Below, in pieces: positions 1 to 64,000 of a stretch of 64,000 nt of DNA; position 1 is the first letter of the stretch; every line of letters starts with the position of its first letter. The position numbers and the translations under genes are program-made. The notes under the pieces are model-generated. The model saw only the letters and a list, made by a program, of their open reading frames with translations. It did no database searches and had not been told where the DNA came from. The stretch is from NCBI GenBank assembly GCA_019057475.1, contig DXJO01000010.1, forward strand, positions 288,001 through 352,000, written 5' to 3'. Origin of the DNA: Candidatus Thorarchaeota archaeon (lineage in GTDB: Archaea > Asgardarchaeota > Thorarchaeia > Thorarchaeales > Thorarchaeaceae).

Positions 1-1256
1 GTGGCCACATGGTCAGCTTCACAGAATCCGACAACGTGGACTATCTGAGGCTTGAGCATCATTCCAGTGTGTATTGATGATGCAAGCTGACCCTTGCCCA
101 TGTCCATATCTGGAGGATAAGAGAAGAGCCCTGGTCTAACCTGTCTAATCGAAGTGAATCGGTGATCATGTAGTGACTCTATTAGCTCGATTTTGGCAAA
201 CATCTTGGCCAAATCCATCTTCGGGGAGGTCCCTAGGGGGGTATTGAGCATATACTGTGCAATGTAGCAATGCACGCCCGCAGCCTTGGCGTTGTAGGCC
301 GCCAGATAAGCCATGGCAACAGCAATTGTGTCATGGGTGCTTCGTAAGCTCCATTGATGTGACTCGTTGACTTCAACAGGGACTCTGTGTCTGGCGTGCC
401 ATTCGTGATTGCGTTTATTCTCCTCTATCGCATCCTCGAGAGATTTCTTGCTACGACCATCGAGTTCACTATACCATAATAGTGGAGTTGCACACCAAGC
501 ATTGCTGATGGTATTTTGAAGTAATTGTGCCCATTTCAACAGATCCGTTGTTCCACTATAGCACCTCAGCAGTGGGAAATTCCCCTTTCGAGATGCTTCG
601 AAGAGTTTCCGTAGATCATCTGCTTTCCGCAGTGGTACGCCGCCATCACCTTCTAGATTCCTATTCATCTCTGACGGTCGGAAAAATGACTCCTGTGCAT
701 TCTGGTCGGGACCGATTGAGATGACATCCAACACGGACGCGTCTGCAATCTTCCCAACACCGTCGATAGTGTCCTCAAGCGATGGTAAACCAAAGTGATG
801 ACGAATGATTGGCATCGGACTTTTATTTTCAAACCTTGCCAACAAATCCTGAGGGAACCTTTCCTCCTCTTTCTTTGATGAATGCCCTCTGAGAAAGGCA
901 AATGAATCTTCATCTGTTGAGAAACCGGTGAATATCTCTTCGAACAGGCCAATTTCTTCGGCAATTGGTTTTGTCTGAGCTGTACAACCCAAGATCCATC
1001 TCTTCTTCTCAAGACCATGTTTTAGTATGGCTATCCTTAGGTCTCTGAATAGGTTCATTGCACTTTCCCTTGTCAATCGATAGCTCACTCCAATGACGTC
1101 AGGATTATGTTTCTTGGTTTCCCTCATGAGTTCTTCAATTGATACTGCTGGACCTAGGAACACTGTATTATGGCCCTCATTCTCCGCAAGTGAGAGGAAT
1201 CGAAACACACCAGCAACGTGGACGCAATTCCCAATCGCAGCCCCCAGAATCTTCAA
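1..1256 (-). CDS. Cobalamin (B12)-binding domain protein with a large C-terminal catalytic-type domain; 3' end runs off the window
   Basis: Not in the ORF track. My translation from TTG at 1256 gives MKILGAAIGNCVHVAGVFRFLSLAENEGHNTVFLGPAVSIEEL...PDVIGVSYRLT, a His-on B12 motif variant (CxHxxG for DxHxxG), and stays open to the window edge. The TTG overlaps the upstream TGA (TTGA). Confidence 0.8.
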   Translation of the reverse strand, partial: MKILGAAIGNCVHVAGVFRFLSLAENEGHNTVFLGPAVSIEELMRETKKHNPDVIGVSYRLTRESAMNLFRDLRIAILKHGLEKKRWILGCTAQTKPIAEEIGLFEEIFTGFSTDEDSFAFLRGHSSKKEEERFPQDLLARFENKSPMPIIRHHFGLPSLEDTIDGVGKIADASVLDVISIGPDQNAQESFFRPSEMNRNLEGDGGVPLRKADDLRKLFEASRKGNFPLLRCYSGTTDLLKWAQLLQNTISNAWCATPLLWYSELDGRSKKSLEDAIEENKRNHEWHARHRVPVEVNESHQWSLRSTHDTIAVAMAYLAAYNAKAAGVHCYIAQYMLNTPLGTSPKMDLAKMFAKIELIESLHDHRFTSIRQVRPGLFSYPPDMDMGKGQLASSIHTGMMLKPQIVHVVGFCEADHVA

Positions 1257-2431
1257 GTTTCATCCACTTCTACTTCGTAGAGGTTGTAGCTGCTGGGGAA
1301 AACACTCCATTCTGCGAGTCTAACTCCTAGCTCAACATATTCTGCGACTTCCTGCGGGTTCATTCCCACAAGACCCATGTTTGCAAGGCTTCTCCCAGTG
1401 CGCCGGAAATCACATTCATAGAGCTGGCACGCCATTTCGATTACAGCATCGATAGCTGGTGTTTCAACCCCACAGAGATCACCCAGATTGGATATGGGTA
1501 CAAGCCCGGTGGGAATGTCCTCCAAGACATAGCGGTGTTGAAGCGATCCCGGGCTGCCAACTCCATCGTAAGCATCTATGCTTTGAATACATTCACGTAG
1601 TGAGTTGCCCTCCGCATCATATGTATCTTCCAGCCATTCCAGCAGAGTCATCGGGTATGGCGAGAACTGGCTTGCCACATTGACTCGTTCGGCGTCCATT
1701 CGTTCAATTAGTCGTCCTACGGACTCCGATATCGCGTCATGATAATGGTTGTACCCTCCTCGTCTTGATTCCAATAGTCCTGCGCATAGAATCGTCGGCG
1801 TGGGATGTAGCATTGCTCCCACATTGTTCAGTCCTGTTTCCATTACATCATTGACAAGCTCCAGTGTAAGGGGAAGGTCTCCCAAGCGCTTCAGAAACTT
1901 TTGGTTTGCAGATGCGGGAAACGCACTGACACGCACCAAGTTTTTGATTTTCGACACCTTAACAGAACTAATCCCTGTCGTCCTGGAAACGAAGCTGAAA
2001 GTTTGTGCTTCACCCAAGAGAATATTCTGTGTGTTTGGATATGATTCAATAATGTGAGCAAACTCTAAAGCGCCGCCGGTGCGGCCTGGCATTAAGAGCA
2101 CTAGTTGGCCATCTTCTAGATAGGGCGCCATCTTGTGCGCAAAGAACCCATGTGCCTGGGCAGGTACAGTCACAATCAGTATTTCTCGATTTCTAATGGC
2201 CCTAGCCATATTGCTGGTGACCAGGGGGATCTGAGCATATCCCTCAATGACCCCATAGACATCCAGTCCGCCTCGGTCCATAATTCCCCTGACGTTTTCA
2301 AAAGTGCGATTATATAGAGCGACATCTAAACCGTGGAGAGACATGTAGCCAGCAAGTCCTCTGCCGGCATTTCCTCCACCCAAGATAGCTATCCTTGCGG
2401 TGTTTGTTCTGTTTCCTTTTTTCACCTGCAT
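1253..2431 (-). CDS. NAD/NADP octopine/nopaline (opine) dehydrogenase family protein
   Basis: Rossmann GGGNAG, PGRTGGALEF, NVGAMLHP and HRYVLEDIPTGLVP motifs typical of the family. Confidence 0.9.
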   Translation of the reverse strand: MQVKKGNRTNTARIAILGGGNAGRGLAGYMSLHGLDVALYNRTFENVRGIMDRGGLDVYGVIEGYAQIPLVTSNMARAIRNREILIVTVPAQAHGFFAHKMAPYLEDGQLVLLMPGRTGGALEFAHIIESYPNTQNILLGEAQTFSFVSRTTGISSVKVSKIKNLVRVSAFPASANQKFLKRLGDLPLTLELVNDVMETGLNNVGAMLHPTPTILCAGLLESRRGGYNHYHDAISESVGRLIERMDAERVNVASQFSPYPMTLLEWLEDTYDAEGNSLRECIQSIDAYDGVGSPGSLQHRYVLEDIPTGLVPISNLGDLCGVETPAIDAVIEMACQLYECDFRRTGRSLANMGLVGMNPQEVAEYVELGVRLAEWSVFPSSYNLYEVEVDET

Positions 2432-2594
2432 AAGGCACGTTCTCCTGTGCTATACCATGAGATTGGTTGCCAATCGTGATCCCGGCGACAGAGTACACCC
2501 TATAATGGACCAGCTTTGCACTGGCAGACCAATGGGCCAATCGTTTCCCTCTTGAGTCTCAGATATCTTCTCTTCAGAGAGGATTAGGCAGTTG

Positions 2595-2675
2595 CATATA
2601 TAACTGTGTTCAACTTTTTATGCCTTATAAGGGCCAGATAGGGTTTTTGGCATCCATTTTGGGTCATATAAGGCA
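2595..2675 (-). promoter_or_regulatory. Putative TATA box and operator-like palindromes upstream of the opine dehydrogenase/B12 operon
   Basis: Minus-strand GTTATATATG at 2595-2604; perfect palindrome CCTTATAAGG at 2623-2632; 9-bp inverted repeat TGCCTTATA (2621-2629) / TATAAGGCA (2667-2675). Confidence 0.4.
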
Positions 2676-2813
2676 ATAGAGTCGTAATAAGATGCAAGAA
2701 ACGCTTGTCTCTATCCTCGGACAGAGTGAGGTGCAGGCCAAGACGGGGTAGCGGTGCAACGGTACTGGTTGCCCCGACATCAGCGGGAGCCTACCTATTG
2801 TACGCTACTGAGC

Positions 2814-3560
2814 TCATTTGGTGCAAAGGACAGGAAGAACATCAGGTGCGTTTCGCCACCGATTATTGTAGTCATTCGTTGGACTGCGTGGTGCCTTCTC
2901 GTCGCCCCACCGACCTCGGTAAATCACGAAGTTGGTATCTTCCAGTCGTTTGAGATTTCGGCCGCTATCCCACACAGGACCACCGTCAGATATCTTGTCA
3001 CATAGCACACGAACGGCGCAGAAAGGTCTGCTGCTAGGCGCTGGGTAGTTTGCGTGAGAGCCTAGTGCCACCCATGAGTGAATGTGATGATCATCAAGAG
3101 TAGGAAGTTCCGCCTCAAAGCCGGGAAGGGTTCTGTCGCCAGGTCTTGAACTCAAACGCGCCTCCAAATGATTTGAGAGCAACCAGATTGTAGACGGACC
3201 TTCCTCAAGTTGAGGATAGATTCGTACTTCTACATGCTCCCAGTCGCCAAGATGTTCGCCGCGACCAAATGGAGCGTTCGGAAATCTATTGTATCGATAC
3301 CAGAACCAGTATCGAATCTGGGTGAAGTCTTCATCTTTCCAGGTTTCGAAATAACATGGTGTAGAGGGGTCGAGGGTATTGGGCGATAGGTCCTTAGTGA
3401 AGAGAGCCCAGTCAGAGGAGTATCTGTCAAAGATTTCTTCTGCATCTGATGGGAAACAACAATACTGGCCCTCCTTAGGATGAAAATGCAAGATGGGCGC
3501 AAACTCGCGAACCAGTGATTCAGTTCTATCAGGTTCTTCTGACATATCCCTTCCACCCAA
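2814..3560 (-). CDS. Vps62-related protein
   Basis: FAPILHFHPKE..FPSD, YWFWYRYN, HLGDWEHV and ALGSHANY motifs match the Vps62 family pattern. The true start may be MSEEPD. Confidence 0.7.
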   Translation of the reverse strand: MGGRDMSEEPDRTESLVREFAPILHFHPKEGQYCCFPSDAEEIFDRYSSDWALFTKDLSPNTLDPSTPCYFETWKDEDFTQIRYWFWYRYNRFPNAPFGRGEHLGDWEHVEVRIYPQLEEGPSTIWLLSNHLEARLSSRPGDRTLPGFEAELPTLDDHHIHSWVALGSHANYPAPSSRPFCAVRVLCDKISDGGPVWDSGRNLKRLEDTNFVIYRGRWGDEKAPRSPTNDYNNRWRNAPDVLPVLCTK

Positions 3561-3618
3561 GTTCAGGTGATATGCTTCAGCTTCGACAGCATTTGAATGG
3601 TTTGACGGAGAGTACCTC

Positions 3619-4791
3619 CTACATGTCGGACGTTTCCTGAATGATAACGCCGCCTGGAGGTCTACCAGTCAACATACTTGGAGTCTGCCCTGTTGCATTT
3701 TCATAATCCTTGGTCATTGAACGAATGAACTCATCCGCATGCTTTGCTTTGACGAGGCTGATGATAGCGCCCCCGAATCCAGCTCCAGTCAATCGACTCC
3801 CTAGCACTCCTTTCTGCCGCTTCGCAAGTTCTACCAACAAGTCAAGTTGCGGGTGTGAAACCGCGTAGAGATCTCTGGAGCTTGCGTGTGATTCATACAT
3901 GAGTTGTCCAAAGTCCTTCAGTCGGCCTTCCCTGAGCATGTCCATGCCTCTTTGGACTCTAATATTCTCCATTGCAACGTGTCGTACTCTACGTGCAAGT
4001 GTTTCCTCAAGCACCGCATCAACTGCACCCAGCTGATCTGGGACTATCTCACTGAGATTCTTGGAATTCCAGCCGGCCTCTGTAAGCTGGGCAAGTGCGC
4101 TCTGACATTCTGTTCTGCGCTCGTTGAGGGCATCATAAGCGGGTCTGGAAACCATGGTATCTGTTACAACTAGTTCGACGTCCGGGCTCAATGGGATGTT
4201 TCCGATTCTAAGGCTTGCACAGTGAATAGCGAGGAGATTCCCAGGCTTGCTGAGTTGAGATGTGAACTGATCCATAAGTCCGCAAGCCACTCCGCAGTAG
4301 AGGCGCTCCGCTTCAAAAGCCAGCATTGCAAGAGCCTTTGGATTCAGCTCAAGCCTGCTGATGTGTGCCACAAGATTCGCGAGGGAAACCTCAAAGGCAG
4401 CTGACGAACCCAGCCCAGAACCTATCGGGACGTCCCCGAATATGACCACTGTTACTCCCCGAATCTTGTGTTTTCTCCTTGAGAATGCCCAGTAGATGCC
4501 CCGTGCGAAGTCTCCCCAGTTTTGAGTGCCAGTAGGTTTCACTACATTCGGATGGAATGTTATCGATTCTCTGAAGTTCATCGACCTTAGATTTACCTCT
4601 TCGGACGGAACCCCCAGTGACCAGACATACCTCTCAATCGTAGATGCCAGTACAAAACCGCCGTTGTAGTCGATATGGTTACCGAGCACCTCCACTCTTC
4701 CCGGTGCTCTAACGAGAACTGGAGGTGGTCCTTTTCCCCCTGTAACGCTGTCTAGTTGGTCAATCATACCTTCCGGTATCTGGACCTTCAT
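3619..4791 (-). CDS. galK: Galactokinase
   Basis: APGRVEVLGNHIDYNGG, PIGSGLGSSAA, CGLMDQ, GSRLTGAGFGG. ATG at 4791 overlaps the galT stop (ATGA). Confidence 0.9.
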   Translation of the reverse strand: MKVQIPEGMIDQLDSVTGGKGPPPVLVRAPGRVEVLGNHIDYNGGFVLASTIERYVWSLGVPSEEVNLRSMNFRESITFHPNVVKPTGTQNWGDFARGIYWAFSRRKHKIRGVTVVIFGDVPIGSGLGSSAAFEVSLANLVAHISRLELNPKALAMLAFEAERLYCGVACGLMDQFTSQLSKPGNLLAIHCASLRIGNIPLSPDVELVVTDTMVSRPAYDALNERRTECQSALAQLTEAGWNSKNLSEIVPDQLGAVDAVLEETLARRVRHVAMENIRVQRGMDMLREGRLKDFGQLMYESHASSRDLYAVSHPQLDLLVELAKRQKGVLGSRLTGAGFGGAIISLVKAKHADEFIRSMTKDYENATGQTPSMLTGRPPGGVIIQETSDM

Positions 4792-5738
4792 ACTGCCTCT
4801 CTCAATTCTTTCGCTGACTCCTCGGGCGTGGAGTCGTTCATGTACGTCCATCCGCCAGTTTCGATGCCCCCGAGGTACTTCCTGGTCTTCCTATCCCTCC
4901 AAATGGGATAGAATTCAATGTGGAAATGCCAGTAGGGATGCTCACCAACTGATGGTCGTGTATGAAACGCCATCACATAGGCGTTCTCTTCGAAGAATTT
5001 CGCGTATCGTTTCACAGTATCCTTGATAACTTGTCCCAGCTCTAGGAGCTGGTCTTCTAGCTCAATCAGGCTTGCAACATGCTTCCGTGGGTAGATATGA
5101 ACCTCATAGGGAAGTCGTGCGTAAAATGGTACGAGTGATATGAAGTGCTTTGTCTGCTTTATGATTCTCGGGGACCCTGATTTGAACTCATTCTCCACTG
5201 CTTTGCAGACTATGCAGTTGGACTCACTCTCCCAGAGTTTTCTTGACTGTGCCAACTCTCTCTCGATTCGAGGCGGGAGGAACGGAATCGCCATCACTTG
5301 GCCATGGGCATGGTCCAAGCTGACTCCAATGGCTTGGCCCCTATTCTCGAATTCCAGCACGTATGCAATGCCTTTCAACTTGTCCAGTTCTCTGAACACG
5401 CGAAGGTATTCCTGAAGGATAAGCTGGATTTGCTTGTCATCCATATCTTCGAACTGCTCGGTATGGTCGCGTGAATAGACAATGACCTTGCTAGCACCAT
5501 ATGCGGGGCCATCCATAACTATGCCACTGTCTAGAGGGAACGGAGGAAAATCAGGTGAAAGAGCAGGGAACTTATTGTCAAGAGTGAGCACCTCCCACTC
5601 TCCCTGGGTTTCTGGCTGCCCTGGACAAAATGGACACTCATGGTACTGTTCCTGAAATGGTCTACTGGCTCTCTCCTTGGTCACTATGATCCATTCGCCA
5701 AGCATCGGATTGAATCGTACTCTACTCATAGTTGGCAC
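4788..5738 (-). CDS. galT: Galactose-1-phosphate uridylyltransferase
   Basis: CPFCPG, NKFPAL, FENRG..IGVSLDHAHGQ (HxHxQ active site), HFHIEFYP. Confidence 0.92.
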   Translation of the reverse strand: MPTMSRVRFNPMLGEWIIVTKERASRPFQEQYHECPFCPGQPETQGEWEVLTLDNKFPALSPDFPPFPLDSGIVMDGPAYGASKVIVYSRDHTEQFEDMDDKQIQLILQEYLRVFRELDKLKGIAYVLEFENRGQAIGVSLDHAHGQVMAIPFLPPRIERELAQSRKLWESESNCIVCKAVENEFKSGSPRIIKQTKHFISLVPFYARLPYEVHIYPRKHVASLIELEDQLLELGQVIKDTVKRYAKFFEENAYVMAFHTRPSVGEHPYWHFHIEFYPIWRDRKTRKYLGGIETGGWTYMNDSTPEESAKELREAV

Positions 5739-5794
5739 ACCACTATGAGCTGGCGGAATAATATCGCAGATTAAGGTGTTACGGAGCGGTCATC

Positions 5795-6613
5795 GTGTAT
5801 TCTATAAGGTGCAGCAGTGAGAATCACGGTGCATTGACGAACGCGGATAGAATTGCAAGCCTGGAGGAGCTGGCTTACAATGCATGGACTGCTTGTTATG
5901 TTGAACAATATGGTCAGTGGTTTCTACGAGCAGACGAAGGCGTAACCAGGCGGGCAAACAGTGTGTTTCCTTTTGGAGCGCCTCCAACAAGCAACCTGCA
6001 GGACGCAGTAGAACACTGCATCGGTTTCTACAAGAAACGTGATATCCTGCCAAGATTCCAAGTAACATCGGCAAGCAAGCCAGACGGATTGGACAAGAGC
6101 CTTGAAGACATTGGCTTCGCGTTTGAGATGAGAACCTACCTGCAAACTGCTCCAATAGAAAAACTCCTTCACTTCGAGCCAACCATCAGAGTAGAAATTC
6201 TGAGGGACCCCGTACCAGTCTGGATTCAAACATATGCGGAGGCAGGAGGATTCGGAAAGCATTCCATGAAAATTCGAGAAGGCATCTTTAGGCGCACCGC
6301 TCTAGACAAGGCCTTTGCCTTGGCCAAAACTGACGAAGATGGTATGGGGGCTGGGCTTGGTGTCTTGGAAGGGGATTGGCTTGGACTATTCGGCATTGAA
6401 ACCCTTCCAAGTCAGCGAAGAAAGGGGGTTGCTATTGCTGTGAACCATGCCCTTGCATCATGGGGCGCCCAGCGAGGCGCCAGAAGAGTGTACCTTCAGG
6501 TGGAGGCTAGCAATGATTCTGCCCTGAAGCTATACAGCAAGATGGGTTTCGAAACGGAGTATCACTACTGGTATCGAACGCTCGGTCTCGACACTGCTGC
6601 TGATTCGCCTTGA
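5795..6613 (+). CDS. GNAT family N-acetyltransferase
   Basis: QRRKGVA acetyl-CoA motif, YLQVEASNDSALKLYSKMGF, N-terminal GVTRRANSV. Confidence 0.85.
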   Translation: MYSIRCSSENHGALTNADRIASLEELAYNAWTACYVEQYGQWFLRADEGVTRRANSVFPFGAPPTSNLQDAVEHCIGFYKKRDILPRFQVTSASKPDGLDKSLEDIGFAFEMRTYLQTAPIEKLLHFEPTIRVEILRDPVPVWIQTYAEAGGFGKHSMKIREGIFRRTALDKAFALAKTDEDGMGAGLGVLEGDWLGLFGIETLPSQRRKGVAIAVNHALASWGAQRGARRVYLQVEASNDSALKLYSKMGFETEYHYWYRTLGLDTAADSP

Positions 6614-6615
6614 AG

Positions 6616-7392
6616 CTAGATCCTTTCCACCCACGCTTCGTACTCTGACTTGATTCGAGCGGCCTCATCAGTGTCGCCGAAGTCAGCTGGGCTTACTGTG
6701 ATGTCTTCTCCGTCCGTGATCACTTCTATGACCATCGTTCCTGGAGCTTCTATTTTGATACCTGCTTTGCCATCTCTCTCGAATCGTTCAGTGTAGACAA
6801 GATCTGCGTTTTTCATTGTAGCGAGCAGAAGGAATGCAGTCTTCCTGTCCGCAAGTGAACCTGGAAGTTTAGGTGCAGGCTTAGCTATTTGCACCGGTTC
6901 GTGTACTGGTTCTGGTACAGGTTCCGGTTCTGCAGCCGCAGGTTTCAATTCAATTGCTGGTCTTGGCTCCGGACGAGGTGCTTGCGCTCGCGCCGCCTCA
7001 GGTGAACCGGGTATCGGCTCGGAGCTTTCCTTTGCCTTTCCAGGAAACGCAAGATACTTGTCCTCAAAATTAAACTTGCCCTGCAATGCGGCCTTGAAAG
7101 CAGCAATGTCCTCAGCCACTTTTCGATCGCTGTCGTTCTTCTCGTTCATCTCAGCTATCCTTGAAGTCGCCATACCTATGGTCGTGATGCCAATCTTGAA
7201 TCCCGATCTCTGGAAGAATTTGCTCATCCGCAGCGCGTGCATTCTGGTTGGCATACTTACGTTTCGTCCAATCCACAGCCAGCAAACATCGTTCAATTCA
7301 TCCAATACAATGAGTGCATTATCGCTGGTCACAAGGTGCGGGTTGAGCTTCACAGGCGATAACTCACCAGCATCATCCTGCAACATCAACAT
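6616..7392 (-). CDS. Gelsolin-like domain + Pro/Glu-rich linker + uncharacterised C-terminal domain
   Basis: LVTSDNALIVLDELNDVCWLWIGRNVSMPTRMHA resembles the gelsolin-domain core (L.S.D..I.D....WxWxG). Confidence 0.6.
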   Translation of the reverse strand: MLMLQDDAGELSPVKLNPHLVTSDNALIVLDELNDVCWLWIGRNVSMPTRMHALRMSKFFQRSGFKIGITTIGMATSRIAEMNEKNDSDRKVAEDIAAFKAALQGKFNFEDKYLAFPGKAKESSEPIPGSPEAARAQAPRPEPRPAIELKPAAAEPEPVPEPVHEPVQIAKPAPKLPGSLADRKTAFLLLATMKNADLVYTERFERDGKAGIKIEAPGTMVIEVITDGEDITVSPADFGDTDEAARIKSEYEAWVERI

Positions 7393-7735
7393 GAAGGGTC
7401 TTCTAGAGAGTGCTTTTGGAGAAATTATGGTCGCCTCCTATACTAAGTGTCCACTCTATTCTTCTAGGTACTGCCATTTAACAGATTTGTGGACAGACTC
7501 CATCATTTCCGGATTGCAAGGCTATTGTAGTAGAACCCCTGTCTGTTAACGACCTGATGCAAATGTCCTGGATCGCGACTGCTGATAACTCATGCCCTAG
7601 ACTCTGATATGATGTCTTCTAGGAGAACCACACTACGAAAAAACAGAAGCTGGACCGAGAAACACATTGGTGTCAACTTCAGTCCGGTGGAAACGCGACT
7701 TCCATTAAGGGAGCGGCAGGAATAAGAGGATTCTA

Positions 7736-7888
7736 CTACTTCATTGCAAACCTGGGGCATTTTTCCTTAGTTATGCCAGGGGTTTCACAGGGTTTCTGCA
7801 TTCCTGTGTAGAATTTGAATCCATCCACACCGCAAGTGCCATCTTTTGCATTGTATTCCGGGCAAGTCATTATTTCTTTCACCAGCAT
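7736..7888 (-). CDS. Small 4-Cys protein (50 aa), putative metal-binding
   Basis: My translation: MLVKEIMTCPEYNAKDGTCGVDGFKFYTGMQKPCETPGITKEKCPRFAMK*. It is shorter than the ORFs listed in the track and lies in an otherwise empty gap. Confidence 0.5.
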   Translation of the reverse strand: MLVKEIMTCPEYNAKDGTCGVDGFKFYTGMQKPCETPGITKEKCPRFAMK

Positions 7889-8038
7889 TGGTCAAGTCCT
7901 GCATCTCCCAGAGGGTAGTCAAGACTTGCACTCGTCGTTTCTAGTCGCCGCATATTAACGTTATTCGGTTAGCCTCCCGTTTGCGAAATCACGTCGAAAT
8001 CGATACGATGCATACATTCGTTTGGATGCGCCACTCCT

Positions 8039-8851
8039 TCAAAGGAATCCGCTTTCCTGCAGCACACTCCTGAGTAGATCAGGCTCGTCCGTGAATATGC
8101 CATCTACGTCAAGATTCACGAGCCACTTCATTGTAGGCGCATCGTTGATTGTCCACACATGAACGGCGATGTTTCTGTCATGTGCCGCTTGCACGAATCT
8201 AGAGTCGACAACGGTAGTCTTTCCATCCTTAATGGGAACCTGAAAAGCCCTGTACGTGGGAGTTCTGACGAGCAAGCGCAATACGTGCAACTTGAGTCCG
8301 ATGACAAACCGCTTCACTTCTCCTGGGTGTGCGCTCGTGGCAACCGTTGGGAATACTTTTCGGAATTGTTCAAGTTGAAAATCATGAAACGATGCCACAA
8401 TCACCGATTCTTCTCTACCATGGCTTCGAATCTCTTTTGCAAGCAAGCTGGGGGCTTCTGGGTCTTTATCCTTAATGTCGAGGTTGAATCGCATGTCGGG
8501 AAACTCTGCAAATGCATCCCTTAGGGTGAGCAGTCTGAGCCCCTTCCCTCTGAAGGGGAATGTGTTTCCCCCATCAGGTGTGAAGGTATGACCCACATCG
8601 ATATTCAGAAGTTCCTCCAAGGTGTAGTCACAGATTCGTCCTTTCTGACCTGTGGTTCGGATCAGGTCATCATCATGGAACAGCACGAATTCCCTGTCCT
8701 TAGTGAGATGAAGGTCTGTTTCGAGCAGGTCCACTCCAATCTCGATTGCACTTCTCATCGACAGCATTGAGTTCTCCGGAACAGCAGCGGAGTCGCCTCT
8801 ATGCGCCATTATCAATGGGCGCTCCCTCTCAAAAACCCGCGAACCCATCAT
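8039..8851 (-). CDS. Glycerophosphodiester phosphodiesterase
   Basis: AHRG, PENS, ETDLHLTKD, HD, NLDIK, VHVWTIND, VDGIFTD. Start uncertain. Confidence 0.92.
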   Translation of the reverse strand: MMGSRVFERERPLIMAHRGDSAAVPENSMLSMRSAIEIGVDLLETDLHLTKDREFVLFHDDDLIRTTGQKGRICDYTLEELLNIDVGHTFTPDGGNTFPFRGKGLRLLTLRDAFAEFPDMRFNLDIKDKDPEAPSLLAKEIRSHGREESVIVASFHDFQLEQFRKVFPTVATSAHPGEVKRFVIGLKLHVLRLLVRTPTYRAFQVPIKDGKTTVVDSRFVQAAHDRNIAVHVWTINDAPTMKWLVNLDVDGIFTDEPDLLRSVLQESGFL

Positions 8852-8960
8852 ATAATGGGTTGGGGAATGGCCACGAATAAATCCTCTCTTTGGGCAGTCT
8901 TTCACTGTCTGACACAAATGAAGAGCACGGGAGCACGCACGTGCTCCGGTACTATTTTGT

Positions 8961-9914
8961 TCACTCGATACCGCACTTCTTCTTTAGAATCTCCCAGTCA
9001 TCATTGACCTGTTCTTGGAGACTCTTCTTGAAGTCCGCCCACTCAGGCTTGAAGAGATGCTTAAACTGGCCTTGGGTCTTCCAGTAGTCGTCAAGTGGTC
9101 TGAGCTCCTTCAGGCGCCTGCTGGGTCCGGACATCTTGTACTCAGTCCCGTTGAATATCTCGTACAGCGGGTGCAGTCCGACCTCCATCGCAAGCTTCGC
9201 AAGCTCCATGCTCTTGCCTGTCTGAGACCTCCAGCCTCTGGGACAGGGTGAGAATGCGTGGATGAAAGCAGGCCCCTCAACCTCGAGAGCTTTGCGGAAC
9301 TTCGTAATGAAATCCCGATGATGGTACGGATTAACTGTTGCAACATATGGAGTTCTGTGGGCCGCGACAATCTCTGCAAGAGGCTTCTTACGTTGCTCTT
9401 TTCCTGGTGAAACCTTTCCAGCCCACGAGGTGGTCGTTTCCTGGCCAGGGAACGTTCCTCCGGACCTCTGGATGCCAGTGTTCTGGTAGGCGCCATTGTC
9501 GTAGCACATATACACGATGTCATGGCCTCTCTCTAGCATCCCCGAGATTGCTCCGAATCCGATGTCGAAGGTTCCGCCGTCACCGCCGATGGCGATCACA
9601 TCAACGTGTTCTTTGCTCCATCTTCCCTTCTCTCTCATCACATCAACGGCTTCTATAACACCGGATGCAACAGCTGCTGCATTCTCGAAAGCCACGTGAA
9701 TCCACGGGAGTTTCCACGCAGTATACGGGTAGATTGTTGTTGCAACCTCAAGGCATCCTGTGACCTCGCAAACGATGGTGGGGCCTCTCAGGGCCATTCC
9801 CATCAGCTTGACTATTGTTGGTGCAGCGCATCCTGCACACATCCTGTGACCAGAGGTAAGAATTTCCGGCTTCTTGAGCATGTCCTTCAGTTTGAGTGCT
9901 GCTGGTTCCGTCAT
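8961..9914 (-). CDS. porB: Pyruvate/2-ketoisovalerate:ferredoxin oxidoreductase beta subunit
   Basis: GHRMCAGC, GGDGGTFDIG TPP motif, DNGAYQNTGIQRS, SPCPRGW. Confidence 0.93.
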   Translation of the reverse strand: MTEPAALKLKDMLKKPEILTSGHRMCAGCAAPTIVKLMGMALRGPTIVCEVTGCLEVATTIYPYTAWKLPWIHVAFENAAAVASGVIEAVDVMREKGRWSKEHVDVIAIGGDGGTFDIGFGAISGMLERGHDIVYMCYDNGAYQNTGIQRSGGTFPGQETTTSWAGKVSPGKEQRKKPLAEIVAAHRTPYVATVNPYHHRDFITKFRKALEVEGPAFIHAFSPCPRGWRSQTGKSMELAKLAMEVGLHPLYEIFNGTEYKMSGPSRRLKELRPLDDYWKTQGQFKHLFKPEWADFKKSLQEQVNDDWEILKKKCGIE

Positions 9915-11128
9915 TATTTGCGCACCCCCATTGTTTCATAGAGAGGAGCTTTTCCTTTCTTGAGATACTCCTTCGTCTTCTCGTATCCCTCGACTATCGT
10001 TGTTGGTGGACAATCTCGACCACCGAGACCTATCACGAAGTCAACGACCATAGGCCTCTTCTCGAGATCATAGAGTGCGGTTCTGAGCTCCAAAGCTAGT
10101 GGATTTGATGGTGCCCCAAATGAGCGGCACTTCTCAAACACAATCACAGCCTTGGCGTTCTTAACTACCTCAACAATCTCCTTCGTTGGGAACGGTCTGA
10201 ACATCCTTAGTCTGAGGACACCAACCTTCTCGCCCTTCTCGCGCAGAACATCCACAGTAGCCTTCGCAGTACCACCGGGTGTGCTGTGCGTGAAGATGAT
10301 AATCTCAGCATCATCAGTCCTGTATTCCTCAAACATGCCATACCTGCGACCGGTCATCTTCTCGAAATCAGTTTCGACCTGCGCAAATACTTCTGGGACT
10401 GCTTCCATGGCCCTCTCCTGCTGCTCCTTGAACTCGAAGTAGTAGTCAGTTAGAGCCAATGGTCCCATTGTTATTGGATTGTCCGGGTCCAGCTTGATGA
10501 ATGGCTCGCGGACTCCCAGGAAGTTTTCCACTGCCTTCGTCGGAAGCATCTCGACACGCTCGACGTTATGGCTCAGAATGAAGCCGTCGATGCACACCAT
10601 GATTGGTAGGAGTACCTTGTGATCCTCTGCAATCTTGAACGCCATAATGGTCGTGTCATAAGCCTCTTGGCAGCTCTGTGTGTAAATTTGAATGAAGCCG
10701 CTGTCGCGCGCGCCGTAGGTATCTGACCAATCGTTGTGAATGTTGATTGGTCCCGACAATGCCCTGTTCGCTACGGTGAAGATAATGGGCATCCTCATCG
10801 AAGCTGCACAGTATAGGATTTCCCACATTAGGGCAAGTCCAGCAGATGCCGATGCAGTAGCTACTCTGGCTCCCACAGCTGAGGCTCCAATACAGGCTGA
10901 CATTGCGCTGTGCTCGGACTCCACTGGGATGACCCTACAGTGTACCTCCCCGTTTGCTGCAAATTTCTGATAGTCTTCCACAATTATGGTTTGCGGAGTT
11001 ATAGGGTACGCCGCAAGAACGTCAAGGTCACACTGCTTCAACGCGTGAGCGATGGCAGCGTCACCGGTGAGCCCTTCGATTGCTATTTGGTCCTTGGGTA
11101 TTCTCTTGACTGCTGTCATCCTATTCAT
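9914..11128 (-). CDS. porA: Pyruvate/2-ketoisovalerate:ferredoxin oxidoreductase alpha subunit
   Basis: AYPITPQT, ESEHSAMSA, NRALSGPINIH, DGFILSH. Confidence 0.93.
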   Translation of the reverse strand: MNRMTAVKRIPKDQIAIEGLTGDAAIAHALKQCDLDVLAAYPITPQTIIVEDYQKFAANGEVHCRVIPVESEHSAMSACIGASAVGARVATASASAGLALMWEILYCAASMRMPIIFTVANRALSGPINIHNDWSDTYGARDSGFIQIYTQSCQEAYDTTIMAFKIAEDHKVLLPIMVCIDGFILSHNVERVEMLPTKAVENFLGVREPFIKLDPDNPITMGPLALTDYYFEFKEQQERAMEAVPEVFAQVETDFEKMTGRRYGMFEEYRTDDAEIIIFTHSTPGGTAKATVDVLREKGEKVGVLRLRMFRPFPTKEIVEVVKNAKAVIVFEKCRSFGAPSNPLALELRTALYDLEKRPMVVDFVIGLGGRDCPPTTIVEGYEKTKEYLKKGKAPLYETMGVRK

Positions 11129-11417
11129 TCTCCATCCTTATGCTGTCAGTTGGACATTGGTTAGCACAAATTCCGCAGCCCTTACAATATTCCAGATCGA
11201 ACTCGTAGATGTACTTCCCATCCTTTTCGATGAGTTTAACCGAATTATCCGGGCAGTAGATCCAACAGAGGCCGCAGGTTCCATTCTTGACCCAGAGACA
11301 GGTTTCGTCCGTATGGATTGGACGTTGTGCACGCCAACCACCGGTCTTGTACTTCGTTGCGTTGCCTGGCTCGATGATATTGCCAGCCATTGGTATTTCG
11401 TTGTATTTCTCGCTCAT
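11121..11417 (-). CDS. porD: 2-oxoacid:ferredoxin oxidoreductase delta subunit (2x[4Fe-4S])
   Basis: TGGWR, CGLCWIYCPD, YCKGCGICANQCP. Confidence 0.92.
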   Translation of the reverse strand: MSEKYNEIPMAGNIIEPGNATKYKTGGWRAQRPIHTDETCLWVKNGTCGLCWIYCPDNSVKLIEKDGKYIYEFDLEYCKGCGICANQCPTDSIRMENE

Positions 11418-11989
11418 CCTGTCTGAGCCTCCTCTATAGCTCTCTCCATTGCAGCTTTGTTCAATTGGCCAACCTTTCCGGGATATCGTTCGATAACCTC
11501 ATTGATGACTGTCTCGATCTTGACAGTCCCGGTAGCCATCACTGCCGCTGCCATGGTGGGCATGTTGTAGAACGGACGCCCCATGATATCCATGGCAATG
11601 GTACTAGCGTCGACCGTAACCACCTTTCCACCCATGAAGTTGAACTTCTTACGCATCTCCTCAGGACTCTTGTCTGTATTGAGAACAAGAATACCATCTT
11701 CTTTCAGCCCCTCGGCAGGGTTCACTACATCAAGCAGAGTTGGGTCAATGCAGACCACGACGTCTGGCTTGTAGACCTGAGCGTACACCTGAATCGGTTT
11801 CTTGCTTATCCTCAGGAATGCTCTAACAGGTGCTCCCGTGCGTTCGGGACCGAACTCTGGGAACGCCTGTATGTAGTTACCCTCCGCAAGGGCAGCCTTT
11901 CCTAGCATCTGGTTGCTGGTGATCACTCCCTGACCGCCGCGCCCGTGCCAACGGAATTCTGTAATGCCTTTTGCGAAGTCAAGCGCCAT
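11414..11989 (-). CDS. porG: 2-oxoacid:ferredoxin oxidoreductase gamma subunit
   Basis: RWHGRGGQG, FPEFGPERTGAPV. Start set at MALDFAK. Confidence 0.92.
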   Translation of the reverse strand: MALDFAKGITEFRWHGRGGQGVITSNQMLGKAALAEGNYIQAFPEFGPERTGAPVRAFLRISKKPIQVYAQVYKPDVVVCIDPTLLDVVNPAEGLKEDGILVLNTDKSPEEMRKKFNFMGGKVVTVDASTIAMDIMGRPFYNMPTMAAAVMATGTVKIETVINEVIERYPGKVGQLNKAAMERAIEEAQTG

Positions 11990-12319
11990 TGTATTCTCAC
12001 CTAGGTGATGGCGCAGGCACCAGTGGAAATGCACTTATGTATTGTGGCGTAGCCTTCTAAGCTTTGAAGCAGGTCAACAGTATTCTTTCAGAGATATTGC
12101 TAGGTCACTCTTGCGCCAGAATCAGGAAGTTGTCCGAGAGCGGCCAAGATATCGGCCGTGAGCATCAGGGTCAGAAGAGGAGAACTGGAACGCAATGAGC
12201 TACGCTGCATCTTCATCATCGAACTGGCCGCTCCAGCCATTCATTACGTACGCTTTGGAAATTGTACTGTAACTCACGTCATTCCCTATCAATGAGAACT
12301 AACATTAATAGACTAACTG

Positions 12320-13564
12320 TCAACGCATCTTCTTCACAGCCAGAAGCACAATGGCGACCAACACGACACTAACCAACGATGCGGCGGCCACCAGTTCGGT
12401 TCCAGTCCCTCCAAAAACATCCGCTATTATATTCGCATTTACCGTATCATTGACAACGTTTCCAAAAGCATCATAGACAAAGAGGGTGAAATTGTGCAGA
12501 CCCAACTGTGCACCTGTCAGGTGAATCTCTATATCCTCGCCATCCCAGACTACCGTTATGAATAAATTGCCATCTTTATGGAGGGCATACTCGTACGGAA
12601 ACTCATCTCTTGGGGTCCAAGCAACGTTCGCGCCTGATGAGTCCTGCTCAAATATCACGTCTGACGGACTGTTGATTGTTGGCGCACTTGTGTCGTTCAG
12701 AATATGCGGGTGCCTGTCAACGGAGAATGCTGATCCAAGCTCAATCTCGTATGATCCATCATTGTCATAATCGGTCCAATAATTCCCTATGCTTACATTA
12801 TCATCCCATAGGTTATCTTGGCCGTTATCTTCAGCATTACTCTCTTGAGTGCCCGGGTACAGCTCCCCGTTCCAACCTACGCTATTCGCATAGATTGAGC
12901 AGTTGTATGTGTTCGCATCCAGAGAAACCCCCCTCAACACATTGCGATAGATCTTGTTACCAACAATAGAGCAATTACCAGACCATCCAACGTCGATTCC
13001 ATAGCTGTTGCTGAAGATTGTACTGTTGGATATCGAGATGCGATGCGACCAGTCAAGGTTGACACCTCTATTGCAGCCATAGACAGTGATATTATCAATG
13101 GTGCAGTCGCTCGACTGGACGAGCCATAGCCCCTCGCCTGACTGAACTATCTTGCACCTCTCCACACGGCCAAAATCAACTTGGTTGAGCCGAATGGCCG
13201 CCGAATACTGCACTGATTTGAAGTAGCAATCCCTGATAACAAAGAACACCGAAGTTGTGAATATTGAAATGCAATAGCCATCGGCTGTGATATTCAGACC
13301 CTCGATGATGTATGGGTCATCCTTGGTGCCACTGCCAGAGAAATCCCAGGCAGTGAAGCCATCATCACTGTCAATTACGATTGGGAAGTGCGCCTCATAG
13401 GCTTCTAGAAACGGAATGGATGTCTGTGCTAAGGTGGACGCCATGACTTGATGACCTTGGCTCCACTGTAGACCTGTCATGGTTAGGATGAAAATCAGAC
13501 AACATAATACTACTCTACGCCTGCTTATCACATGGGACGCCTCCGTACGTTGACTATGGTTCAA
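12320..13564 (-). CDS. Secreted NosD/CASH right-handed beta-helix protein with Ig-like domain and C-terminal membrane anchor
   Basis: Signal peptide, GSGTKDDPYIIE motif, Asn-rich parallel beta-helix repeats, WDDNVSIGNYWTDY, C-terminal TM + KKMR. Confidence 0.8.
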   Translation of the reverse strand: MNHSQRTEASHVISRRRVVLCCLIFILTMTGLQWSQGHQVMASTLAQTSIPFLEAYEAHFPIVIDSDDGFTAWDFSGSGTKDDPYIIEGLNITADGYCISIFTTSVFFVIRDCYFKSVQYSAAIRLNQVDFGRVERCKIVQSGEGLWLVQSSDCTIDNITVYGCNRGVNLDWSHRISISNSTIFSNSYGIDVGWSGNCSIVGNKIYRNVLRGVSLDANTYNCSIYANSVGWNGELYPGTQESNAEDNGQDNLWDDNVSIGNYWTDYDNDGSYEIELGSAFSVDRHPHILNDTSAPTINSPSDVIFEQDSSGANVAWTPRDEFPYEYALHKDGNLFITVVWDGEDIEIHLTGAQLGLHNFTLFVYDAFGNVVNDTVNANIIADVFGGTGTELVAAASLVSVVLVAIVLLAVKKMR

Positions 13565-13573
13565 CGTGATGTC

Positions 13574-13819
13574 TTATGGTATCGGTCGCTTCTTGAAGAT
13601 TATGAATAGCACGATTGCAGCAATGATAACACCCCCGCCTGCAAGGATGAGGAACTCGACACTGAAACCGCCAATAGGGTCCAATGGGAAATCGGGTGTT
13701 CCGTTTGGTAGGACGTTGGGATATCTGTCTACACTGTGAGCATCGCTGTCAATCGTATGCTCCCCCGTTCCATTATAGTCGCTCCATCAGTTGCCTATGT
13801 CTATGCCATTGTCCCATTC
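13574..13819 (-). pseudogene. C-terminal remnant of a NosD-type surface protein with an in-frame TGA
   Basis: EWDNGIDIGN*WSDYNGTGEHTIDSDAHSVDRYP...LILAGGGVIIAAIVLFIIFKKRPIP*. It is paralogous to both neighbours, has a stop at 13787-13789 and lacks its 5' part. Confidence 0.75.
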
Positions 13820-13820
13820 C

Positions 13821-13934
13821 TCAGTAAACAAGATTGAGCTTGCAGTCACACTATCCAATCCTGCAAAACGAATGTATGATTCTCTCGGGTTTAGAATTCT
13901 CAGCGAAGCTTCCACTTTCATTTGGATGAGATGA
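13821..13934 (+). pseudogene. C-terminal remnant of a GNAT acetyltransferase
   Basis: SVNKIELAVTLSNPAKRMYDSLGFRILSEASTFIWMR* matches the GNAT terminal motif (L.V...N.A..LY..LGF). No 5' part is present. Confidence 0.6.
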
Positions 13935-14075
13935 ACCGAGTACACTTCATACTTTTTGACGATTCTTGAGAATTCATGATCCAGATACTGACTACGAACT
14001 TCGGAAGATATTTAATGAACTCTCTTGGTGGACACTGTAACAGGGCATTTACTGTTTTTGTAAGGGTGGATTGGA

Positions 14076-17000
14076 ATGAGAATTAAGGCAACTCTACTCG
14101 CAATCATTATTCTGTTGGTTGTATCCCCATTTTTCATACAACCTAATGGATTGAATAATATCAAGGAAGAAGTACAAAGAACTTGCTGGGAAGTAAGCTA
14201 CACTGATAGTGGTCCAATTCTAATCGAAGAAGACGATGATTTTGGTGTGTTAGGTTTTCCTGGAGCGGGTTCTGAGTTCTCACCATATCTTATTGATGAC
14301 TTGAATTTTACAAGCAATGATGTTTGTATCACAATAAGAAATACGCGCGCTTATTTCAATATCACAAATTGCTATTTTGCTCCTGAATATGAAGACTATA
14401 CAATAGGAATCGTTTTAGTGAATGTTACGAATGCCTATATTGGCTCTAATATCTTTTCTAACAAGACAACAGCAATTCAATGGAATCACGTCAATGATTC
14501 GCGGTGTGTTGACAACGAAATCATTGGAAATGTAAACTCAGGTGTTTCTCTTTCAGGTTGTTATGACAGTGTGGTGGAGTTAAATCAAATCGTTGGTAAT
14601 GATGAGAATCGTGGAAATGGTGTATATCTTTTCGATTCTATCTCCTGTAATATATCTGAGAATGAAATAGCAAACTCCTACATTGGAATTAAAGCTGCGT
14701 GGGCTGAAAATTGTACCATTGATCAGAATCAGCTACATAACTTTGACTACGGTCCATTTGTATCTATTGACTCCCCATCAGCAATACGGGTTCAGGGCTC
14801 ACCAAACTGTACTATACGACAGAACGATATTTCCGAAAGTCCAGTTGCTGGAATACTCCTCTATGGACCTGCGGACGTTCATTGTATTGAAAACACTCTG
14901 ACTGGTTGTGGTTTCTTCACACAGGGCTTAATGCCTGGTAATCCTGGATTCTACACAATAGGCGATATGGTAAATAACAAACCCGTTCTTTATGTCTGGA
15001 ATCAGACTAATCTAAATATCAGTGGATCTTTGTATGGTCAAATCATTCTTCATGAAGCTAAATTCTGCTCAATAGCAGAGGGTCAGTTCAATGAAGCGTC
15101 TGTAGGAATTTCCTTATCGTTTTGTACCAACTGTACTATAGAAGATACAGAATCATCTGGAAATCATTTTGCTGGTGCTCTTATGTTTCTCAGCACTAAC
15201 TGTACATTTAACAACTTAGCATTAGATGATAACTCACGTATGCAAGGTGGAATGAATTTAGTTTCGAGTGTTTGGGTGTATGGTAGTCAAAATGCGAAAG
15301 TTACCAATTGTGAAATAACAAATTCACAGGGCGCTGGTTTACTAATAATGCAATCTACGTTAACTGTGGTGACTAATAATACATTCATGAAAAACGGGAT
15401 ATTCATGATGGGAGGAATGGGACCTACTGTTGTAGAGGACTACTACATCATTGAGGAAAATAACACCATCAATGGTAAGCAATTTGGTTATTTCTATAAT
15501 GAAACTGACAAAACTGTGGACGGAACTCTCTATGGACAAATATATGCCGTGAATTCGAGTAGAGTTAGTATTGTTGGCGGGGACTTTTCCGAAGCAACTT
15601 CTGGAGTTGCATTCGTTTTTACTAGTAACTGCTCTCTAGAATCTGCTGCTATGAATCAAAACTCATTTTACGGACTGCAAAATCTCTTCTCCACAAATAC
15701 AAGCATTATCAATAATTCAATCGATGATAATCCATATTCTGCGATACATAACACATTTTCCGAATCCTCGACCTTTCTGAATAACTCAATATGTGGAAAT
15801 GGACATGGTATCCCAGAAGGTCAAACAATGCCAACATTAGCGCTTTCCTCCTACGATAGATTATCTTACAACACAATTTCTCAAAATCGATACGGTATTG
15901 CTCTAGATGGATCCAATATTACTGTGCACAAGAACAATATCTCATGTAATGGTATAAACGGAATTTGGGTCAATAATGCAGGCTTCTTCAATATCTCATC
16001 CAATTGTATAGCAGGCAATTTCATGGAACCAGTGGCCAGCGCATCCGTTGCCGGGATTTACGTTTCTGGTGGTACTTATGGAGTCATTCACAACAATTCC
16101 ATCTATAGCAATAGTGGATATGGCATCATGATAGGTAGTCTTTCTGCCACAAAGAATTCGATTTATTGGAACGAAGTCGGTTGGAACGGTGTTGGGAATG
16201 CTGCAGAAGGCGGTCCTGATAATCTGTGGGATGATAACGTCACGACTGGAAATGCTTGGAGTGACTATGTAGGACCTGGTACTTATCCTATTATGTTATC
16301 GTCAAGTGTTGATAGGTATCCAAGTACATTGACTGATATCACAGTTCCAACGATTAAAGGTCCTGATGACGTAATCTTTGAATCTGGTACTTCAAACAAT
16401 GCATTAGTGTGGAATGCTTCGGACAATTATCCTGGCAATTTCGTTGTGTATCAGAATGGAACACCTATAGAAAACCGGACATGGTGTTTCAAACCAATCG
16501 AAGTGGAACTTGAACCATTGGATGTAGGTTTCTATAATCTAACAATTGTAGTCTATGATGGTGAAGGTAACACTGCTTCGGATACAGTTATCGTTGAATC
16601 AGCAGACTCAATCAATCCTACAATAGACAATCCAGGTGACATTGAATATTCCATTGGACAAACTGGAAACAATATCATATGGCATGGTTCCGACTTAAAC
16701 CCTGCATCCTATGAAATATTCCAAGATGAGATATCAATTAAGACGGGTGTCTGGAATTTCAGTATAGAATCCATTGTGATAAACGTTGATGGGCTTTTAG
16801 CGGCAGAATACAACTATACCATTTTGGTGACTGACATGGGAGGTAATACTGCTGTTGATGAAGTCATAGTAACAGTTATTGAAGCAACATCCCCAAGTAT
16901 AGACTCACCTGAAGATATTGAATATGCTGAGTTTGACACCGATAACATGATTGTGTGGCATCCAAATGATGCTAATCCAGAATCCTATATCATCTATTTT

Positions 17001-17606
17001 GAAGAAACTCCTTTGAAATCTGGTTTCTGGAATACAAGCTCTGAGAGTATTTCAATATCTGTGGATGGATTAAGTCTTGGTGTCTTTAACTATACGATTC
17101 TTGTAACAGATCAGTATGATAATACTGCGCAAGATGAAGTTCTTGTTATTGTAACCGATGGGACACCACCTGTAGTGAATGATGTGCCAGATGTAGCTTT
17201 CACAGAGGGTTCAACCGGACACAATATCACATGGTTACCAACCGACTTACATCCCGACTCTTTCGAGATTCTTCTTGATGGTTCAATGATTAGAAATGGG
17301 TTGTGGAACTCAAGTGGAGAGAGTATCTTTGTTGCTCTGGACAGTCTTGACCCGGGTACCTACAATTACACTGTCATCATAACTGATGTAGGTGGGAATA
17401 CTATTAGTGATACTGTGATTGTAACAGTTACTGAGGTAACCACTACAACAGCAACTACTACCACTACTACCACTACAACTACGACAACCACTAGAACCTC
17501 GACGACTACAGAAGGAAATATTCCTCCTATGACCATATTGCTCTTATCAGCTGTTGCTGGAATACTCATCATCTTTGTTGTCATTCTGTTACGAGTGAAA
17601 AAGTAA
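14076..17606 (+). CDS. Large cell-surface glycoprotein: tandem NosD/CASH beta-helices, about four Ig-like repeats, Thr-rich linker, C-terminal TM
   Basis: Signal peptide; many NxS/T sequons; repeats of P.I..P.D.......N.I.W...D..P..Y.I...YNYTI.V.D..GN; poly-Thr; TM + RVKK. The DNA is visibly more AT-rich than its flanks. Confidence 0.85.
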   Translation: MRIKATLLAIIILLVVSPFFIQPNGLNNIKEEVQRTCWEVSYTDSGPILIEEDDDFGVLGFPGAGSEFSPYLIDDLNFTSNDVCITIRNTRAYFNITNCYFAPEYEDYTIGIVLVNVTNAYIGSNIFSNKTTAIQWNHVNDSRCVDNEIIGNVNSGVSLSGCYDSVVELNQIVGNDENRGNGVYLFDSISCNISENEIANSYIGIKAAWAENCTIDQNQLHNFDYGPFVSIDSPSAIRVQGSPNCTIRQNDISESPVAGILLYGPADVHCIENTLTGCGFFTQGLMPGNPGFYTIGDMVNNKPVLYVWNQTNLNISGSLYGQIILHEAKFCSIAEGQFNEASVGISLSFCTNCTIEDTESSGNHFAGALMFLSTNCTFNNLALDDNSRMQGGMNLVSSVWVYGSQNAKVTNCEITNSQGAGLLIMQSTLTVVTNNTFMKNGIFMMGGMGPTVVEDYYIIEENNTINGKQFGYFYNETDKTVDGTLYGQIYAVNSSRVSIVGGDFSEATSGVAFVFTSNCSLESAAMNQNSFYGLQNLFSTNTSIINNSIDDNPYSAIHNTFSESSTFLNNSICGNGHGIPEGQTMPTLALSSYDRLSYNTISQNRYGIALDGSNITVHKNNISCNGINGIWVNNAGFFNISSNCIAGNFMEPVASASVAGIYVSGGTYGVIHNNSIYSNSGYGIMIGSLSATKNSIYWNEVGWNGVGNAAEGGPDNLWDDNVTTGNAWSDYVGPGTYPIMLSSSVDRYPSTLTDITVPTIKGPDDVIFESGTSNNALVWNASDNYPGNFVVYQNGTPIENRTWCFKPIEVELEPLDVGFYNLTIVVYDGEGNTASDTVIVESADSINPTIDNPGDIEYSIGQTGNNIIWHGSDLNPASYEIFQDEISIKTGVWNFSIESIVINVDGLLAAEYNYTILVTDMGGNTAVDEVIVTVIEATSPSIDSPEDIEYAEFDTDNMIVWHPNDANPESYIIYFEETPLKSGFWNTSSESISISVDGLSLGVFNYTILVTDQYDNTAQDEVLVIVTDGTPPVVNDVPDVAFTEGSTGHNITWLPTDLHPDSFEILLDGSMIRNGLWNSSGESIFVALDSLDPGTYNYTVIITDVGGNTISDTVIVTVTEVTTTTATTTTTTTTTTTTTRTSTTTEGNIPPMTILLLSAVAGILIIFVVILLRVKK
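17439..17510 (+). repeat. Low-complexity ACN codon run encoding the poly-Thr linker
   Basis: accactacaacagcaactactaccactactaccactacaactacgacaacc... Confidence 0.7.
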
Positions 17607-17645
17607 TATTTGGCGGCTCAGCCGCCTCTCCTTTTTCATGAACAT

Positions 17646-18281
17646 TCACTTTGGGGACTCATCTTCAATGGAATGAATCACGTCAGCGTGCATGGCATTG
17701 AGGTCCATGAACAGCTTCCTGTATTCATCATTCATGATGTCGATGTAGACTATGTTCTTTGCTCTATCAATATCGATGAACTTCAGCGATCTCTCTAGGG
17801 CTCTTGGATAGTAGCCGTAGACTACCAGAGTGAAGAACAACACGAGAACCACGGTCAGACCTACCACAGGTTCAAGCAATGGTCGGGAATACCATATCGC
17901 CGCATTGATTCCCAAGAGGAAGAACAAAGCCGGATAGAATAGGACGAATACCGCGGCCCAAGCAATGAATCGCGCTCGGCCAGTTCTGAGCTTGCCGCTG
18001 CCATGGAGCATGCAGGTTGGCACCCAGAATGTCACTGCGCTTCTCGCAGAGGCCAAGATCAGGTCCGCTTTGTCTTTGCCATCGGCCCACGTACTTACAG
18101 CGCTTTCATCCCCTCGTACTGCTGAAGACCTCTCTGTGATTGTGACGGATACCAAGTCCTCTGGTTCATCAAGGCAGACAGGGCACTTTTCTGGGAATTC
18201 CACCTTGGATATATTCGCTCTCACAAGTGTAAAGCCAGTGATTTCTTGCTTCTTCTCAGCATCTTCGCTCATCCTTCCCAC
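17646..18281 (-). CDS. Hypothetical membrane protein with a putative Zn site and two TM helices
   Basis: CPVC...CMLH followed by two hydrophobic segments. Confidence 0.65.
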   Translation of the reverse strand: MGRMSEDAEKKQEITGFTLVRANISKVEFPEKCPVCLDEPEDLVSVTITERSSAVRGDESAVSTWADGKDKADLILASARSAVTFWVPTCMLHGSGKLRTGRARFIAWAAVFVLFYPALFFLLGINAAIWYSRPLLEPVVGLTVVLVLFFTLVVYGYYPRALERSLKFIDIDRAKNIVYIDIMNDEYRKLFMDLNAMHADVIHSIEDESPK

Positions 18282-18286
18282 TTACC

Positions 18287-18661
18287 TCATTCAGGGGGCA
18301 TCACGATGATCTGAACACTTGTTAAAGGCCTGTTGTCATTGGGCTCGGAGGCATCAAAGGTATCGAATGTCATTTCGTACAAGAAACGGCGTTCCCTCAT
18401 CTTCAACTCATGCGCCACACGGACGGAGAGTCCGATTCCCTTGAAGCCGTATCCTCTTATCGCCACCATTCGTTTATCGGATCTTACCAGGTCTTGTATG
18501 GTGGCCGCTATCTTGCGCACGTCAATCTTGCCAACCTTGGGTGAGATTTCAAGCAACACGTATTCGCTAGTCGGAAAAACTGCGACATCTTCCTCCATCG
18601 CGATTGAAACAACCTCATCTCTCAGATTGAGCTGCTCAGGGATTCGGTCACGAAGGGACAT
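18287..18661 (-). CDS. Divergent Alba-like nucleic-acid-binding protein
   Basis: VAIRGYGFKGIGLSVRVAHELK and terminal LTSVQIIV resemble Alba IKARGRAISRAVDVAE / VSTIEIVL. Start set at MSLRD. Confidence 0.5.
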   Translation of the reverse strand: MSLRDRIPEQLNLRDEVVSIAMEEDVAVFPTSEYVLLEISPKVGKIDVRKIAATIQDLVRSDKRMVAIRGYGFKGIGLSVRVAHELKMRERRFLYEMTFDTFDASEPNDNRPLTSVQIIVMPPE

Positions 18662-18720
18662 GATTATGATTGAATGTAGTCGGACTAATAACTTGAGCGG
18701 CTTCACTAGCCACAAACCTA

Positions 18721-19746
18721 ATGCTCTTATGCTCAGTGAGCATTATTTTCTCGGAGGATTCACTGGTGGTAAAAACCAAGACCCTTGCTATCGTTGTGGC
18801 TGTGGTAATAATCTCATCATTCGCTGTTTATGGCTACTGGTCTACAATTACCCCCCGAGCTGACGTCAGAATCGGGTACCTGAACCAAGACCTGCATCAA
18901 CTCGCCTTACGAGTTGCGTTGGTGAATGGTTACTTTGATGACGTGAATATCACGGTCGACGTTGTCGAATTCGGTAACGGTGCTCTTGAGATGGACGGTT
19001 TTCTTGCAGACCAGATCGACATGGGATACCTTGGAGCCGCGCCAGCATTGACGAAGCGACTCAACCAGGATATCCTGATTACAGTACTCGCCGCGGTTAA
19101 CTTGGAGGGTTCTGTCATTATGGTGAAGAAGTCGGAGTTCGACTCGGGTGCCGTGACCAGCATTGTGAATCTAACAGGTAAGGGTGTACATCATCCTGGG
19201 CCATCAACAGTTCAGAACTTCCTTCTCCGTCTTGCCTTGGAGAATGCTGGGATGACCTACGAAGATATCAATCCCGTATACACAGCACCTCCATACATGG
19301 AAAGCGCCCTTACGGCTGAGGCTCCTGCATTCATAGCATGGGAACCCTTCTGTGCCAAGGCTGAATACAATGACGCCGCAGTAGTTCTGCTGAATTCAGG
19401 TGATATCTGGCCTGGCCATCCCTGTTGTGTTGTGGCTTCTGCCAACAGCTTCTTGGAGGGTAAACCGGATGTCGTTCAGAAGGTCATCGATGTGCACAAG
19501 CGGGCTGAGCAGTGGATTATCGATAATCCATTAGATGCTATTGCCATTGCGATTGACTGGCTTGAGATGGACCAGAGTCCTGTTGAGAATGCATTCAACC
19601 GAATTATCTTCGACTATGATCTGAACATGACCGGTCTGACGATGTATCTCGAGTTCCTCATTGACCAGGATCTTGTGGATCTTCAATTGAGCGAAGTTGC
19701 CAGCTTCATGAACGGCTTTGTTAATACGACGTTCGTCGAGTCATAA
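18721..19746 (+). CDS. NitT/TauT-family ABC transporter substrate-binding protein
   Basis: N-terminal anchor, RIGYL..DLHQLA, IDMGYLGAAP, AWEPF, HPCCV. The true start is probably a downstream GTG. Confidence 0.88.
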   Translation: MLLCSVSIIFSEDSLVVKTKTLAIVVAVVIISSFAVYGYWSTITPRADVRIGYLNQDLHQLALRVALVNGYFDDVNITVDVVEFGNGALEMDGFLADQIDMGYLGAAPALTKRLNQDILITVLAAVNLEGSVIMVKKSEFDSGAVTSIVNLTGKGVHHPGPSTVQNFLLRLALENAGMTYEDINPVYTAPPYMESALTAEAPAFIAWEPFCAKAEYNDAAVVLLNSGDIWPGHPCCVVASANSFLEGKPDVVQKVIDVHKRAEQWIIDNPLDAIAIAIDWLEMDQSPVENAFNRIIFDYDLNMTGLTMYLEFLIDQDLVDLQLSEVASFMNGFVNTTFVES

Positions 19747-19791
19747 ACGGCAGACACAAAAGAAACACCGCGGGTCATCTTCAAGAGCAAG

Positions 19792-20628
19792 ATGACTGTA
19801 GCGCTTAAGGAACGTCGCAGCGAAGCTGATTCGCAACCCGTCCGACCGAAGAGCTGGATGGCAAAGTTCGACCCGCGAGATGTGGTTTTGAGAATCCTCC
19901 TTCCAGTCATCATCTTGATTGTCCTCTGGGAGGTTATTGCACAGCTCTCAGTGTCATCCCTGTCAGGAATTGTGGAATCATTCCTGAAGCTTGCATTCGA
20001 GGGCGACAGTCAGGGGAAACTCCTCACAGAACACGTCTTCTCCAGTCTTGGTCATGTTACTCTCGGATTCCTAGTCGCTGCACTGACAGCGATTCCTCTA
20101 GGAATCATGATTGGTCGGTACAAGGTCGTCAACTCCGTCCTTGGACCAGTGGTTGAAGCGATGCGCCCCATTCCTCCGATTGCTTGGATTCCTATATCGC
20201 TTCTTCTATTCCGTGACATTCTGTTCGCTCGAATTTTCATAATCTGGATTGGCGCTTTCTTCCCGATTCTCATCAACACGACAGCTGGCGTCAAACGGAC
20301 AAACCCCGTTCATTTGGATGTGGCTGAAACCTTTGGTGCGACAGAACCTGAAGTCTTGACCAAGATAATTATTCCCTCTGCTGCGCCAGAGATATTCGTA
20401 GGCTTCCGCATTGGTTTTGGCATCGGGTGGATGTGCTTGATTGCTGCGGAGATGGTGAATGTCAATGCGGGACTTGGATATCTCGTGCTAATCATGCAAC
20501 AGTCAGGTCAGACAGGTGCTATGATTGCGGGTATGTTGTTGATAGGACTCATTGGTTTCCTCATCAGTTACCTCTTCTTGATCATGGAAAAGCGTCTACT
20601 TAGATGGAGAAGAGAAATTTCCGTTTAG
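19792..20628 (+). CDS. NitT/TauT-family ABC transporter permease
   Basis: RPIPPIAWIP, EAA-like loop DVAETFGA, LIAAEM. Confidence 0.9.
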   Translation: MTVALKERRSEADSQPVRPKSWMAKFDPRDVVLRILLPVIILIVLWEVIAQLSVSSLSGIVESFLKLAFEGDSQGKLLTEHVFSSLGHVTLGFLVAALTAIPLGIMIGRYKVVNSVLGPVVEAMRPIPPIAWIPISLLLFRDILFARIFIIWIGAFFPILINTTAGVKRTNPVHLDVAETFGATEPEVLTKIIIPSAAPEIFVGFRIGFGIGWMCLIAAEMVNVNAGLGYLVLIMQQSGQTGAMIAGMLLIGLIGFLISYLFLIMEKRLLRWRREISV

Positions 20629-21404
20629 GATCTCTGCATTAGCATAGCTTTCTCTTGCTCTATCTTAAGGATGTCTAGAATCTGAGCCCGATATGCGAGG
20701 CACTCGCTAGTTGCTCGGCGGCGAGGTCTGGAAATGCTGATATCGTATTCATTTAGGATCCTCGCTGGGATGTTACTCATGACCAGAATTCGGTTGGACA
20801 TGAATACTGCTTCATCCACATTGTGCGAGACGAATACGATGGTTGAACCGGTTTCCTGCCACACTCTCAGGAACTCTTCTTGCAGGTGATTCCGGGTCTG
20901 AGCATCAAGATTTGAGAACCCCTCATCTGCGACCAAGATATCTGGCGATGTGATTAGGCTTCTGGCTATCTCAGTCTTGCGCGCTTGGCCGCCGGAGATT
21001 TCATGAGGCAGATGTTCCTCATAGCCTTTCATCCCGACCAGTGCAATCACCGCATCAGAACGGCTTCTCATCTCCTCTTCTGATACACCCTTTACCTCGA
21101 GCCCGAACTCTATGTTCTTACGAACTGTACGCCAAGGAAATAGTGATTCCTGCTGGAAGATGTAGCCCACACGACTGTGGCCCATCTTCACTTCAACATC
21201 ATCTATGAGTATTTTACCCGCATCGGGTTCAATGAGTCCTGCAATTATCTTGAGAAGTGTTGTCTTGCCGCACCCCGAAGGTCCAAGGATGCCCAGAAAT
21301 TCTCCATCCTTGACCTCAAATGAGATGTCGTCCAGAACCAAGGTTGAATCTTGTTCCCCGTTGTCAAAGGATTTTGATACGTGACGCACGGAGAGATTGG
21401 GCAC
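20625..21404 (-). CDS. NitT/TauT-family ABC transporter ATP-binding protein
   Basis: GPSGCGKT, ISGGQ signature, VADEGFSNLD, VSHNVDEA. Confidence 0.92.
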   Translation of the reverse strand: MPNLSVRHVSKSFDNGEQDSTLVLDDISFEVKDGEFLGILGPSGCGKTTLLKIIAGLIEPDAGKILIDDVEVKMGHSRVGYIFQQESLFPWRTVRKNIEFGLEVKGVSEEEMRSRSDAVIALVGMKGYEEHLPHEISGGQARKTEIARSLITSPDILVADEGFSNLDAQTRNHLQEEFLRVWQETGSTIVFVSHNVDEAVFMSNRILVMSNIPARILNEYDISISRPRRRATSECLAYRAQILDILKIEQEKAMLMQRS

Positions 21405-21603
21405 TATGGTTTCACCGGCCTTCTAGGCCGCATTTCCGGTTAAATAGTGTGCCCTCTGGATGACTCAGATTGAGGGACTGCACCCAATAAAGGTAAAAAA
21501 GGCAACACTCACACCACATAGTGACTCAGATGCTAAAATCACTGTAGTTGTTAGACCAACTTAGTATCTGAACATCAAATCTTCAGATAAATGGTGACCA
21601 ATC

Positions 21604-23919
21604 TTGACGGCCCCTCGCATACTCTTTGAGATTCCCGATGAGCTGAGTACTAGTGCCATTGCCGTGGGCGATGTAACCAACTCAGGACTTTCAGAACTCT
21701 GTACGGGTGGCCGTAACGGGGTTCTGAAGCTGTATAGTGCCAGCAATAAGACCGAAGTACAGTTCTTGGCGCAGCAGGACCTACAGGGCAGCATTCTCTC
21801 GATTCGCATTGCTGATGCCAATAATGACGGTCTGATGGAAGTCATTGTTGGACGCAGTGTGAGTGCCGGTGAGATGCCGGGTGAAACCGGTACGCTTCAG
21901 GTGTTTAGGTACGCTCCAAGTGGCCAGCTAGAACTCCTTGCAGAGCATCCGGTGGGGAGCTTCGTCACAACAATCAGTGTCACTGATGTCACAGGGGATA
22001 ACAAGAACGAAATTATGGTTGGAGGCAGCGATTCTACACTTCGAGTCCTCAAGATGGATACTCAGAATAACTTGACGGAATACATTCATCATCAACTAGA
22101 TGACATGCCTATCGCCATCGGCACTTGCGATGTCATTGGCGATGAGATCGAGGAGATAGTTACCGGTAACCGTGACAAAACGCTGCGTGTGTTCAAGGTT
22201 AGGGAAGACGCGCTGGAAGAGATAGAGGTCCTAGAACTGCCTAGTCCAGTTATTTCAGTCGCGGCAGGTGATATCCTCGGCGATAGGAAAATGGAGCTTG
22301 GGGTAGTTACTCACGATGGCTCTATCAGGATTTACCGCAACGAGGAGAGCAAGCTTGAGCTCTTCACGAAGTTGGAGAACATCAATGCCCTATCCGTCCG
22401 AATAGCCGAGTTGAACGCCGATCATATGGACGAGGTTGTGATTGCCACCTCTGACTTCAAGATTCTATTCTACAGTCTTTACATGGCTGAGCTCAAACAG
22501 CTCGCCGTTATCGATATTGGTGCTAAGATTCTCTCTATCAGTGTTGGTGACGCTGGCGGTGATGATAGACGAGAAGTGTTGGTAGGGGTTTCTGAAAAGC
22601 CTCTCAAGGTTATTGAAGGGTTGTACCAGATAATCCCCAGTTTCGAGATATCTCAGGATTCTGAGGACAGTACTCGCCTGCGCGGCAAGGTTACTGTTGC
22701 AAACATCACGGACCAGCCAGTGATGGGGATCACCGGGAAGATATACCACTTCCCGAAGGACAATATGGAAGTCAATCCACAGCAACTCAAGTTCGACCTA
22801 GGGCCGGGCGAAACCAAGGCCATAGATATTGAACTAATGCCAAAAGCAGAAGGAACAATTATTGTTCGTCCGATCGTGCTCATGTGGACCGACGACGGAG
22901 GTCAAGTGCGTCAGGTCACCACGCCGGAAACCGCGATACTTGTAGAGAAAGACCAGGTTGCCTCAGCTCCTGCTGAAGTCGCTCCCGTCTCAATGCCCGC
23001 CACTACGGTGGAGGCACCTACGATATACGAGGAGCCGTCCCCATTCATACCTCCCTCCGGCACAGGCTTTGGTGAGGTTTCAGTCTCCGAAACCGCTCCC
23101 GTCGAAGCTGCCACTGAATCGGAAATGACCGCACGCGACCAAGCTCAGTTGAAAGCGGCGGAAGACCTCTTGGACAAACTATTCGGAGAGGACTCAGGAT
23201 TATCAGAGTTGGACGACGTATCCAAGCTAATGGAAGAGGCGGAGCAGGTTACAACAGAACCTTCTGCAACAGTCACGGCTATTGCTGTTGAGAGCGCCAT
23301 GGTGTTAGAGATCCGCGCCAGAGAGCATAAGTCTCCAAGACCCGGTGCAGCCTCGGATGCGTATAGCTACTTGTTCAAGGTAATGGTAACCGGAGAAGGA
23401 GCAGTCGGTAAGACGGCGCTTGTTACAAGATACACTACGGGCCAGTTCCAAAAGGACTACAAAACTACGATTGGGAGTCAGTTTGCCGTCAAGCTCGCAC
23501 ACATCTCACCGCCAGAATCTGAGTTCGCAGTTGGGATCAAACTTCAAGCTTGGGATGTTGCAGGACAAGCTCGTTTCAAGGCTGTTCGGAAGATGTACTA
23601 CAGCGGAGCGGCGGGACTGATACTGGTGTTCGACGTAACTAGAAGAAGGTCCTTCGTAGAGCTCCAAAAATGGGTGGAGGAAGCGGACGAATCAGTTGGT
23701 CAGAGAATTCCCATAATCTGCATCGGCAACAAGATTGACCTCCCAGACCGTGCGATACCGGCAGATGAGGCAAAGAAGTGGGCTGAGGACCAGGGTTTCG
23801 TTTACATGGAGAGCAGCGCAAAAACGGGTTCGGGGGTATCAGACATGTTCATGGTGATTGCTGAGCTTATGTGGCGAGAAACCCGGGCGCAGTCCAACGA
23901 TAATCAGACGCAGTTCTAG
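21604..23919 (+). CDS. FG-GAP-type 7-blade beta-propeller + Ig-like domain + acidic linker + Rab-like small GTPase fusion
   Basis: Seven repeats of (I/V)xxxD..(G)D...E...G..D..L.V(F/Y). The C-terminal domain has YLFKVMVTGEGAVGKT, YKTTIG, WDVAGQARF, YYSGA, GNKIDL and ESSAK. Confidence 0.88.
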   Translation: MTAPRILFEIPDELSTSAIAVGDVTNSGLSELCTGGRNGVLKLYSASNKTEVQFLAQQDLQGSILSIRIADANNDGLMEVIVGRSVSAGEMPGETGTLQVFRYAPSGQLELLAEHPVGSFVTTISVTDVTGDNKNEIMVGGSDSTLRVLKMDTQNNLTEYIHHQLDDMPIAIGTCDVIGDEIEEIVTGNRDKTLRVFKVREDALEEIEVLELPSPVISVAAGDILGDRKMELGVVTHDGSIRIYRNEESKLELFTKLENINALSVRIAELNADHMDEVVIATSDFKILFYSLYMAELKQLAVIDIGAKILSISVGDAGGDDRREVLVGVSEKPLKVIEGLYQIIPSFEISQDSEDSTRLRGKVTVANITDQPVMGITGKIYHFPKDNMEVNPQQLKFDLGPGETKAIDIELMPKAEGTIIVRPIVLMWTDDGGQVRQVTTPETAILVEKDQVASAPAEVAPVSMPATTVEAPTIYEEPSPFIPPSGTGFGEVSVSETAPVEAATESEMTARDQAQLKAAEDLLDKLFGEDSGLSELDDVSKLMEEAEQVTTEPSATVTAIAVESAMVLEIRAREHKSPRPGAASDAYSYLFKVMVTGEGAVGKTALVTRYTTGQFQKDYKTTIGSQFAVKLAHISPPESEFAVGIKLQAWDVAGQARFKAVRKMYYSGAAGLILVFDVTRRRSFVELQKWVEEADESVGQRIPIICIGNKIDLPDRAIPADEAKKWAEDQGFVYMESSAKTGSGVSDMFMVIAELMWRETRAQSNDNQTQF

Positions 23920-24533
23920 ACGTTTCGTCCGACAGGTTTCACATCCATAATGTCCTGTGCTCCAGCTTCAAACGCAGCCAAGTTCATGCTTGTGAGTGGT
24001 ATGATTTCTGCCAGGCTGGCCTTGATATTATCCGCACGAAGGGGCGTGTTGCCCAGAGTCGCCAGAGCTCCTAGCATGTAGGCGTTCAACGCTCGTGCGG
24101 TACCGATTACTCTCAGGGCAGCACCTGCATCTACCGGATACACCTTGCCACAGATGGTCGCAAGCGCATCGACAACTTCTTTGCTACTAGGGTGCCCATC
24201 TTCTTCACAGCGCGTTGCCGTTGTGTGGACTTCCATCGTACTGAGAACGATGGTTGTTTGCGGTCCTGCATAGTCCACAGCAGCACGCAGGGTTTCCAGG
24301 GGTTCAAGACCCAGCAGCATGTCAACCCGCCCTCGTGGGATCAGCGGACCAGTGTCGTGGTCTGCAATTCTAATATGTGTGTACACACTTCCGCCTCTTT
24401 GCGAGGCCCCAATAATCTGCCCAACCACGGGTTTCATTCCTTGAGCACATGATGCATTTGCTAGAGCCCGGCCACATACGAGGTTTCCCTGTCCTCCAAC
24501 ACCGGCGACTAGAATATTGTATGCATTGCTCAA
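23916..24533 (-). CDS. iorB: Indolepyruvate:ferredoxin oxidoreductase beta subunit
   Basis: NILVAGVGGQG, GASQRGGSV, LEPLE. TTG start at 24533 follows a GAGGTGA SD-like sequence. Confidence 0.88.
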   Translation of the reverse strand: MSNAYNILVAGVGGQGNLVCGRALANASCAQGMKPVVGQIIGASQRGGSVYTHIRIADHDTGPLIPRGRVDMLLGLEPLETLRAAVDYAGPQTTIVLSTMEVHTTATRCEEDGHPSSKEVVDALATICGKVYPVDAGAALRVIGTARALNAYMLGALATLGNTPLRADNIKASLAEIIPLTSMNLAAFEAGAQDIMDVKPVGRNV

Positions 24534-24538
24534 CGATA

Positions 24539-26425
24539 TCACCTCTGTTTGATGGCTCCATGAGGACATACTGCGATGCAAGCGCCACATCGGACGCAAA
24601 GGTGTTCTAGTATGACTGGATGTCCCGCTTCACAATCCCAGCCTATTGTGGTGCAGCCGAAATCATTCACACAAATTCTACATTTCTCGCCAGAACACTC
24701 CTCAAGGTCGATGTAGACCTCTGGCTCGGTATCGTAGTTTCCTATACGTTTCTGCTCCTCCAGTCTGCAGACGCTTGCCAGTATGATTACATGGAGCCCT
24801 TTCTTCAGTACTGTCCTGTGTAGCAGTTCCACCATGGATGGAATATCGAAAGCGTCACTTGTGACGACAGAGTCCGCTCCAATTGCGTTTACAACCTTCT
24901 CGATGCTGATATAGCTCTCATTCTTTGCCTGGTTTCCTGAACCCGGGTGTGACTGGAAACCCGTCATGGCGGTCGTGGCATTGTCTAGTATCACGAATGT
25001 GATGTCTGCGTTCTTGTGTCTTGCATTGACCAGAGCCGGGATGCAGGCATGAAAGAATGTCGAGTCACCAGCCACAGCAAGGACCTTGGAGTCGAACCCA
25101 AATCTACCAAGCTGCCCCAAGCCGCACGCAGTTCCTATTCCGGAACCCATTGCCTGCATGGTGTTCATAGATTTGTCATAGAATACTCCGAGTGAGTAAC
25201 AGCCGATATCACCTGCGACCACCAGCTTGCCTTTCAATCTCTTGCGGACTTTGCGGATTGCCCAGTAGACATTGCGGTGGGTACATCCTGCACAGAAAGT
25301 AAGTGATCTTGAAAAAAGCAGGTCACGAGCCTTTTCAACAGCCGCGAGGGTCCTGGCGTCAAGTGGCTCATAGCTACCACCTTGAATTCTAGCGATTGAT
25401 TCCAGCAAGATGTCAGCATTCATCTCCCCAAATGCTGGGACGTTTCCTGTTCGCTTCCCGTGGAACTGAGGCATCTCCCCGGAGGGATGATTAGCAACCA
25501 GCAATCGAACATCATCCTCAACAAACGGATCAATCTCCTCAACAAACAAAATTCTCTCAATACCCTTCATCGCATTCAGCAGAAACTCCTTTGGTAGAGG
25601 GTGAGTTGTGACAAGGCTCATACATCCCACTTTGATATCCTCTAGAAGTTCCACGGCTTCCTCTACATATCTGTGGCACACCCCTGTCGATATGGTCAGG
25701 AGCTCGGTCTTGTCGTGACTGTCCAGGTTGTTCCACTCGCAATTCTCGAACTCCTTTGAAATAAGCTCCAACTTCTCCAGAAGGTCGCGATGTCGCAAGT
25801 GCGGGTTTGGCACGTTGTACAGCCTCTCTGGCAGACTGTCCGTGACTCTCCATTTCCTCTTGGGAATCTCTCCCAGCTTGACAATCGCTCTCGAATGACA
25901 TAGCCGAGTAGTACTTCTCACGATGACCGGAATCTCGAATTTTCTTGATAATTCAAATGCGTAGGGAATGATGTCTTTCGCCTGTTGACAGGTGGAAGGC
26001 TCCAGCAGGGGCAAGTAAGCAGCTTTTGCGTAGAATCGTGAGTCCTGCTCATTGCTTGAGCTGTGTCCTTGAGGGTCATCACACACGACCACAACAAGGC
26101 CTCCCTTACCAGTCCCTGAGAGGTTCAGGTTGAGCAAGAAATCTGCGGCCACATTGAGGCCCAGTGATTTTATTGGGCAGATTGCAGGAATGCCTGCCCA
26201 ACTGGCACCGGCTGCAGCCTCGAGTGCAACCTTCTCATTAACGCTCCACTCAACATAGACGTCATGTTCAGTAGCGTCCTTCATCAGTGTCGACGTTATC
26301 CCGGTGGAAGGAGTTCCCGGATACGAAGAGCAGAATCCTATCCCCGCCTCTAAGGCGCCCCTGGCAATGGCTTCGTTGCCACTCATTATCATGCCGCAAA
26401 GTCCAGATTTCGCCATGGGAGTCAA
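24539..26425 (-). CDS. iorA: Indolepyruvate:ferredoxin oxidoreductase alpha subunit
   Basis: GNEAIARG, YPGTPS, SVNEKVA, SSSNEQD, CAGCTHR, GDIGCY, GDSTFFH and C-terminal ferredoxin cysteines. Confidence 0.93.
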   Translation of the reverse strand: MTPMAKSGLCGMIMSGNEAIARGALEAGIGFCSSYPGTPSTGITSTLMKDATEHDVYVEWSVNEKVALEAAAGASWAGIPAICPIKSLGLNVAADFLLNLNLSGTGKGGLVVVVCDDPQGHSSSNEQDSRFYAKAAYLPLLEPSTCQQAKDIIPYAFELSRKFEIPVIVRSTTRLCHSRAIVKLGEIPKRKWRVTDSLPERLYNVPNPHLRHRDLLEKLELISKEFENCEWNNLDSHDKTELLTISTGVCHRYVEEAVELLEDIKVGCMSLVTTHPLPKEFLLNAMKGIERILFVEEIDPFVEDDVRLLVANHPSGEMPQFHGKRTGNVPAFGEMNADILLESIARIQGGSYEPLDARTLAAVEKARDLLFSRSLTFCAGCTHRNVYWAIRKVRKRLKGKLVVAGDIGCYSLGVFYDKSMNTMQAMGSGIGTACGLGQLGRFGFDSKVLAVAGDSTFFHACIPALVNARHKNADITFVILDNATTAMTGFQSHPGSGNQAKNESYISIEKVVNAIGADSVVTSDAFDIPSMVELLHRTVLKKGLHVIILASVCRLEEQKRIGNYDTEPEVYIDLEECSGEKCRICVNDFGCTTIGWDCEAGHPVILEHLCVRCGACIAVCPHGAIKQR

Positions 26426-26532
26426 GCTCTCCTCCTAAACTGTGGTCGAACTCAAAACACTTTCGAATCATCCGAAACGCCTCAGAAAAGGAAGAGTGAA
26501 AAGAGAACAGGAGTTCCGAGGCTGGACAGAAG

Positions 26533-27606
26533 ATGGCTGAAAAGAGCGTGACCAAGAAGAAGATCGGTTCACTTCTCTCGATCTCGCATGATAAGGATGT
26601 AGATGGTCTTAACTCAGCTGCTATCGTCTGGCGGTATGCGAAGTCCAAGGGTCTAGGCTTCGACATGGACCTTACGGACTACGGCGGCTTTGTGAGAGTA
26701 TTCTCGTCAGTTGCAACTCGCAGAAACACGTTGATTATTGTCACGGACCTTGGCATGGATGACTCTGCGCTGGACGCAGTGGTAGCTGGTCTATCCAGAG
26801 CAATTTCTCAAGGATGCAGAGTTGTCTGGCTTGACCATCATCAATGGTCCGATCGGGCCGTGAGGTCAATACTCTCACTCGAGAACAAGCCTGTATTGAA
26901 AGTGAACCCCAAGTACTGTGCGGCCGAGATTGCTCATAAGGTTCTCATGCCTCGCGATGAGATATGCGCCGAGTTGGCGACAGTAGCACGTGATACAGAC
27001 TTCAACCTTCGTCAGATTGATGGTGCTGGGGCTCTCACAGATGCAGTTTCGGTCATCAGATTTGGCACAATTGCTAGCAAGGAGGACCTGACTGCCGCTC
27101 TTAGACCAATTGTGGAAAAGCTGGCTGAGAAGGGACTAGCCGGCGTCTGGAATGATCAAGCTAAGAGATTCCATGACTCGCTTCTGGACAAGAGAGTTCA
27201 TCACTACAGAAAGGAAAAACTCAAGAAGATGCGCAAGGCTTTGATTGGGCATTGCGATCAAGAGATTCACGAGAAACTTGTGCGCATTCTTGAGATGCCT
27301 AGTGGTGTTACCACGACCGATATGGGTACATTCATCGCAGATTCTGAGAATCTAACAGTAGATGGAAACCAGCTAAAGGTGGCGGACCTTGCAATCACTA
27401 TCAGCTCTGGAGGAATGTTGGGCTTTCGCAGAGGTCACAAGACGACGCTGTGCAACATTGCAGCCAAGCTCTTCAATGGCGGAGGACATCCCTACGCTGC
27501 CGGTGGCGAGTATGGGGTCTATACGGACTTTCAAGCCGTTTGTGATGACATATTCGTGACTCTTTCGAAGAGCAAGGATTGGGTCATCGAAGCAGATTCG
27601 GTTTGA
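26533..27606 (+). CDS. DHH family phosphoesterase
   Basis: SHDKDVDG, TDLG, WLDHH and DHHA1-type GGGHPYAAG. Confidence 0.85.
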   Translation: MAEKSVTKKKIGSLLSISHDKDVDGLNSAAIVWRYAKSKGLGFDMDLTDYGGFVRVFSSVATRRNTLIIVTDLGMDDSALDAVVAGLSRAISQGCRVVWLDHHQWSDRAVRSILSLENKPVLKVNPKYCAAEIAHKVLMPRDEICAELATVARDTDFNLRQIDGAGALTDAVSVIRFGTIASKEDLTAALRPIVEKLAEKGLAGVWNDQAKRFHDSLLDKRVHHYRKEKLKKMRKALIGHCDQEIHEKLVRILEMPSGVTTTDMGTFIADSENLTVDGNQLKVADLAITISSGGMLGFRRGHKTTLCNIAAKLFNGGGHPYAAGGEYGVYTDFQAVCDDIFVTLSKSKDWVIEADSV

Positions 27607-27614
27607 TTGTTGCA

Positions 27615-28598
27615 TCACTCAAGTGATTCAGTACCAGGTTTGACACCGCTAGCTATGGCTTGTTTCAAGATGGCTGAAATGTCAATTGCACTCTCCCACA
27701 GCCTTTCGAATGTAGCAACAGCGTCATCCACCATGGTTGGGTTGTCATCTCTGTAGATCAATGCCGCAGAATCTGGGTACGGGGCTTTACTCATAAAGAG
27801 AATCATCTTCTCTTCATTCAAGCACAACATTCTGTAGGTTGACGTGGGTTGTGGAGTGGCTCGGAGCTGCAGTCGCCCATCGAGAATCCCCTGGACAACC
27901 AAGCTGCTAGTCTTGCTCAGAAATGACGCTAATGAGGCTAGGCCTTGACCCTGCGGCATTTGAGATGTGAGCAGCGCTTTAATGGTCAATCCATTTTGAA
28001 CTGCTTCGAGTAACGCCTTCTCAACAGGTCCACTATTTGCAGGGGTAAGATCCAAGAGGTTTGCGCCCTCTGTAAGCCTAAGCACATCCCCCGGACTGGT
28101 GTTTCCACATAGCTCTCTAATCATAGCTATGCGAACGTTGTCTTTTCCTTCAATATGACCGGATGTCAGTTTCGGTTTTCTTCCTATCATGATTCCAATA
28201 ATGATGTTGGCCATGTCTTGCATGTCAGCCCCTTCAAGTGATTCCACATCCTCTGATAGTTCCTTTCTCTCATCTTCTAGTATGCTCCTCTGTCTGCTCT
28301 GAGAATTGGCAAGACCCGCCATGATTGTTTCAATTGTGGCCGTAAAATGCCAGGGTCTCCCGAGTCGATTCACTGTTATGAATTGATTACTCTCAAGATT
28401 GGAGATGCATTTGTAAATCCAGGCTTTTGAGGGCGCCTTGGACCTCTCACTTTTGATATTTGCGTATATTTGTTGGAACGTGATTTCTCCTTGGGTTTCG
28501 TTTCCTGCTCTTAACATAGCTCCTAAAACCTGAATCTCCGGGGCGGAGAGGTGAACACCAATTCTCTCAAGATCCCGACCAAGATTCTTGACTGTCAA
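27615..28598 (-). CDS. TrmB-like regulator (wHTH + coiled coil + PLD-fold effector domain), paralog 3
   Basis: SKAWIYKCISNLESNQFITV wHTH, heptad linker, C-terminal VDDAVATFERLWESA. Confidence 0.65.
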   Translation of the reverse strand: MTVKNLGRDLERIGVHLSAPEIQVLGAMLRAGNETQGEITFQQIYANIKSERSKAPSKAWIYKCISNLESNQFITVNRLGRPWHFTATIETIMAGLANSQSRQRSILEDERKELSEDVESLEGADMQDMANIIIGIMIGRKPKLTSGHIEGKDNVRIAMIRELCGNTSPGDVLRLTEGANLLDLTPANSGPVEKALLEAVQNGLTIKALLTSQMPQGQGLASLASFLSKTSSLVVQGILDGRLQLRATPQPTSTYRMLCLNEEKMILFMSKAPYPDSAALIYRDDNPTMVDDAVATFERLWESAIDISAILKQAIASGVKPGTESLE

Positions 28599-29548
28599 CT
28601 CTTCGAATCACTTCCTCCGTCCACGCCTTGATATACATCGACCCCCGCTGTGAAGTCTTTGTCGAAGCTACTTATTGCTTCATCCACAAGGTACGGGTTT
28701 GCCCCCCTCGGAATCCAGGTAGCAGTCGGGGGGGTTTCTGATACTATCAATACGATTCCATCATGATTTCTGCTGATGAACTGGTATGTTCTTTCAGTTC
28801 TTGGATGGATTTTCAATGTTAGGGGCAACCCTTCATCTCGAATACTCCCGTAGAATGCACTCAGCCTAGCCCCACCTTCATTCGTCGGCGTCCACATTGT
28901 ATGACCTAGCGCTCTAATTTCAACTCCCCGCTCGAGCAGACGAAGTATATCCATCATTCTCTCAGCAGCTCTCGATGGTTCCGAGCTTATCCAATCAAGA
29001 CAAATCCTGATAACGTCCCCTCTCTCGCTTCGAGCATACATTGTATTCGTGCTCATACTATATATGTCGTCATAACCTTGTGCGAATCTTGCATGCTGTT
29101 GAGAAGGGGTTCCCGTACTCGTTTCAACCAGCTTGGTCGCAAGGCTAGAGATACTGGCATCCAAAATGGATTCTATATCTGAGTCAGCCTGTTTGGCCTT
29201 TTTCCTCAAATCAGCTAACGACATCCTTTTTGCTTTCTCCAGTGCTGCTTGGATTATGTCTATGCCTGTCCAGTAGCGGTGCTTGTAGGAGCTCTTGTCG
29301 ACTTCAATGTAGCCATCCTTCTCCAAAGAGCTAAGACTTCTGTAGACTAGTGGCTGAGCGATTCGCTTCCCCAAGTTCTCATTCTGCAGATTCGGATATA
29401 TCTCGTCAAACGTTACAGGCGCATCTTGGTTTCCCTGTGTGATTAGAATCGCTTTTAGCACGCGTGCTCTCCAATCAGTAAGACTAAACCCAATGATATC
29501 CAGCAATTGAAACGCATCATTTTCTTCCATGGGATACCACCGACTCAC
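28595..29548 (-). CDS. TrmB-like regulator, paralog 2
   Basis: QPLVYRSLSSLEKDGYIEV wHTH, RGVEIRAL, LVDEAISSFDKDF. Confidence 0.65.
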   Translation of the reverse strand: MSRWYPMEENDAFQLLDIIGFSLTDWRARVLKAILITQGNQDAPVTFDEIYPNLQNENLGKRIAQPLVYRSLSSLEKDGYIEVDKSSYKHRYWTGIDIIQAALEKAKRMSLADLRKKAKQADSDIESILDASISSLATKLVETSTGTPSQQHARFAQGYDDIYSMSTNTMYARSERGDVIRICLDWISSEPSRAAERMMDILRLLERGVEIRALGHTMWTPTNEGGARLSAFYGSIRDEGLPLTLKIHPRTERTYQFISRNHDGIVLIVSETPPTATWIPRGANPYLVDEAISSFDKDFTAGVDVYQGVDGGSDSKS

Positions 29549-30597
29549 TATGGCTCTTTTTCGGTGCCCCTAGTTCTGAACACATCTGCTAGGGTTTTGG
29601 CTATGTATGAATCGGGAGAAATTCCAGACTTCTTGAGGTACTCTGGAGAGAGATCCGTTAATGATATCGATTTCTCCCATTGTGAGTCGAAATTGGTCAT
29701 CGCGTTGTCAATGAGGTCAGGATTGAATGCCCTTGTTATCCAAGCCGCGGTCATTGGATTGTCGCTTATCATGAATGCCATGCTATCATTATTGAGGCTC
29801 ATGAACTGGTATGTATTCTTTGGTCCGTCGTTGAACCGTATGTCCACGGGCAGACCTTCTCTACGGCAGTCGATGAATGCCGCGATAGACCCAGTAAGCG
29901 CCTCAGGTGTGATCTCAGACCTGATTGAATCATCCTGTATTAAAGATCTAATCGTCACCGAGTAGCGCACCTCAACACCTCTTGCTGCAGCAACGAATAT
30001 CCTGTCGACTCTTTCTGTAGCACCCTGCAGATATGGTGCGAATGTCATAACCGAACAACGAATGATATCGCCCTCTTTGGCCACTTCGAATATTGTACTG
30101 TTCGTCACGCGGTAAAATTCATCCATCCCCTTGATGAATCTGGAACTGAGTTTCTGCCTATCCCCCGTGAGTCCTTCAACTAGATTCTCCGCTAGCGAAC
30201 CACAATCCATGCTTGTCACGAAATCCAGCTGTTGCGTCAGAACGCTCCTTTGGCTGTTCAGCTTCTGAATGGTTTCTGATTTTATCTTCTCTAGCCCGGT
30301 CATGACTGTGCTAACATCTGCCAGATACATTTTCCTGTAGGCATGTTCACTCTCTACTCTGATCAAGCCGTTATCGACAAGCGACTTCAAAACCCTTTGA
30401 ACCCATGCTTTCGTAAGACTTGACCCGGGGTTGTCCTTCATCGTGAATTCGTAGATTCTTTTGAATGGCAGAGGTTCTGGCGAATCTTCCTGAACTCGCA
30501 ATACAGCACCTAGCAGATTCAAGGTTCTCGAATCGACACTACTCCCCATTACGAGGCCCAGACTCCTCAAAGCTGCCTTCGTTTTTTCATCTATCAA
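29548..30597 (-). CDS. TrmB-like regulator, paralog 1
   Basis: TKAWVQRVLKSLVDNGLIRV wHTH, RGVEVRY, IDNAMTNFDSQWEKS. TTG start chosen after GAGGGA. Confidence 0.65.
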   Translation of the reverse strand: MIDEKTKAALRSLGLVMGSSVDSRTLNLLGAVLRVQEDSPEPLPFKRIYEFTMKDNPGSSLTKAWVQRVLKSLVDNGLIRVESEHAYRKMYLADVSTVMTGLEKIKSETIQKLNSQRSVLTQQLDFVTSMDCGSLAENLVEGLTGDRQKLSSRFIKGMDEFYRVTNSTIFEVAKEGDIIRCSVMTFAPYLQGATERVDRIFVAAARGVEVRYSVTIRSLIQDDSIRSEITPEALTGSIAAFIDCRREGLPVDIRFNDGPKNTYQFMSLNNDSMAFMISDNPMTAAWITRAFNPDLIDNAMTNFDSQWEKSISLTDLSPEYLKKSGISPDSYIAKTLADVFRTRGTEKEP

Positions 30598-30799
30598 TAC
30601 GAATCCCTCGCTCCGACGATAACCTCTTGCCGCATAGCCGGAAAATAAAGATACTAGCTTCGTGCACAGATACTTACTTTGCATCTGTTGACAAAGGTCG
30701 TATTATTATATCGCACGGTTGCCATACTTGCTAGACTTACCCCTCCAGAAAGAGTGTACAAGTCACGCACTGGGCATAGCAGAGAATAGGGCTGTTAAC

Positions 30800-30831
30800 G
30801 AAGCAGGGTAAGAGGGGGTAGACCCTGCTTC
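30800..30831 (-). terminator. 10-bp stem hairpin 3' of the geranylgeranyl reductase gene
   Basis: GAAGCAGGGT / ACCCTGCTTC perfect inverted repeat about 30 nt after the stop. Confidence 0.5.
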
Positions 30832-30862
30832 CTTTCTCTCTTCTTAATCGTTTGCAATCCAA

Positions 30863-32092
30863 TTACAGCCCGCTTACGGCGATGCTTCGAAGGTAGCCCT
30901 TGCCAATCTTCAGGACCATTGGCAGGAAATCAGTGAGTAGTCCCATGTAGTCCCCAATGCCTGCGTGCCCTTGGATTAGTGAGTTGAGGGTTCCCGCGTC
31001 GAGCTGACTGAGTACAATCTCCGCTGCTTCAATTGGATCGTTGAACATCGCATACTTGCTTATCGCCCACATACCTTCGCCAGTGTTTTTGATGTTCGAA
31101 GCCAGCTTTGTTTTCCTGTACTCTTTTTCGTATTGGCTGATGCTCTTTGCTGAGAAGTCGTTCTCATCAACTATTCTCTTTGCGTGCTTTGCTAGCAGAG
31201 TTCCTGCATGGAAGCAGGTTGTCACCCCGCCTCCGACGATTGAAGAAACCTGTCCAGCAGCATTACCGCAAAGAGCGACGCCTGCATCAGTGAATTTCGG
31301 GATTATCCCTGCGCAAGGAACAACTCCCGCATTCACCGCAACTATCTTTGCGTTTTTTGTTTCGGGGTGACTATCCTTGTATTTCTTGAGCATGCTCTGC
31401 ATGGGCATTAATGCATCCCAGTTTTCCTTTGATGAGGGGACACGACCAATGCCGAGGTTGATCTCTGTTTCGCTCCTTGGGTAGAGCCACAGGTAGCCAA
31501 GGCCCACGTCTCGCCCGACGAAGAAGTATGCAACATTTGGGTCAATGTTTTTACAATTTTCGAGCTTCCAGCGGACACCGTAACTGAGTAACCATTTCGG
31601 ATGGGTGAAGCCAGCTGTTTTGAAGACCCTGCTGAAGGAGCCATCGGCACCTACGGTGAGACCTGCTCGCTCCTCTTGGTCGCCATTGTATCTGAGACCA
31701 ACAATCTGATTCCCCTCCTTGATAACAGAGTCAACGCGAGAACGATATCTGAATTCAGCCCCGTTTCCTTCTGCACGGTCCCTCATCAGTTCTTGGCATT
31801 TGTCTTCGTCAAGAAGGTAAGAGTTGCCAAGGAGGCCTCCTCCGACTCTGATATTGGCTCCTGTATCCAAGCTCTCTCCAACGATTTCGGAGTACTTGTT
31901 GCCTACAAACTCGGAGTCTGGCTTCACACCCAAGAATCGCAATGCGTTATCTGTTACAAGTTCTCCCATCAGAGAATCCGTGACAGCGTTCCTCCTCTCC
32001 AAAACGAGGGTCTTAACACCGTATCCTGACGCCCTGTTTGCTGTCATTAGGCCGGCAGGTCCAGTGCCTGCGATTATGAGATCGAACGTCAT
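30863..32092 (-). CDS. Geranylgeranyl reductase family FAD oxidoreductase (DGGGPL reductase-like)
   Basis: IAGTGPAG, VGADG, GYLWLYP (YxWxFP), GNAAGQVSSIVGGG. Confidence 0.85.
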   Translation of the reverse strand: MTFDLIIAGTGPAGLMTANRASGYGVKTLVLERRNAVTDSLMGELVTDNALRFLGVKPDSEFVGNKYSEIVGESLDTGANIRVGGGLLGNSYLLDEDKCQELMRDRAEGNGAEFRYRSRVDSVIKEGNQIVGLRYNGDQEERAGLTVGADGSFSRVFKTAGFTHPKWLLSYGVRWKLENCKNIDPNVAYFFVGRDVGLGYLWLYPRSETEINLGIGRVPSSKENWDALMPMQSMLKKYKDSHPETKNAKIVAVNAGVVPCAGIIPKFTDAGVALCGNAAGQVSSIVGGGVTTCFHAGTLLAKHAKRIVDENDFSAKSISQYEKEYRKTKLASNIKNTGEGMWAISKYAMFNDPIEAAEIVLSQLDAGTLNSLIQGHAGIGDYMGLLTDFLPMVLKIGKGYLRSIAVSGL

Positions 32093-32248
32093 TGTATCAA
32101 CTCCTGCTGAGTGAGCTCTAGCGATTGGGTGCTGACCGGTTGGATTACTCTATATCTGTTTCCCATATGACAATGATTTCTCCCCTTATGTCGCATGATT
32201 TAATATGAGGTGCTGTATGGCCCTGAAGCACTCCAAGAAGTGTTCTTT

Positions 32249-33088
32249 ATGAAGGCCAGAATCCTCGCTTACGGCGCTTACATGATTCTATCGATTCTCA
32301 TCAGTCTGATAGTTGCAGCTGTCCCGGCTATCTTCCTCTTCGCTTGGGCTTTCTGGAATATCGACTCGATACTCAACGGACTTGGCTGGCCTTTCATTAA
32401 TATTCAGAGCGCCTTTCAAGGAACGTTCAACGCGAGCTTCCCAACAATCGTCTACACTCGGTTCTGGGGCATTATCTTCTTTATTCCCGTCGGTTTATTC
32501 TGCTATGCATTATTCTTGGGCATTCTCATAGGCATGTTCAAGCTATCCCGCAGAGGCATTCCCCGTTTGGAAGACGGATATTACAAACAAGAAACCGAAG
32601 ACTGGCTTCTGTATGAATTCGCTCAAGTCTATTACATCCTCATCCCCTACTTCGCTGGATTCTTCTCAATCTTCCTTGACACTTCGCCAAGGCATATGCT
32701 GTTCGGAGCGAAGATAGGAAGAAACACTATCATTGGCAACGGTCGCATATTCAATCCCGAGAGGACTGTAATTGGAGAGAACTGCTTCTTTGGCTACGAT
32801 GCCATTCTGAGCGGACACGTCTACGAGAGTGGCTGTCTGTACCTGAAGACAGTGAAGCTAGGCAACAATGTGACGGTCGGTTCGAACGCTGTCATTCTTG
32901 CAGGTGCGGACATTGGGGACAATGTACTCATCGCGGCCACATCCGTGGTTCCCAAGGATAAAGTCGTTCCACCCAATACGATATGGGTCCGCGGAAAGGC
33001 GCTTCCAAGGAAGCCAGTTCCGTGTGAAGAAGCAGAAGCGTATGCAATCGGTAGCCCAACTGCGGGAGCCGTCACCGGCGAAGACTAG
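32249..33088 (+). CDS. Membrane-bound left-handed beta-helix acyltransferase-like protein (single Pls/NRPS-terminal-type module)
   Basis: TM helices, then GYY...W, LFGAKIG, IGENCFFG..AILSGHVYESG.LYLKTVKLG hexapeptide repeats and VPPNTIW. Confidence 0.7.
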   Translation: MKARILAYGAYMILSILISLIVAAVPAIFLFAWAFWNIDSILNGLGWPFINIQSAFQGTFNASFPTIVYTRFWGIIFFIPVGLFCYALFLGILIGMFKLSRRGIPRLEDGYYKQETEDWLLYEFAQVYYILIPYFAGFFSIFLDTSPRHMLFGAKIGRNTIIGNGRIFNPERTVIGENCFFGYDAILSGHVYESGCLYLKTVKLGNNVTVGSNAVILAGADIGDNVLIAATSVVPKDKVVPPNTIWVRGKALPRKPVPCEEAEAYAIGSPTAGAVTGED

Positions 33089-33179
33089 GCTCTTGGGATT
33101 GCTCTTAGACTGATGGTCCCGTTTTACGATTCCCTATTAAGGATGAGTTCTTAACGTCGACAGTGAATGAACTCTTGAG

Positions 33180-34619
33180 ATGTCGGGAGTCAAGCCAACA
33201 TACACTCCGCGTGGATATCAGACCTATATCCTCGACAGGATCAGCGACTTGCAGGGTACGAATCTTCTTCTCGAACTCGATTGCGGTCTTGGCAAGCGGT
33301 TCATAACCCACCAGCTTGTGGCAGAGCGATTTCCCGATACGAAATTCATCATCGTAGTTCATTCCTCTTCGTCACTGGCTGAAACGGTAGACTACCTCAG
33401 GAGCGAGTACGGCGGGCTCGAAGACGACCTAGGTGAGCTATCATCCAGAGTTCCGTCAGGCCAAAGGTCACTGGTGCTGAGAGAAAAGAGGGTAATTGTT
33501 GCAACCCCGCAGGTACTGGCAGGCATTGCACGAAAGAACCTGAGCCTTCTGGAGCCATTTGAAGCAATTCTAATTAACGAGGTCGACACTCTCATTAGAA
33601 GAACTAGCACGAGAACCGCACTCGTGTTTCCATGGAATGAGCTTCTAACGTTCCTCGGCGAGAAATGGCTGATTGGAATGAGCGGGACTCTCAGAGACGA
33701 CCATGCTGTCTTCACCGAGGAGCAGCTGGAGATCCGTGATGAGCTAGTAACGCTGAAGGAATACATTCCGAACTCAGAAGTCATAACAATGGAGGATCTG
33801 TACGATACTGACGTCAAAGAACATCTTGACCCCACATTCCTGTCTATTGCAGAGGTGAATGATCCCAAAATAAGATCAATCTCAATCGTGCTTGACGAGC
33901 TTGTACGCGATACGCGCATTGAGATTATGAACGAGCTCGCCGAGAGCGACAATCTTGACATCATTGCAGGCGACGCAAGGAGAGTGCATCTAATGTTGGA
34001 GCGTCTTCCAATTGATGATGAACTCAAGGGACGATACTCTGGGTTGCTCCTTTTACGCAAGTATGTCTATGCGATGCCTCCCAAGCAGTTCTTGCGAATG
34101 TTTCATGCGGACTATCTGAAACATTACTTCAATGTCACTCAACTCAGGCGTGCGCTTCCCACAGTTTCTGCAAAGGTCACGAGAGTACTTGAGGTCGCCG
34201 TGAAGCATCAAAAGACACTCGTCCTCACTTCCTACCTCAAGATGGTCATACAGTTGCGTGATGTACTGGAGAAGGCGGGATTGCCAGTGCTTACAATCAC
34301 TGGGGCCACTCGGAACAAGGGTGAAGTGTTGAAGGAGTTCAAGGAGAATGCTGACGTGCGCGCCTTAGTGATGTCCCCTGTTGGGGAGCGCGATCTTGAC
34401 ATCCCCCAAGCCGATGTGATGGTGGTCTGCGACACAATCAATACCAGCAAAACGATGTACCAGAAGTTCAAGAGAACAAGAGGTGGACTTGTCTTGCTTT
34501 TAGCTTACTCTGGCACATCTGAACTACGAAAGGTCAACCGGCTAATGCAGCGGATATTAAACCGATATCCATGGTCTACCGCGGTTATAGAGCCCGATGT
34601 GGGACAACTTGGAATATGA
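33180..34619 (+). CDS. SF2 (Hef/FANCM-like) helicase-fold protein with degenerate motifs
   Basis: PRGYQ Q-motif, LDCGLGKR, ATPQ, INEVD, GMSGT, VGERDLDIP, YQKFKRTRGG. Confidence 0.7.
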   Translation: MSGVKPTYTPRGYQTYILDRISDLQGTNLLLELDCGLGKRFITHQLVAERFPDTKFIIVVHSSSSLAETVDYLRSEYGGLEDDLGELSSRVPSGQRSLVLREKRVIVATPQVLAGIARKNLSLLEPFEAILINEVDTLIRRTSTRTALVFPWNELLTFLGEKWLIGMSGTLRDDHAVFTEEQLEIRDELVTLKEYIPNSEVITMEDLYDTDVKEHLDPTFLSIAEVNDPKIRSISIVLDELVRDTRIEIMNELAESDNLDIIAGDARRVHLMLERLPIDDELKGRYSGLLLLRKYVYAMPPKQFLRMFHADYLKHYFNVTQLRRALPTVSAKVTRVLEVAVKHQKTLVLTSYLKMVIQLRDVLEKAGLPVLTITGATRNKGEVLKEFKENADVRALVMSPVGERDLDIPQADVMVVCDTINTSKTMYQKFKRTRGGLVLLLAYSGTSELRKVNRLMQRILNRYPWSTAVIEPDVGQLGI

Positions 34620-34679
34620 GCTCCCGCATAATACACTATCATTATAAGACTCGTTCAAAGAAAGGGCTCGTGAGCTACC

Positions 34680-35129
34680 TTGACAGATGAGGCCTCCAAT
34701 GGCATAAGGGAGATGAACCTCAACGTTGGTGTCGACATCATCGACATAGACCGATTTAGAGGCGTCAAGCGTAAGGCGCCATTCATCGAGCGGACATATA
34801 CTCCAAGAGAGCTTGACTACTGCTATGGCTACAGCGACCCGGCCCCGCATCTAGCAACAACATTTGCAGGGAAGGAAGCTGTGGTCAAGTCGATTGGAAC
34901 GAAAACAGGCACCTCATTGAGATCCATTGAAATCCTCCGCAACGGTGATGGAGCTCCTTACGTTTGTGTGAACGGGGTTGAGAGCAACGAGATCAAGGTC
35001 AGCCTTTCGCATTCTAAGAACCATGCAGTTGCTGTTGCTGCAACAGTATCTTCACTATCCAAGTCTGGCAAAGAGTATATTCAGGATATTTTAAACAGCA
35101 ATGCACTAGAGCTGCTGCCAAACGAGTGA
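34680..35129 (+). CDS. acpS: Holo-[acyl-carrier-protein] synthase (4'-phosphopantetheinyl transferase)
   Basis: VGVDIIDIDRF, FAGKEAVVKS, GAPYV, VSLSHS. The start may be ATG at 34713. Confidence 0.9.
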   Translation: MTDEASNGIREMNLNVGVDIIDIDRFRGVKRKAPFIERTYTPRELDYCYGYSDPAPHLATTFAGKEAVVKSIGTKTGTSLRSIEILRNGDGAPYVCVNGVESNEIKVSLSHSKNHAVAVAATVSSLSKSGKEYIQDILNSNALELLPNE

Positions 35130-35135
35130 ACCGCG

Positions 35136-36968
35136 ATGAGTGGCACAGACGATCAAGTGGATGAGATTTTGAAGTCGGTGCGTGAGTCGCCAACATATCT
35201 TAGCTTCTGGAGCGCCTACAAGAGGATTCAACGCCTTTCACCTAAGCCATCGGAAAACGCAAGTCTGAGGGCTAGCATTGCGATAATTGGCTCATCCACA
35301 CTGGAACCGCTCGCCGCGTGTTTTGATGTCAAGATGCGACTGGAAGGATTCCACCCTCATACGTTCGTTGGCGGGTTCAACACCTACCACCAGGAAGCAA
35401 TGAATAAAACTTCAGAACTGTACAAAGCAGAGCCAAACATCATTGTACTTGCAGTGGATGCTTGGTCACTATTGGATCAGAAGTTCCTCTCCAATTATCC
35501 CCTGATGAGCAGCAAGAGTCGCAGTGCTGCAATAAAGGAGCTGGTGAACAGCATCACAGCAATAGCAGAGGTGCTGGAGAAGAACAGTGCAGCACTGATT
35601 CTTGTGAACAATTTCATTGTTCCCACGTTTTCTCCATTGGGCGTTGCCGACAACAAGCAGAAGCTTGGTTTCAAGAAGTTCTTCCGTCGAGCCAACCGGC
35701 TCTTGGAGGAAAAACTTGAGAGCGCTTCAAATGTCTTTGTTGTGGACCTAGATTCGGTTGCTTCCGACTTTGGCAAATCGCGTACTGTGAATTGGAACAC
35801 TTACTACAGAGGCTCTATTCCCTTCAGTGAGGAGTTCACGCCAATCGTTGCTGATGAGTACATGCGATACTTCCGTGCTCTCAAAGGTTTAACGAAGAAG
35901 TGCATCGTGCTCGATCTTGACAATACGCTCTGGGGCGGCATTATCGGTGAAGACGGCATTGAGGGAATCAAGCTTGGTCCAACTTCCCCCGGTTTAGAGT
36001 ATGTGGAGTTCCAGCGGGCATTGCTGAGCCTTTACAATAGGGGGGTCATCCTCGCCGTAAACAGCAAGAACAATTTCGACGATGCAATCAAGGTTCTACG
36101 AGAACATCCTCATCAGATTCTCAAAGAAGAGCACTTCGCGGCCCTGAGAATCAATTGGCAGAACAAAGTAGCGAACATTGCAGAACTGGCAAAGGAGATC
36201 AACATTGGTCTTGACAGTATCGTGTTCATCGATGATAATCCTGCAGAACGCGAGCAGATTAGACAGATCTATCCAGAGGTGATGGTCGTTGACCTTCCGA
36301 AGAACCCGCACCTCTACAGGGCCACACTAGAGAAGATAGACGTGTTTGATGTCCTATCACTCACCAAGGAGGACATGGCTCGTGGTGAGATGTACGTTGG
36401 TAAACGTAAGCGAGAAGAGCTGGAGCAGAGCTCCACATCCATCGAGGACTTCCTTAGAACGCTTGAACTCAAAGTGCAAGTGAAACTGACGGACGACTTT
36501 GATACACCCCGAGTAGTCCAGCTCCTCGGAAAGACAAACCAGTTTAACCTGACTACACGAAGGTACACCGATGCCGAAACCAAGAGCCTGAGGGATGCAG
36601 AGGAATCCGCAGTCTATAGCATGGCAGTTCAGGACAAGTTCGGCGATGAGGGAGTCGTTGGAGTCGCGATAGTCAGAAAGGAGAAAATGTCATGGATGGT
36701 GGATTCCTTCCTCATGAGTTGTCGAGTGATTGGGCGCTCTGTAGAAACCGCATTTCTAGCCAAGATCATTGCTGATGCCAAGACTGCCGGTGCCAAGCGC
36801 GTGATAGGAGAATACATACAAACCAAGAAGAACGCTCCCGCAGCTGATTTCTATGAACATCACGGATTCGCTAAACAGAAAGAGTCAGGTGACGGTGCAA
36901 TCTGGATGCTTGACCTCGCTCACGGTACAGTCGAAGTGCCGGACTGGATAGACCTCATTGAGGAGTGA
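35136..36968 (+). CDS. fkbH: FkbH-like HAD-IIIC glyceryl-carrier-protein synthase
   Basis: VLDLDNTLWGG, SKNN, FIDDNPAER, KTNQFNLT, DKFGDEG, FLMSCRV (catalytic Cys), plus an N-terminal extension. Confidence 0.92.
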   Translation: MSGTDDQVDEILKSVRESPTYLSFWSAYKRIQRLSPKPSENASLRASIAIIGSSTLEPLAACFDVKMRLEGFHPHTFVGGFNTYHQEAMNKTSELYKAEPNIIVLAVDAWSLLDQKFLSNYPLMSSKSRSAAIKELVNSITAIAEVLEKNSAALILVNNFIVPTFSPLGVADNKQKLGFKKFFRRANRLLEEKLESASNVFVVDLDSVASDFGKSRTVNWNTYYRGSIPFSEEFTPIVADEYMRYFRALKGLTKKCIVLDLDNTLWGGIIGEDGIEGIKLGPTSPGLEYVEFQRALLSLYNRGVILAVNSKNNFDDAIKVLREHPHQILKEEHFAALRINWQNKVANIAELAKEINIGLDSIVFIDDNPAEREQIRQIYPEVMVVDLPKNPHLYRATLEKIDVFDVLSLTKEDMARGEMYVGKRKREELEQSSTSIEDFLRTLELKVQVKLTDDFDTPRVVQLLGKTNQFNLTTRRYTDAETKSLRDAEESAVYSMAVQDKFGDEGVVGVAIVRKEKMSWMVDSFLMSCRVIGRSVETAFLAKIIADAKTAGAKRVIGEYIQTKKNAPAADFYEHHGFAKQKESGDGAIWMLDLAHGTVEVPDWIDLIEE

Positions 36969-36972
36969 CGCG

Positions 36973-37212
36973 ATGACAGACGCTGAAGATACCCTTACGG
37001 AGATAATCTCCAAGGCCCTCCTTCTAGACAAGAGTGAATTGACAGATGACCTGAAGCGAGGCGATTATGAGCCCTGGGACTCGATGGCACATCTTACTCT
37101 GATAAGCGAGATTGAAAACGAGTTTGGCATATTCTTTGAGGATGACGAAGTCGTTGACATCTGGACAGTTGCCGATATTCGAAGTCTGCTCTCAAAGAAA
37201 ATTTCCAGCTAG
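36973..37212 (+). CDS. Acyl carrier protein
   Basis: Small acidic protein with a WDSMAHLTLI phosphopantetheine-Ser motif and IENEFGI. Confidence 0.9.
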   Translation: MTDAEDTLTEIISKALLLDKSELTDDLKRGDYEPWDSMAHLTLISEIENEFGIFFEDDEVVDIWTVADIRSLLSKKISS

Positions 37213-37655
37213 TCCTTCTTCGATTCCAACCTCTGAACTGCCCTTGCGGGATTGCCTGCAACTAATGTTAATGGTGGCACATCTCTATGCACAACAGCCC
37301 CCGCTGCAACGATTGCTCCCTCTCCAACAGTTACACCAGGCAAGATGATCGCGCCACTGGCCACCCAGGCTCCCTTCTTGATGGTGATTTTCTTTGGTCC
37401 TCCATGGTAGATCTTCGCTCTCTGAAGGTATGGGCTCGAGCCGGAATGAGCCATTAGCTTTGCCCCTGGACCAATTGCAGCCCAATCCTCAATCTCGATG
37501 TACTCTGGATACTCGCTGTCAATCATGACCATATAGCCGATGAAGACGCCTTTTCCCACCTTGACACCGCACTTCCTGAGCACTGATGCACGGAACTGGT
37601 AGACGGGTGCCAACCAAGCTATAATTCTCAGTAGCCTGCCGATTGTTTTGCCCAT
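37209..37655 (-). CDS. Hexapeptide-repeat O-acyltransferase
   Basis: GVKVGKGVFIG, IILPGVTVGEGAIVAAGAVVHRDVPP..LVAGNPAR. Confidence 0.88.
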   Translation of the reverse strand: MGKTIGRLLRIIAWLAPVYQFRASVLRKCGVKVGKGVFIGYMVMIDSEYPEYIEIEDWAAIGPGAKLMAHSGSSPYLQRAKIYHGGPKKITIKKGAWVASGAIILPGVTVGEGAIVAAGAVVHRDVPPLTLVAGNPARAVQRLESKKD

Positions 37656-37656
37656 G

Positions 37657-38589
37657 TCAATCTACACTTCCTTTTCGGTTGGCTGAGTCCATCCTTCGCC
37701 ACAGATATCTCCTTAGGTAGTCTGCGAAAACCCAGTTATCAATGTCACCTGTAAGCAGTAAACAGAAGGTTGCATCCCCTTTCCACTTGCCATGCTTCTT
37801 CCAATACGTTACGGCATCTGCCGGGTTTGGACACCAACCTCCCAGTTCCGCAGTGTATCCCATCACAGTTCTCAGAGCACCTATGAACTTAGACTGCCCA
37901 ATCCTAATTGGATGCAGATCGAACATAACAACGCCTCCGCTGGTGGAAGCATTCTTGATCTCACGCTTGAGCTGAGTAGCTACAGCTTCAGGTCCCATTC
38001 CATGACCATCAATCATTTTGTCGTCGCTCCAGATATTGAGCGGGATGTATGTGGTGCTTGACATCTTACCGTTCAGTTCCACATTGAAGAAGTGGTCTTT
38101 CTCTCGGTGTTCTGGCCTGTATCCGAATCCGCCGTCCCAAATGAAATCGAGGCGTTCAATCAATTCAGGCATATCATCAGTGTAGTTGTCATAGGGTGCC
38201 CTAAATCCCCTGATTTCGATACCCATCTTCCTGTAGACTTGGAGGCTCAGCATCAGGTCCTTTTTCCGTTCACTTGACGTCAATGTCGGATAACGGAGAT
38301 GGTTGTAGCCATGACTTGCTACTTCGTGGCCTTCAGCGACTATCTGTCGTACCAACTCTGGGCGCATTTTGGCAACTGCAGCCACGGTTGGAAAGCAGAA
38401 GTGCCCGTTGTGGTCGTCAAGCGCATCGAAGATGTTGCTGAGAATGTCGTCGAAGGGCACACGATGAAGACCATACATGCGGAGGAACTGCCTTGGAGCT
38501 CGTGTTCCCCATCGCTTTCTAAGCTGGCTGATGTACCGCATGCTCAAGTCAGGGACCTCAGATGCATGGTTCAGCTGGTTCGCTTTCAT
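37657..38589 (-). CDS. Polysaccharide deacetylase (NodB-fold) family protein
   Basis: GHEVASHGYNH, GFRAPY, FDLHP. Confidence 0.8.
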   Translation of the reverse strand: MKANQLNHASEVPDLSMRYISQLRKRWGTRAPRQFLRMYGLHRVPFDDILSNIFDALDDHNGHFCFPTVAAVAKMRPELVRQIVAEGHEVASHGYNHLRYPTLTSSERKKDLMLSLQVYRKMGIEIRGFRAPYDNYTDDMPELIERLDFIWDGGFGYRPEHREKDHFFNVELNGKMSSTTYIPLNIWSDDKMIDGHGMGPEAVATQLKREIKNASTSGGVVMFDLHPIRIGQSKFIGALRTVMGYTAELGGWCPNPADAVTYWKKHGKWKGDATFCLLLTGDIDNWVFADYLRRYLWRRMDSANRKGSVD

Positions 38590-38609
38590 AAGAGTTGTGC
38601 CGCACTAGC

Positions 38610-39530
38610 CTACGATCCCGTAACAAATGTTCTGCCAATCAAGTCAAAGAGCGGCTTTACGAACTGAGGTTCATACTTCGCTTGGACGTGTCTGCACAAC
38701 TTAACAAACTCCTCGAGTCGTGATTCAGCATCTTCTACGGTGCCCAGTATCTTTCTTGATCTCTTTACGATGTTTCGCACTCTGCCTTTGGCTTTCTTAT
38801 GCTCACCCAGGATACCCGCTGAGTCCTGTTCAATCCGTTGAATCTGACTCTTTAAGCGAATGTCTGCGATGTCATCACTGCCCAGCGATTTCACCATGTC
38901 CATCAGAACATCAAGAAGACCATTGTGAAGTCCTACCATTAGTGCCTCTATCTCATAGGCTGTGAATTTTACATCGTTTCCATCGTAGTTCAGCATCCAC
39001 TTCAGGTCACTGCTTCTTGTGACGCCCAGCTTTTTCTTCCCAATCACAATCGGTTCCAAGAAGAACCTGCTATCGACGCTATTCTGAATAGATGTCCTGA
39101 TTAATGCCGCTTCAGGCAAGGTTAGTGACAAAGATTTCCCGCCATTCTTAACAACCAAACAGACACCCGCCACAGGGGCTATTTTCTGAACATATTTCGA
39201 GGGCGGAGTAACCTCGACAGGAGGCAGGTTGTTTAGCATATCAGCAAGCTCACGCACCTCGCTCTCAGTGAGGAAGTAGGTCTGACCATCACCAGAAACT
39301 GTGATCGTGCCATCTTCGTCTCGCTCAAAGTCTATGCGATTTCCTCCTCCCACATCTGTAGTCTTCTTGTAGGTCTGCTTGTAATTTCGTGCAGTCTGTG
39401 CGAGCTTCTCAAGCGCAGCCGCAATCATATGAGCCTCTCCGTAACCGAGAGTGATCTCAGCACGTCCTTCTGTGCCTTTGCCTATTCCTACTGCTCCATC
39501 TTTGCGAATCTTTACATACAACGGGACCAA
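38610..39530 (-). CDS. Hypothetical protein with four internal beta-strand/helix repeats
   Basis: Repeats end in ITLGYGEAHMIA, FLTESEVRELA, LTLPEAALIR and FTAYEIEALM. Confidence 0.7.
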   Translation of the reverse strand: MVPLYVKIRKDGAVGIGKGTEGRAEITLGYGEAHMIAAALEKLAQTARNYKQTYKKTTDVGGGNRIDFERDEDGTITVSGDGQTYFLTESEVRELADMLNNLPPVEVTPPSKYVQKIAPVAGVCLVVKNGGKSLSLTLPEAALIRTSIQNSVDSRFFLEPIVIGKKKLGVTRSSDLKWMLNYDGNDVKFTAYEIEALMVGLHNGLLDVLMDMVKSLGSDDIADIRLKSQIQRIEQDSAGILGEHKKAKGRVRNIVKRSRKILGTVEDAESRLEEFVKLCRHVQAKYEPQFVKPLFDLIGRTFVTGS

Positions 39531-39631
39531 CCACCGCCCCTTACTGGTGGTGCAATGCTGAAAACTATTGTGGGGGTGGCCACCATGGCGCTTAAGTAGA
39601 GCGCTTCACATCAGGGCCTAGGTGGCATCAA

Positions 39632-41212
39632 TTGCGCAGGTCAATTAGTTTCTCCATCGCGTTTGTTCTCTTTCTGCTTCCCCTATTGCTGGGTCTTGTG
39701 GAAACGACAACTCCGAATCCGGCTGTATCTCTTGAGGGGTCATTCACTGAGGCAGCTCCCGCTCATTTCGTCAGGGGCCCCACTGTGAACTTGGTGACAA
39801 ACAGCTCGGCTCTGATCTTCTGGAGAACAGATGTACCCATGAACTCCACAGTAGACTACGGGTTGGAGGAATCGAACCCCAACCTAACTGTAAGTAACAG
39901 CACCGTTGTTGGGGACCACCGAATAACACTGACCGGTCTCGCTATGGGGTCCAAATACTACTATCAAGTGACATCTAATGGCACTGCCAGTGACGAGTAC
40001 CATTTCAGGACGGCTCCTGCGGATGGAGCTGAGTTCAAGATGATTGTGTTTGGCGATAACCGACCAGACACAGACACGGCACCAGTACAACCTCAGGAGT
40101 ATAGTGATCTTGTTGACTTGGTAATCGCAGAGGAACCACACATCGTGATAATGACCGGCGATTACGTGCTGATAGTCACTGAGAGCCACAGCTACAATCT
40201 TGACGCTTGGGAGCGTTTCACAAACATCACTGACCGACTTGGTCACTATGCACCAATCTACGGTGTGCTTGGCAATCATGATACAAGCGCCTACACCGGT
40301 ACTTTGCGTCTAGAGTACTTCTTTGATGCCTTTGAGATGTATAGCGAACCCTCACCCTACTCCTCCTTTGACTATGCTGGTGTCCATTTCACACTTCTCA
40401 ACTCCGAGGAGCAATACAACAATGGGCGCATAACTGGTACGCAGTACGACTGGCTGGTTGACGATTTGACCAATACATCGAGGAGCATGAAATTCGTATT
40501 TGCTCACCAGCCGCTCTATCCGTTGCAGCACATAAACAGTGCATTAGATAGGAATATGACCGAGATGATCCGACTTCAGCAGCTCTTTGAGGACATGAAT
40601 GTCACTCTCTTCGCCGCTGGACATGACCACCTCTTCAATAGATTGACGGTCAATGGTGTTGTTCACATAATTGCAGGCGGTGGCGGTGCACCGCTGTATC
40701 ACACTCCGTGGGGTGGTGCCTTCTTCCATTACCTCAAGGTTGACGTCAGTTCAGGCCAAGTGGACTTCACTGCCATTGATCTCTCGAGCGTTACAAGAGA
40801 ACAGTACCAGCTGCCCTACGATGGACCCATCGAGATTGAAGCTAGATTCCTCGCCAACAACACCTTGCAGAGGAACGGAACTCTGCCTATATTCTACTTC
40901 AGTGAGATTCCAGATGAGGTGCTCTACTCTTGGGATGGTGGCTCAAACTCTACAACTCTTACTGGGTTCCCAGACGAGCCTGATGCACACACTCTAGACG
41001 TGTATGCTAACGATTCTGAAGGTTCATGGAGCCATGAGCGATTCGTGTTCAACACGTACAATCCCGATTGGCCAACTCCTACAACGTCGACCAGCACTAC
41101 CGACACCGAAAGCCCTCCCCCTCCAATGGACGTCGTGTTAATCTTGGGCATCGTGGGCGTGGTTTCAGCCGTTGTAGTGGTTATTATCCTCATGCGGTTT
41201 AAACGGAAATAG
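39632..41212 (+). CDS. Secreted purple-acid-phosphatase-like metallophosphoesterase with FN3 domain and C-terminal TM
   Basis: FGDNR, TGDYV, GNHD, AHQP, AGHDH, Thr/Pro linker, TM + RFKRK. Confidence 0.88.
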   Translation: MRRSISFSIAFVLFLLPLLLGLVETTTPNPAVSLEGSFTEAAPAHFVRGPTVNLVTNSSALIFWRTDVPMNSTVDYGLEESNPNLTVSNSTVVGDHRITLTGLAMGSKYYYQVTSNGTASDEYHFRTAPADGAEFKMIVFGDNRPDTDTAPVQPQEYSDLVDLVIAEEPHIVIMTGDYVLIVTESHSYNLDAWERFTNITDRLGHYAPIYGVLGNHDTSAYTGTLRLEYFFDAFEMYSEPSPYSSFDYAGVHFTLLNSEEQYNNGRITGTQYDWLVDDLTNTSRSMKFVFAHQPLYPLQHINSALDRNMTEMIRLQQLFEDMNVTLFAAGHDHLFNRLTVNGVVHIIAGGGGAPLYHTPWGGAFFHYLKVDVSSGQVDFTAIDLSSVTREQYQLPYDGPIEIEARFLANNTLQRNGTLPIFYFSEIPDEVLYSWDGGSNSTTLTGFPDEPDAHTLDVYANDSEGSWSHERFVFNTYNPDWPTPTTSTSTTDTESPPPPMDVVLILGIVGVVSAVVVVIILMRFKRK

Positions 41213-41266
41213 CTGGCCGTGTATCGCTCAATCTGGGACTAACAGTTTCGGATGAGAAAACGATAA

Positions 41267-41291
41267 TGCAGAAGGTCACAGACCCTCTGCA
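41267..41291 (-). terminator. Hairpin 3' of the 41303-41662 gene
   Basis: Minus-strand UGCAGAGGGUC-UGU-GACCUUCUGCA. The G.U pair forms only on the minus strand. Confidence 0.5.
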
Positions 41292-41302
41292 AATGCATGA
41301 AT

Positions 41303-41662
41303 CTAGATTGCGTCTTTGACATCGAAGGCTAGTCTACCTGCCTCTTTGGTCACAAGCGCGATATCGATTGTGTGCTCTCCTTCAGGAAGAGAATCGGCTT
41401 TGATGTGTAGTGCAATCTCTACACCGACTTTGAGGGGCATAGCACTATCTTCACTGACATCTGTTGCCTTGTACTCGGAGTCCTCTATTTTGACCGTTAG
41501 TGAGTCTAGCGGATATTCAGTACCGTTCACCTTGATAGGTTCCATTGCGGTCACAGTACCTGGCGACAACGTGTTCTTGATTTTGAACACAAAGCCGTCG
41601 TCAACGTTCTCGAGACTACCCTTAAGGTAGAGCTTTCTTAGAAGAAATGTGGGAATCTGCAT
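41303..41662 (-). CDS. Conserved hypothetical beta-sandwich protein
   Basis: Clean ORF MQIPTFLLRKLYLKGSLEN..GFVFKIKNTL, beta-rich. Function unknown. Confidence 0.75.
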   Translation of the reverse strand: MQIPTFLLRKLYLKGSLENVDDGFVFKIKNTLSPGTVTAMEPIKVNGTEYPLDSLTVKIEDSEYKATDVSEDSAMPLKVGVEIALHIKADSLPEGEHTIDIALVTKEAGRLAFDVKDAI

Positions 41663-41870
41663 GATTGTCTAACCCCGTTGAGGTTCTGATTCTGGTCGAA
41701 TTGGAACGAGCCATTTATAGCTTTTGAACTGCCTTGACGGACGGCAATGTTTCTCAAAGCTGGTGAAGAGCTACCTGAATAGGGTCACAATGAATCTATG
41801 ATTCCAGCAAAGGTAATAAGCGAAAAAGGAGTCGAACACACAACCACTAGACGCCTTAGGAGAGTTTCAC

Positions 41871-42239
41871 TTGCAGTTTCCAGATTTCCCGTTTGATATA
41901 TTCGATTTCTTCGGTACATTCATGATTCTGATGCTCATCGTGCCACTGATCTTTTTCGTGGTAGTTGTGATTATCATGGTGAAGGTATGTAGGTCCAGCT
42001 CAGTCATATCGAAGGCAGTTGATAGCTTCGTTGTCGAGGCACCACACTTTGCGATTCCCGAGTATCAGAGAGGGAAAACGAGAACTGATGGCGCACAGAT
42101 AAAGACCGTGCGACTACCGACCACATGCCCTACCTGCGATGCAGCCATCTCCCAAGAGAAGATTGACTGGGTTGGCCCATTGGAGGCACAATGCAACTAC
42201 TGTGGAGCCACCGTCAGGGCGAAACTAGAGAGCATGTAG
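41871..42239 (+). CDS. Single-TM protein with C-terminal zinc ribbon
   Basis: Hydrophobic N-terminus, CPTC...CNYC. Confidence 0.75.
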   Translation: MQFPDFPFDIFDFFGTFMILMLIVPLIFFVVVVIIMVKVCRSSSVISKAVDSFVVEAPHFAIPEYQRGKTRTDGAQIKTVRLPTTCPTCDAAISQEKIDWVGPLEAQCNYCGATVRAKLESM

Positions 42240-42334
42240 GGCTGAAGATAACCAGTATTCATTCCCTTGCAGTGCAATCTCTCTCCATAAGATTCTATAG
42301 CCAGTCGAGTATGACTCACGCGAGGTCTTGACGA

Positions 42335-43378
42335 TTGAGAGGACTCATGAAAACAGCACGAGGCGTTGGCAACATCAAGATTCGTGATGTTCCTGTTCCC
42401 AAACCTACTGACGACGAGGTTCTCGTTGAAGTGGCCGCTGCCGGTATCTGTGGAACTGACATCCACATCAAACATGACCAGTCGTTTTACACGCCCCCTG
42501 TGATCTTGGGGCACGAGTACTCAGGCAAGGTCGTGGAAGTGGGTGCCGATGTTAATCTAGTGCGGGTGGGTGACCTAGTTGTATCCCCAGCCACTGCGTA
42601 TTGCGGGCAATGCTACCAGTGCAAGACGGGGCACATGAACAGATGCACCTTCAAGGACAGGCGGATTCTTGGTGTTTCGAAGGCCGACGGGGCCTTCGCT
42701 CAGTACTTGACCGTGCCTGAGTACATTATTCATCACATTCCGAAGGGCGTATCGATGGAGGCGGCGGCACTCGCTGAGCCAACCGCATGCGTAGTCCATG
42801 CCCTAGTCGAAAAGACACCCATCTGTGCTGGTGACATTGTTGTGGTGCAAGGACCTGGAACCATGGGTCTTCTTTCGGTTCAAGTCGCAAAGGCGATGGG
42901 CGCAGGAAAGGTCATTGTGACTGGCGTATCTTCAGACCGGTGGAGGCTCGATATTGCAGAGCAGACCGGGGCCGATGTAACAATCGATGTCCAATCGGAG
43001 TCCGACCCAGTGAAGGCAATCTTAGACCACTCAAACGGTCGCGGCGCAGACGTCGTAGTTGAAGCTTCAGGCGCGTGCATTGCTTGCGAACAGGCACTAG
43101 ATTTCGTGAAGGTTGCAGGCCACATCTCTCTGGTTGGAGTACGTGGCAGACCCGCCGAGGTCAATTTAGATTATATGATTGAGAAAGAGCTGACAATGAC
43201 AGGCACTTGGGGGACTCTTCCATCCTCATGGGTGACGACGCTCAGACTCATGGAAACAGGCAAAATCGATGTTCTTCCTCTCATCACCCATAGATTGTCC
43301 CTGGATGAATGGGAACGCGGATTTGAGCTCATGGAAACGCAGCAAGCAATCAAGGTTCTCTTCACCGATCTGAAGTAA
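42335..43378 (+). CDS. Zinc-dependent medium-chain dehydrogenase (threonine/sorbitol dehydrogenase-like)
   Basis: GICGTD, GHEYSG, CGQCYQC...C, GPGTMG. Confidence 0.92.
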   Translation: MRGLMKTARGVGNIKIRDVPVPKPTDDEVLVEVAAAGICGTDIHIKHDQSFYTPPVILGHEYSGKVVEVGADVNLVRVGDLVVSPATAYCGQCYQCKTGHMNRCTFKDRRILGVSKADGAFAQYLTVPEYIIHHIPKGVSMEAAALAEPTACVVHALVEKTPICAGDIVVVQGPGTMGLLSVQVAKAMGAGKVIVTGVSSDRWRLDIAEQTGADVTIDVQSESDPVKAILDHSNGRGADVVVEASGACIACEQALDFVKVAGHISLVGVRGRPAEVNLDYMIEKELTMTGTWGTLPSSWVTTLRLMETGKIDVLPLITHRLSLDEWERGFELMETQQAIKVLFTDLK

Positions 43379-43422
43379 ACTCCTAGTCCGATGTGATTGT
43401 CGATTCTGTGCAGGTAATTTCC

Positions 43423-43770
43423 CTAGCGCCTAGGCTTCCACCTATCAAGAGCATCTTGGACAACAGCAACATGTGATGCCGCAGGGCCTCCACCCATGAC
43501 AATGGCGACTGCACATGCCTCCATTATCTCTTCTCTCGTGACTCCGGCGGCAATGGCTTGCTTAGTATGATACACCATGCAGGACTTACAGGGCGCCAGC
43601 ACTGACGCAACAATGCAGATTATCTCCTTAAACTTGGCAGACAGGGCACCGTCAACATGAACTGTTTTTAGAAGGTCAGAAAACGCGTTCCTAGTATCAG
43701 GGATATCCCTGTTCAAAGCTCCAAAGTGCTTCATGAAATCCTTGAGTATCTTCTCGACATCCTCTGGCAT
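43423..43770 (-). CDS. Carboxymuconolactone decarboxylase/AhpD family protein
   Basis: DGALSAKFKEII, CKSCMVYH, AGVTREEI, MGGGPA. Confidence 0.88.
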   Translation of the reverse strand: MPEDVEKILKDFMKHFGALNRDIPDTRNAFSDLLKTVHVDGALSAKFKEIICIVASVLAPCKSCMVYHTKQAIAAGVTREEIMEACAVAIVMGGGPAASHVAVVQDALDRWKPRR

Positions 43771-43799
43771 TATTTGGGGTCTCCTCACCGATCAATTGT

Positions 43800-44597
43800 C
43801 TATCTTGGGGCGGGTATCCCCAAGTTCCACTCATCGAGGCTGTAGCGGCTCTGATATAAAACCTCTGCAGTGTTTACCTCCGTCTGGGTCAGGTTTCCGG
43901 ATTCCACGTTCTCACCTGAGAATGTGGCTACGCTCCTAACAATGGCTGCCCTAATTTCAACATCCGAAGGTCTTGAACTAACCTCCGCAGAGATGTTTGT
44001 CACTACGTCCCTCTTACTCAGCTTGCATCTGATTCTCGTTCGGTTTCTCAAGTATTTCGTTTGGCCAGTTGGTGCATCTAAGGACCTCTCGAGGGTGTTG
44101 ATGTTTGCGTCAATCAAGAGTGTGCCATGAAGAAAGGATACTCCCCGCTTTATCCATCCTGCGGTTCCTGTGACCTTTTTCTTTCCGATTCTAAGGCATG
44201 AACTTTCCGCATCGTATGCAACGGGTATTCCTATCTCACGGAGTCCGTTTGCGATGCTGCCAACAAAGCCTTGGTACAACTTCTTCAAACTCCTGGGAAC
44301 ATACGGCTTGCGCTGGTCCGCACAAATGGTGAAGTTCAGGTTACCACTGCCATGATATACTGCTCCTCCTCCGGTGAAACGCCTCGCAATTCGAATGCCC
44401 TCTTTCTGGCAGTACTCTAAATCCACTTCCTTGTGCACGCACTGAAATCTGCCAATAACTACGGATTTGTCTGATTGCCATAGGCGGAGCGTGTTGGTTT
44501 TCTCGACCGAATCCGCATTTACTCTGGCAAGCGACTCCTCTATCGATAGGTTGCGATAGATGTCCAGTTCTTCGTCTTCTATCACTCGCCAGACCAT
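43800..44597 (-). CDS. lplA: Lipoate-protein ligase A family protein
   Basis: IGRFQ, RRFTGGGAVYH, KKVTGTA, HGTLL. Lies near the E2 gene. Confidence 0.9.
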   Translation of the reverse strand: MVWRVIEDEELDIYRNLSIEESLARVNADSVEKTNTLRLWQSDKSVVIGRFQCVHKEVDLEYCQKEGIRIARRFTGGGAVYHGSGNLNFTICADQRKPYVPRSLKKLYQGFVGSIANGLREIGIPVAYDAESSCLRIGKKKVTGTAGWIKRGVSFLHGTLLIDANINTLERSLDAPTGQTKYLRNRTRIRCKLSKRDVVTNISAEVSSRPSDVEIRAAIVRSVATFSGENVESGNLTQTEVNTAEVLYQSRYSLDEWNLGIPAPR

Positions 44598-44685
44598 GAT
44601 ACGACCAACATCACTTCTTAGTCAGAGCAGAACGAAATCTGGAAGCCTGCATCGAACTTAACACTTTGGCACAACGAGAATGAAT

Positions 44686-44811
44686 GCCGGTGGTGGAGGT
44701 CACCACCGGCTGGTGAGCCTCGGAGGAGAGAAACCTATCGGAGGCTCGGAACAGATGTCGTTTTCGAGGCGTGACGCAGAGAGGTAGTCTGCGCCGGAAG
44801 TTGAACCCTCG
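44686..44811 (-). ncRNA. Candidate structured RNA with three hairpins carrying pyrimidine-rich CCUC loops
   Basis: Stems at 44686-44710, 44715-44747 and 44773-44795; TTTAAA box at about 44820-44825. Confidence 0.35.
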
Positions 44812-44883
44812 CTGAATGATTTAAAGTCCGATAATTCCTTACACCTGCAGGTTTCCCAACTCGCGCCTGAAGGATAAGTTCAA

Positions 44884-45120
44884 GTGAAAACGCTTCAGCT
44901 TGAAATCGACACGAAACCACTTAGGCACGCAAAAACGGGGATTGAATGTGAGAACTGCGGGGGGACCGACTGGGTCCTCACAATCTATGAGATGCGAGTA
45001 ATGGGTAGAACAATCACGTATTCTGCCTTGAAGTGTAAGGGTTTCGGGATGACTTACCCTCTACAAGAATTGGGCAAGAACGTGAATAAAGAAACTGTTG
45101 TTTCAACGCTTCGTCAGTGA
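44884..45120 (+). CDS. Small zinc-ribbon-like protein
   Basis: CENC...CKGF; the fourth Cys is replaced by Phe. Confidence 0.55.
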   Translation: MKTLQLEIDTKPLRHAKTGIECENCGGTDWVLTIYEMRVMGRTITYSALKCKGFGMTYPLQELGKNVNKETVVSTLRQ

Positions 45121-45136
45121 CTGCCTGCTCGACGAA

Positions 45137-45460
45137 CTAACTGAACGGGGTCGCACACTCATGGCAGTAGCTTGACCCGGGCCGTGTCTTGGCACCACAG
45201 CTTGGACAACGTCTGGGCACTCGAGATGCTCCCCTTCGGGGGCTCAGAACGAATCTACCACTACTCCTGATGTTCCGCAAGCCGATTTTGTCAGCATAGA
45301 ACTCTGTGTAGCCACATTCCGAACATGTGAACGTCTCCAATGTGGCGGTGGATAATCCTGGAAGATCAACTCTGATGTGATGGCCATCTCCCCCATGCAC
45401 CCTATGTGGTCCCGCAATTCGTTTACCTCCGCACTTTGGGCATGTCCTTGACTTAATCAT
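45137..45460 (-). CDS. Double zinc-ribbon protein
   Basis: CPKC, CSECGYTEFY, CPSC, CHEC. Confidence 0.8.
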   Translation of the reverse strand: MIKSRTCPKCGGKRIAGPHRVHGGDGHHIRVDLPGLSTATLETFTCSECGYTEFYADKIGLRNIRSSGRFVLSPRRGASRVPRRCPSCGAKTRPGSSYCHECATPFS

Positions 45461-45563
45461 CTTGACACCTCATATTCACTCCAAGCTCAGGAATTATCTA
45501 CTTTCCCTCGCCCTCCATGCTGTATGTGCGCATGAAAGGTCATAACCCTTTTGATTGCTTTGT

Positions 45564-46784
45564 CTAGATTTTCATGAAGAAGGGACTCTCAAGTACATCC
45601 TTAAGGGCGGCAAGGAACTGACCTGCAGGCACACCATCTAGCACTCTATGGTCCACGGCACAGCTGGCCATCATCATGCTCCTTACAGTAATTATATCAT
45701 CTATCACTACTGGCTTCTTCTTGACCTGTCCAAGCGCCAAGATTGCGCTCTCGGGTGGATTGATTACCGGGATAAATAGGTCAACTCCGAATGACCCCAG
45801 GTTCGAAACAGTGAATGTGCTTTCAGCCAGGTCTTCAGGCTCCAATGCACTCTCTTTTACCTTCTTTCCAAGAGCCCTTATTTCCTGAGCAATCTGTGTG
45901 AATGACTTCTTGTTGGCCGCTTTCACTGTTGGGACAATAAGTCCATCTTCAGTAGCCATAGCAACTCCGATGTTTATGTCAGAGAACATACGAAATTCAT
46001 TTCCAACAAGCGTGGCGTTGAATCTAGGGAACTTCTCAAGGGTGTCTGCAACTGCCTTTACAATGATATCGTTGAAAGAAACCCTGAATCCGAGCTTCTT
46101 CTGAACCTTCTTGTTTATCTCTTCTCTGAGAGCAACGGCCTCGCTCATGTCAATCTCAGTGATCATGGTGATGTGAGGGTGCTGCCAGCTCTGAGTCATT
46201 CTGCGAGCTATGGTTCTTCTCAGGGGCGTCAGTGTTTTTGTCCCGCGCACCTTTCTTGAATCTTTTATCGTCATTGCAGCTGGTTGTGCTACGATGTCAT
46301 TCTCTACGATTCTCCCTCCAGGTCCAGTTCCTATGATAGGGGACAAGTCTACTCCAAGTTCCTTGGCTTTTTTCTTTGCTCTGGGCGAAGCCTTGATTCT
46401 TCCGCTAGGCAATCTTGTTTCTGTAGCTTGAACTTCTTGTGGACCCGCCGTTTTAATCGGGGTTGCCTTTGCGGGCACTGGCCATGCGGGAGCAACTAGC
46501 GCGGGTTCATTGAGTTTCTTGGGTCTGGTGTCAGGTATCTTCTCGCCCTTCTTACCGATGAATGCGATGGGTTCGCTGATGGGGATCTCGTCATTCACGT
46601 CACAGAGTATCTTCAGTATGACGCCATCGGCGGGAGCCTCCAATTCAAACTCATTCTTCTCCCCAAATATCTCGACCACTAGGTCACCTTTCTTGACTGC
46701 ATCACCCTCTTTCTTGAGCCACTTCAGAATGACTCCATACTCCATGGCGACGCTCATGCGTTGCATGATCATAGTAGTGACCAT
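45564..46784 (-). CDS. pdhC: 2-oxoacid/acetoin dehydrogenase E2 (dihydrolipoamide acyltransferase)
   Basis: Lipoyl domain (EIFGEK), ASPRAKK...GTGPGGRI, FTVSNLG, DHRVLDG. Start set at MVTTM. Confidence 0.88.
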   Translation of the reverse strand: MVTTMIMQRMSVAMEYGVILKWLKKEGDAVKKGDLVVEIFGEKNEFELEAPADGVILKILCDVNDEIPISEPIAFIGKKGEKIPDTRPKKLNEPALVAPAWPVPAKATPIKTAGPQEVQATETRLPSGRIKASPRAKKKAKELGVDLSPIIGTGPGGRIVENDIVAQPAAMTIKDSRKVRGTKTLTPLRRTIARRMTQSWQHPHITMITEIDMSEAVALREEINKKVQKKLGFRVSFNDIIVKAVADTLEKFPRFNATLVGNEFRMFSDINIGVAMATEDGLIVPTVKAANKKSFTQIAQEIRALGKKVKESALEPEDLAESTFTVSNLGSFGVDLFIPVINPPESAILALGQVKKKPVVIDDIITVRSMMMASCAVDHRVLDGVPAGQFLAALKDVLESPFFMKI

Positions 46785-46794
46785 AGGTTTCACC

Positions 46795-47769
46795 TTACAC
46801 GATTTCGCGTACTGCGCTAATGATTCTATCCTTGTCTGGAATGAATGCCTGTTCAAGAGGGGGACTGAATGGAACCGGAGTATCAGGCGCGTTGACTCTC
46901 TTGATGGGCGCATCAAGCCAATCGAATGCTTCCTCTTGAACAATAGCAGCAATCTCAGCAGTTGTTGCTCCGGTTTTCGTTTCCTCTGTCACGAGAACAA
47001 GGCGTCCAGTCTTCTTCACTGAGTCAATGAGGGTCCTCTTGTCCAGAGGTACCAATGTGCGCGGATCAATAACTTCCGTACTGATTCCTTGCTTGGCTAG
47101 CTCGTCTGCGGCCTCAATGGCCTTGTGCACCATGAGGAATGTCCCCCATATCGTGACATCGTCGCCCTCTCTGTGAACTCTTGCCTTGCCGAACGGGATT
47201 AGATATTCTTCGTCAGGTACTTCCTCCTTTCGGTCATAGACAAGCTTATGCTCGAAGAACATTACTGGATCAGGGTCTCGGATGGCAGTCTTGATGAGGC
47301 CTTTAGCATCATAGGCAAAGGATGGTACAGCGATCTTGAGCCCAGGTGTGTGCATGAACCAAGCTTCAAGGCTCTGTGAATGATGAGAGGCGAGATTCTT
47401 TCCTCCTCCAAACACACTTCGCAGAACAAGCGGGACTGAAGTCTGTCCTCCGAACATATACCTCAGCTTCGCGGCCTGGTTGCAGACTTGGTCCATGGCC
47501 AGTGTGATGAGGTCTCCGAACATTATCTCCGCAACTGGAATCATCCCGGTGATGGCCGCTCCCAGCGCAGCTCCTGCAATTGCGTTCTCAGATATCGGAG
47601 TGTCTCGGACTCTGTCATCCCCAAATTCCTCCGCAAGGCCTTTCGTGACCTTGAAAGCCCCGCCCCAGTTGCGACCAATGTCCTCTCCCATAATGAAGAC
47701 TCTCTCATCGCGCAACATCTCCTCACGAAGGCCTTCCTTGAGGGCATCTCTGTAGGTCTTCTCAGGCAT
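46795..47769 (-). CDS. pdhB: 2-oxoacid/acetoin dehydrogenase E1 beta
   Basis: GEDIG, DTPISE, HSQS, FFEHK. Confidence 0.9.
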   Translation of the reverse strand: MPEKTYRDALKEGLREEMLRDERVFIMGEDIGRNWGGAFKVTKGLAEEFGDDRVRDTPISENAIAGAALGAAITGMIPVAEIMFGDLITLAMDQVCNQAAKLRYMFGGQTSVPLVLRSVFGGGKNLASHHSQSLEAWFMHTPGLKIAVPSFAYDAKGLIKTAIRDPDPVMFFEHKLVYDRKEEVPDEEYLIPFGKARVHREGDDVTIWGTFLMVHKAIEAADELAKQGISTEVIDPRTLVPLDKRTLIDSVKKTGRLVLVTEETKTGATTAEIAAIVQEEAFDWLDAPIKRVNAPDTPVPFSPPLEQAFIPDKDRIISAVREIV

Positions 47770-48738
47770 CTAGGCCACCCCCGCGAAGACATCATCCAGT
47801 ACTTCCTGTGGTTCTGGGTACTCGGATTTCACTGCGAAATCAGCAGCATTGTCGACTTCCTTCTGCAGCTTCCTTCGAATGTCCTTGGCTTCTTTCTTTG
47901 TCAGCGCCTTCTTCTCCAAGGCAATGTTCTGAATGGTTTCAACGGCATCCTTGCTGAGCCAGAAATCGACCTCTTCCTTGGGCCTGTACTTGGCCGGGTC
48001 GAATCTTGAATGTCCTCGCATTCGATAAGTTTGACATTCTATCAGGCTGGGTCCGCCGCCCTTTCTGGCTCTTTTCACAGCCTCTATGGTGGCTTCATAG
48101 ACCTCTACCGCGTTGTTTCCATCTACCACACAGCTTGGAATGCAGTATGCCTCAGCTCTCTGTGCAATGCTCTGACTGGGACAGGTTAACGCAATTGGCG
48201 TACCCATCGCATAGAAGTTGTTCTCGACAATCCAAATCACAGGCAGTTTCCAGATTGCTGACAAGTTGAGGGACTCACCGAAAGTTCCGTTGTTTGAAGC
48301 ACCATCGCCAAAGAAACAAGCGACAACCTCCTTGGTTGCTCTCATTTGGCATGAGAGCGCAGCACCTGCCGCGATGGGCAGACCAGATGCCACAACACCT
48401 GTGGCCCCGAGCACTCCAGCTTTAAACTCCGTGATGTGCATTGAGCCGCCCTTGCCCTTGCATGAGCCAGTTCGCTTGCCAAGTAGTTCAGCCAGTGCCG
48501 CGTTCATGTCTGCACCCTTAGCAACGACATGACCATGACCCCTGTGTGTGCTCTGAACCCAGTCGCTCTTCTTCAGTGCCGCTGTCACTCCAGCCGCCAC
48601 CGCTTCTTGTCCTAGGTATAGATGCAGCGTTCCTGGAACAAGATTCTCTCCGAAGAGGTCCCAGACCTTTTCTTCAAAGAGGCGAACCTTCAACGTTCGC
48701 GTGTACAAATCGACGAGCTTCTTCTTTGTGACTGCCAT
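47770..48738 (-). CDS. pdhA: 2-oxoacid/acetoin dehydrogenase E1 alpha
   Basis: HLYLGQEA, STHRGHGH, GKGGSMH, GDGA..NG TPP motif, YRMRGHS. Start set at MAVTKK. Confidence 0.9.
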   Translation of the reverse strand: MAVTKKKLVDLYTRTLKVRLFEEKVWDLFGENLVPGTLHLYLGQEAVAAGVTAALKKSDWVQSTHRGHGHVVAKGADMNAALAELLGKRTGSCKGKGGSMHITEFKAGVLGATGVVASGLPIAAGAALSCQMRATKEVVACFFGDGASNNGTFGESLNLSAIWKLPVIWIVENNFYAMGTPIALTCPSQSIAQRAEAYCIPSCVVDGNNAVEVYEATIEAVKRARKGGGPSLIECQTYRMRGHSRFDPAKYRPKEEVDFWLSKDAVETIQNIALEKKALTKKEAKDIRRKLQKEVDNAADFAVKSEYPEPQEVLDDVFAGVA

Positions 48739-48952
48739 TATATAATTCGCCTGCCCGACAGAGAGCTTCTGGGCGCCTCCGAGAGTCACACCAGATAAAG
48801 GCTTCGAAGTAGATACCATGAAGGGCTTCCCGCGGAACCCATTGCAACCATGAAACTCATATCGCGGTGCGCGCGAACCAAACACAGACAGCAAGAACGC
48901 GTTGTGGTCGATAATGGATGCCATTGCAGCGTGAAATGAGGAATGGAACTCC

Positions 48953-49741
48953 ATGAATGATAGGCGTGACGCCCATTCGGAGCTGAGAGGGGGTTATGAA
49001 GCTGCAGCGGAATTCTACGATCTCTTCGCAAAGAATGACGACATCCCATTCTACCTTGACTATGCTCGCAGACAGGGGTCTCCGATTCTGGACCTCGCTG
49101 CGGGTGCGGGGCGTGTTTCTTTTGCTCTCGCACGTGAGGGCTTTGAGGTCGTGGCATTGGAGAGGTCTGAAGATATGCTTCGAGTGGCAAGGCAGCGTCA
49201 CAATGACCTGACAGAGGTCATCGCGAAGCAAGTGACCATTATTGAAGGGGATTTTACAGACTTCACGCTGAACCAGCAATTCTCTCTTATCATCATTCCT
49301 GCATCCTTTGGGCATGCGTTGACGAGGGATGAACAGCTCTCCACTCTATCGTGCGTGAGGTGCCATCTTCGGGATAACGGCTTATTCATACTTGATTTGT
49401 TTCCAGGTGGTGTACAGCCAGAGCGTGCGTTTTTCGAGGATGTTCCTGTAGAGCTACCCGATGGGCGTATCGTCAGGCGTGTTGGAGAGATGCGCGTCGA
49501 CCCAGCGCGTCAGATTCTAGAACTGAAACTTCACTTCATCATAAGCGACCCGCAAATCGAGCCCAAAAAGGAGGAATGCTTTGAGCTTCTATCTGGAGCA
49601 GCACTGATCCACAACCGAGAGGCTAACATGTTGATGAGAATGAGCGATTTAGAAATAGTGGAGGAGTTCGGTGACTTCGATAGGCGCCCCTTCAGCTCCG
49701 ATTGTGGAAGGAGAATCTTGGTTCTTAGGAAGAGTTCTTGA
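48953..49741 (+). CDS. Class I SAM-dependent methyltransferase
   Basis: ILDLAAGAGR motif I, IEGDF, HLRDNGLFILD. Confidence 0.88.
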   Translation: MNDRRDAHSELRGGYEAAAEFYDLFAKNDDIPFYLDYARRQGSPILDLAAGAGRVSFALAREGFEVVALERSEDMLRVARQRHNDLTEVIAKQVTIIEGDFTDFTLNQQFSLIIIPASFGHALTRDEQLSTLSCVRCHLRDNGLFILDLFPGGVQPERAFFEDVPVELPDGRIVRRVGEMRVDPARQILELKLHFIISDPQIEPKKEECFELLSGAALIHNREANMLMRMSDLEIVEEFGDFDRRPFSSDCGRRILVLRKSS

Positions 49742-49760
49742 TGAATCTAGAAAAACAAAG

Positions 49761-49784
49761 GAAGGGCCAATCAATGGCCCCTTC
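49761..49784. terminator. Hairpin between convergent genes
   Basis: GAAGGGCCA-ATCAA-TGGCCC(C)TTC. Confidence 0.35.
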
Positions 49785-51030
49785 ACTTGCCTTTCACTTC
49801 GTCAGGAGAAGGCAACTGGTCGACTTTTCTGGGTTCTTGTCTAAACTCGACACCTTTCTCCGATTCCAGTGATTCAGTGTACAGTACCTCGCCTGTAACG
49901 ATGGCATCACGCTCGATGTATATCGTGCGGCCATAAACGCTCTTCACCCTAGCGCGCTCCTCGATTCGGATATCATCACCATAGAGTGAGTCCGTCCTTG
50001 CGCGTTCGCGGATTAGAATCTCCTTTGAGTGCACAAAGCCGCTGACTTCGGCCTTCTTGCCAATTCGGAATCCATCTTCGGCATAGGTTTCTTCGGCATC
50101 AAGTCTCCCGCCAACTATAATGCGAAATGTCTTGATCTTGCCGCCCACCTCAATTCTGCCGCCTACCTTTATCTTCCTTTCACAGGTCAGGTCGGCTCCG
50201 ACTTCAATTTTCCCTCCGACATCGATATCATCACTTAGGTGGAGTGAGCCATCCACGCGGACTTTCCCGCCCACGTCGATTGTTTGGCCAGTCGCGTCAC
50301 CATCGATGCCCACACTACCTCCGACGTCAATGCTACCGAAGGTTAGGTCACCTGATCCCTTGAAGGAGCCTCCCACATCAACAGAGTCCACCTTTGAACC
50401 AGAACCAACTCTTGCAGATCCACCCACATCAATCTCTTCAACCTCAACAGCTCCCTCGGCCTTGAAGCTTCCACCTATGTTCACCTTGCCAATGCGGCCA
50501 ACTGTGCACTTGCCGGATCCACCGACGTCCAGCTCATCGCAATCGATACGGCCTTCAACCTTGATCGATCCTCCGGCGTCCAATCTTAAGACCTCTGCAT
50601 CACCCGCAATCCTGATTGAGCCGCCTCCGTTCAGTCGCCTTGCCTTGGCGTTTCCGCCAACTCTGATTGATCCACCACCCTTGCCAGAGTCACATGTCAA
50701 GTCCTTCTCGACACGCAATGAACTGCCTGCCTCTATTACGCGGGCACTGGCACTTCCTGTTACCTCTAATGTACCATTTCTTACAACAGCGCTTTCTTCA
50801 ATAATCAGGTCGCCGTTCACAAGAATGCGGTTTCTGGTTTTAGCCTCTAAATTGCGAGCTCTTAATGAGCCATCAATCTCTAGCTCACCCTGCACGTACA
50901 GAGTCCCAGCGATCACAATCTCAGAACCTTGCTGTGGAACCAAGTGTCTGCATTTCTTGATTTCAACGTCGCCCTCAACTGTTCCGAGCTCGACGGTTTC
51001 TTTGTTTTCAAACTTCAATCGTTCAGCCAT
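49783..51030 (-). CDS. Extended bactofilin-like (polymer-forming) beta-helix repeat protein
   Basis: Many ~17-aa repeats of the form (D/N)VGGS.(K/R)V.G; ends with G..IYIE...IV.GEV.Y. Confidence 0.65.
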   Translation of the reverse strand: MAERLKFENKETVELGTVEGDVEIKKCRHLVPQQGSEIVIAGTLYVQGELEIDGSLRARNLEAKTRNRILVNGDLIIEESAVVRNGTLEVTGSASARVIEAGSSLRVEKDLTCDSGKGGGSIRVGGNAKARRLNGGGSIRIAGDAEVLRLDAGGSIKVEGRIDCDELDVGGSGKCTVGRIGKVNIGGSFKAEGAVEVEEIDVGGSARVGSGSKVDSVDVGGSFKGSGDLTFGSIDVGGSVGIDGDATGQTIDVGGKVRVDGSLHLSDDIDVGGKIEVGADLTCERKIKVGGRIEVGGKIKTFRIIVGGRLDAEETYAEDGFRIGKKAEVSGFVHSKEILIRERARTDSLYGDDIRIEERARVKSVYGRTIYIERDAIVTGEVLYTESLESEKGVEFRQEPRKVDQLPSPDEVKGK

Positions 51031-51135
51031 TTTTTATTTGTCCTTGGCTTTCTTCCTATGTATAGCACGGGATTTTTGGTATATAAAGCGGAACCACAAT
51101 GAGAGGTCACAAGATGTGACTATTCCCAAAGCCCC

Positions 51136-51441
51136 CTACATACCTATGATTGGGTCCGGGATAGGTATTCCTACAAGCCCTGCCATCCTCTTGTATAATT
51201 CTAGGTACTGATGTCCACGGACTGTGACTTTGTAGACCCTCCTACCGTCATCATCTTCATCTTCGAGAAGGCCTCTATCCAATAGCTCTGTGAGGCTAGT
51301 CTTTGCACGGTCTACTGGCATGTTTGTGGATCGGGCTGCGCGAGTCAGTGGACAGTGGCCATAGATATAGATCACACGGATGAGCTCTGCATAGATGTCA
51401 TATCTCGTCCGTTTCAGACGCTCTTTCTTCTTCTTGGCCAT
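51136..51441 (-). CDS. Winged-HTH transcriptional regulator
   Basis: KRTRYDIYAELI...LTRAARSTNM...LLDRGLL...YKVTVRGHQYL. Confidence 0.85.
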   Translation of the reverse strand: MAKKKKERLKRTRYDIYAELIRVIYIYGHCPLTRAARSTNMPVDRAKTSLTELLDRGLLEDEDDDGRRVYKVTVRGHQYLELYKRMAGLVGIPIPDPIIGM

Positions 51442-51525
51442 TGAATGCAACCGACTCCTAGCACACTTCTCAGCATAAAAAAGCAGTGAATGACTGCCTT
51501 CTGAGAGTATCGCCTAGCAATCTTT

Positions 51526-52302
51526 ATGACCGGCGCCTTGGCTGAATTCATGCCGGGGAAGCCAGTGATACTGCGAGTCTTTTTGTTGCGACGAAACGTG
51601 GGCGAGCATCTCTGCGGCATGTCATTTGAGCACGATGTTTCGGAGCAAACCACCTCAATGCCCCCTCACATCAGAGCATGTGTCACACTTTTTGGCTCCA
51701 GAGAAAGCACCGCACATAGTCGTGCCTACACGCTCCAGCAGGATGGCTTGGTTTGGGTTTACATGTTCTTTGAGATGTTTGCAGTTGTGGTGTTAACAAC
51801 TGAAGACGAGGACATCCCACGCCTCCGGAAGCGAATGCTTTCTCTTGGCAAGGCCTTTTCCAATTCGTTCGGACACCTAATAGCATCCTGGAGCGGCGAC
51901 ATGGACGATATCGAAGGAGTCGGTGCGCTTGTAGAACGATATATGCGTCTCGATCTAGATCTTGGAAACGATATTCTGTCTAAGATTGAAAGTCTAGTCA
52001 ACACTATTCTTGAGAGCTACGATGTAGCCTACGCCGGAGTCTTTGATGCGGGAGGAGACCTGCTCTCGGGCGATATCCCGGAGAGTCATATCCCAAGCAT
52101 CCAAGATGAGATAGCCGTCGCAGGAATCAATTCCGGAGTGGAGCTAATGCCACATGCAGTTGATATTCAAGGTCATAGTGTGCAGATGCTCAGGGTCAGC
52201 TCCCTATCAATTGCTGTAGCCGCATATCGTGACGAAAGCCGGATGGCAGCTGCAAAAGCAGTGAGCGAGATTGCACAAGCACTTCACGAAGCGATGGACT
52301 AA
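51526..52302 (+). CDS. Longin-like + roadblock/profilin-like two-domain protein
   Basis: N-domain ILRVFLLRRNVGEHL...AFSNSFGHLIASWSGD; C-domain VAYAGVFDAGGDLL...SIAVAA...AVSEIAQAL. Confidence 0.55.
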   Translation: MTGALAEFMPGKPVILRVFLLRRNVGEHLCGMSFEHDVSEQTTSMPPHIRACVTLFGSRESTAHSRAYTLQQDGLVWVYMFFEMFAVVVLTTEDEDIPRLRKRMLSLGKAFSNSFGHLIASWSGDMDDIEGVGALVERYMRLDLDLGNDILSKIESLVNTILESYDVAYAGVFDAGGDLLSGDIPESHIPSIQDEIAVAGINSGVELMPHAVDIQGHSVQMLRVSSLSIAVAAYRDESRMAAAKAVSEIAQALHEAMD

Positions 52303-52347
52303 ATTACGCAATCGCTAAATGGTGACTGACCTTTTACGGATGTGTGA

Positions 52348-53022
52348 TTGCTGATGGATTTGGCCACTGAAATCATTGCGACTGCCGAGAAGGACATAGA
52401 GCAAGCACTCTGGCAGAGTGTTCGAGATAATGATAACGACAAGGCATTGACTGTCTATCACAAATCACGAATCAAACTAGTGTCACTGACCAACCTATCT
52501 GATGTGGAAGAGAGGGACCGGAACCGCGTTCTTGCTTACTGCCTAATGCGCATCGACGACGCATTATTCTCCAAGGGTGATACTGCAGACGCCGTGAGTC
52601 GGACTCAAGAGGCAATGAGTATAGCGCAACGTTCCGAAGATGAGGTTCAAATTGCTAGATGTCAGTTGGCGCTAGGTGCTCGGCTCATGAATCAGGGAAA
52701 GATCGCAGAGGCGGAGGAGCATTATCGCGGGATACTCACGACTCACATGGACAGTGAAAATGAGGATTTAATCCAGGTGGTTGGGTGGACCCTAATAACG
52801 AGGGGCCATCTATTGAATGCTAAAAGCCTCCATGACCAAGCGCTCTTTGTACTTCTTGATGCCGAGAATCGACTGAAGTCCATCGATAATTACGCGGGCA
52901 TTGCCGCAGCGAACGAGCTCCTGGTGAAAGTGTACTCCAATCTTGGATGGTCAGAGGATGCCCAGAAATATCGTCGAATGGCGATTAAGTACAAGGAGAA
53001 GGCAAAACGCGAACAGAGGTGA
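52348..53022 (+). CDS. TPR-like helical repeat protein
   Basis: LALGARLMNQGKIAEAEEHY, RGHLLNAKSLHDQAL, VYSNLGWSEDAQKY. Confidence 0.75.
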   Translation: MLMDLATEIIATAEKDIEQALWQSVRDNDNDKALTVYHKSRIKLVSLTNLSDVEERDRNRVLAYCLMRIDDALFSKGDTADAVSRTQEAMSIAQRSEDEVQIARCQLALGARLMNQGKIAEAEEHYRGILTTHMDSENEDLIQVVGWTLITRGHLLNAKSLHDQALFVLLDAENRLKSIDNYAGIAAANELLVKVYSNLGWSEDAQKYRRMAIKYKEKAKREQR

Positions 53023-53121
53023 GCGTTCTAGCAGAGCGGGCATTTCGCATCACTGTGCGAAACAAAGAAGTACTACGCGGCACCGGTAGGTTTTGTTAAT
53101 GGACATGAGGTTCGTTATGCA

Positions 53122-53748
53122 ATGATTGTCGGCATCTGCGGTTCACCCAAGAAGGAACGTTCCAACACTCGATACCTGCTCGAGAAGGCGCTCGAAGCAG
53201 CTTCTGATATTCTTTCAGAGGGCAAGACTAAGCGCGCAACAACTGTTCTGCTTAACATAAGTGACTTCGAGATCCGACACTGTACAGGATGTGACACTTG
53301 TGTGAGAAAGAAGCCCTGCCCTGAGAGTGAACACGACGACATGCCCAAGATTGAGGAGAAGCTGCTCAAGGCGGATGGAATCATCATCGCTGCTCCGTCA
53401 TACTTCACTGCTGTCCCTGGCGTGCTGAAGGACTTCATAGACCGCTCGAGACCGATGAAGATGTTGGACCATCAGCTGAAAGACAAGCTCTTCGGTGCTA
53501 TCACCTATGCTGGTCTTCGGTATGGTGGACAAGAGCACGTGATTGACTACCTCAATAGATACGCTCTAGGACAGGGGATGATTGTCATTGGAGCAGTGGG
53601 GAGTCCGGTAAGAGATGGAACCTTCGGGTCGGGAAGTATGCAGACGGATGAGGGTGAATGGAGGTCCGCAAAGAAGGACCAGCTGGCAGTTGAGGGTAGC
53701 CAGCAGCTTGGTCGTCGAATGGCTGAGCTTGTCAAGAAATTGAAGTAA
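53122..53748 (+). CDS. Iron-sulfur flavoprotein / flavodoxin family protein
   Basis: GSPKK..SNT, CTGCDTC.....C, ADGIIIAAPSYF, YGGQE. Confidence 0.9.
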   Translation: MIVGICGSPKKERSNTRYLLEKALEAASDILSEGKTKRATTVLLNISDFEIRHCTGCDTCVRKKPCPESEHDDMPKIEEKLLKADGIIIAAPSYFTAVPGVLKDFIDRSRPMKMLDHQLKDKLFGAITYAGLRYGGQEHVIDYLNRYALGQGMIVIGAVGSPVRDGTFGSGSMQTDEGEWRSAKKDQLAVEGSQQLGRRMAELVKKLK

Positions 53749-53762
53749 AGCGAGGGATTGTC

Positions 53763-54326
53763 ATGGTGAAACCAGACACAGGCGGTAAGGTTCAAGTATA
53801 CACCGGCAATGGCAAGGGCAAGACGACTTGCGCGTTAGGCCTTGGCATAAGAGCAGCGGGTCACGGACTTGAAGTGCTCATGATTAATTTCATGAAAGCG
53901 AAGGTCGCCGAAAGGAGCGGAACAAACGAGGTAAATTACGGAGAATTCAAAACTATCGAGCAGATTCCGAACTTCACAATCATCCCTGTCGGTCGCGAAA
54001 CCTTTGTCGACAAGGATAATCCTGACCCTGTAGATATAGAGATGGCCCAAAATGGCTTGAAGATGGCGCAGGACGCGCTTGCAGAACACAAGTGTGATGT
54101 CTTGATTCTCGATGAGATCAACGTGGCAGTGGAGTGGAACTTGATTTCCTTGGATGAACAGTTGGGCTTAATTAAGATAAAACCCGCGGATGTCGAGGTC
54201 ATCATGACTGGTCGTTATGCCAGCGAAGAAATTATTGAGGCTGCAGATTTGGTCACCGAGATGAAAGAAGTCAAACACTACTTTGAAACGGAGAAAATTT
54301 ACGCTCGGAGAGGATTCGAGTTCTAG
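53763..54326 (+). CDS. cobO: Cob(I)alamin adenosyltransferase
   Basis: YTGNGKGKTT, ILDEI, MTGR, ADLVTEM..VKH, RRGFEF. Confidence 0.93.
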   Translation: MVKPDTGGKVQVYTGNGKGKTTCALGLGIRAAGHGLEVLMINFMKAKVAERSGTNEVNYGEFKTIEQIPNFTIIPVGRETFVDKDNPDPVDIEMAQNGLKMAQDALAEHKCDVLILDEINVAVEWNLISLDEQLGLIKIKPADVEVIMTGRYASEEIIEAADLVTEMKEVKHYFETEKIYARRGFEF

Positions 54327-54422
54327 TCCAAGAAGGGCACTGGAGTCGCCTGCATCCCTTGCAGAATCGAACAGTTAATATTGTGTTTGAAAGAGCTGGT
54401 GTTTGTTAAGGAGGATAACCTA

Positions 54423-56084
54423 GTGGGTGACCAGGGTTCCATTAAGAAAGCGAAGAAAAGCTGGGAATCAAGTAAGCTCTCCAACCAGAAGCAGTGGCGA
54501 GATGAGTTTGTCACGACCTCAAGCAAGCCTGTTAAGGTGATTTACACTCCACTAGACATTCCTGACCTCGATTACATGCGGGACCTAGGATTTCCCAGTC
54601 AGTATCCGTACACCCGCGGCGTGCAGCCTTCGATGTATCGGGGTCGCATTTGGACAATGCGGCAGTTTGCTGGGATGGGCAGCGCAGAGGAAACGAACCA
54701 ACGTTTCAAATTCTTGCTCGATCATGGTCAGACAGGACTGAGTGTAGCTTTTCATCTGCCAACAATCTATGGACGGGACTCTGACCACCCATATGCGCTT
54801 GGTGAGGTTGGAAAGCTTGGTGTTGCCATTGACACGCTACGGGATATGGAGATACTACTTGATGGACTTCCTCTTGATAAGGTCACAACTTCAATGACGA
54901 TCAACGCTCCTGCTTCGATACTTCTCGCCATGTACATGATTACCGCTCAGAAACAGGGAGTTGCTCCGACTCAGATTGGAGGGACTATTCAAAACGATAT
55001 TCTAAAGGAGTACATGGCCCAAAAATCATACATCTACAGCCCTGAGCCATCAATGAGAATCATCACAGACATCATGGGCTATTGCGCGAAAAACATCCCC
55101 CGTTGGAACACCATCTCCATCTCCGGCTATCACATTCGGGAGGCTGGTTCGACCGCGACTCAGGAGCTTGCATTCACATTAGCCAACGGATTGACGTACG
55201 TACAAGCAGGCATTGATGCGGGACTGGATGTGGACGTCTTCGCTCCCCGTTTATCATTCTTCTTCAATTCACATAATGACATATTCGAGGAGGTCGCGAA
55301 GTTCCGAGCCGCACGCCGCATCTGGGCGCGCGAGATGAAGGAACGGTTCAAGGCGAAGAAGTCAAGGTCTCTTTGGATGCGATTCCACACTCAAACTGCT
55401 GGCTGTTCACTAACTGCTCAGCAGCCAATTGTCAATGTTGTGCGTACAGCGTATCAGGCCCTCGCGGCAGTTCTTGGAGGTACTCAGTCTCTTCACACAA
55501 ACAGCATGGACGAAGCTTTCTGTTTGCCAACAGAAGATGCAGTCCGTGTGGCGCTCAGGACTCAGCAGGTCATCGCGCATGAAAGTGGAGCGGCCAACAC
55601 GATAGACCCACTTGCGGGCTCGTACTATATCGAATCGTTGACCAACGAAATGGAGGAGGAGGCCTACAAGTACTTCGATCGGTTCGATGCCATGGGCGGT
55701 GTTATCCCCGCCATCGAGAAGGGATTCCCGCAGAGGGAGATAGCCAACGCATCGTATAAGTACCAACGCGAGATCGAAGCCAACAAAAGGATAATAGTAG
55801 GTGTCAATGACTTCGTTCTTGAGGGTGAAGAGATCACAATCCCGGTGCTCAAGATAGACCCTGAGATTGAGAGAAAGCAGGTGGAACGTACTCAGAGAAT
55901 CCGGAGAGAGCGTGACAAGAAGAAGTTCGAGGAAGCTCTCAATGCACTTAGAAAGGCCTCCGAGGGAGCAGACAATGTTATGCCCCATATCGTCAATGCG
56001 GTGAAGGCCTATGCCACTGTGGGTGAGATATGTGATGTATGGCGGGACATCTGGGGCGAATGGGAAGAACCGAAGATCTACTAG
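54423..56084 (+). CDS. Acyl-CoA mutase large subunit, isobutyryl-CoA-mutase type
   Basis: [47 protein letters not shown]. No fused B12 domain. GTG start follows GGAGG. Confidence 0.9.
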
Positions 56085-56114
56085 GTGCGAGAGAACATCA
56101 GAGCACAGCTCTCA

Positions 56115-57479
56115 TCATTCTGCCTTGTTGAGTTCATCATGTGCTTGGGATATCATGGTTTCCTCATCTTCGGAGTTGAGCACTAACCCCTCGACGGGCT
56201 CCTCGGGAGATTCCGCAGCTGCAGTTTCCATAACATCGTCAAGTGCTCTGACTGATGGAGTCAGCAAAGCGGCAGTTCCTAGCACGATTGTCGCCACTCC
56301 TGAGGCAATAAACCAAATCGGAACGCCGTAAGCATCTGCCACGGGCCCAGCAATAACTAATCCAATGGGCATCATCGCAGTGGATCCACTAACAACAAGC
56401 GCAAACACTCTTCCTTGCTTATCAGCTGGGATCGTTGATTGCAGCAATGCAAGGATGGATCCATTCACAATAGTACCAAGACTCGCCACGAGGAAGAACA
56501 GAGCTGTTGCCTGGAAAAATGCATCTGGCGGCATCAGACCAATCAGCAGATCCAAGATTCCAATCACGATTAGTGCGATAAGTGCTGTAAAAGTCCGCCT
56601 TCTACCACCTCCCCAAATGCCAAGGAGTATTCCCGAGAGCACCATTCCTATAGCACTTGCTGACTGGATTATTGCCAGATATGTTGCATCGCCGTGGAAA
56701 TGGTTGGTGACAAGAATGGGGATCAGGGTGGATGCGGGCCCTCCCACCAAGTTTAGGAACATCGCCATCACGACAATTAGTAGTATTCCCCGTGTTTTCC
56801 TCAGGAAGCGGAAACCATCCATCATGTCACCGAGAACAGATTTTTCCTCTAATAGGCTCGTTCGCTCAGGCTGAGGGACATGAACGGCTGCAAGAGCGCC
56901 TATCGCAATGATAGCAGTTGCCACATCTATCATCAGGATTGTACTCATCGGAAGCAGAATCAGAACAAGCGCTCCAAGCGGCGGCGCGAGTATGCCCGCT
57001 GCTCCTTGGAGTGTGTGGTTCATGCCCCCAATGCGCAATAGGTGCTCTTTGGGGACCATCAGACTGGTTGACGCCAGCATCGCCGGCCAGTGGAATGCAC
57101 CTGCGGCTGAACCAATGAGCATGGCCAGATAGATATGCCAGATCTCTATAGTCCCAAAGTGGAACGTGGCCACCAGGAAGAGAATGCTTAGGGCGATAAT
57201 CATGTCTGCAGCAATCATAGTTCTGCGTCTATTCCATCGGTCCACATACGACCCTGCAAAGGGTGCGATCAAGACCTGTGGCAACAATGCCATTATCGTG
57301 GCGATGGCGAGCACAGTAGCGGAGCCGGTTTGAAGTGTCAAATACCAGACAATAGTGAATCGTACGAGTCGACTCCCGAACAAAGATACGGCCTGACCGC
57401 TCCACAAGATGGCAAAAGGACGCAATGACTTGGTGGTTTCATCCTTTGGCGGCTCAGACAACATCGTACTGAATTTCAT
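56115..57479 (-). CDS. MFS transporter (MefA/DHA3-like)
   Basis: LWSGQAVSLFGS, GSYVDRWNRR motif A, QGRVF and about 12 hydrophobic segments. Confidence 0.9.
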   Translation of the reverse strand: MKFSTMLSEPPKDETTKSLRPFAILWSGQAVSLFGSRLVRFTIVWYLTLQTGSATVLAIATIMALLPQVLIAPFAGSYVDRWNRRRTMIAADMIIALSILFLVATFHFGTIEIWHIYLAMLIGSAAGAFHWPAMLASTSLMVPKEHLLRIGGMNHTLQGAAGILAPPLGALVLILLPMSTILMIDVATAIIAIGALAAVHVPQPERTSLLEEKSVLGDMMDGFRFLRKTRGILLIVVMAMFLNLVGGPASTLIPILVTNHFHGDATYLAIIQSASAIGMVLSGILLGIWGGGRRRTFTALIALIVIGILDLLIGLMPPDAFFQATALFFLVASLGTIVNGSILALLQSTIPADKQGRVFALVVSGSTAMMPIGLVIAGPVADAYGVPIWFIASGVATIVLGTAALLTPSVRALDDVMETAAAESPEEPVEGLVLNSEDEETMISQAHDELNKAE

Positions 57480-58068
57480 GTCAATGGTGAGATATATTGC
57501 AGCTGGTTTGGGAATAAACTAGCAATTGGACTTACTCTCGCCGGAATCCTTCACCACACTGACCTTCAACTGCCAGCAGTCGATGCAAGGTCTGCGGCCA
57601 ACATACACCGTTGCCCGAAACTTGTACAATCATGGACATCAATGTCCTTGACTGATGTTCGGTTCCTGATTCATTGAGGTCTGCTCTGCAGGTCCTACTG
57701 GATCTGCGACAAGTCTCACGTCCTCTCCACAGGCGTTTTCTATCTCCGTCCAACTGGCGGCGACCAAATTGCATGCACGCCCTAGCAATCTGCATTGAAC
57801 GTCCACACTACTTAATCCTGAGCAGTACGTTATAAGCATCTACAAAATGCCCAAGATCGTACAAGTTCTTGGCAGCTGTTGCATATCCTCCTTCCATAGC
57901 AGTCAATTGTAGAACACGTTTCGCAGGACATTTTCTTATCCTTCAGCAATAGACAAGATTAGTTCTATGCTGTATACTCCTTGTGCGGCGAATCATCCAC
58001 AAGAGCTGCTACATCTCAAACCCTCTGCATTCCTAGGTGGAACTGACAATGATCGTAGGACAAGAGGG

Positions 58069-58098
58069 GAGAACCCGGCTCAGACACGCCGGGCTCTC
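58069..58098 (-). terminator. Hairpin 3' of the 58149-59435 gene
   Basis: Minus-strand GAGAGCCCGGC-8nt-GCCGGGUUCUC. The G.U pair forms only on the minus strand. Confidence 0.5.
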
Positions 58099-58148
58099 TT
58101 CAAGATTACGTTCTTCTTGATTAGATACGACAGGTTTGCATTAACAGG

Positions 58149-59435
58149 CTAAGTTCTCCTCTTCCGCATGTATACAACAATCACAATAAGAATAACGGCT
58201 CCTCCAATTCCTATTGCTATTAGCAGAGTGTAATCTGGGACTTCAGAAGGTGGCGCCGAGTCCTCAAATGCGACCAGTATCCCGTTGACTGGACCCGTGT
58301 CAGCACTTCGCATGAAACCAGCCACCGCAAATCCACCGGCAGCAAGCTCGACCAAAGCGTGTCCTTTGTCCAGGTATTCGCCACCAAAGGCCTTTTGCCA
58401 TTGCAGCACTCCATCGCTGTCTGTACGCCCCAGCCAGACATCGGAGCCCCCTGCACCGAACGCATAAGTGCCGCTTGTGAGCGCAAAGCCACCATCACTA
58501 CATTCCACTACGTCAAGGCCGCCAGGGGCGCTCATCATCCCTGCGAATCCGGTCGTGTGATTGTATAGCTGGTTCCAGAGTTCATTTCCATCTCCATCTA
58601 CCCGCACAAGCCACCCGCCTGCAGAGTCTTCGAAGGAAGACGTGCCGGCTGCGATTGCAAAGCCTCCTGTACTCACCTCGATTACGGAGTAGCCCATGTC
58701 GTAATCGGTACCGCCAAATGTACGGTTCCATAATTCGTTCCCATCTGCGTCCGCCCTAATCAACCAGACGTCACTATCTCCCGCTCCGAGACCTTCTGTA
58801 TATCCGGCTAAAATGAAGTGTCCACCACTAACTTCTGCAACTGAGAGGATTCCCGAAGTTTCATATTCATCTGCTGAGGCCGTAATGAAGGTCTTGTTCC
58901 AGAGCTGGTTCCCGCTGCTATCCAGCTTCAGCAGAAAACTACCATCGCCATGTCCTACAACTACAAACTCCCCGTTGCTGCATTCAATTACACAAAATGC
59001 ATCTGTACTAGCGCCCCCCATCGTGAATGTACTGTTCCAGACCATAACCCCCGAGGCATCTGTGCGAATCATCCATGCATCATGCGTAGCAGTCCGTCCA
59101 GCGATGAGGTATCCTCCTGTACTCACTTCAACTAAGCTGTAGCCTAGGTCGGAACCTAGACCCGGTGAATCGTAAGTCTTATTCCAGATCATCTCGCCAT
59201 CCGAGTTCGTCCGTGTCAACCATGCAGAGCATTCTCCTGAGCTTGTATTCCCGAGCCGCCCGAGCAGAGCAAAGCCGCCATCGCTTAGCTGAACTACATC
59301 ATATAACTCGTCGGTCCCGTCTCCTCCATATTCCTGATACCATAGCTCATCGGCTGCGTAGACCGGCAATGCAGAAGCCAACATAATCGCAAATGACACC
59401 ACTAAAGCTTGAAGGATTCTTCTTCTTCTCAACAT
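58149..59435 (-). CDS. Secreted beta-propeller repeat protein with C-terminal TM
   Basis: About seven repeats of GG(F/Y)..AG...WL.R.D.DG...W..T(F/Y)GG; signal peptide; TM + RKRRT. Confidence 0.8.
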   Translation of the reverse strand: MLRRRRILQALVVSFAIMLASALPVYAADELWYQEYGGDGTDELYDVVQLSDGGFALLGRLGNTSSGECSAWLTRTNSDGEMIWNKTYDSPGLGSDLGYSLVEVSTGGYLIAGRTATHDAWMIRTDASGVMVWNSTFTMGGASTDAFCVIECSNGEFVVVGHGDGSFLLKLDSSGNQLWNKTFITASADEYETSGILSVAEVSGGHFILAGYTEGLGAGDSDVWLIRADADGNELWNRTFGGTDYDMGYSVIEVSTGGFAIAAGTSSFEDSAGGWLVRVDGDGNELWNQLYNHTTGFAGMMSAPGGLDVVECSDGGFALTSGTYAFGAGGSDVWLGRTDSDGVLQWQKAFGGEYLDKGHALVELAAGGFAVAGFMRSADTGPVNGILVAFEDSAPPSEVPDYTLLIAIGIGGAVILIVIVVYMRKRRT

Positions 59436-59818
59436 TCAACACATCCTGAGTTCGATTCGGGCCTTGCGAATGCTCCAGTGATGATCTGGGATGTTGTTGA
59501 ATTCAATGCAATTGATGGGTGCTTGGCTTTTCTTTGAAGTCATGGTACTCCTGGCATTTGACGATTCCAATCAGTCTGATTCCCATGGCCGCGAATACGT
59601 GTTCTTATCAATTCACGCAATCCCAGAAAAGGCTTTCGAGAAGTTGCTCATCTTGGAAACTGTCCCCTGCAGCAGACGCTTTTGCATCGATGCATACTTG
59701 CTCAATTGTTCACCAATCTGCCCCATAGTCGATGCCTATTTATTAGGGAGATTTCCTGCGAGTATCGCTTTCGACAATCCACTCCTCGGCCCTGCCGCTG
59801 AGAACGGAGGACTAACGA

Positions 59819-61339
59819 TTGGCAGAGTACAATAAGGTCACGGATGAAGTTGTGAAGAAACTGGTCGCAATCTGTGGTGAGAAATACGTCACGGACAGCG
59901 AACCACTACGTTACAGCTATATGGCAAGAGGCATCATGGGACTGGAGGCCGTTCTTCCTGAGGTCGTAATCAGACCTGCAAATACTGAGGAAGTCCGGAA
60001 GATCCTCATGATTGCCAACGATAGCCTGAGCCCTGTCACTCCCGCTGCAGGCGGTCTAAGTGGGGGCTTTGCGTTGCCGGCAATTGAGCCGGGCGGCATT
60101 TTGATGGACATGACACGGATGGACAAGATGGAGGTTGACACAGAGAACCGAGTCATGATAGTTGAGCCTGGCGTGAGATGTGGTGACGCTTGGCGTATCT
60201 TCAAGAAGCGATGGCCCGATTGGGCACCACCAATTCCTGACGGAGCACCACCCGGGGCTACCATTCTGGGCGATGCCATAGAGCGTGGCTTTTCTCTGGT
60301 GACCGGAAGGTACGGACCGCAGGCTGATATGATCATGGGTCTTGAGATAGTCTTGCCAAGTGGTGAGATATTCAGGACCGGTTCATGGGCGCTTGATGGC
60401 GCGAAGGCGTTCTACAGGTGGGGTGTAGGTCCGAACCCAGACGGCCTGTTCCTTGGTTCTCAGGGTTCGATGGGCATCATCACCAAAGCTGCAGTGAAGA
60501 TTGTACCTCATCCTCATTTCAAAACGATCGTAGCTTATGGTGGCGACAGCTGGGAACACATTATTGAGCCAGCATGGGAGATTGGCAAATACGAGATGGG
60601 GATATCCGATAATACAGTCATGGTCCAAGGAGGCAACTGGCCCCTTGTAATGACCCGCTGGCCCAAGAGCAACGTACCGCTCGATTACAAATTCTACGAG
60701 AAGATTGGCATTGACGAGTACTGGATGAACTCAGAGGTGTGGGCGCATTCCCAGGAAGAGCTTGATTTCACGCTGAAGCGGATTGACGAGATATACAAGG
60801 ACTATGAGGTCAAGAAGAAGACAATATGCAAACAGCAGCAATTGCATCCGAAGCAGATCGCGTCAAGGCTCAAGAAACCGAATCTGATTGCAGTTCCATA
60901 CGGCCTGTACGAGGCTGGATTCTTGTTTGTGACTGTGTATACACCTTGGCTGGAGTCCAGCAGGTGTGCCGAGATGTACTGCCAAAAGATGGAGGAACAT
61001 GGCTTTCCGCCTGTCATGTGGGTTGCATCAATAGACCATGCAAGGCAAGCCATAGTCATGCCAATACTTTGCTTTGATAGCACAGAGAAGGGAGTACTCG
61101 ATAGGATTAGGAAATGGAATATTGAAACAACGGAACTTGTGCTCGATAATGGCTGGTTGAACTACCGACCAGACCCGTTCGTGCATGCTCCCATGACATT
61201 CAGCAAGTCGAAGGACTACTACCGGATGCTCGTGAAGTTCAGAAAAGTACTCGACCCGAATCTCATCTTACATCCCGGGCGATTGGCCATTCCTTGGGCG
61301 TCTGTTACAGATAGTCCAAGTCCACTGGAGGATGAGTAG
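59819..61339 (+). CDS. FAD-linked oxidoreductase (GlcD/D-lactate dehydrogenase-like)
   Basis: PEVVIRP, GGLSGG, GLEIVLPSG, GSQGSMGIIT, LDPNLILHPG. Confidence 0.85.
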   Translation: MAEYNKVTDEVVKKLVAICGEKYVTDSEPLRYSYMARGIMGLEAVLPEVVIRPANTEEVRKILMIANDSLSPVTPAAGGLSGGFALPAIEPGGILMDMTRMDKMEVDTENRVMIVEPGVRCGDAWRIFKKRWPDWAPPIPDGAPPGATILGDAIERGFSLVTGRYGPQADMIMGLEIVLPSGEIFRTGSWALDGAKAFYRWGVGPNPDGLFLGSQGSMGIITKAAVKIVPHPHFKTIVAYGGDSWEHIIEPAWEIGKYEMGISDNTVMVQGGNWPLVMTRWPKSNVPLDYKFYEKIGIDEYWMNSEVWAHSQEELDFTLKRIDEIYKDYEVKKKTICKQQQLHPKQIASRLKKPNLIAVPYGLYEAGFLFVTVYTPWLESSRCAEMYCQKMEEHGFPPVMWVASIDHARQAIVMPILCFDSTEKGVLDRIRKWNIETTELVLDNGWLNYRPDPFVHAPMTFSKSKDYYRMLVKFRKVLDPNLILHPGRLAIPWASVTDSPSPLEDE

Positions 61340-61403
61340 GAAATGAAAGCACATCCACAACAAAAGTTTCAAAACATAACCTACACAAGGAGGCAAGATT
61401 CCA

Positions 61404-62714
61404 ATGACTAGTCTTGAAGAGCTTCGCAAGATCAACGCGCGTTGCATACACTGTCGCGCTTGCCAATATGCCTATTCCAACGAGCCGGATAGGGAGGGGG
61501 CGGACGAGGAGTATACTGGCATGATGCTGTCATGTCCAGGCGGCAACTTCTACGGTTGGGAAGGCTACTTCAACAGTGGCAGGATGTGGATGGCCCGAGC
61601 GTTCCTTGAGGGCGATCTCAAACCCAGTCAAGAGATGCTTGAGATTATTGAGGCATGCACGACCTGCGGTCTTTGTGCTGAGCAATGCACAAACTACATT
61701 GATACAGTCGATGTCATTGAGGAACTGAGAGCTGCCATTATCGAGTCAGGCGTTGAACCTCTGAAACGGCACAAGATGATTGGAGATCGGGTTCTTGAAG
61801 AGGACAAGAGGAACCCCTATAACGACCCGCGGAGCGACCGCACAGCTTGGCATGATGGGTCTGTTGATGACAAAGATATGAAGGTCGCATACTACGTCGG
61901 CTGTACTGGAGCATACAGACAGCAGGGCGTTGCCAAGCACACTGCAAGTATTCTGAAGAAGCTAGGTGTTGACTTTACAGTCCTGACCGACGAAGTGTGT
62001 TGTGGGTCTCCAATACTACGCACTGGTCAGAAGGACATCCTCAAGAAAGTCATGAATGAAAATCTCGAGATGTTCAAGGACTTCGACTTGCTAGTGTTTT
62101 CATGTGCGGGATGCTATAGGACTTTCAAAGTGGACTATCCAAAGCAGAGTGGCAAGCCTTTGCCCTTCAAAGTCGCGCACACACTGGACATCGCCTATGA
62201 CCTCATCACTGAAGGCAAGCTCAAGATTGAGAAGCCCTACAACAAGAAGGTCACGTGGCACGACCCCTGTCACACTATACGACACATCGGACTCTCAATT
62301 GAGAAGGAGATTCTTGAGAAATCGGATAACTGGCTGCTTGACAGCAGGAAAGCGGCCAAGGCGAAGGAAGCCTGGTACGAGCGGCCCAGAGAAGTGATTC
62401 GCGCGATTCCAGGCATGGACTTCCGTGAGATGTACAGAATCAAGGGCAACAGTTTCTGCTGCGGAGCAGGAGGCGGTGTCAAGACACAATTTCCAGATAT
62501 GGCCAACGACACTGCGAGAGAGCGTGTCAAGGAAGCCGCGTCAACCGGTGCAGAAGTCCTGTTGACCAGCTGTCCCTTCTGCATAACTAACTTCAACGAT
62601 GCTGTCAAGGCGTTAAAGAAGGAAGAAGAAGAAACTGGTAAGGACTTGTCCGCTGTGGGTTCAAAGATTGAAGTGGTAGAGCTTCTGGAGCTAATGGATC
62701 AACTGCTTGACTAG
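61404..62714 (+). CDS. Fe-S oxidoreductase with CCG domains (GlcF/HdrD-like)
   Basis: CIHCRAC, CTTCGLC...C, CCGSP, HDPCH, CCGAGGG, SCPFC. Confidence 0.88.
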   Translation: MTSLEELRKINARCIHCRACQYAYSNEPDREGADEEYTGMMLSCPGGNFYGWEGYFNSGRMWMARAFLEGDLKPSQEMLEIIEACTTCGLCAEQCTNYIDTVDVIEELRAAIIESGVEPLKRHKMIGDRVLEEDKRNPYNDPRSDRTAWHDGSVDDKDMKVAYYVGCTGAYRQQGVAKHTASILKKLGVDFTVLTDEVCCGSPILRTGQKDILKKVMNENLEMFKDFDLLVFSCAGCYRTFKVDYPKQSGKPLPFKVAHTLDIAYDLITEGKLKIEKPYNKKVTWHDPCHTIRHIGLSIEKEILEKSDNWLLDSRKAAKAKEAWYERPREVIRAIPGMDFREMYRIKGNSFCCGAGGGVKTQFPDMANDTARERVKEAASTGAEVLLTSCPFCITNFNDAVKALKKEEEETGKDLSAVGSKIEVVELLELMDQLLD

Positions 62715-62722
62715 TTGAACTT

Positions 62723-62757
62723 CTGGACTGGGTAGGACTACTCCTGCCCAGGTCCAG
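62723..62757 (+). terminator. Hairpin 3' of the oxidoreductase pair
   Basis: CUGGAC-UGGGUAGGA-CUAC-UCCUGCCCA-G-GUCCAG begins just after the stop at 62714. The U.G pair forms on the plus strand. Confidence 0.55.
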
Positions 62758-62866
62758 TCTATTCATGGCTCACTGACAATGCTGGACAATCTTCCAGTTT
62801 GGTGTAAATAGTTTACAATCCAAATCCATCATCAGCTAGCTTCTCACGGAATGACACAGGTCCACC

Positions 62867-63508
62867 TCATTTGATGATGTTCGCGAGTTTGCCAGTGCGG
62901 TGTAAGTAGACAATTCCCCAAATCCACATGATGGCAGTTAGAGAAGTCAGAATCTCAGGCAAGGCTACACCTGTCCAAGGCATTACTCCGACAATCGTTC
63001 CCCACCACAAGTAGATTGAGATGAAGGGCAGCGCGAGTGATATCAGGGCAAACCACCAGAGCTCTCGAAACCGCAGCCAGCTAAGACCAATGAACCACAT
63101 GGCCCACGGGAATGAGAAGAAAAATCCCACGGATACAATGTAGTGAGTGGGACTGAAGTTCTCCGAGAAGACACCAATGGTTGTCAGAAACACGGACGCT
63201 ATGACATATGGGATAATGCCAATCTTTGTTGGTAAATCAGTGAGTTGGCGAAGGAGCCAAATGATGTAGTACACCATCACCGTCCCAGTGATAGCCAGTC
63301 CTGCATTGAAGATAATCGCGCGTACAACTGGATTTGGACCGATGTCGGTGCGTATGTAATGCCCCAGGTCGCTCAGTGCGTTACCAGTCCAAGAGAAGTC
63401 TGGTGAAATGAGAATTGCAACTGCAATGCAAGTCAATGCAAAAAGTGGGGCTATTGTAGCCATGAGGATTGGCTTCGGTACTTCCCGAATCTTCTCAGAT
63501 AGCGACAT
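62867..63508 (-). CDS. DUF998-family membrane protein
   Basis: FSWTGNALSDLG, IFNAGL, IGVFSEN...H, PEIL. Confidence 0.8.
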   Translation of the reverse strand: MSLSEKIREVPKPILMATIAPLFALTCIAVAILISPDFSWTGNALSDLGHYIRTDIGPNPVVRAIIFNAGLAITGTVMVYYIIWLLRQLTDLPTKIGIIPYVIASVFLTTIGVFSENFSPTHYIVSVGFFFSFPWAMWFIGLSWLRFRELWWFALISLALPFISIYLWWGTIVGVMPWTGVALPEILTSLTAIMWIWGIVYLHRTGKLANIIK

Positions 63509-63651
63509 GAAACCTCCAGCAGACAATCCTGTATTTGAGTACTCCTACACGTGGCGATATGTCTGCATGTTTCCCAAGCAGTTCAAGCCAAGAATTCATT
63601 AGACGGATTATTCATGTCCACGCCACACAAGCCCTCCAGCTTATAGAGGAG

Positions 63652-64000
63652 ATGAATAAGATACCAGTGCCATTCAAAGTCCTGCAATTTGGCCTTGGAA
63701 CGATGGGCAGGATAATCACGCAGACACTCATGGACCGAGGAAACCTTGACCTGGTTGGAGTCGTTGATATTAACCCCAAATACGCAGGCAAGAGTGTCGA
63801 GGAAGTTCTGGTTTCGGGTCGCAAGACATCCACATCGATCTTTAACAGCTTAGAGAACGCACTCCAAGCATTAGGAGATCAACCCGCCGACATAGCCCTG
63901 ATTGCAACGTTGTCCTCTCTCGATGACATTGCTTCGTCAATCTCGGATTGCTTTGAAGCCGGAATGGACGTGGTATCCCTCTGTGAAGAGCTATCATATC
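63652..64000 (+). CDS. NAD(P)-dependent 2,4-diaminopentanoate-dehydrogenase/DapB-like oxidoreductase; 3' end runs off the window
   Basis: Not in the ORF track. My translation: MNKIPVPFKVLQFGLGTMG...LVGVVDINPKYAGK...AGMDVVSLCEELSY. Confidence 0.75.
   Translation, partial: MNKIPVPFKVLQFGLGTMGRIITQTLMDRGNLDLVGVVDINPKYAGKSVEEVLVSGRKTSTSIFNSLENALQALGDQPADIALIATLSSLDDIASSISDCFEAGMDVVSLCEELSY

Follow-up and report, generated by a model that had tools for sequence, protein, structure and literature searches.

A portable five-gene carrier-protein cassette in Thorarchaeota and other archaea, with a possible role in the acyl remodelling of amino sugars

In several well-studied pathways a deacetylase frees the amine of a hexosamine and a new group is then added, as in the synthesis of Nod factor (NodB, NodA and the acyl carrier protein NodF), of lipid A (LpxC and LpxD) and in the action of NDST. 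In the first two cases an acyl carrier protein (ACP) bears the new acyl group; the CE4 fold is common to NodB and the NDST deacetylase, and the left-handed beta-helix (LbH) fold is found in LpxD. For short-form relatives of FkbH, glycerate loading from 1,3-bisphosphoglycerate has been characterised (PMC7489565), and our search of the literature found no characterised FkbH of the long form, which carries the FkbH_N domain. N-glyceroyl amino sugars exist, with a genetic basis that was unknown as of 2017 (PMC5378307), and an FkbH-domain gene, cj1302, belongs to the flagellar glycosylation locus of Campylobacter (PMC7099621). Here we analyse a 64,000-nucleotide stretch of a Candidatus Thorarchaeota genome (the window), which includes the following features.

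30863-32092, minus strand: flavoprotein of the GGR family
32249-33088, plus strand: TM-LbH, a hexapeptide protein with N-terminal transmembrane helices
33180-34619, plus strand: SF2 helicase-like gene (479 aa), between the TM-LbH gene and acpS
34680/34713-35129, plus strand: AcpS-type 4'-phosphopantetheinyl transferase (PPTase), with PF01648 and TIGR00556 profile matches
35136-36968, plus strand: long-form FkbH-like loader (TIGR01686), with FkbH_N, HAD-IIIC and C-terminal Cys acyl-transfer domains
36973-37212, plus strand: stand-alone ACP (79 aa), with a weak PF00550 match and a W-D-S motif
37209-37655, minus strand: LbH148, a small cytoplasmic left-handed beta-helix acyltransferase (148 aa; PF00132)
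37657-38589, minus strand: cytoplasmic deacetylase of the NodB/CE4 fold (PF01522)

The acpS, fkbH and acp genes are adjacent and co-oriented, with 6 nt between acpS and fkbH and 4 nt between the fkbH stop and the acp start, just as an earlier sequence-only reading of the locus had them. The LbH148 and NodB genes point toward this trio, the NodB gene ending 1 nt from the LbH148 start. The longest acpS ORF opens at a TTG at 34680; an alternative start, the ATG at 34713, is likely the true one, ortholog alignments to AcpS start at residue 13-14, and a TATA-like ATTATAAG lies upstream. The two LbH genes and the NodB gene that the same reading placed at the flanks are indeed present, but it overlooked the helicase-like gene that separates TM-LbH from acpS. 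TM-LbH is encoded on the strand of acpS, 1.6 kb upstream, and adjoins the GGR-family gene. Its statement that the window contains no ketosynthase, adenylation domain or glycosyltransferase agrees with a Pfam scan of 40 window proteins, a subset of the ORFs of the window, in which none was found.

The genes for AcpS, FkbH, ACP, LbH148 and NodB are one portable cassette that is gained and lost en bloc. Among 61 genomes of the Thorarchaeota family, FkbH, the AcpS-type PPTase and LbH148 orthologs each occur in 27; NodB gives 30, of which three matches are fragments only, and the genomes positive for each of these four are essentially identical sets, LbH148 orthologs within Thorarchaeota being confined to cassette-bearing genomes. 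The mismatches are explained by contig ends (G072 and G059), by assemblies of low completeness (G002 and G003) and by a deletion scar in G041, where residues 7-60 of AcpS are joined to residues 19-144 of NodB. At each of the 15 cassette-less Thorarchaeota loci inspected, the gene order is GGR / TM-LbH - helicase-like / hyp306 and there is no intact block, its genes being absent or, at the scar locus, reduced to two gene stumps. The five genes stand together in 10 of 10 loci from two other Asgard families (Hod/Heimdall-type), in differing orders and contexts, and on the public contigs L031 and L036. Searching with NodB as the seed gave 75 loci, every one of them archaeal (Thor, Hod, Heimdall, Hermod, Bathyarchaeia and Nitrososphaerales); in 52 the full set of five fits into 3.4-4.4 kb, and contig ends truncate almost all of the rest. 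The FkbH tree places the copies from Thor, Hod/Heimdall and Bathyarchaeia in a single clade that contains no others (local support 85-90). The linkage of acyltransferase genes to fkbH and acp that the sequence-only reading proposed to follow in relatives thus extends to distant archaea for LbH148, together with NodB, and breaks down for TM-LbH. We found no published description of the five-gene cassette.

TM-LbH, the helicase-like gene, hyp306 (306 aa) and the GGR-like gene are unrelated neighbours. They are independent of the ACP because they are kept in cassette-less relatives that have no AcpS-type PPTase: none was found in Thorarchaeota without FkbH, where the two weak matches are longer, Sfp-sized ORFs. 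TM-LbH is retained in genomes without a carrier protein or PPTase and therefore cannot need a carrier-bound donor; conversely, two cassette-bearing genomes have no TM-LbH, and in the loci inspected outside Thorarchaeota neither TM-LbH nor a GGR gene stands beside the cassette. This pattern of presence and absence largely refutes the model of the sequence-only reading, in which TM-LbH, as a Pls-type module standing alone, would accept glyceryl-S-ACP and move glycerate onto a membrane acceptor or polymerise it there, with the GGR gene as a lipid link; we consider that model very improbable. In its favour are the position of TM-LbH, its GGR neighbour and the architecture of the protein, a single 279-aa module in which about three transmembrane helices at the N-terminus precede a hexapeptide domain that weakly matches TIGR02353. 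That match, however, reaches 50.1 bits against a cut-off of 423.1 and covers residues 164-260, the generic hexapeptide part only, and TM-LbH has neither the three tandem modules nor the adenylation/thiolation fusion of Pls/PosA terminal domains. The nearest Atlas clusters are plain acetyltransferases, and the 120 relatives listed, almost all from Thorarchaeota or other Asgard archaea, are all stand-alone proteins of 245-312 aa, in a search directed at forms of this size. Nor does the GGR-like protein lend weight to a lipid link: orthologs are present in 58 of the 61 Thorarchaeota genomes, cassette or not, and it falls short of the digeranylgeranylglycerophospholipid reductase equivalog and subfamily thresholds (NF041160, 129.5 bits against 780; TIGR02032, 127.5 against 158.8). 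The genome encodes nine GGR-family paralogs, and the other eight all score higher, at 165-230 bits. No observation made here speaks for glycerate polymerisation or for a connection with lipids.

Within the cassette, AcpS exceeds the cut-offs of PF01648 (58.3 bits, cut-off 25) and TIGR00556 (62.1 bits, cut-off 45.35) and lies slightly below that of the TIGR00516 equivalog (58.5 bits, cut-off 59.8). Its D19, E66 and K70, the Mg/CoA-binding Asp, Glu and Lys, are invariant across 15 orthologs, and the protein thus combines the profile score and the conserved residues of an AcpS, as the sequence-only reading had supposed. The carrier protein is a divergent ACP. It was assigned as an ACP in that reading, and here the profiles fall short (19.4 bits against a PF00550 cut-off of 20.8, and 30.6 against 71 for the best NCBIfam ACP model, NF002148), whereas the other features hold: it is a small, acidic protein of 79 aa with an Asp-Ser attachment site and a gene beside that of the loader. 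W35, D36 and S37 are invariant among 15 orthologs, Ser37 is the predicted phosphopantetheine attachment residue, and acp is always directly downstream of fkbH in the loci compared, from Thorarchaeota and distant archaea.

The FkbH assignment is firm, with 334 bits to TIGR01686, far over the 146.65 threshold, 336 bits when the genome was searched, 54 bits to PF21211 and 82 bits to TIGR01681. All 15 archaeal orthologs compared keep D260, D262, T264, S310, K344, D366, D367 and C529, which gives the protein the HAD DxDxT motif, Ser/Thr, Lys, DD and C-terminal Cys of the family; its sole PDB relative is BF1531 (3SLR). By analogy with the characterised loaders, it is most likely to form glyceryl-S-ACP out of 1,3-bisphosphoglycerate. 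Genome-wide, the inventory comprises one ACP, which is the only protein with a PP-binding match, one AcpS, which is the sole PPTase, and one FkbH. The earlier view of the locus as a self-contained carrier-protein pathway, most likely one that makes glyceryl-S-ACP, is therefore upheld by the TIGR01686 score, the invariant HAD motif and Cys529, and the single ACP, AcpS and FkbH.

Every FkbH-ACP pair characterised so far works in a polyketide, non-ribosomal peptide or tetronate pathway, and glyceryl-ACP might likewise supply a synthase of one of these kinds elsewhere in the genome. We regard this as extremely improbable: the assembly is 96% complete and has a single carrier protein, a search of it for condensation domains found none, no FabH-like tetronate synthase was found, and the three weak ketosynthase matches are all thiolases beside HMG-CoA synthase.

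The nearest bacterial relatives of the loader, at 39-44% identity, are in polysaccharide loci (L035, L037 and L032). In these an ACP gene and a hexapeptide or N-acyltransferase gene adjoin that of FkbH, and genes of amino-sugar routes such as DegT and Antibiotic_NAT are also present. AglB/STT3 adjoins the cassette in the Hod/Heimdall-type family f18 (L055) and on the public contig L031, and sits on another contig than the cassette in the source genome. No glycosyltransferase was found near the cassette in Thorarchaeota, Bathyarchaeia (L106) or Nitrososphaerales (L122), where unrelated housekeeping genes surround it. Hod/Heimdall cassettes carry an extra VOC/Glyoxalase_4 gene, and the C3 unit may thus be modified further in some lineages.

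LbH148 (46 bits to PF00132) matches families of the MAT, GAT, WcaF and sugar N-acetyltransferase types, and among PDB entries it is closest to maltose/galactoside O-acetyltransferases and sugar N-acetyltransferases; no LpxA or LpxD model is among its best 25 NCBIfam families or the 32 PDB sequences listed. His70 is invariant in the 15 orthologs. The enzyme is predicted to move an acyl group from the ACP onto an acceptor; we infer the use of an ACP donor from gene linkage only, and N- rather than O-acylation is likewise presumed. NodB scores 55.3 bits to PF01522 (cut-off 23.1), with no predicted signal peptide or transmembrane helix, and its sequence is circularly permuted, which puts motif 1 at the C-terminus. 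H93, H97, R130, P132, D189, D190, D224, H226 and T280-G-D-I-D-N285 are invariant, so that the His-His and Asp motifs are retained in permuted order. The AF2 model (pLDDT 85, pTM 0.81) confirms a CE4 barrel at the level of predicted structure, its top Foldseek matches being CE4 deacetylases (3RXZ, PuuE type and HP0310; E = 1e-11) and weaker ones ArnD and NDST1. NodB is predicted to expose an amine that is later re-acylated.

We therefore propose, at about even chances, that the five genes encode a self-sufficient acyl-remodelling cassette, which makes glyceryl-ACP, de-N-acetylates a hexosamine through NodB and re-acylates it through LbH148. AcpS would convert the only ACP of the genome to its holo form. 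The FkbH-like enzyme would draw a C3 unit from 1,3-bisphosphoglycerate, the HAD domain stripping the phosphate, and the unit would be held on Cys529 before being handed to the ACP to give glyceryl-S-ACP. The cytoplasmic CE4 deacetylase would take the N-acetyl group off a hexosamine, perhaps one attached to a nucleotide or, in the synthesis of surface glycans or N-glycans, to a lipid, and LbH148 would pass the glyceryl group from the ACP to the freed amine, yielding an N-glyceroyl amino sugar. The gene identities, the conserved catalytic residues and the five-gene co-inheritance are observed directly; which acyl group is moved, onto which acceptor and in what sequence of reactions, we infer. 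For a glycan target we count the bacterial FkbH relatives in polysaccharide loci, cj1302, the existence of N-glyceroyl amino sugars and the AglB/STT3 adjacency. Against the proposal as a whole we count the housekeeping surroundings in three lineages, the separate contig of AglB in the source genome, the closeness of LbH148 to CoA-dependent MAT/GAT enzymes, a loader of the long form, for which we found no characterised member, the VOC gene of Hod/Heimdall cassettes and an ACP below the Pfam cut-off.

Several of these observations would also fit a cassette that is real but has a target other than a glycan amine, with LbH148 using the ACP-borne C3 unit to O-acylate a hydroxyl group on a sugar or on a small metabolite, be it a solute, a cofactor or a lipid head group, and the CE4 protein acting as an esterase or on another amide. 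That MAT/GAT O-acetyltransferases are the best solved relatives of LbH148, with the catalytic-type His70 conserved, that the cassette stands alone and free of glycosyltransferases in three archaeal lineages, and that the PuuE allantoinase type, not a sugar deacetylase, is among the nearest structural matches to the CE4 model, are consistent with such a role. However, CE4 enzymes mostly de-N-acetylate hexosamines and the full set of metal and catalytic motifs is retained; the amino-sugar routes of the bacterial loci and the AglB gene of Hod/Heimdall-type genomes also argue against this reading, which we judge unlikely while giving it appreciable weight. It is improbable that LbH148 instead acetylates the hydroxyl of glyceryl-S-ACP from acetyl-CoA in a tetronate-like reaction, the CE4 enzyme then processing the ester and an unlinked enzyme using the modified C3 acyl-ACP. 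Such a scheme would draw on the resemblance of LbH148 to CoA-dependent O-acetyltransferases, on the hint of further tethered-unit chemistry from the VOC gene and on the acetylation-elimination of glycerate-derived units by Agg4/Agg5 homologues in tetronate biosynthesis (PMC7489565), but it would leave no off-loading gene in the cassette, in a genome without the synthases noted above, and an enzyme pair that acetylates and then deacetylates would be futile.

Compared with the loaders of FK520 (FkbH), OzmB, Mad7/Mad8 and Mad14/Mad12, the archaeal system shares the TIGR01686 domain, the HAD DxDxT motif, the conserved Cys, an ACP gene immediately downstream and, by prediction, 1,3-bisphosphoglycerate as substrate. 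It differs in having no PKS, NRPS or FabH-like partner, in the extra N-terminal FkbH_N domain and in pairing FkbH with two further enzymes, the CE4 deacetylase and the LbH acyltransferase. It also supplies the only ACP chemistry of its genome. With Nod factor and lipid A synthesis and NDST it would share the logic of deacetylation followed by modification, whereas its acyl group would be an FkbH-loaded C3 hydroxy-acid in place of the fatty acid of the first two, and LbH148 falls outside the LpxD and NodA families. TM-LbH resembles the C-terminal membrane domain of Pls/PosA in having transmembrane helices followed by a soluble hexapeptide-repeat domain, but is one module rather than three and is unfused to adenylation or thiolation domains. 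The bacterial surface-glycan cassettes (the cj1302 region, L032, L035 and L037) encode a loader of the same long form beside a small ACP and either a hexapeptide protein or an N-acyltransferase, and they probably make a glyceroyl-type decoration, of which the N-glyceroyl group of pseudaminic acid is a known example. Whereas those copies are embedded in glycosyltransferase/flippase loci, mostly without CE4, the archaeal cassette has its own AcpS and NodB and stands alone.

The FkbH gene of the window belongs to a five-gene cassette comprising AcpS, FkbH, ACP, the small hexapeptide acyltransferase LbH148 and the CE4-fold deacetylase NodB, a module widespread in archaea, of which this copy is one example. 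The genes of the region, as mapped from an ORF listing together with Pfam and NCBIfam scans, are as follows.

30863-32092, minus strand: geranylgeranyl-reductase (GGR)-family flavoprotein
32249-33088, plus strand: TM-LbH, 279 aa, about three N-terminal transmembrane helices followed by a hexapeptide (LbH) domain
33180-34619, plus strand: SF2 helicase-like protein, 479 aa, ResIII and Helicase_C
34680/34713-35129, plus strand: AcpS
35136-36968, plus strand: FkbH-like protein, 610 aa, TIGR01686 at 334 bits against a cut-off of 146.65
36973-37212, plus strand: ACP, 79 aa
37209-37655, minus strand: LbH148 acyltransferase, 148 aa
37657-38589, minus strand: NodB/CE4 deacetylase, 310 aa
38610-39530, minus strand: hyp306, 306 aa, no family match
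39632-41212, plus strand: purple-acid-phosphatase-like protein, membrane-anchored

An earlier sequence-only reading had correctly given the gaps of 6 nt between acpS and fkbH and of 4 nt between fkbH and acp, and its account of the genes was largely right, except that it overlooked the helicase-like gene. In line with its statement that the window lacks ketosynthase, adenylation and glycosyltransferase domains, none was found among the 40 proteins of the window that were scanned. The genes acp and LbH148 are convergent with a 4-nt overlap, and LbH148 starts 1 nt beyond the end of NodB. Only 20 nt separate the hyp306 stop from the start of NodB, and transcription may read through from hyp306 into NodB and LbH148. 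Around the cassette there are no direct or inverted repeats of note that would mark the boundaries of a mobile element.

Judged by the names that near-identical proteins bear, the organism is a Thorarchaeota (Asgard) archaeon. Of the 12 loci from its family that were fetched first, ten, from at least nine genera, are collinear from the TrmB-like genes to beyond hyp306 (TrmB-like, GGR, TM-LbH, helicase-like, AcpS, FkbH, ACP, LbH148, NodB, hyp306) at 55-75% amino-acid identity; the remaining two carry a second FkbH type. Because the flanks are equally collinear, synteny alone cannot tell which of these genes cooperate. FkbH is present in only 27 of the 61 genomes of the family, and a GGR ortholog in 58, with or without the cassette. 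The GGR ortholog was located in FkbH-less genomes and the adjoining DNA fetched, giving 15 usable cassette-less loci, all of which have GGR, TM-LbH with the helicase-like gene, hyp306 and, further on, orf119. From 14 of them AcpS, FkbH, ACP, LbH148 and NodB are gone as a single block. The fifteenth, in genome G041, retains a scar (L065:5167-5689) in which AcpS residues 7-60 abut NodB residues 19-144, the NodB fragment containing a stop codon and FkbH, ACP and LbH148 being gone; secondary loss of the cassette is therefore shown.

Genome-wide searches of the same 61 genomes found an AcpS-type PPTase in 27, LbH148 orthologs with identities of 62% or more likewise in 27, and NodB orthologs in 30, of which three are fragments; the genomes bearing them are the FkbH-bearing ones, apart from a few mismatches. 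These are artefacts or remnants: FkbH runs off a contig end in G072 and lies at a contig start in G059, an assembly that is 74% complete, and G002 and G003, low-completeness assemblies, keep only NodB on short contigs. Within this family no cassette-less genome has an AcpS-type PPTase, and TM-LbH, the helicase-like gene, hyp306 and GGR must therefore be independent of holo-ACP.

This bears directly on the earlier proposals that TM-LbH is a Pls-type membrane module and that the neighbouring GGR provides a link to lipids. The Pls-type reading is rejected on HMM score (50 bits against 423 for TIGR02353), architecture and Atlas neighbours, and foremost on the retention of the gene in genomes without a carrier protein; TM-LbH is also missing from two cassette-bearing genomes. 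TM-LbH is a membrane-anchored single LbH acyltransferase and is not ACP-dependent. Conserved linkage of the acyltransferases with fkbH-acp in relatives, set beforehand as a test, is seen for LbH148 but not for TM-LbH. The lipid link is likewise rejected, since the GGR ortholog occurs regardless of the cassette and the copy in the window scores lowest among nine paralogs. A lipid link and a Pls-like polymerase are both left without support, which corrects a tempting over-reading of the locus.

Some further features of the neighbouring genes may be recorded here. Among the best 120 of 139 relatives of TM-LbH, almost all are proteins of Thorarchaeota or other Asgard archaea, and the gene is tandemly duplicated in some of them (L048, L049). 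In Thorarchaeota it is always paired with the helicase-like gene, cassette present or not. The latter has atypical motifs, GLGKR as motif I and NEVD as motif II, both invariant in 20 orthologs; the usual Mg-binding residues are therefore replaced. The GGR protein of the window diverges most among the genome's nine flavoproteins of this family, and its score of 128 bits falls short of the subfamily cut-off. The hyp306 protein, which lies outside the cassette, is matched by nothing in Pfam, NCBIfam, PDB or Atlas; its AF2 model (pLDDT 86) consists of four beta4-alpha repeats and a C-terminal helical bundle, with weak fold matches (TM at most 0.21) to RnlA, PUR-alpha, MRP1/2 and sliding clamps, and on this model it may bind nucleic acid. 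At 43800-48954 of the window a lipoate-protein-ligase-like gene, read from sequence only, lies near an operon for 2-oxoacid dehydrogenase E1-alpha, E1-beta and E2, and other parts of the window hold several 2-oxoacid:ferredoxin oxidoreductase genes.

Acyl carrier proteins, and any chemistry built on them, are generally considered absent from most archaea. The window's genome (assembly 96% complete) has one FkbH, one PP-binding match and one PPTase. No condensation domain was found in it, and its three ketosynthase matches are weak and are all thiolases, one of them adjoining HMG-CoA synthase. Given this single carrier-protein set, the lack of condensation domains and the presence only of thiolases, consumption of the product by a PKS or NRPS encoded elsewhere in the genome is very unlikely, and we reject it.

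FkbH scores above the cut-off in 62 of 379 Asgard genomes: in 38 of 79 in the Thorarchaeota family, 11 of 22 and 5 of 10 in two further families, and as the second type in a fourth; the largest Asgard family has none in 129 genomes. In ten of ten loci from these two further families the five cassette genes stand together, rearranged as NodB-AcpS-FkbH-ACP with LbH148 convergent or divergent; TM-LbH, the helicase-like gene, GGR and hyp306 are absent from every one. The same is true of two public contigs (L031, L036). A wider scan, run over species-representative genomes with the NodB alignment as seed, gave 75 loci, all archaeal, from Thorarchaeota, Hod-, Heimdall- and Hermodarchaeota, Bathyarchaeia and Nitrososphaerales. 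In 52 of them the five genes lie within 3.4-4.4 kb; contig ends cut nearly all the others, and in one Heimdall locus NodB stands by itself. In FastTree phylogenies the FkbH copies of Thorarchaeota, Hod/Heimdall and Bathyarchaeia group in a single clade (local support 85-97) into which no other representative from the database falls, and the Nitrososphaerales loaders group elsewhere; these are quick trees whose deeper branches are not relied on. LbH148 of Thorarchaeota is closer to the Bathyarchaeia copies (66-76% identity) than to those of Hod/Heimdall (52-65%), a hint of exchange between phyla.

Across 15 archaeal cassettes the catalytic residues are invariant: D260, D262, T264, S310, K344, D366 and D367 of the HAD motifs and C529 in FkbH; W35, D36 and S37 in ACP; D19, E66 and K70 in AcpS; H70 in LbH148; and H93, H97, R130, P132, D189, D190, D224 and H226 in NodB. 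In the alignment the canonical first CE4 motif of NodB lies at the C-terminus (LTGDIDN, residues 279-285), which makes this family circularly permuted, with its catalytic set complete. The best matches of its AF2 model (pLDDT 85, pTM 0.81) are the CE4 deacetylases 3RXZ, PuuE type and HP0310, and ArnD and the NDST1 deacetylase are also matched. Neither NodB nor LbH148 has a signal peptide or membrane segment, which places their action in the cytoplasm.

Characterised FkbH enzymes convert 1,3-bisphosphoglycerate to glyceryl-S-ACP (PMC7489565). The earlier proposal that glyceryl-ACP would be made here is supported. The closest non-archaeal relatives of the long-form loader, at 39-44% identity, are found in polysaccharide loci:

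GT4-GT2-FkbH-ACP-hexapeptide transferase-GT4
Wzy-MBOAT...GT2-hexapeptide transferase-VOC-FkbH-ACP...GT4-WecG
DegT...GT4-Wzx-ACP-N-acyltransferase-AcpS-FkbH

Furthermore, cj1302 of the Campylobacter flagellar glycosylation locus is an FkbH-domain gene (PMC7099621), and the cassette adjoins AglB/STT3 in a Hod/Heimdall-type family (f18, locus L055) and on public contig L031. Together with a cytoplasmic CE4 deacetylase, these observations suggest a scheme in which NodB would first deacetylate a putative amino-sugar acceptor and reacylation would then give an N-glyceroyl hexosamine. We regard this scheme as evenly poised between right and wrong. Against it stand the housekeeping genes that surround the cassette in Thorarchaeota, Bathyarchaeia and Nitrososphaerales (in the latter two the neighbours were uninformative as a clue to the acceptor), the location of AglB on another contig in the window's own genome, the resemblance of LbH148 to CoA-dependent O-acetyltransferases, and the addition of a VOC gene in some lineages. 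In Hod/Heimdall-type Asgards (L055:10925-11332, L060:5044-5460, L036:7667-8083) this VOC/Glyoxalase_4 gene is found with the cassette, as it is in one bacterial polysaccharide locus (L037:7603-7959), but not in Thorarchaeota; its product might change the tethered C3 unit, for instance by epimerising it.

The second FkbH type, about 30% identical, occurs in other Thorarchaeota (G010, G069) and another Asgard family and represents a different carrier-protein pathway. In G010 (L026:9330-17146) it is clustered with an alpha/beta hydrolase, an Sfp-type PPTase, a LuxC-type acyl reductase, 316-aa and 356-aa proteins without assignment and a 325-aa LbH protein; in G028 (L025:9335-12147) only an unassigned protein and an alpha/beta hydrolase are seen alongside.

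The cassette is a compact ACP pathway equipped with an activating enzyme of its own, kept as a unit in three major archaeal lineages and cleanly lost in close relatives. Literature searches on archaeal FkbH or ACP, Thorarchaeota and Bathyarchaeota included, found nothing on it; one further, broad search was poorly aimed. Amino sugars with an N-glyceroyl group are known, and in 2017 the genetics behind them was named a major challenge (PMC5378307). If the cassette installs glycerate on amino sugars, the origin of N-glyceroyl sugars, still a puzzle for bacteria in 2017, would be explained and a variable surface-glycan trait indicated in Asgard archaea. A more far-reaching reading, in which the cassette would be the long-sought N-glyceroyl enzymology and the sole ACP pathway of Asgard archaea, Bathyarchaeia and Nitrososphaerales, would rewrite the N-acyl group of an AglB-dependent N-glycan core sugar and would have passed from one archaeal phylum to another with its five genes together, we consider doubtful. 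The five proteins are small and soluble and form a directly testable set. The logic of carrier-protein acylation is known, and the archaeal cassette is a new version of it; in deacetylating and then reacylating its putative acceptor it would resemble both NodB/NodA/NodF and LpxC/LpxD.
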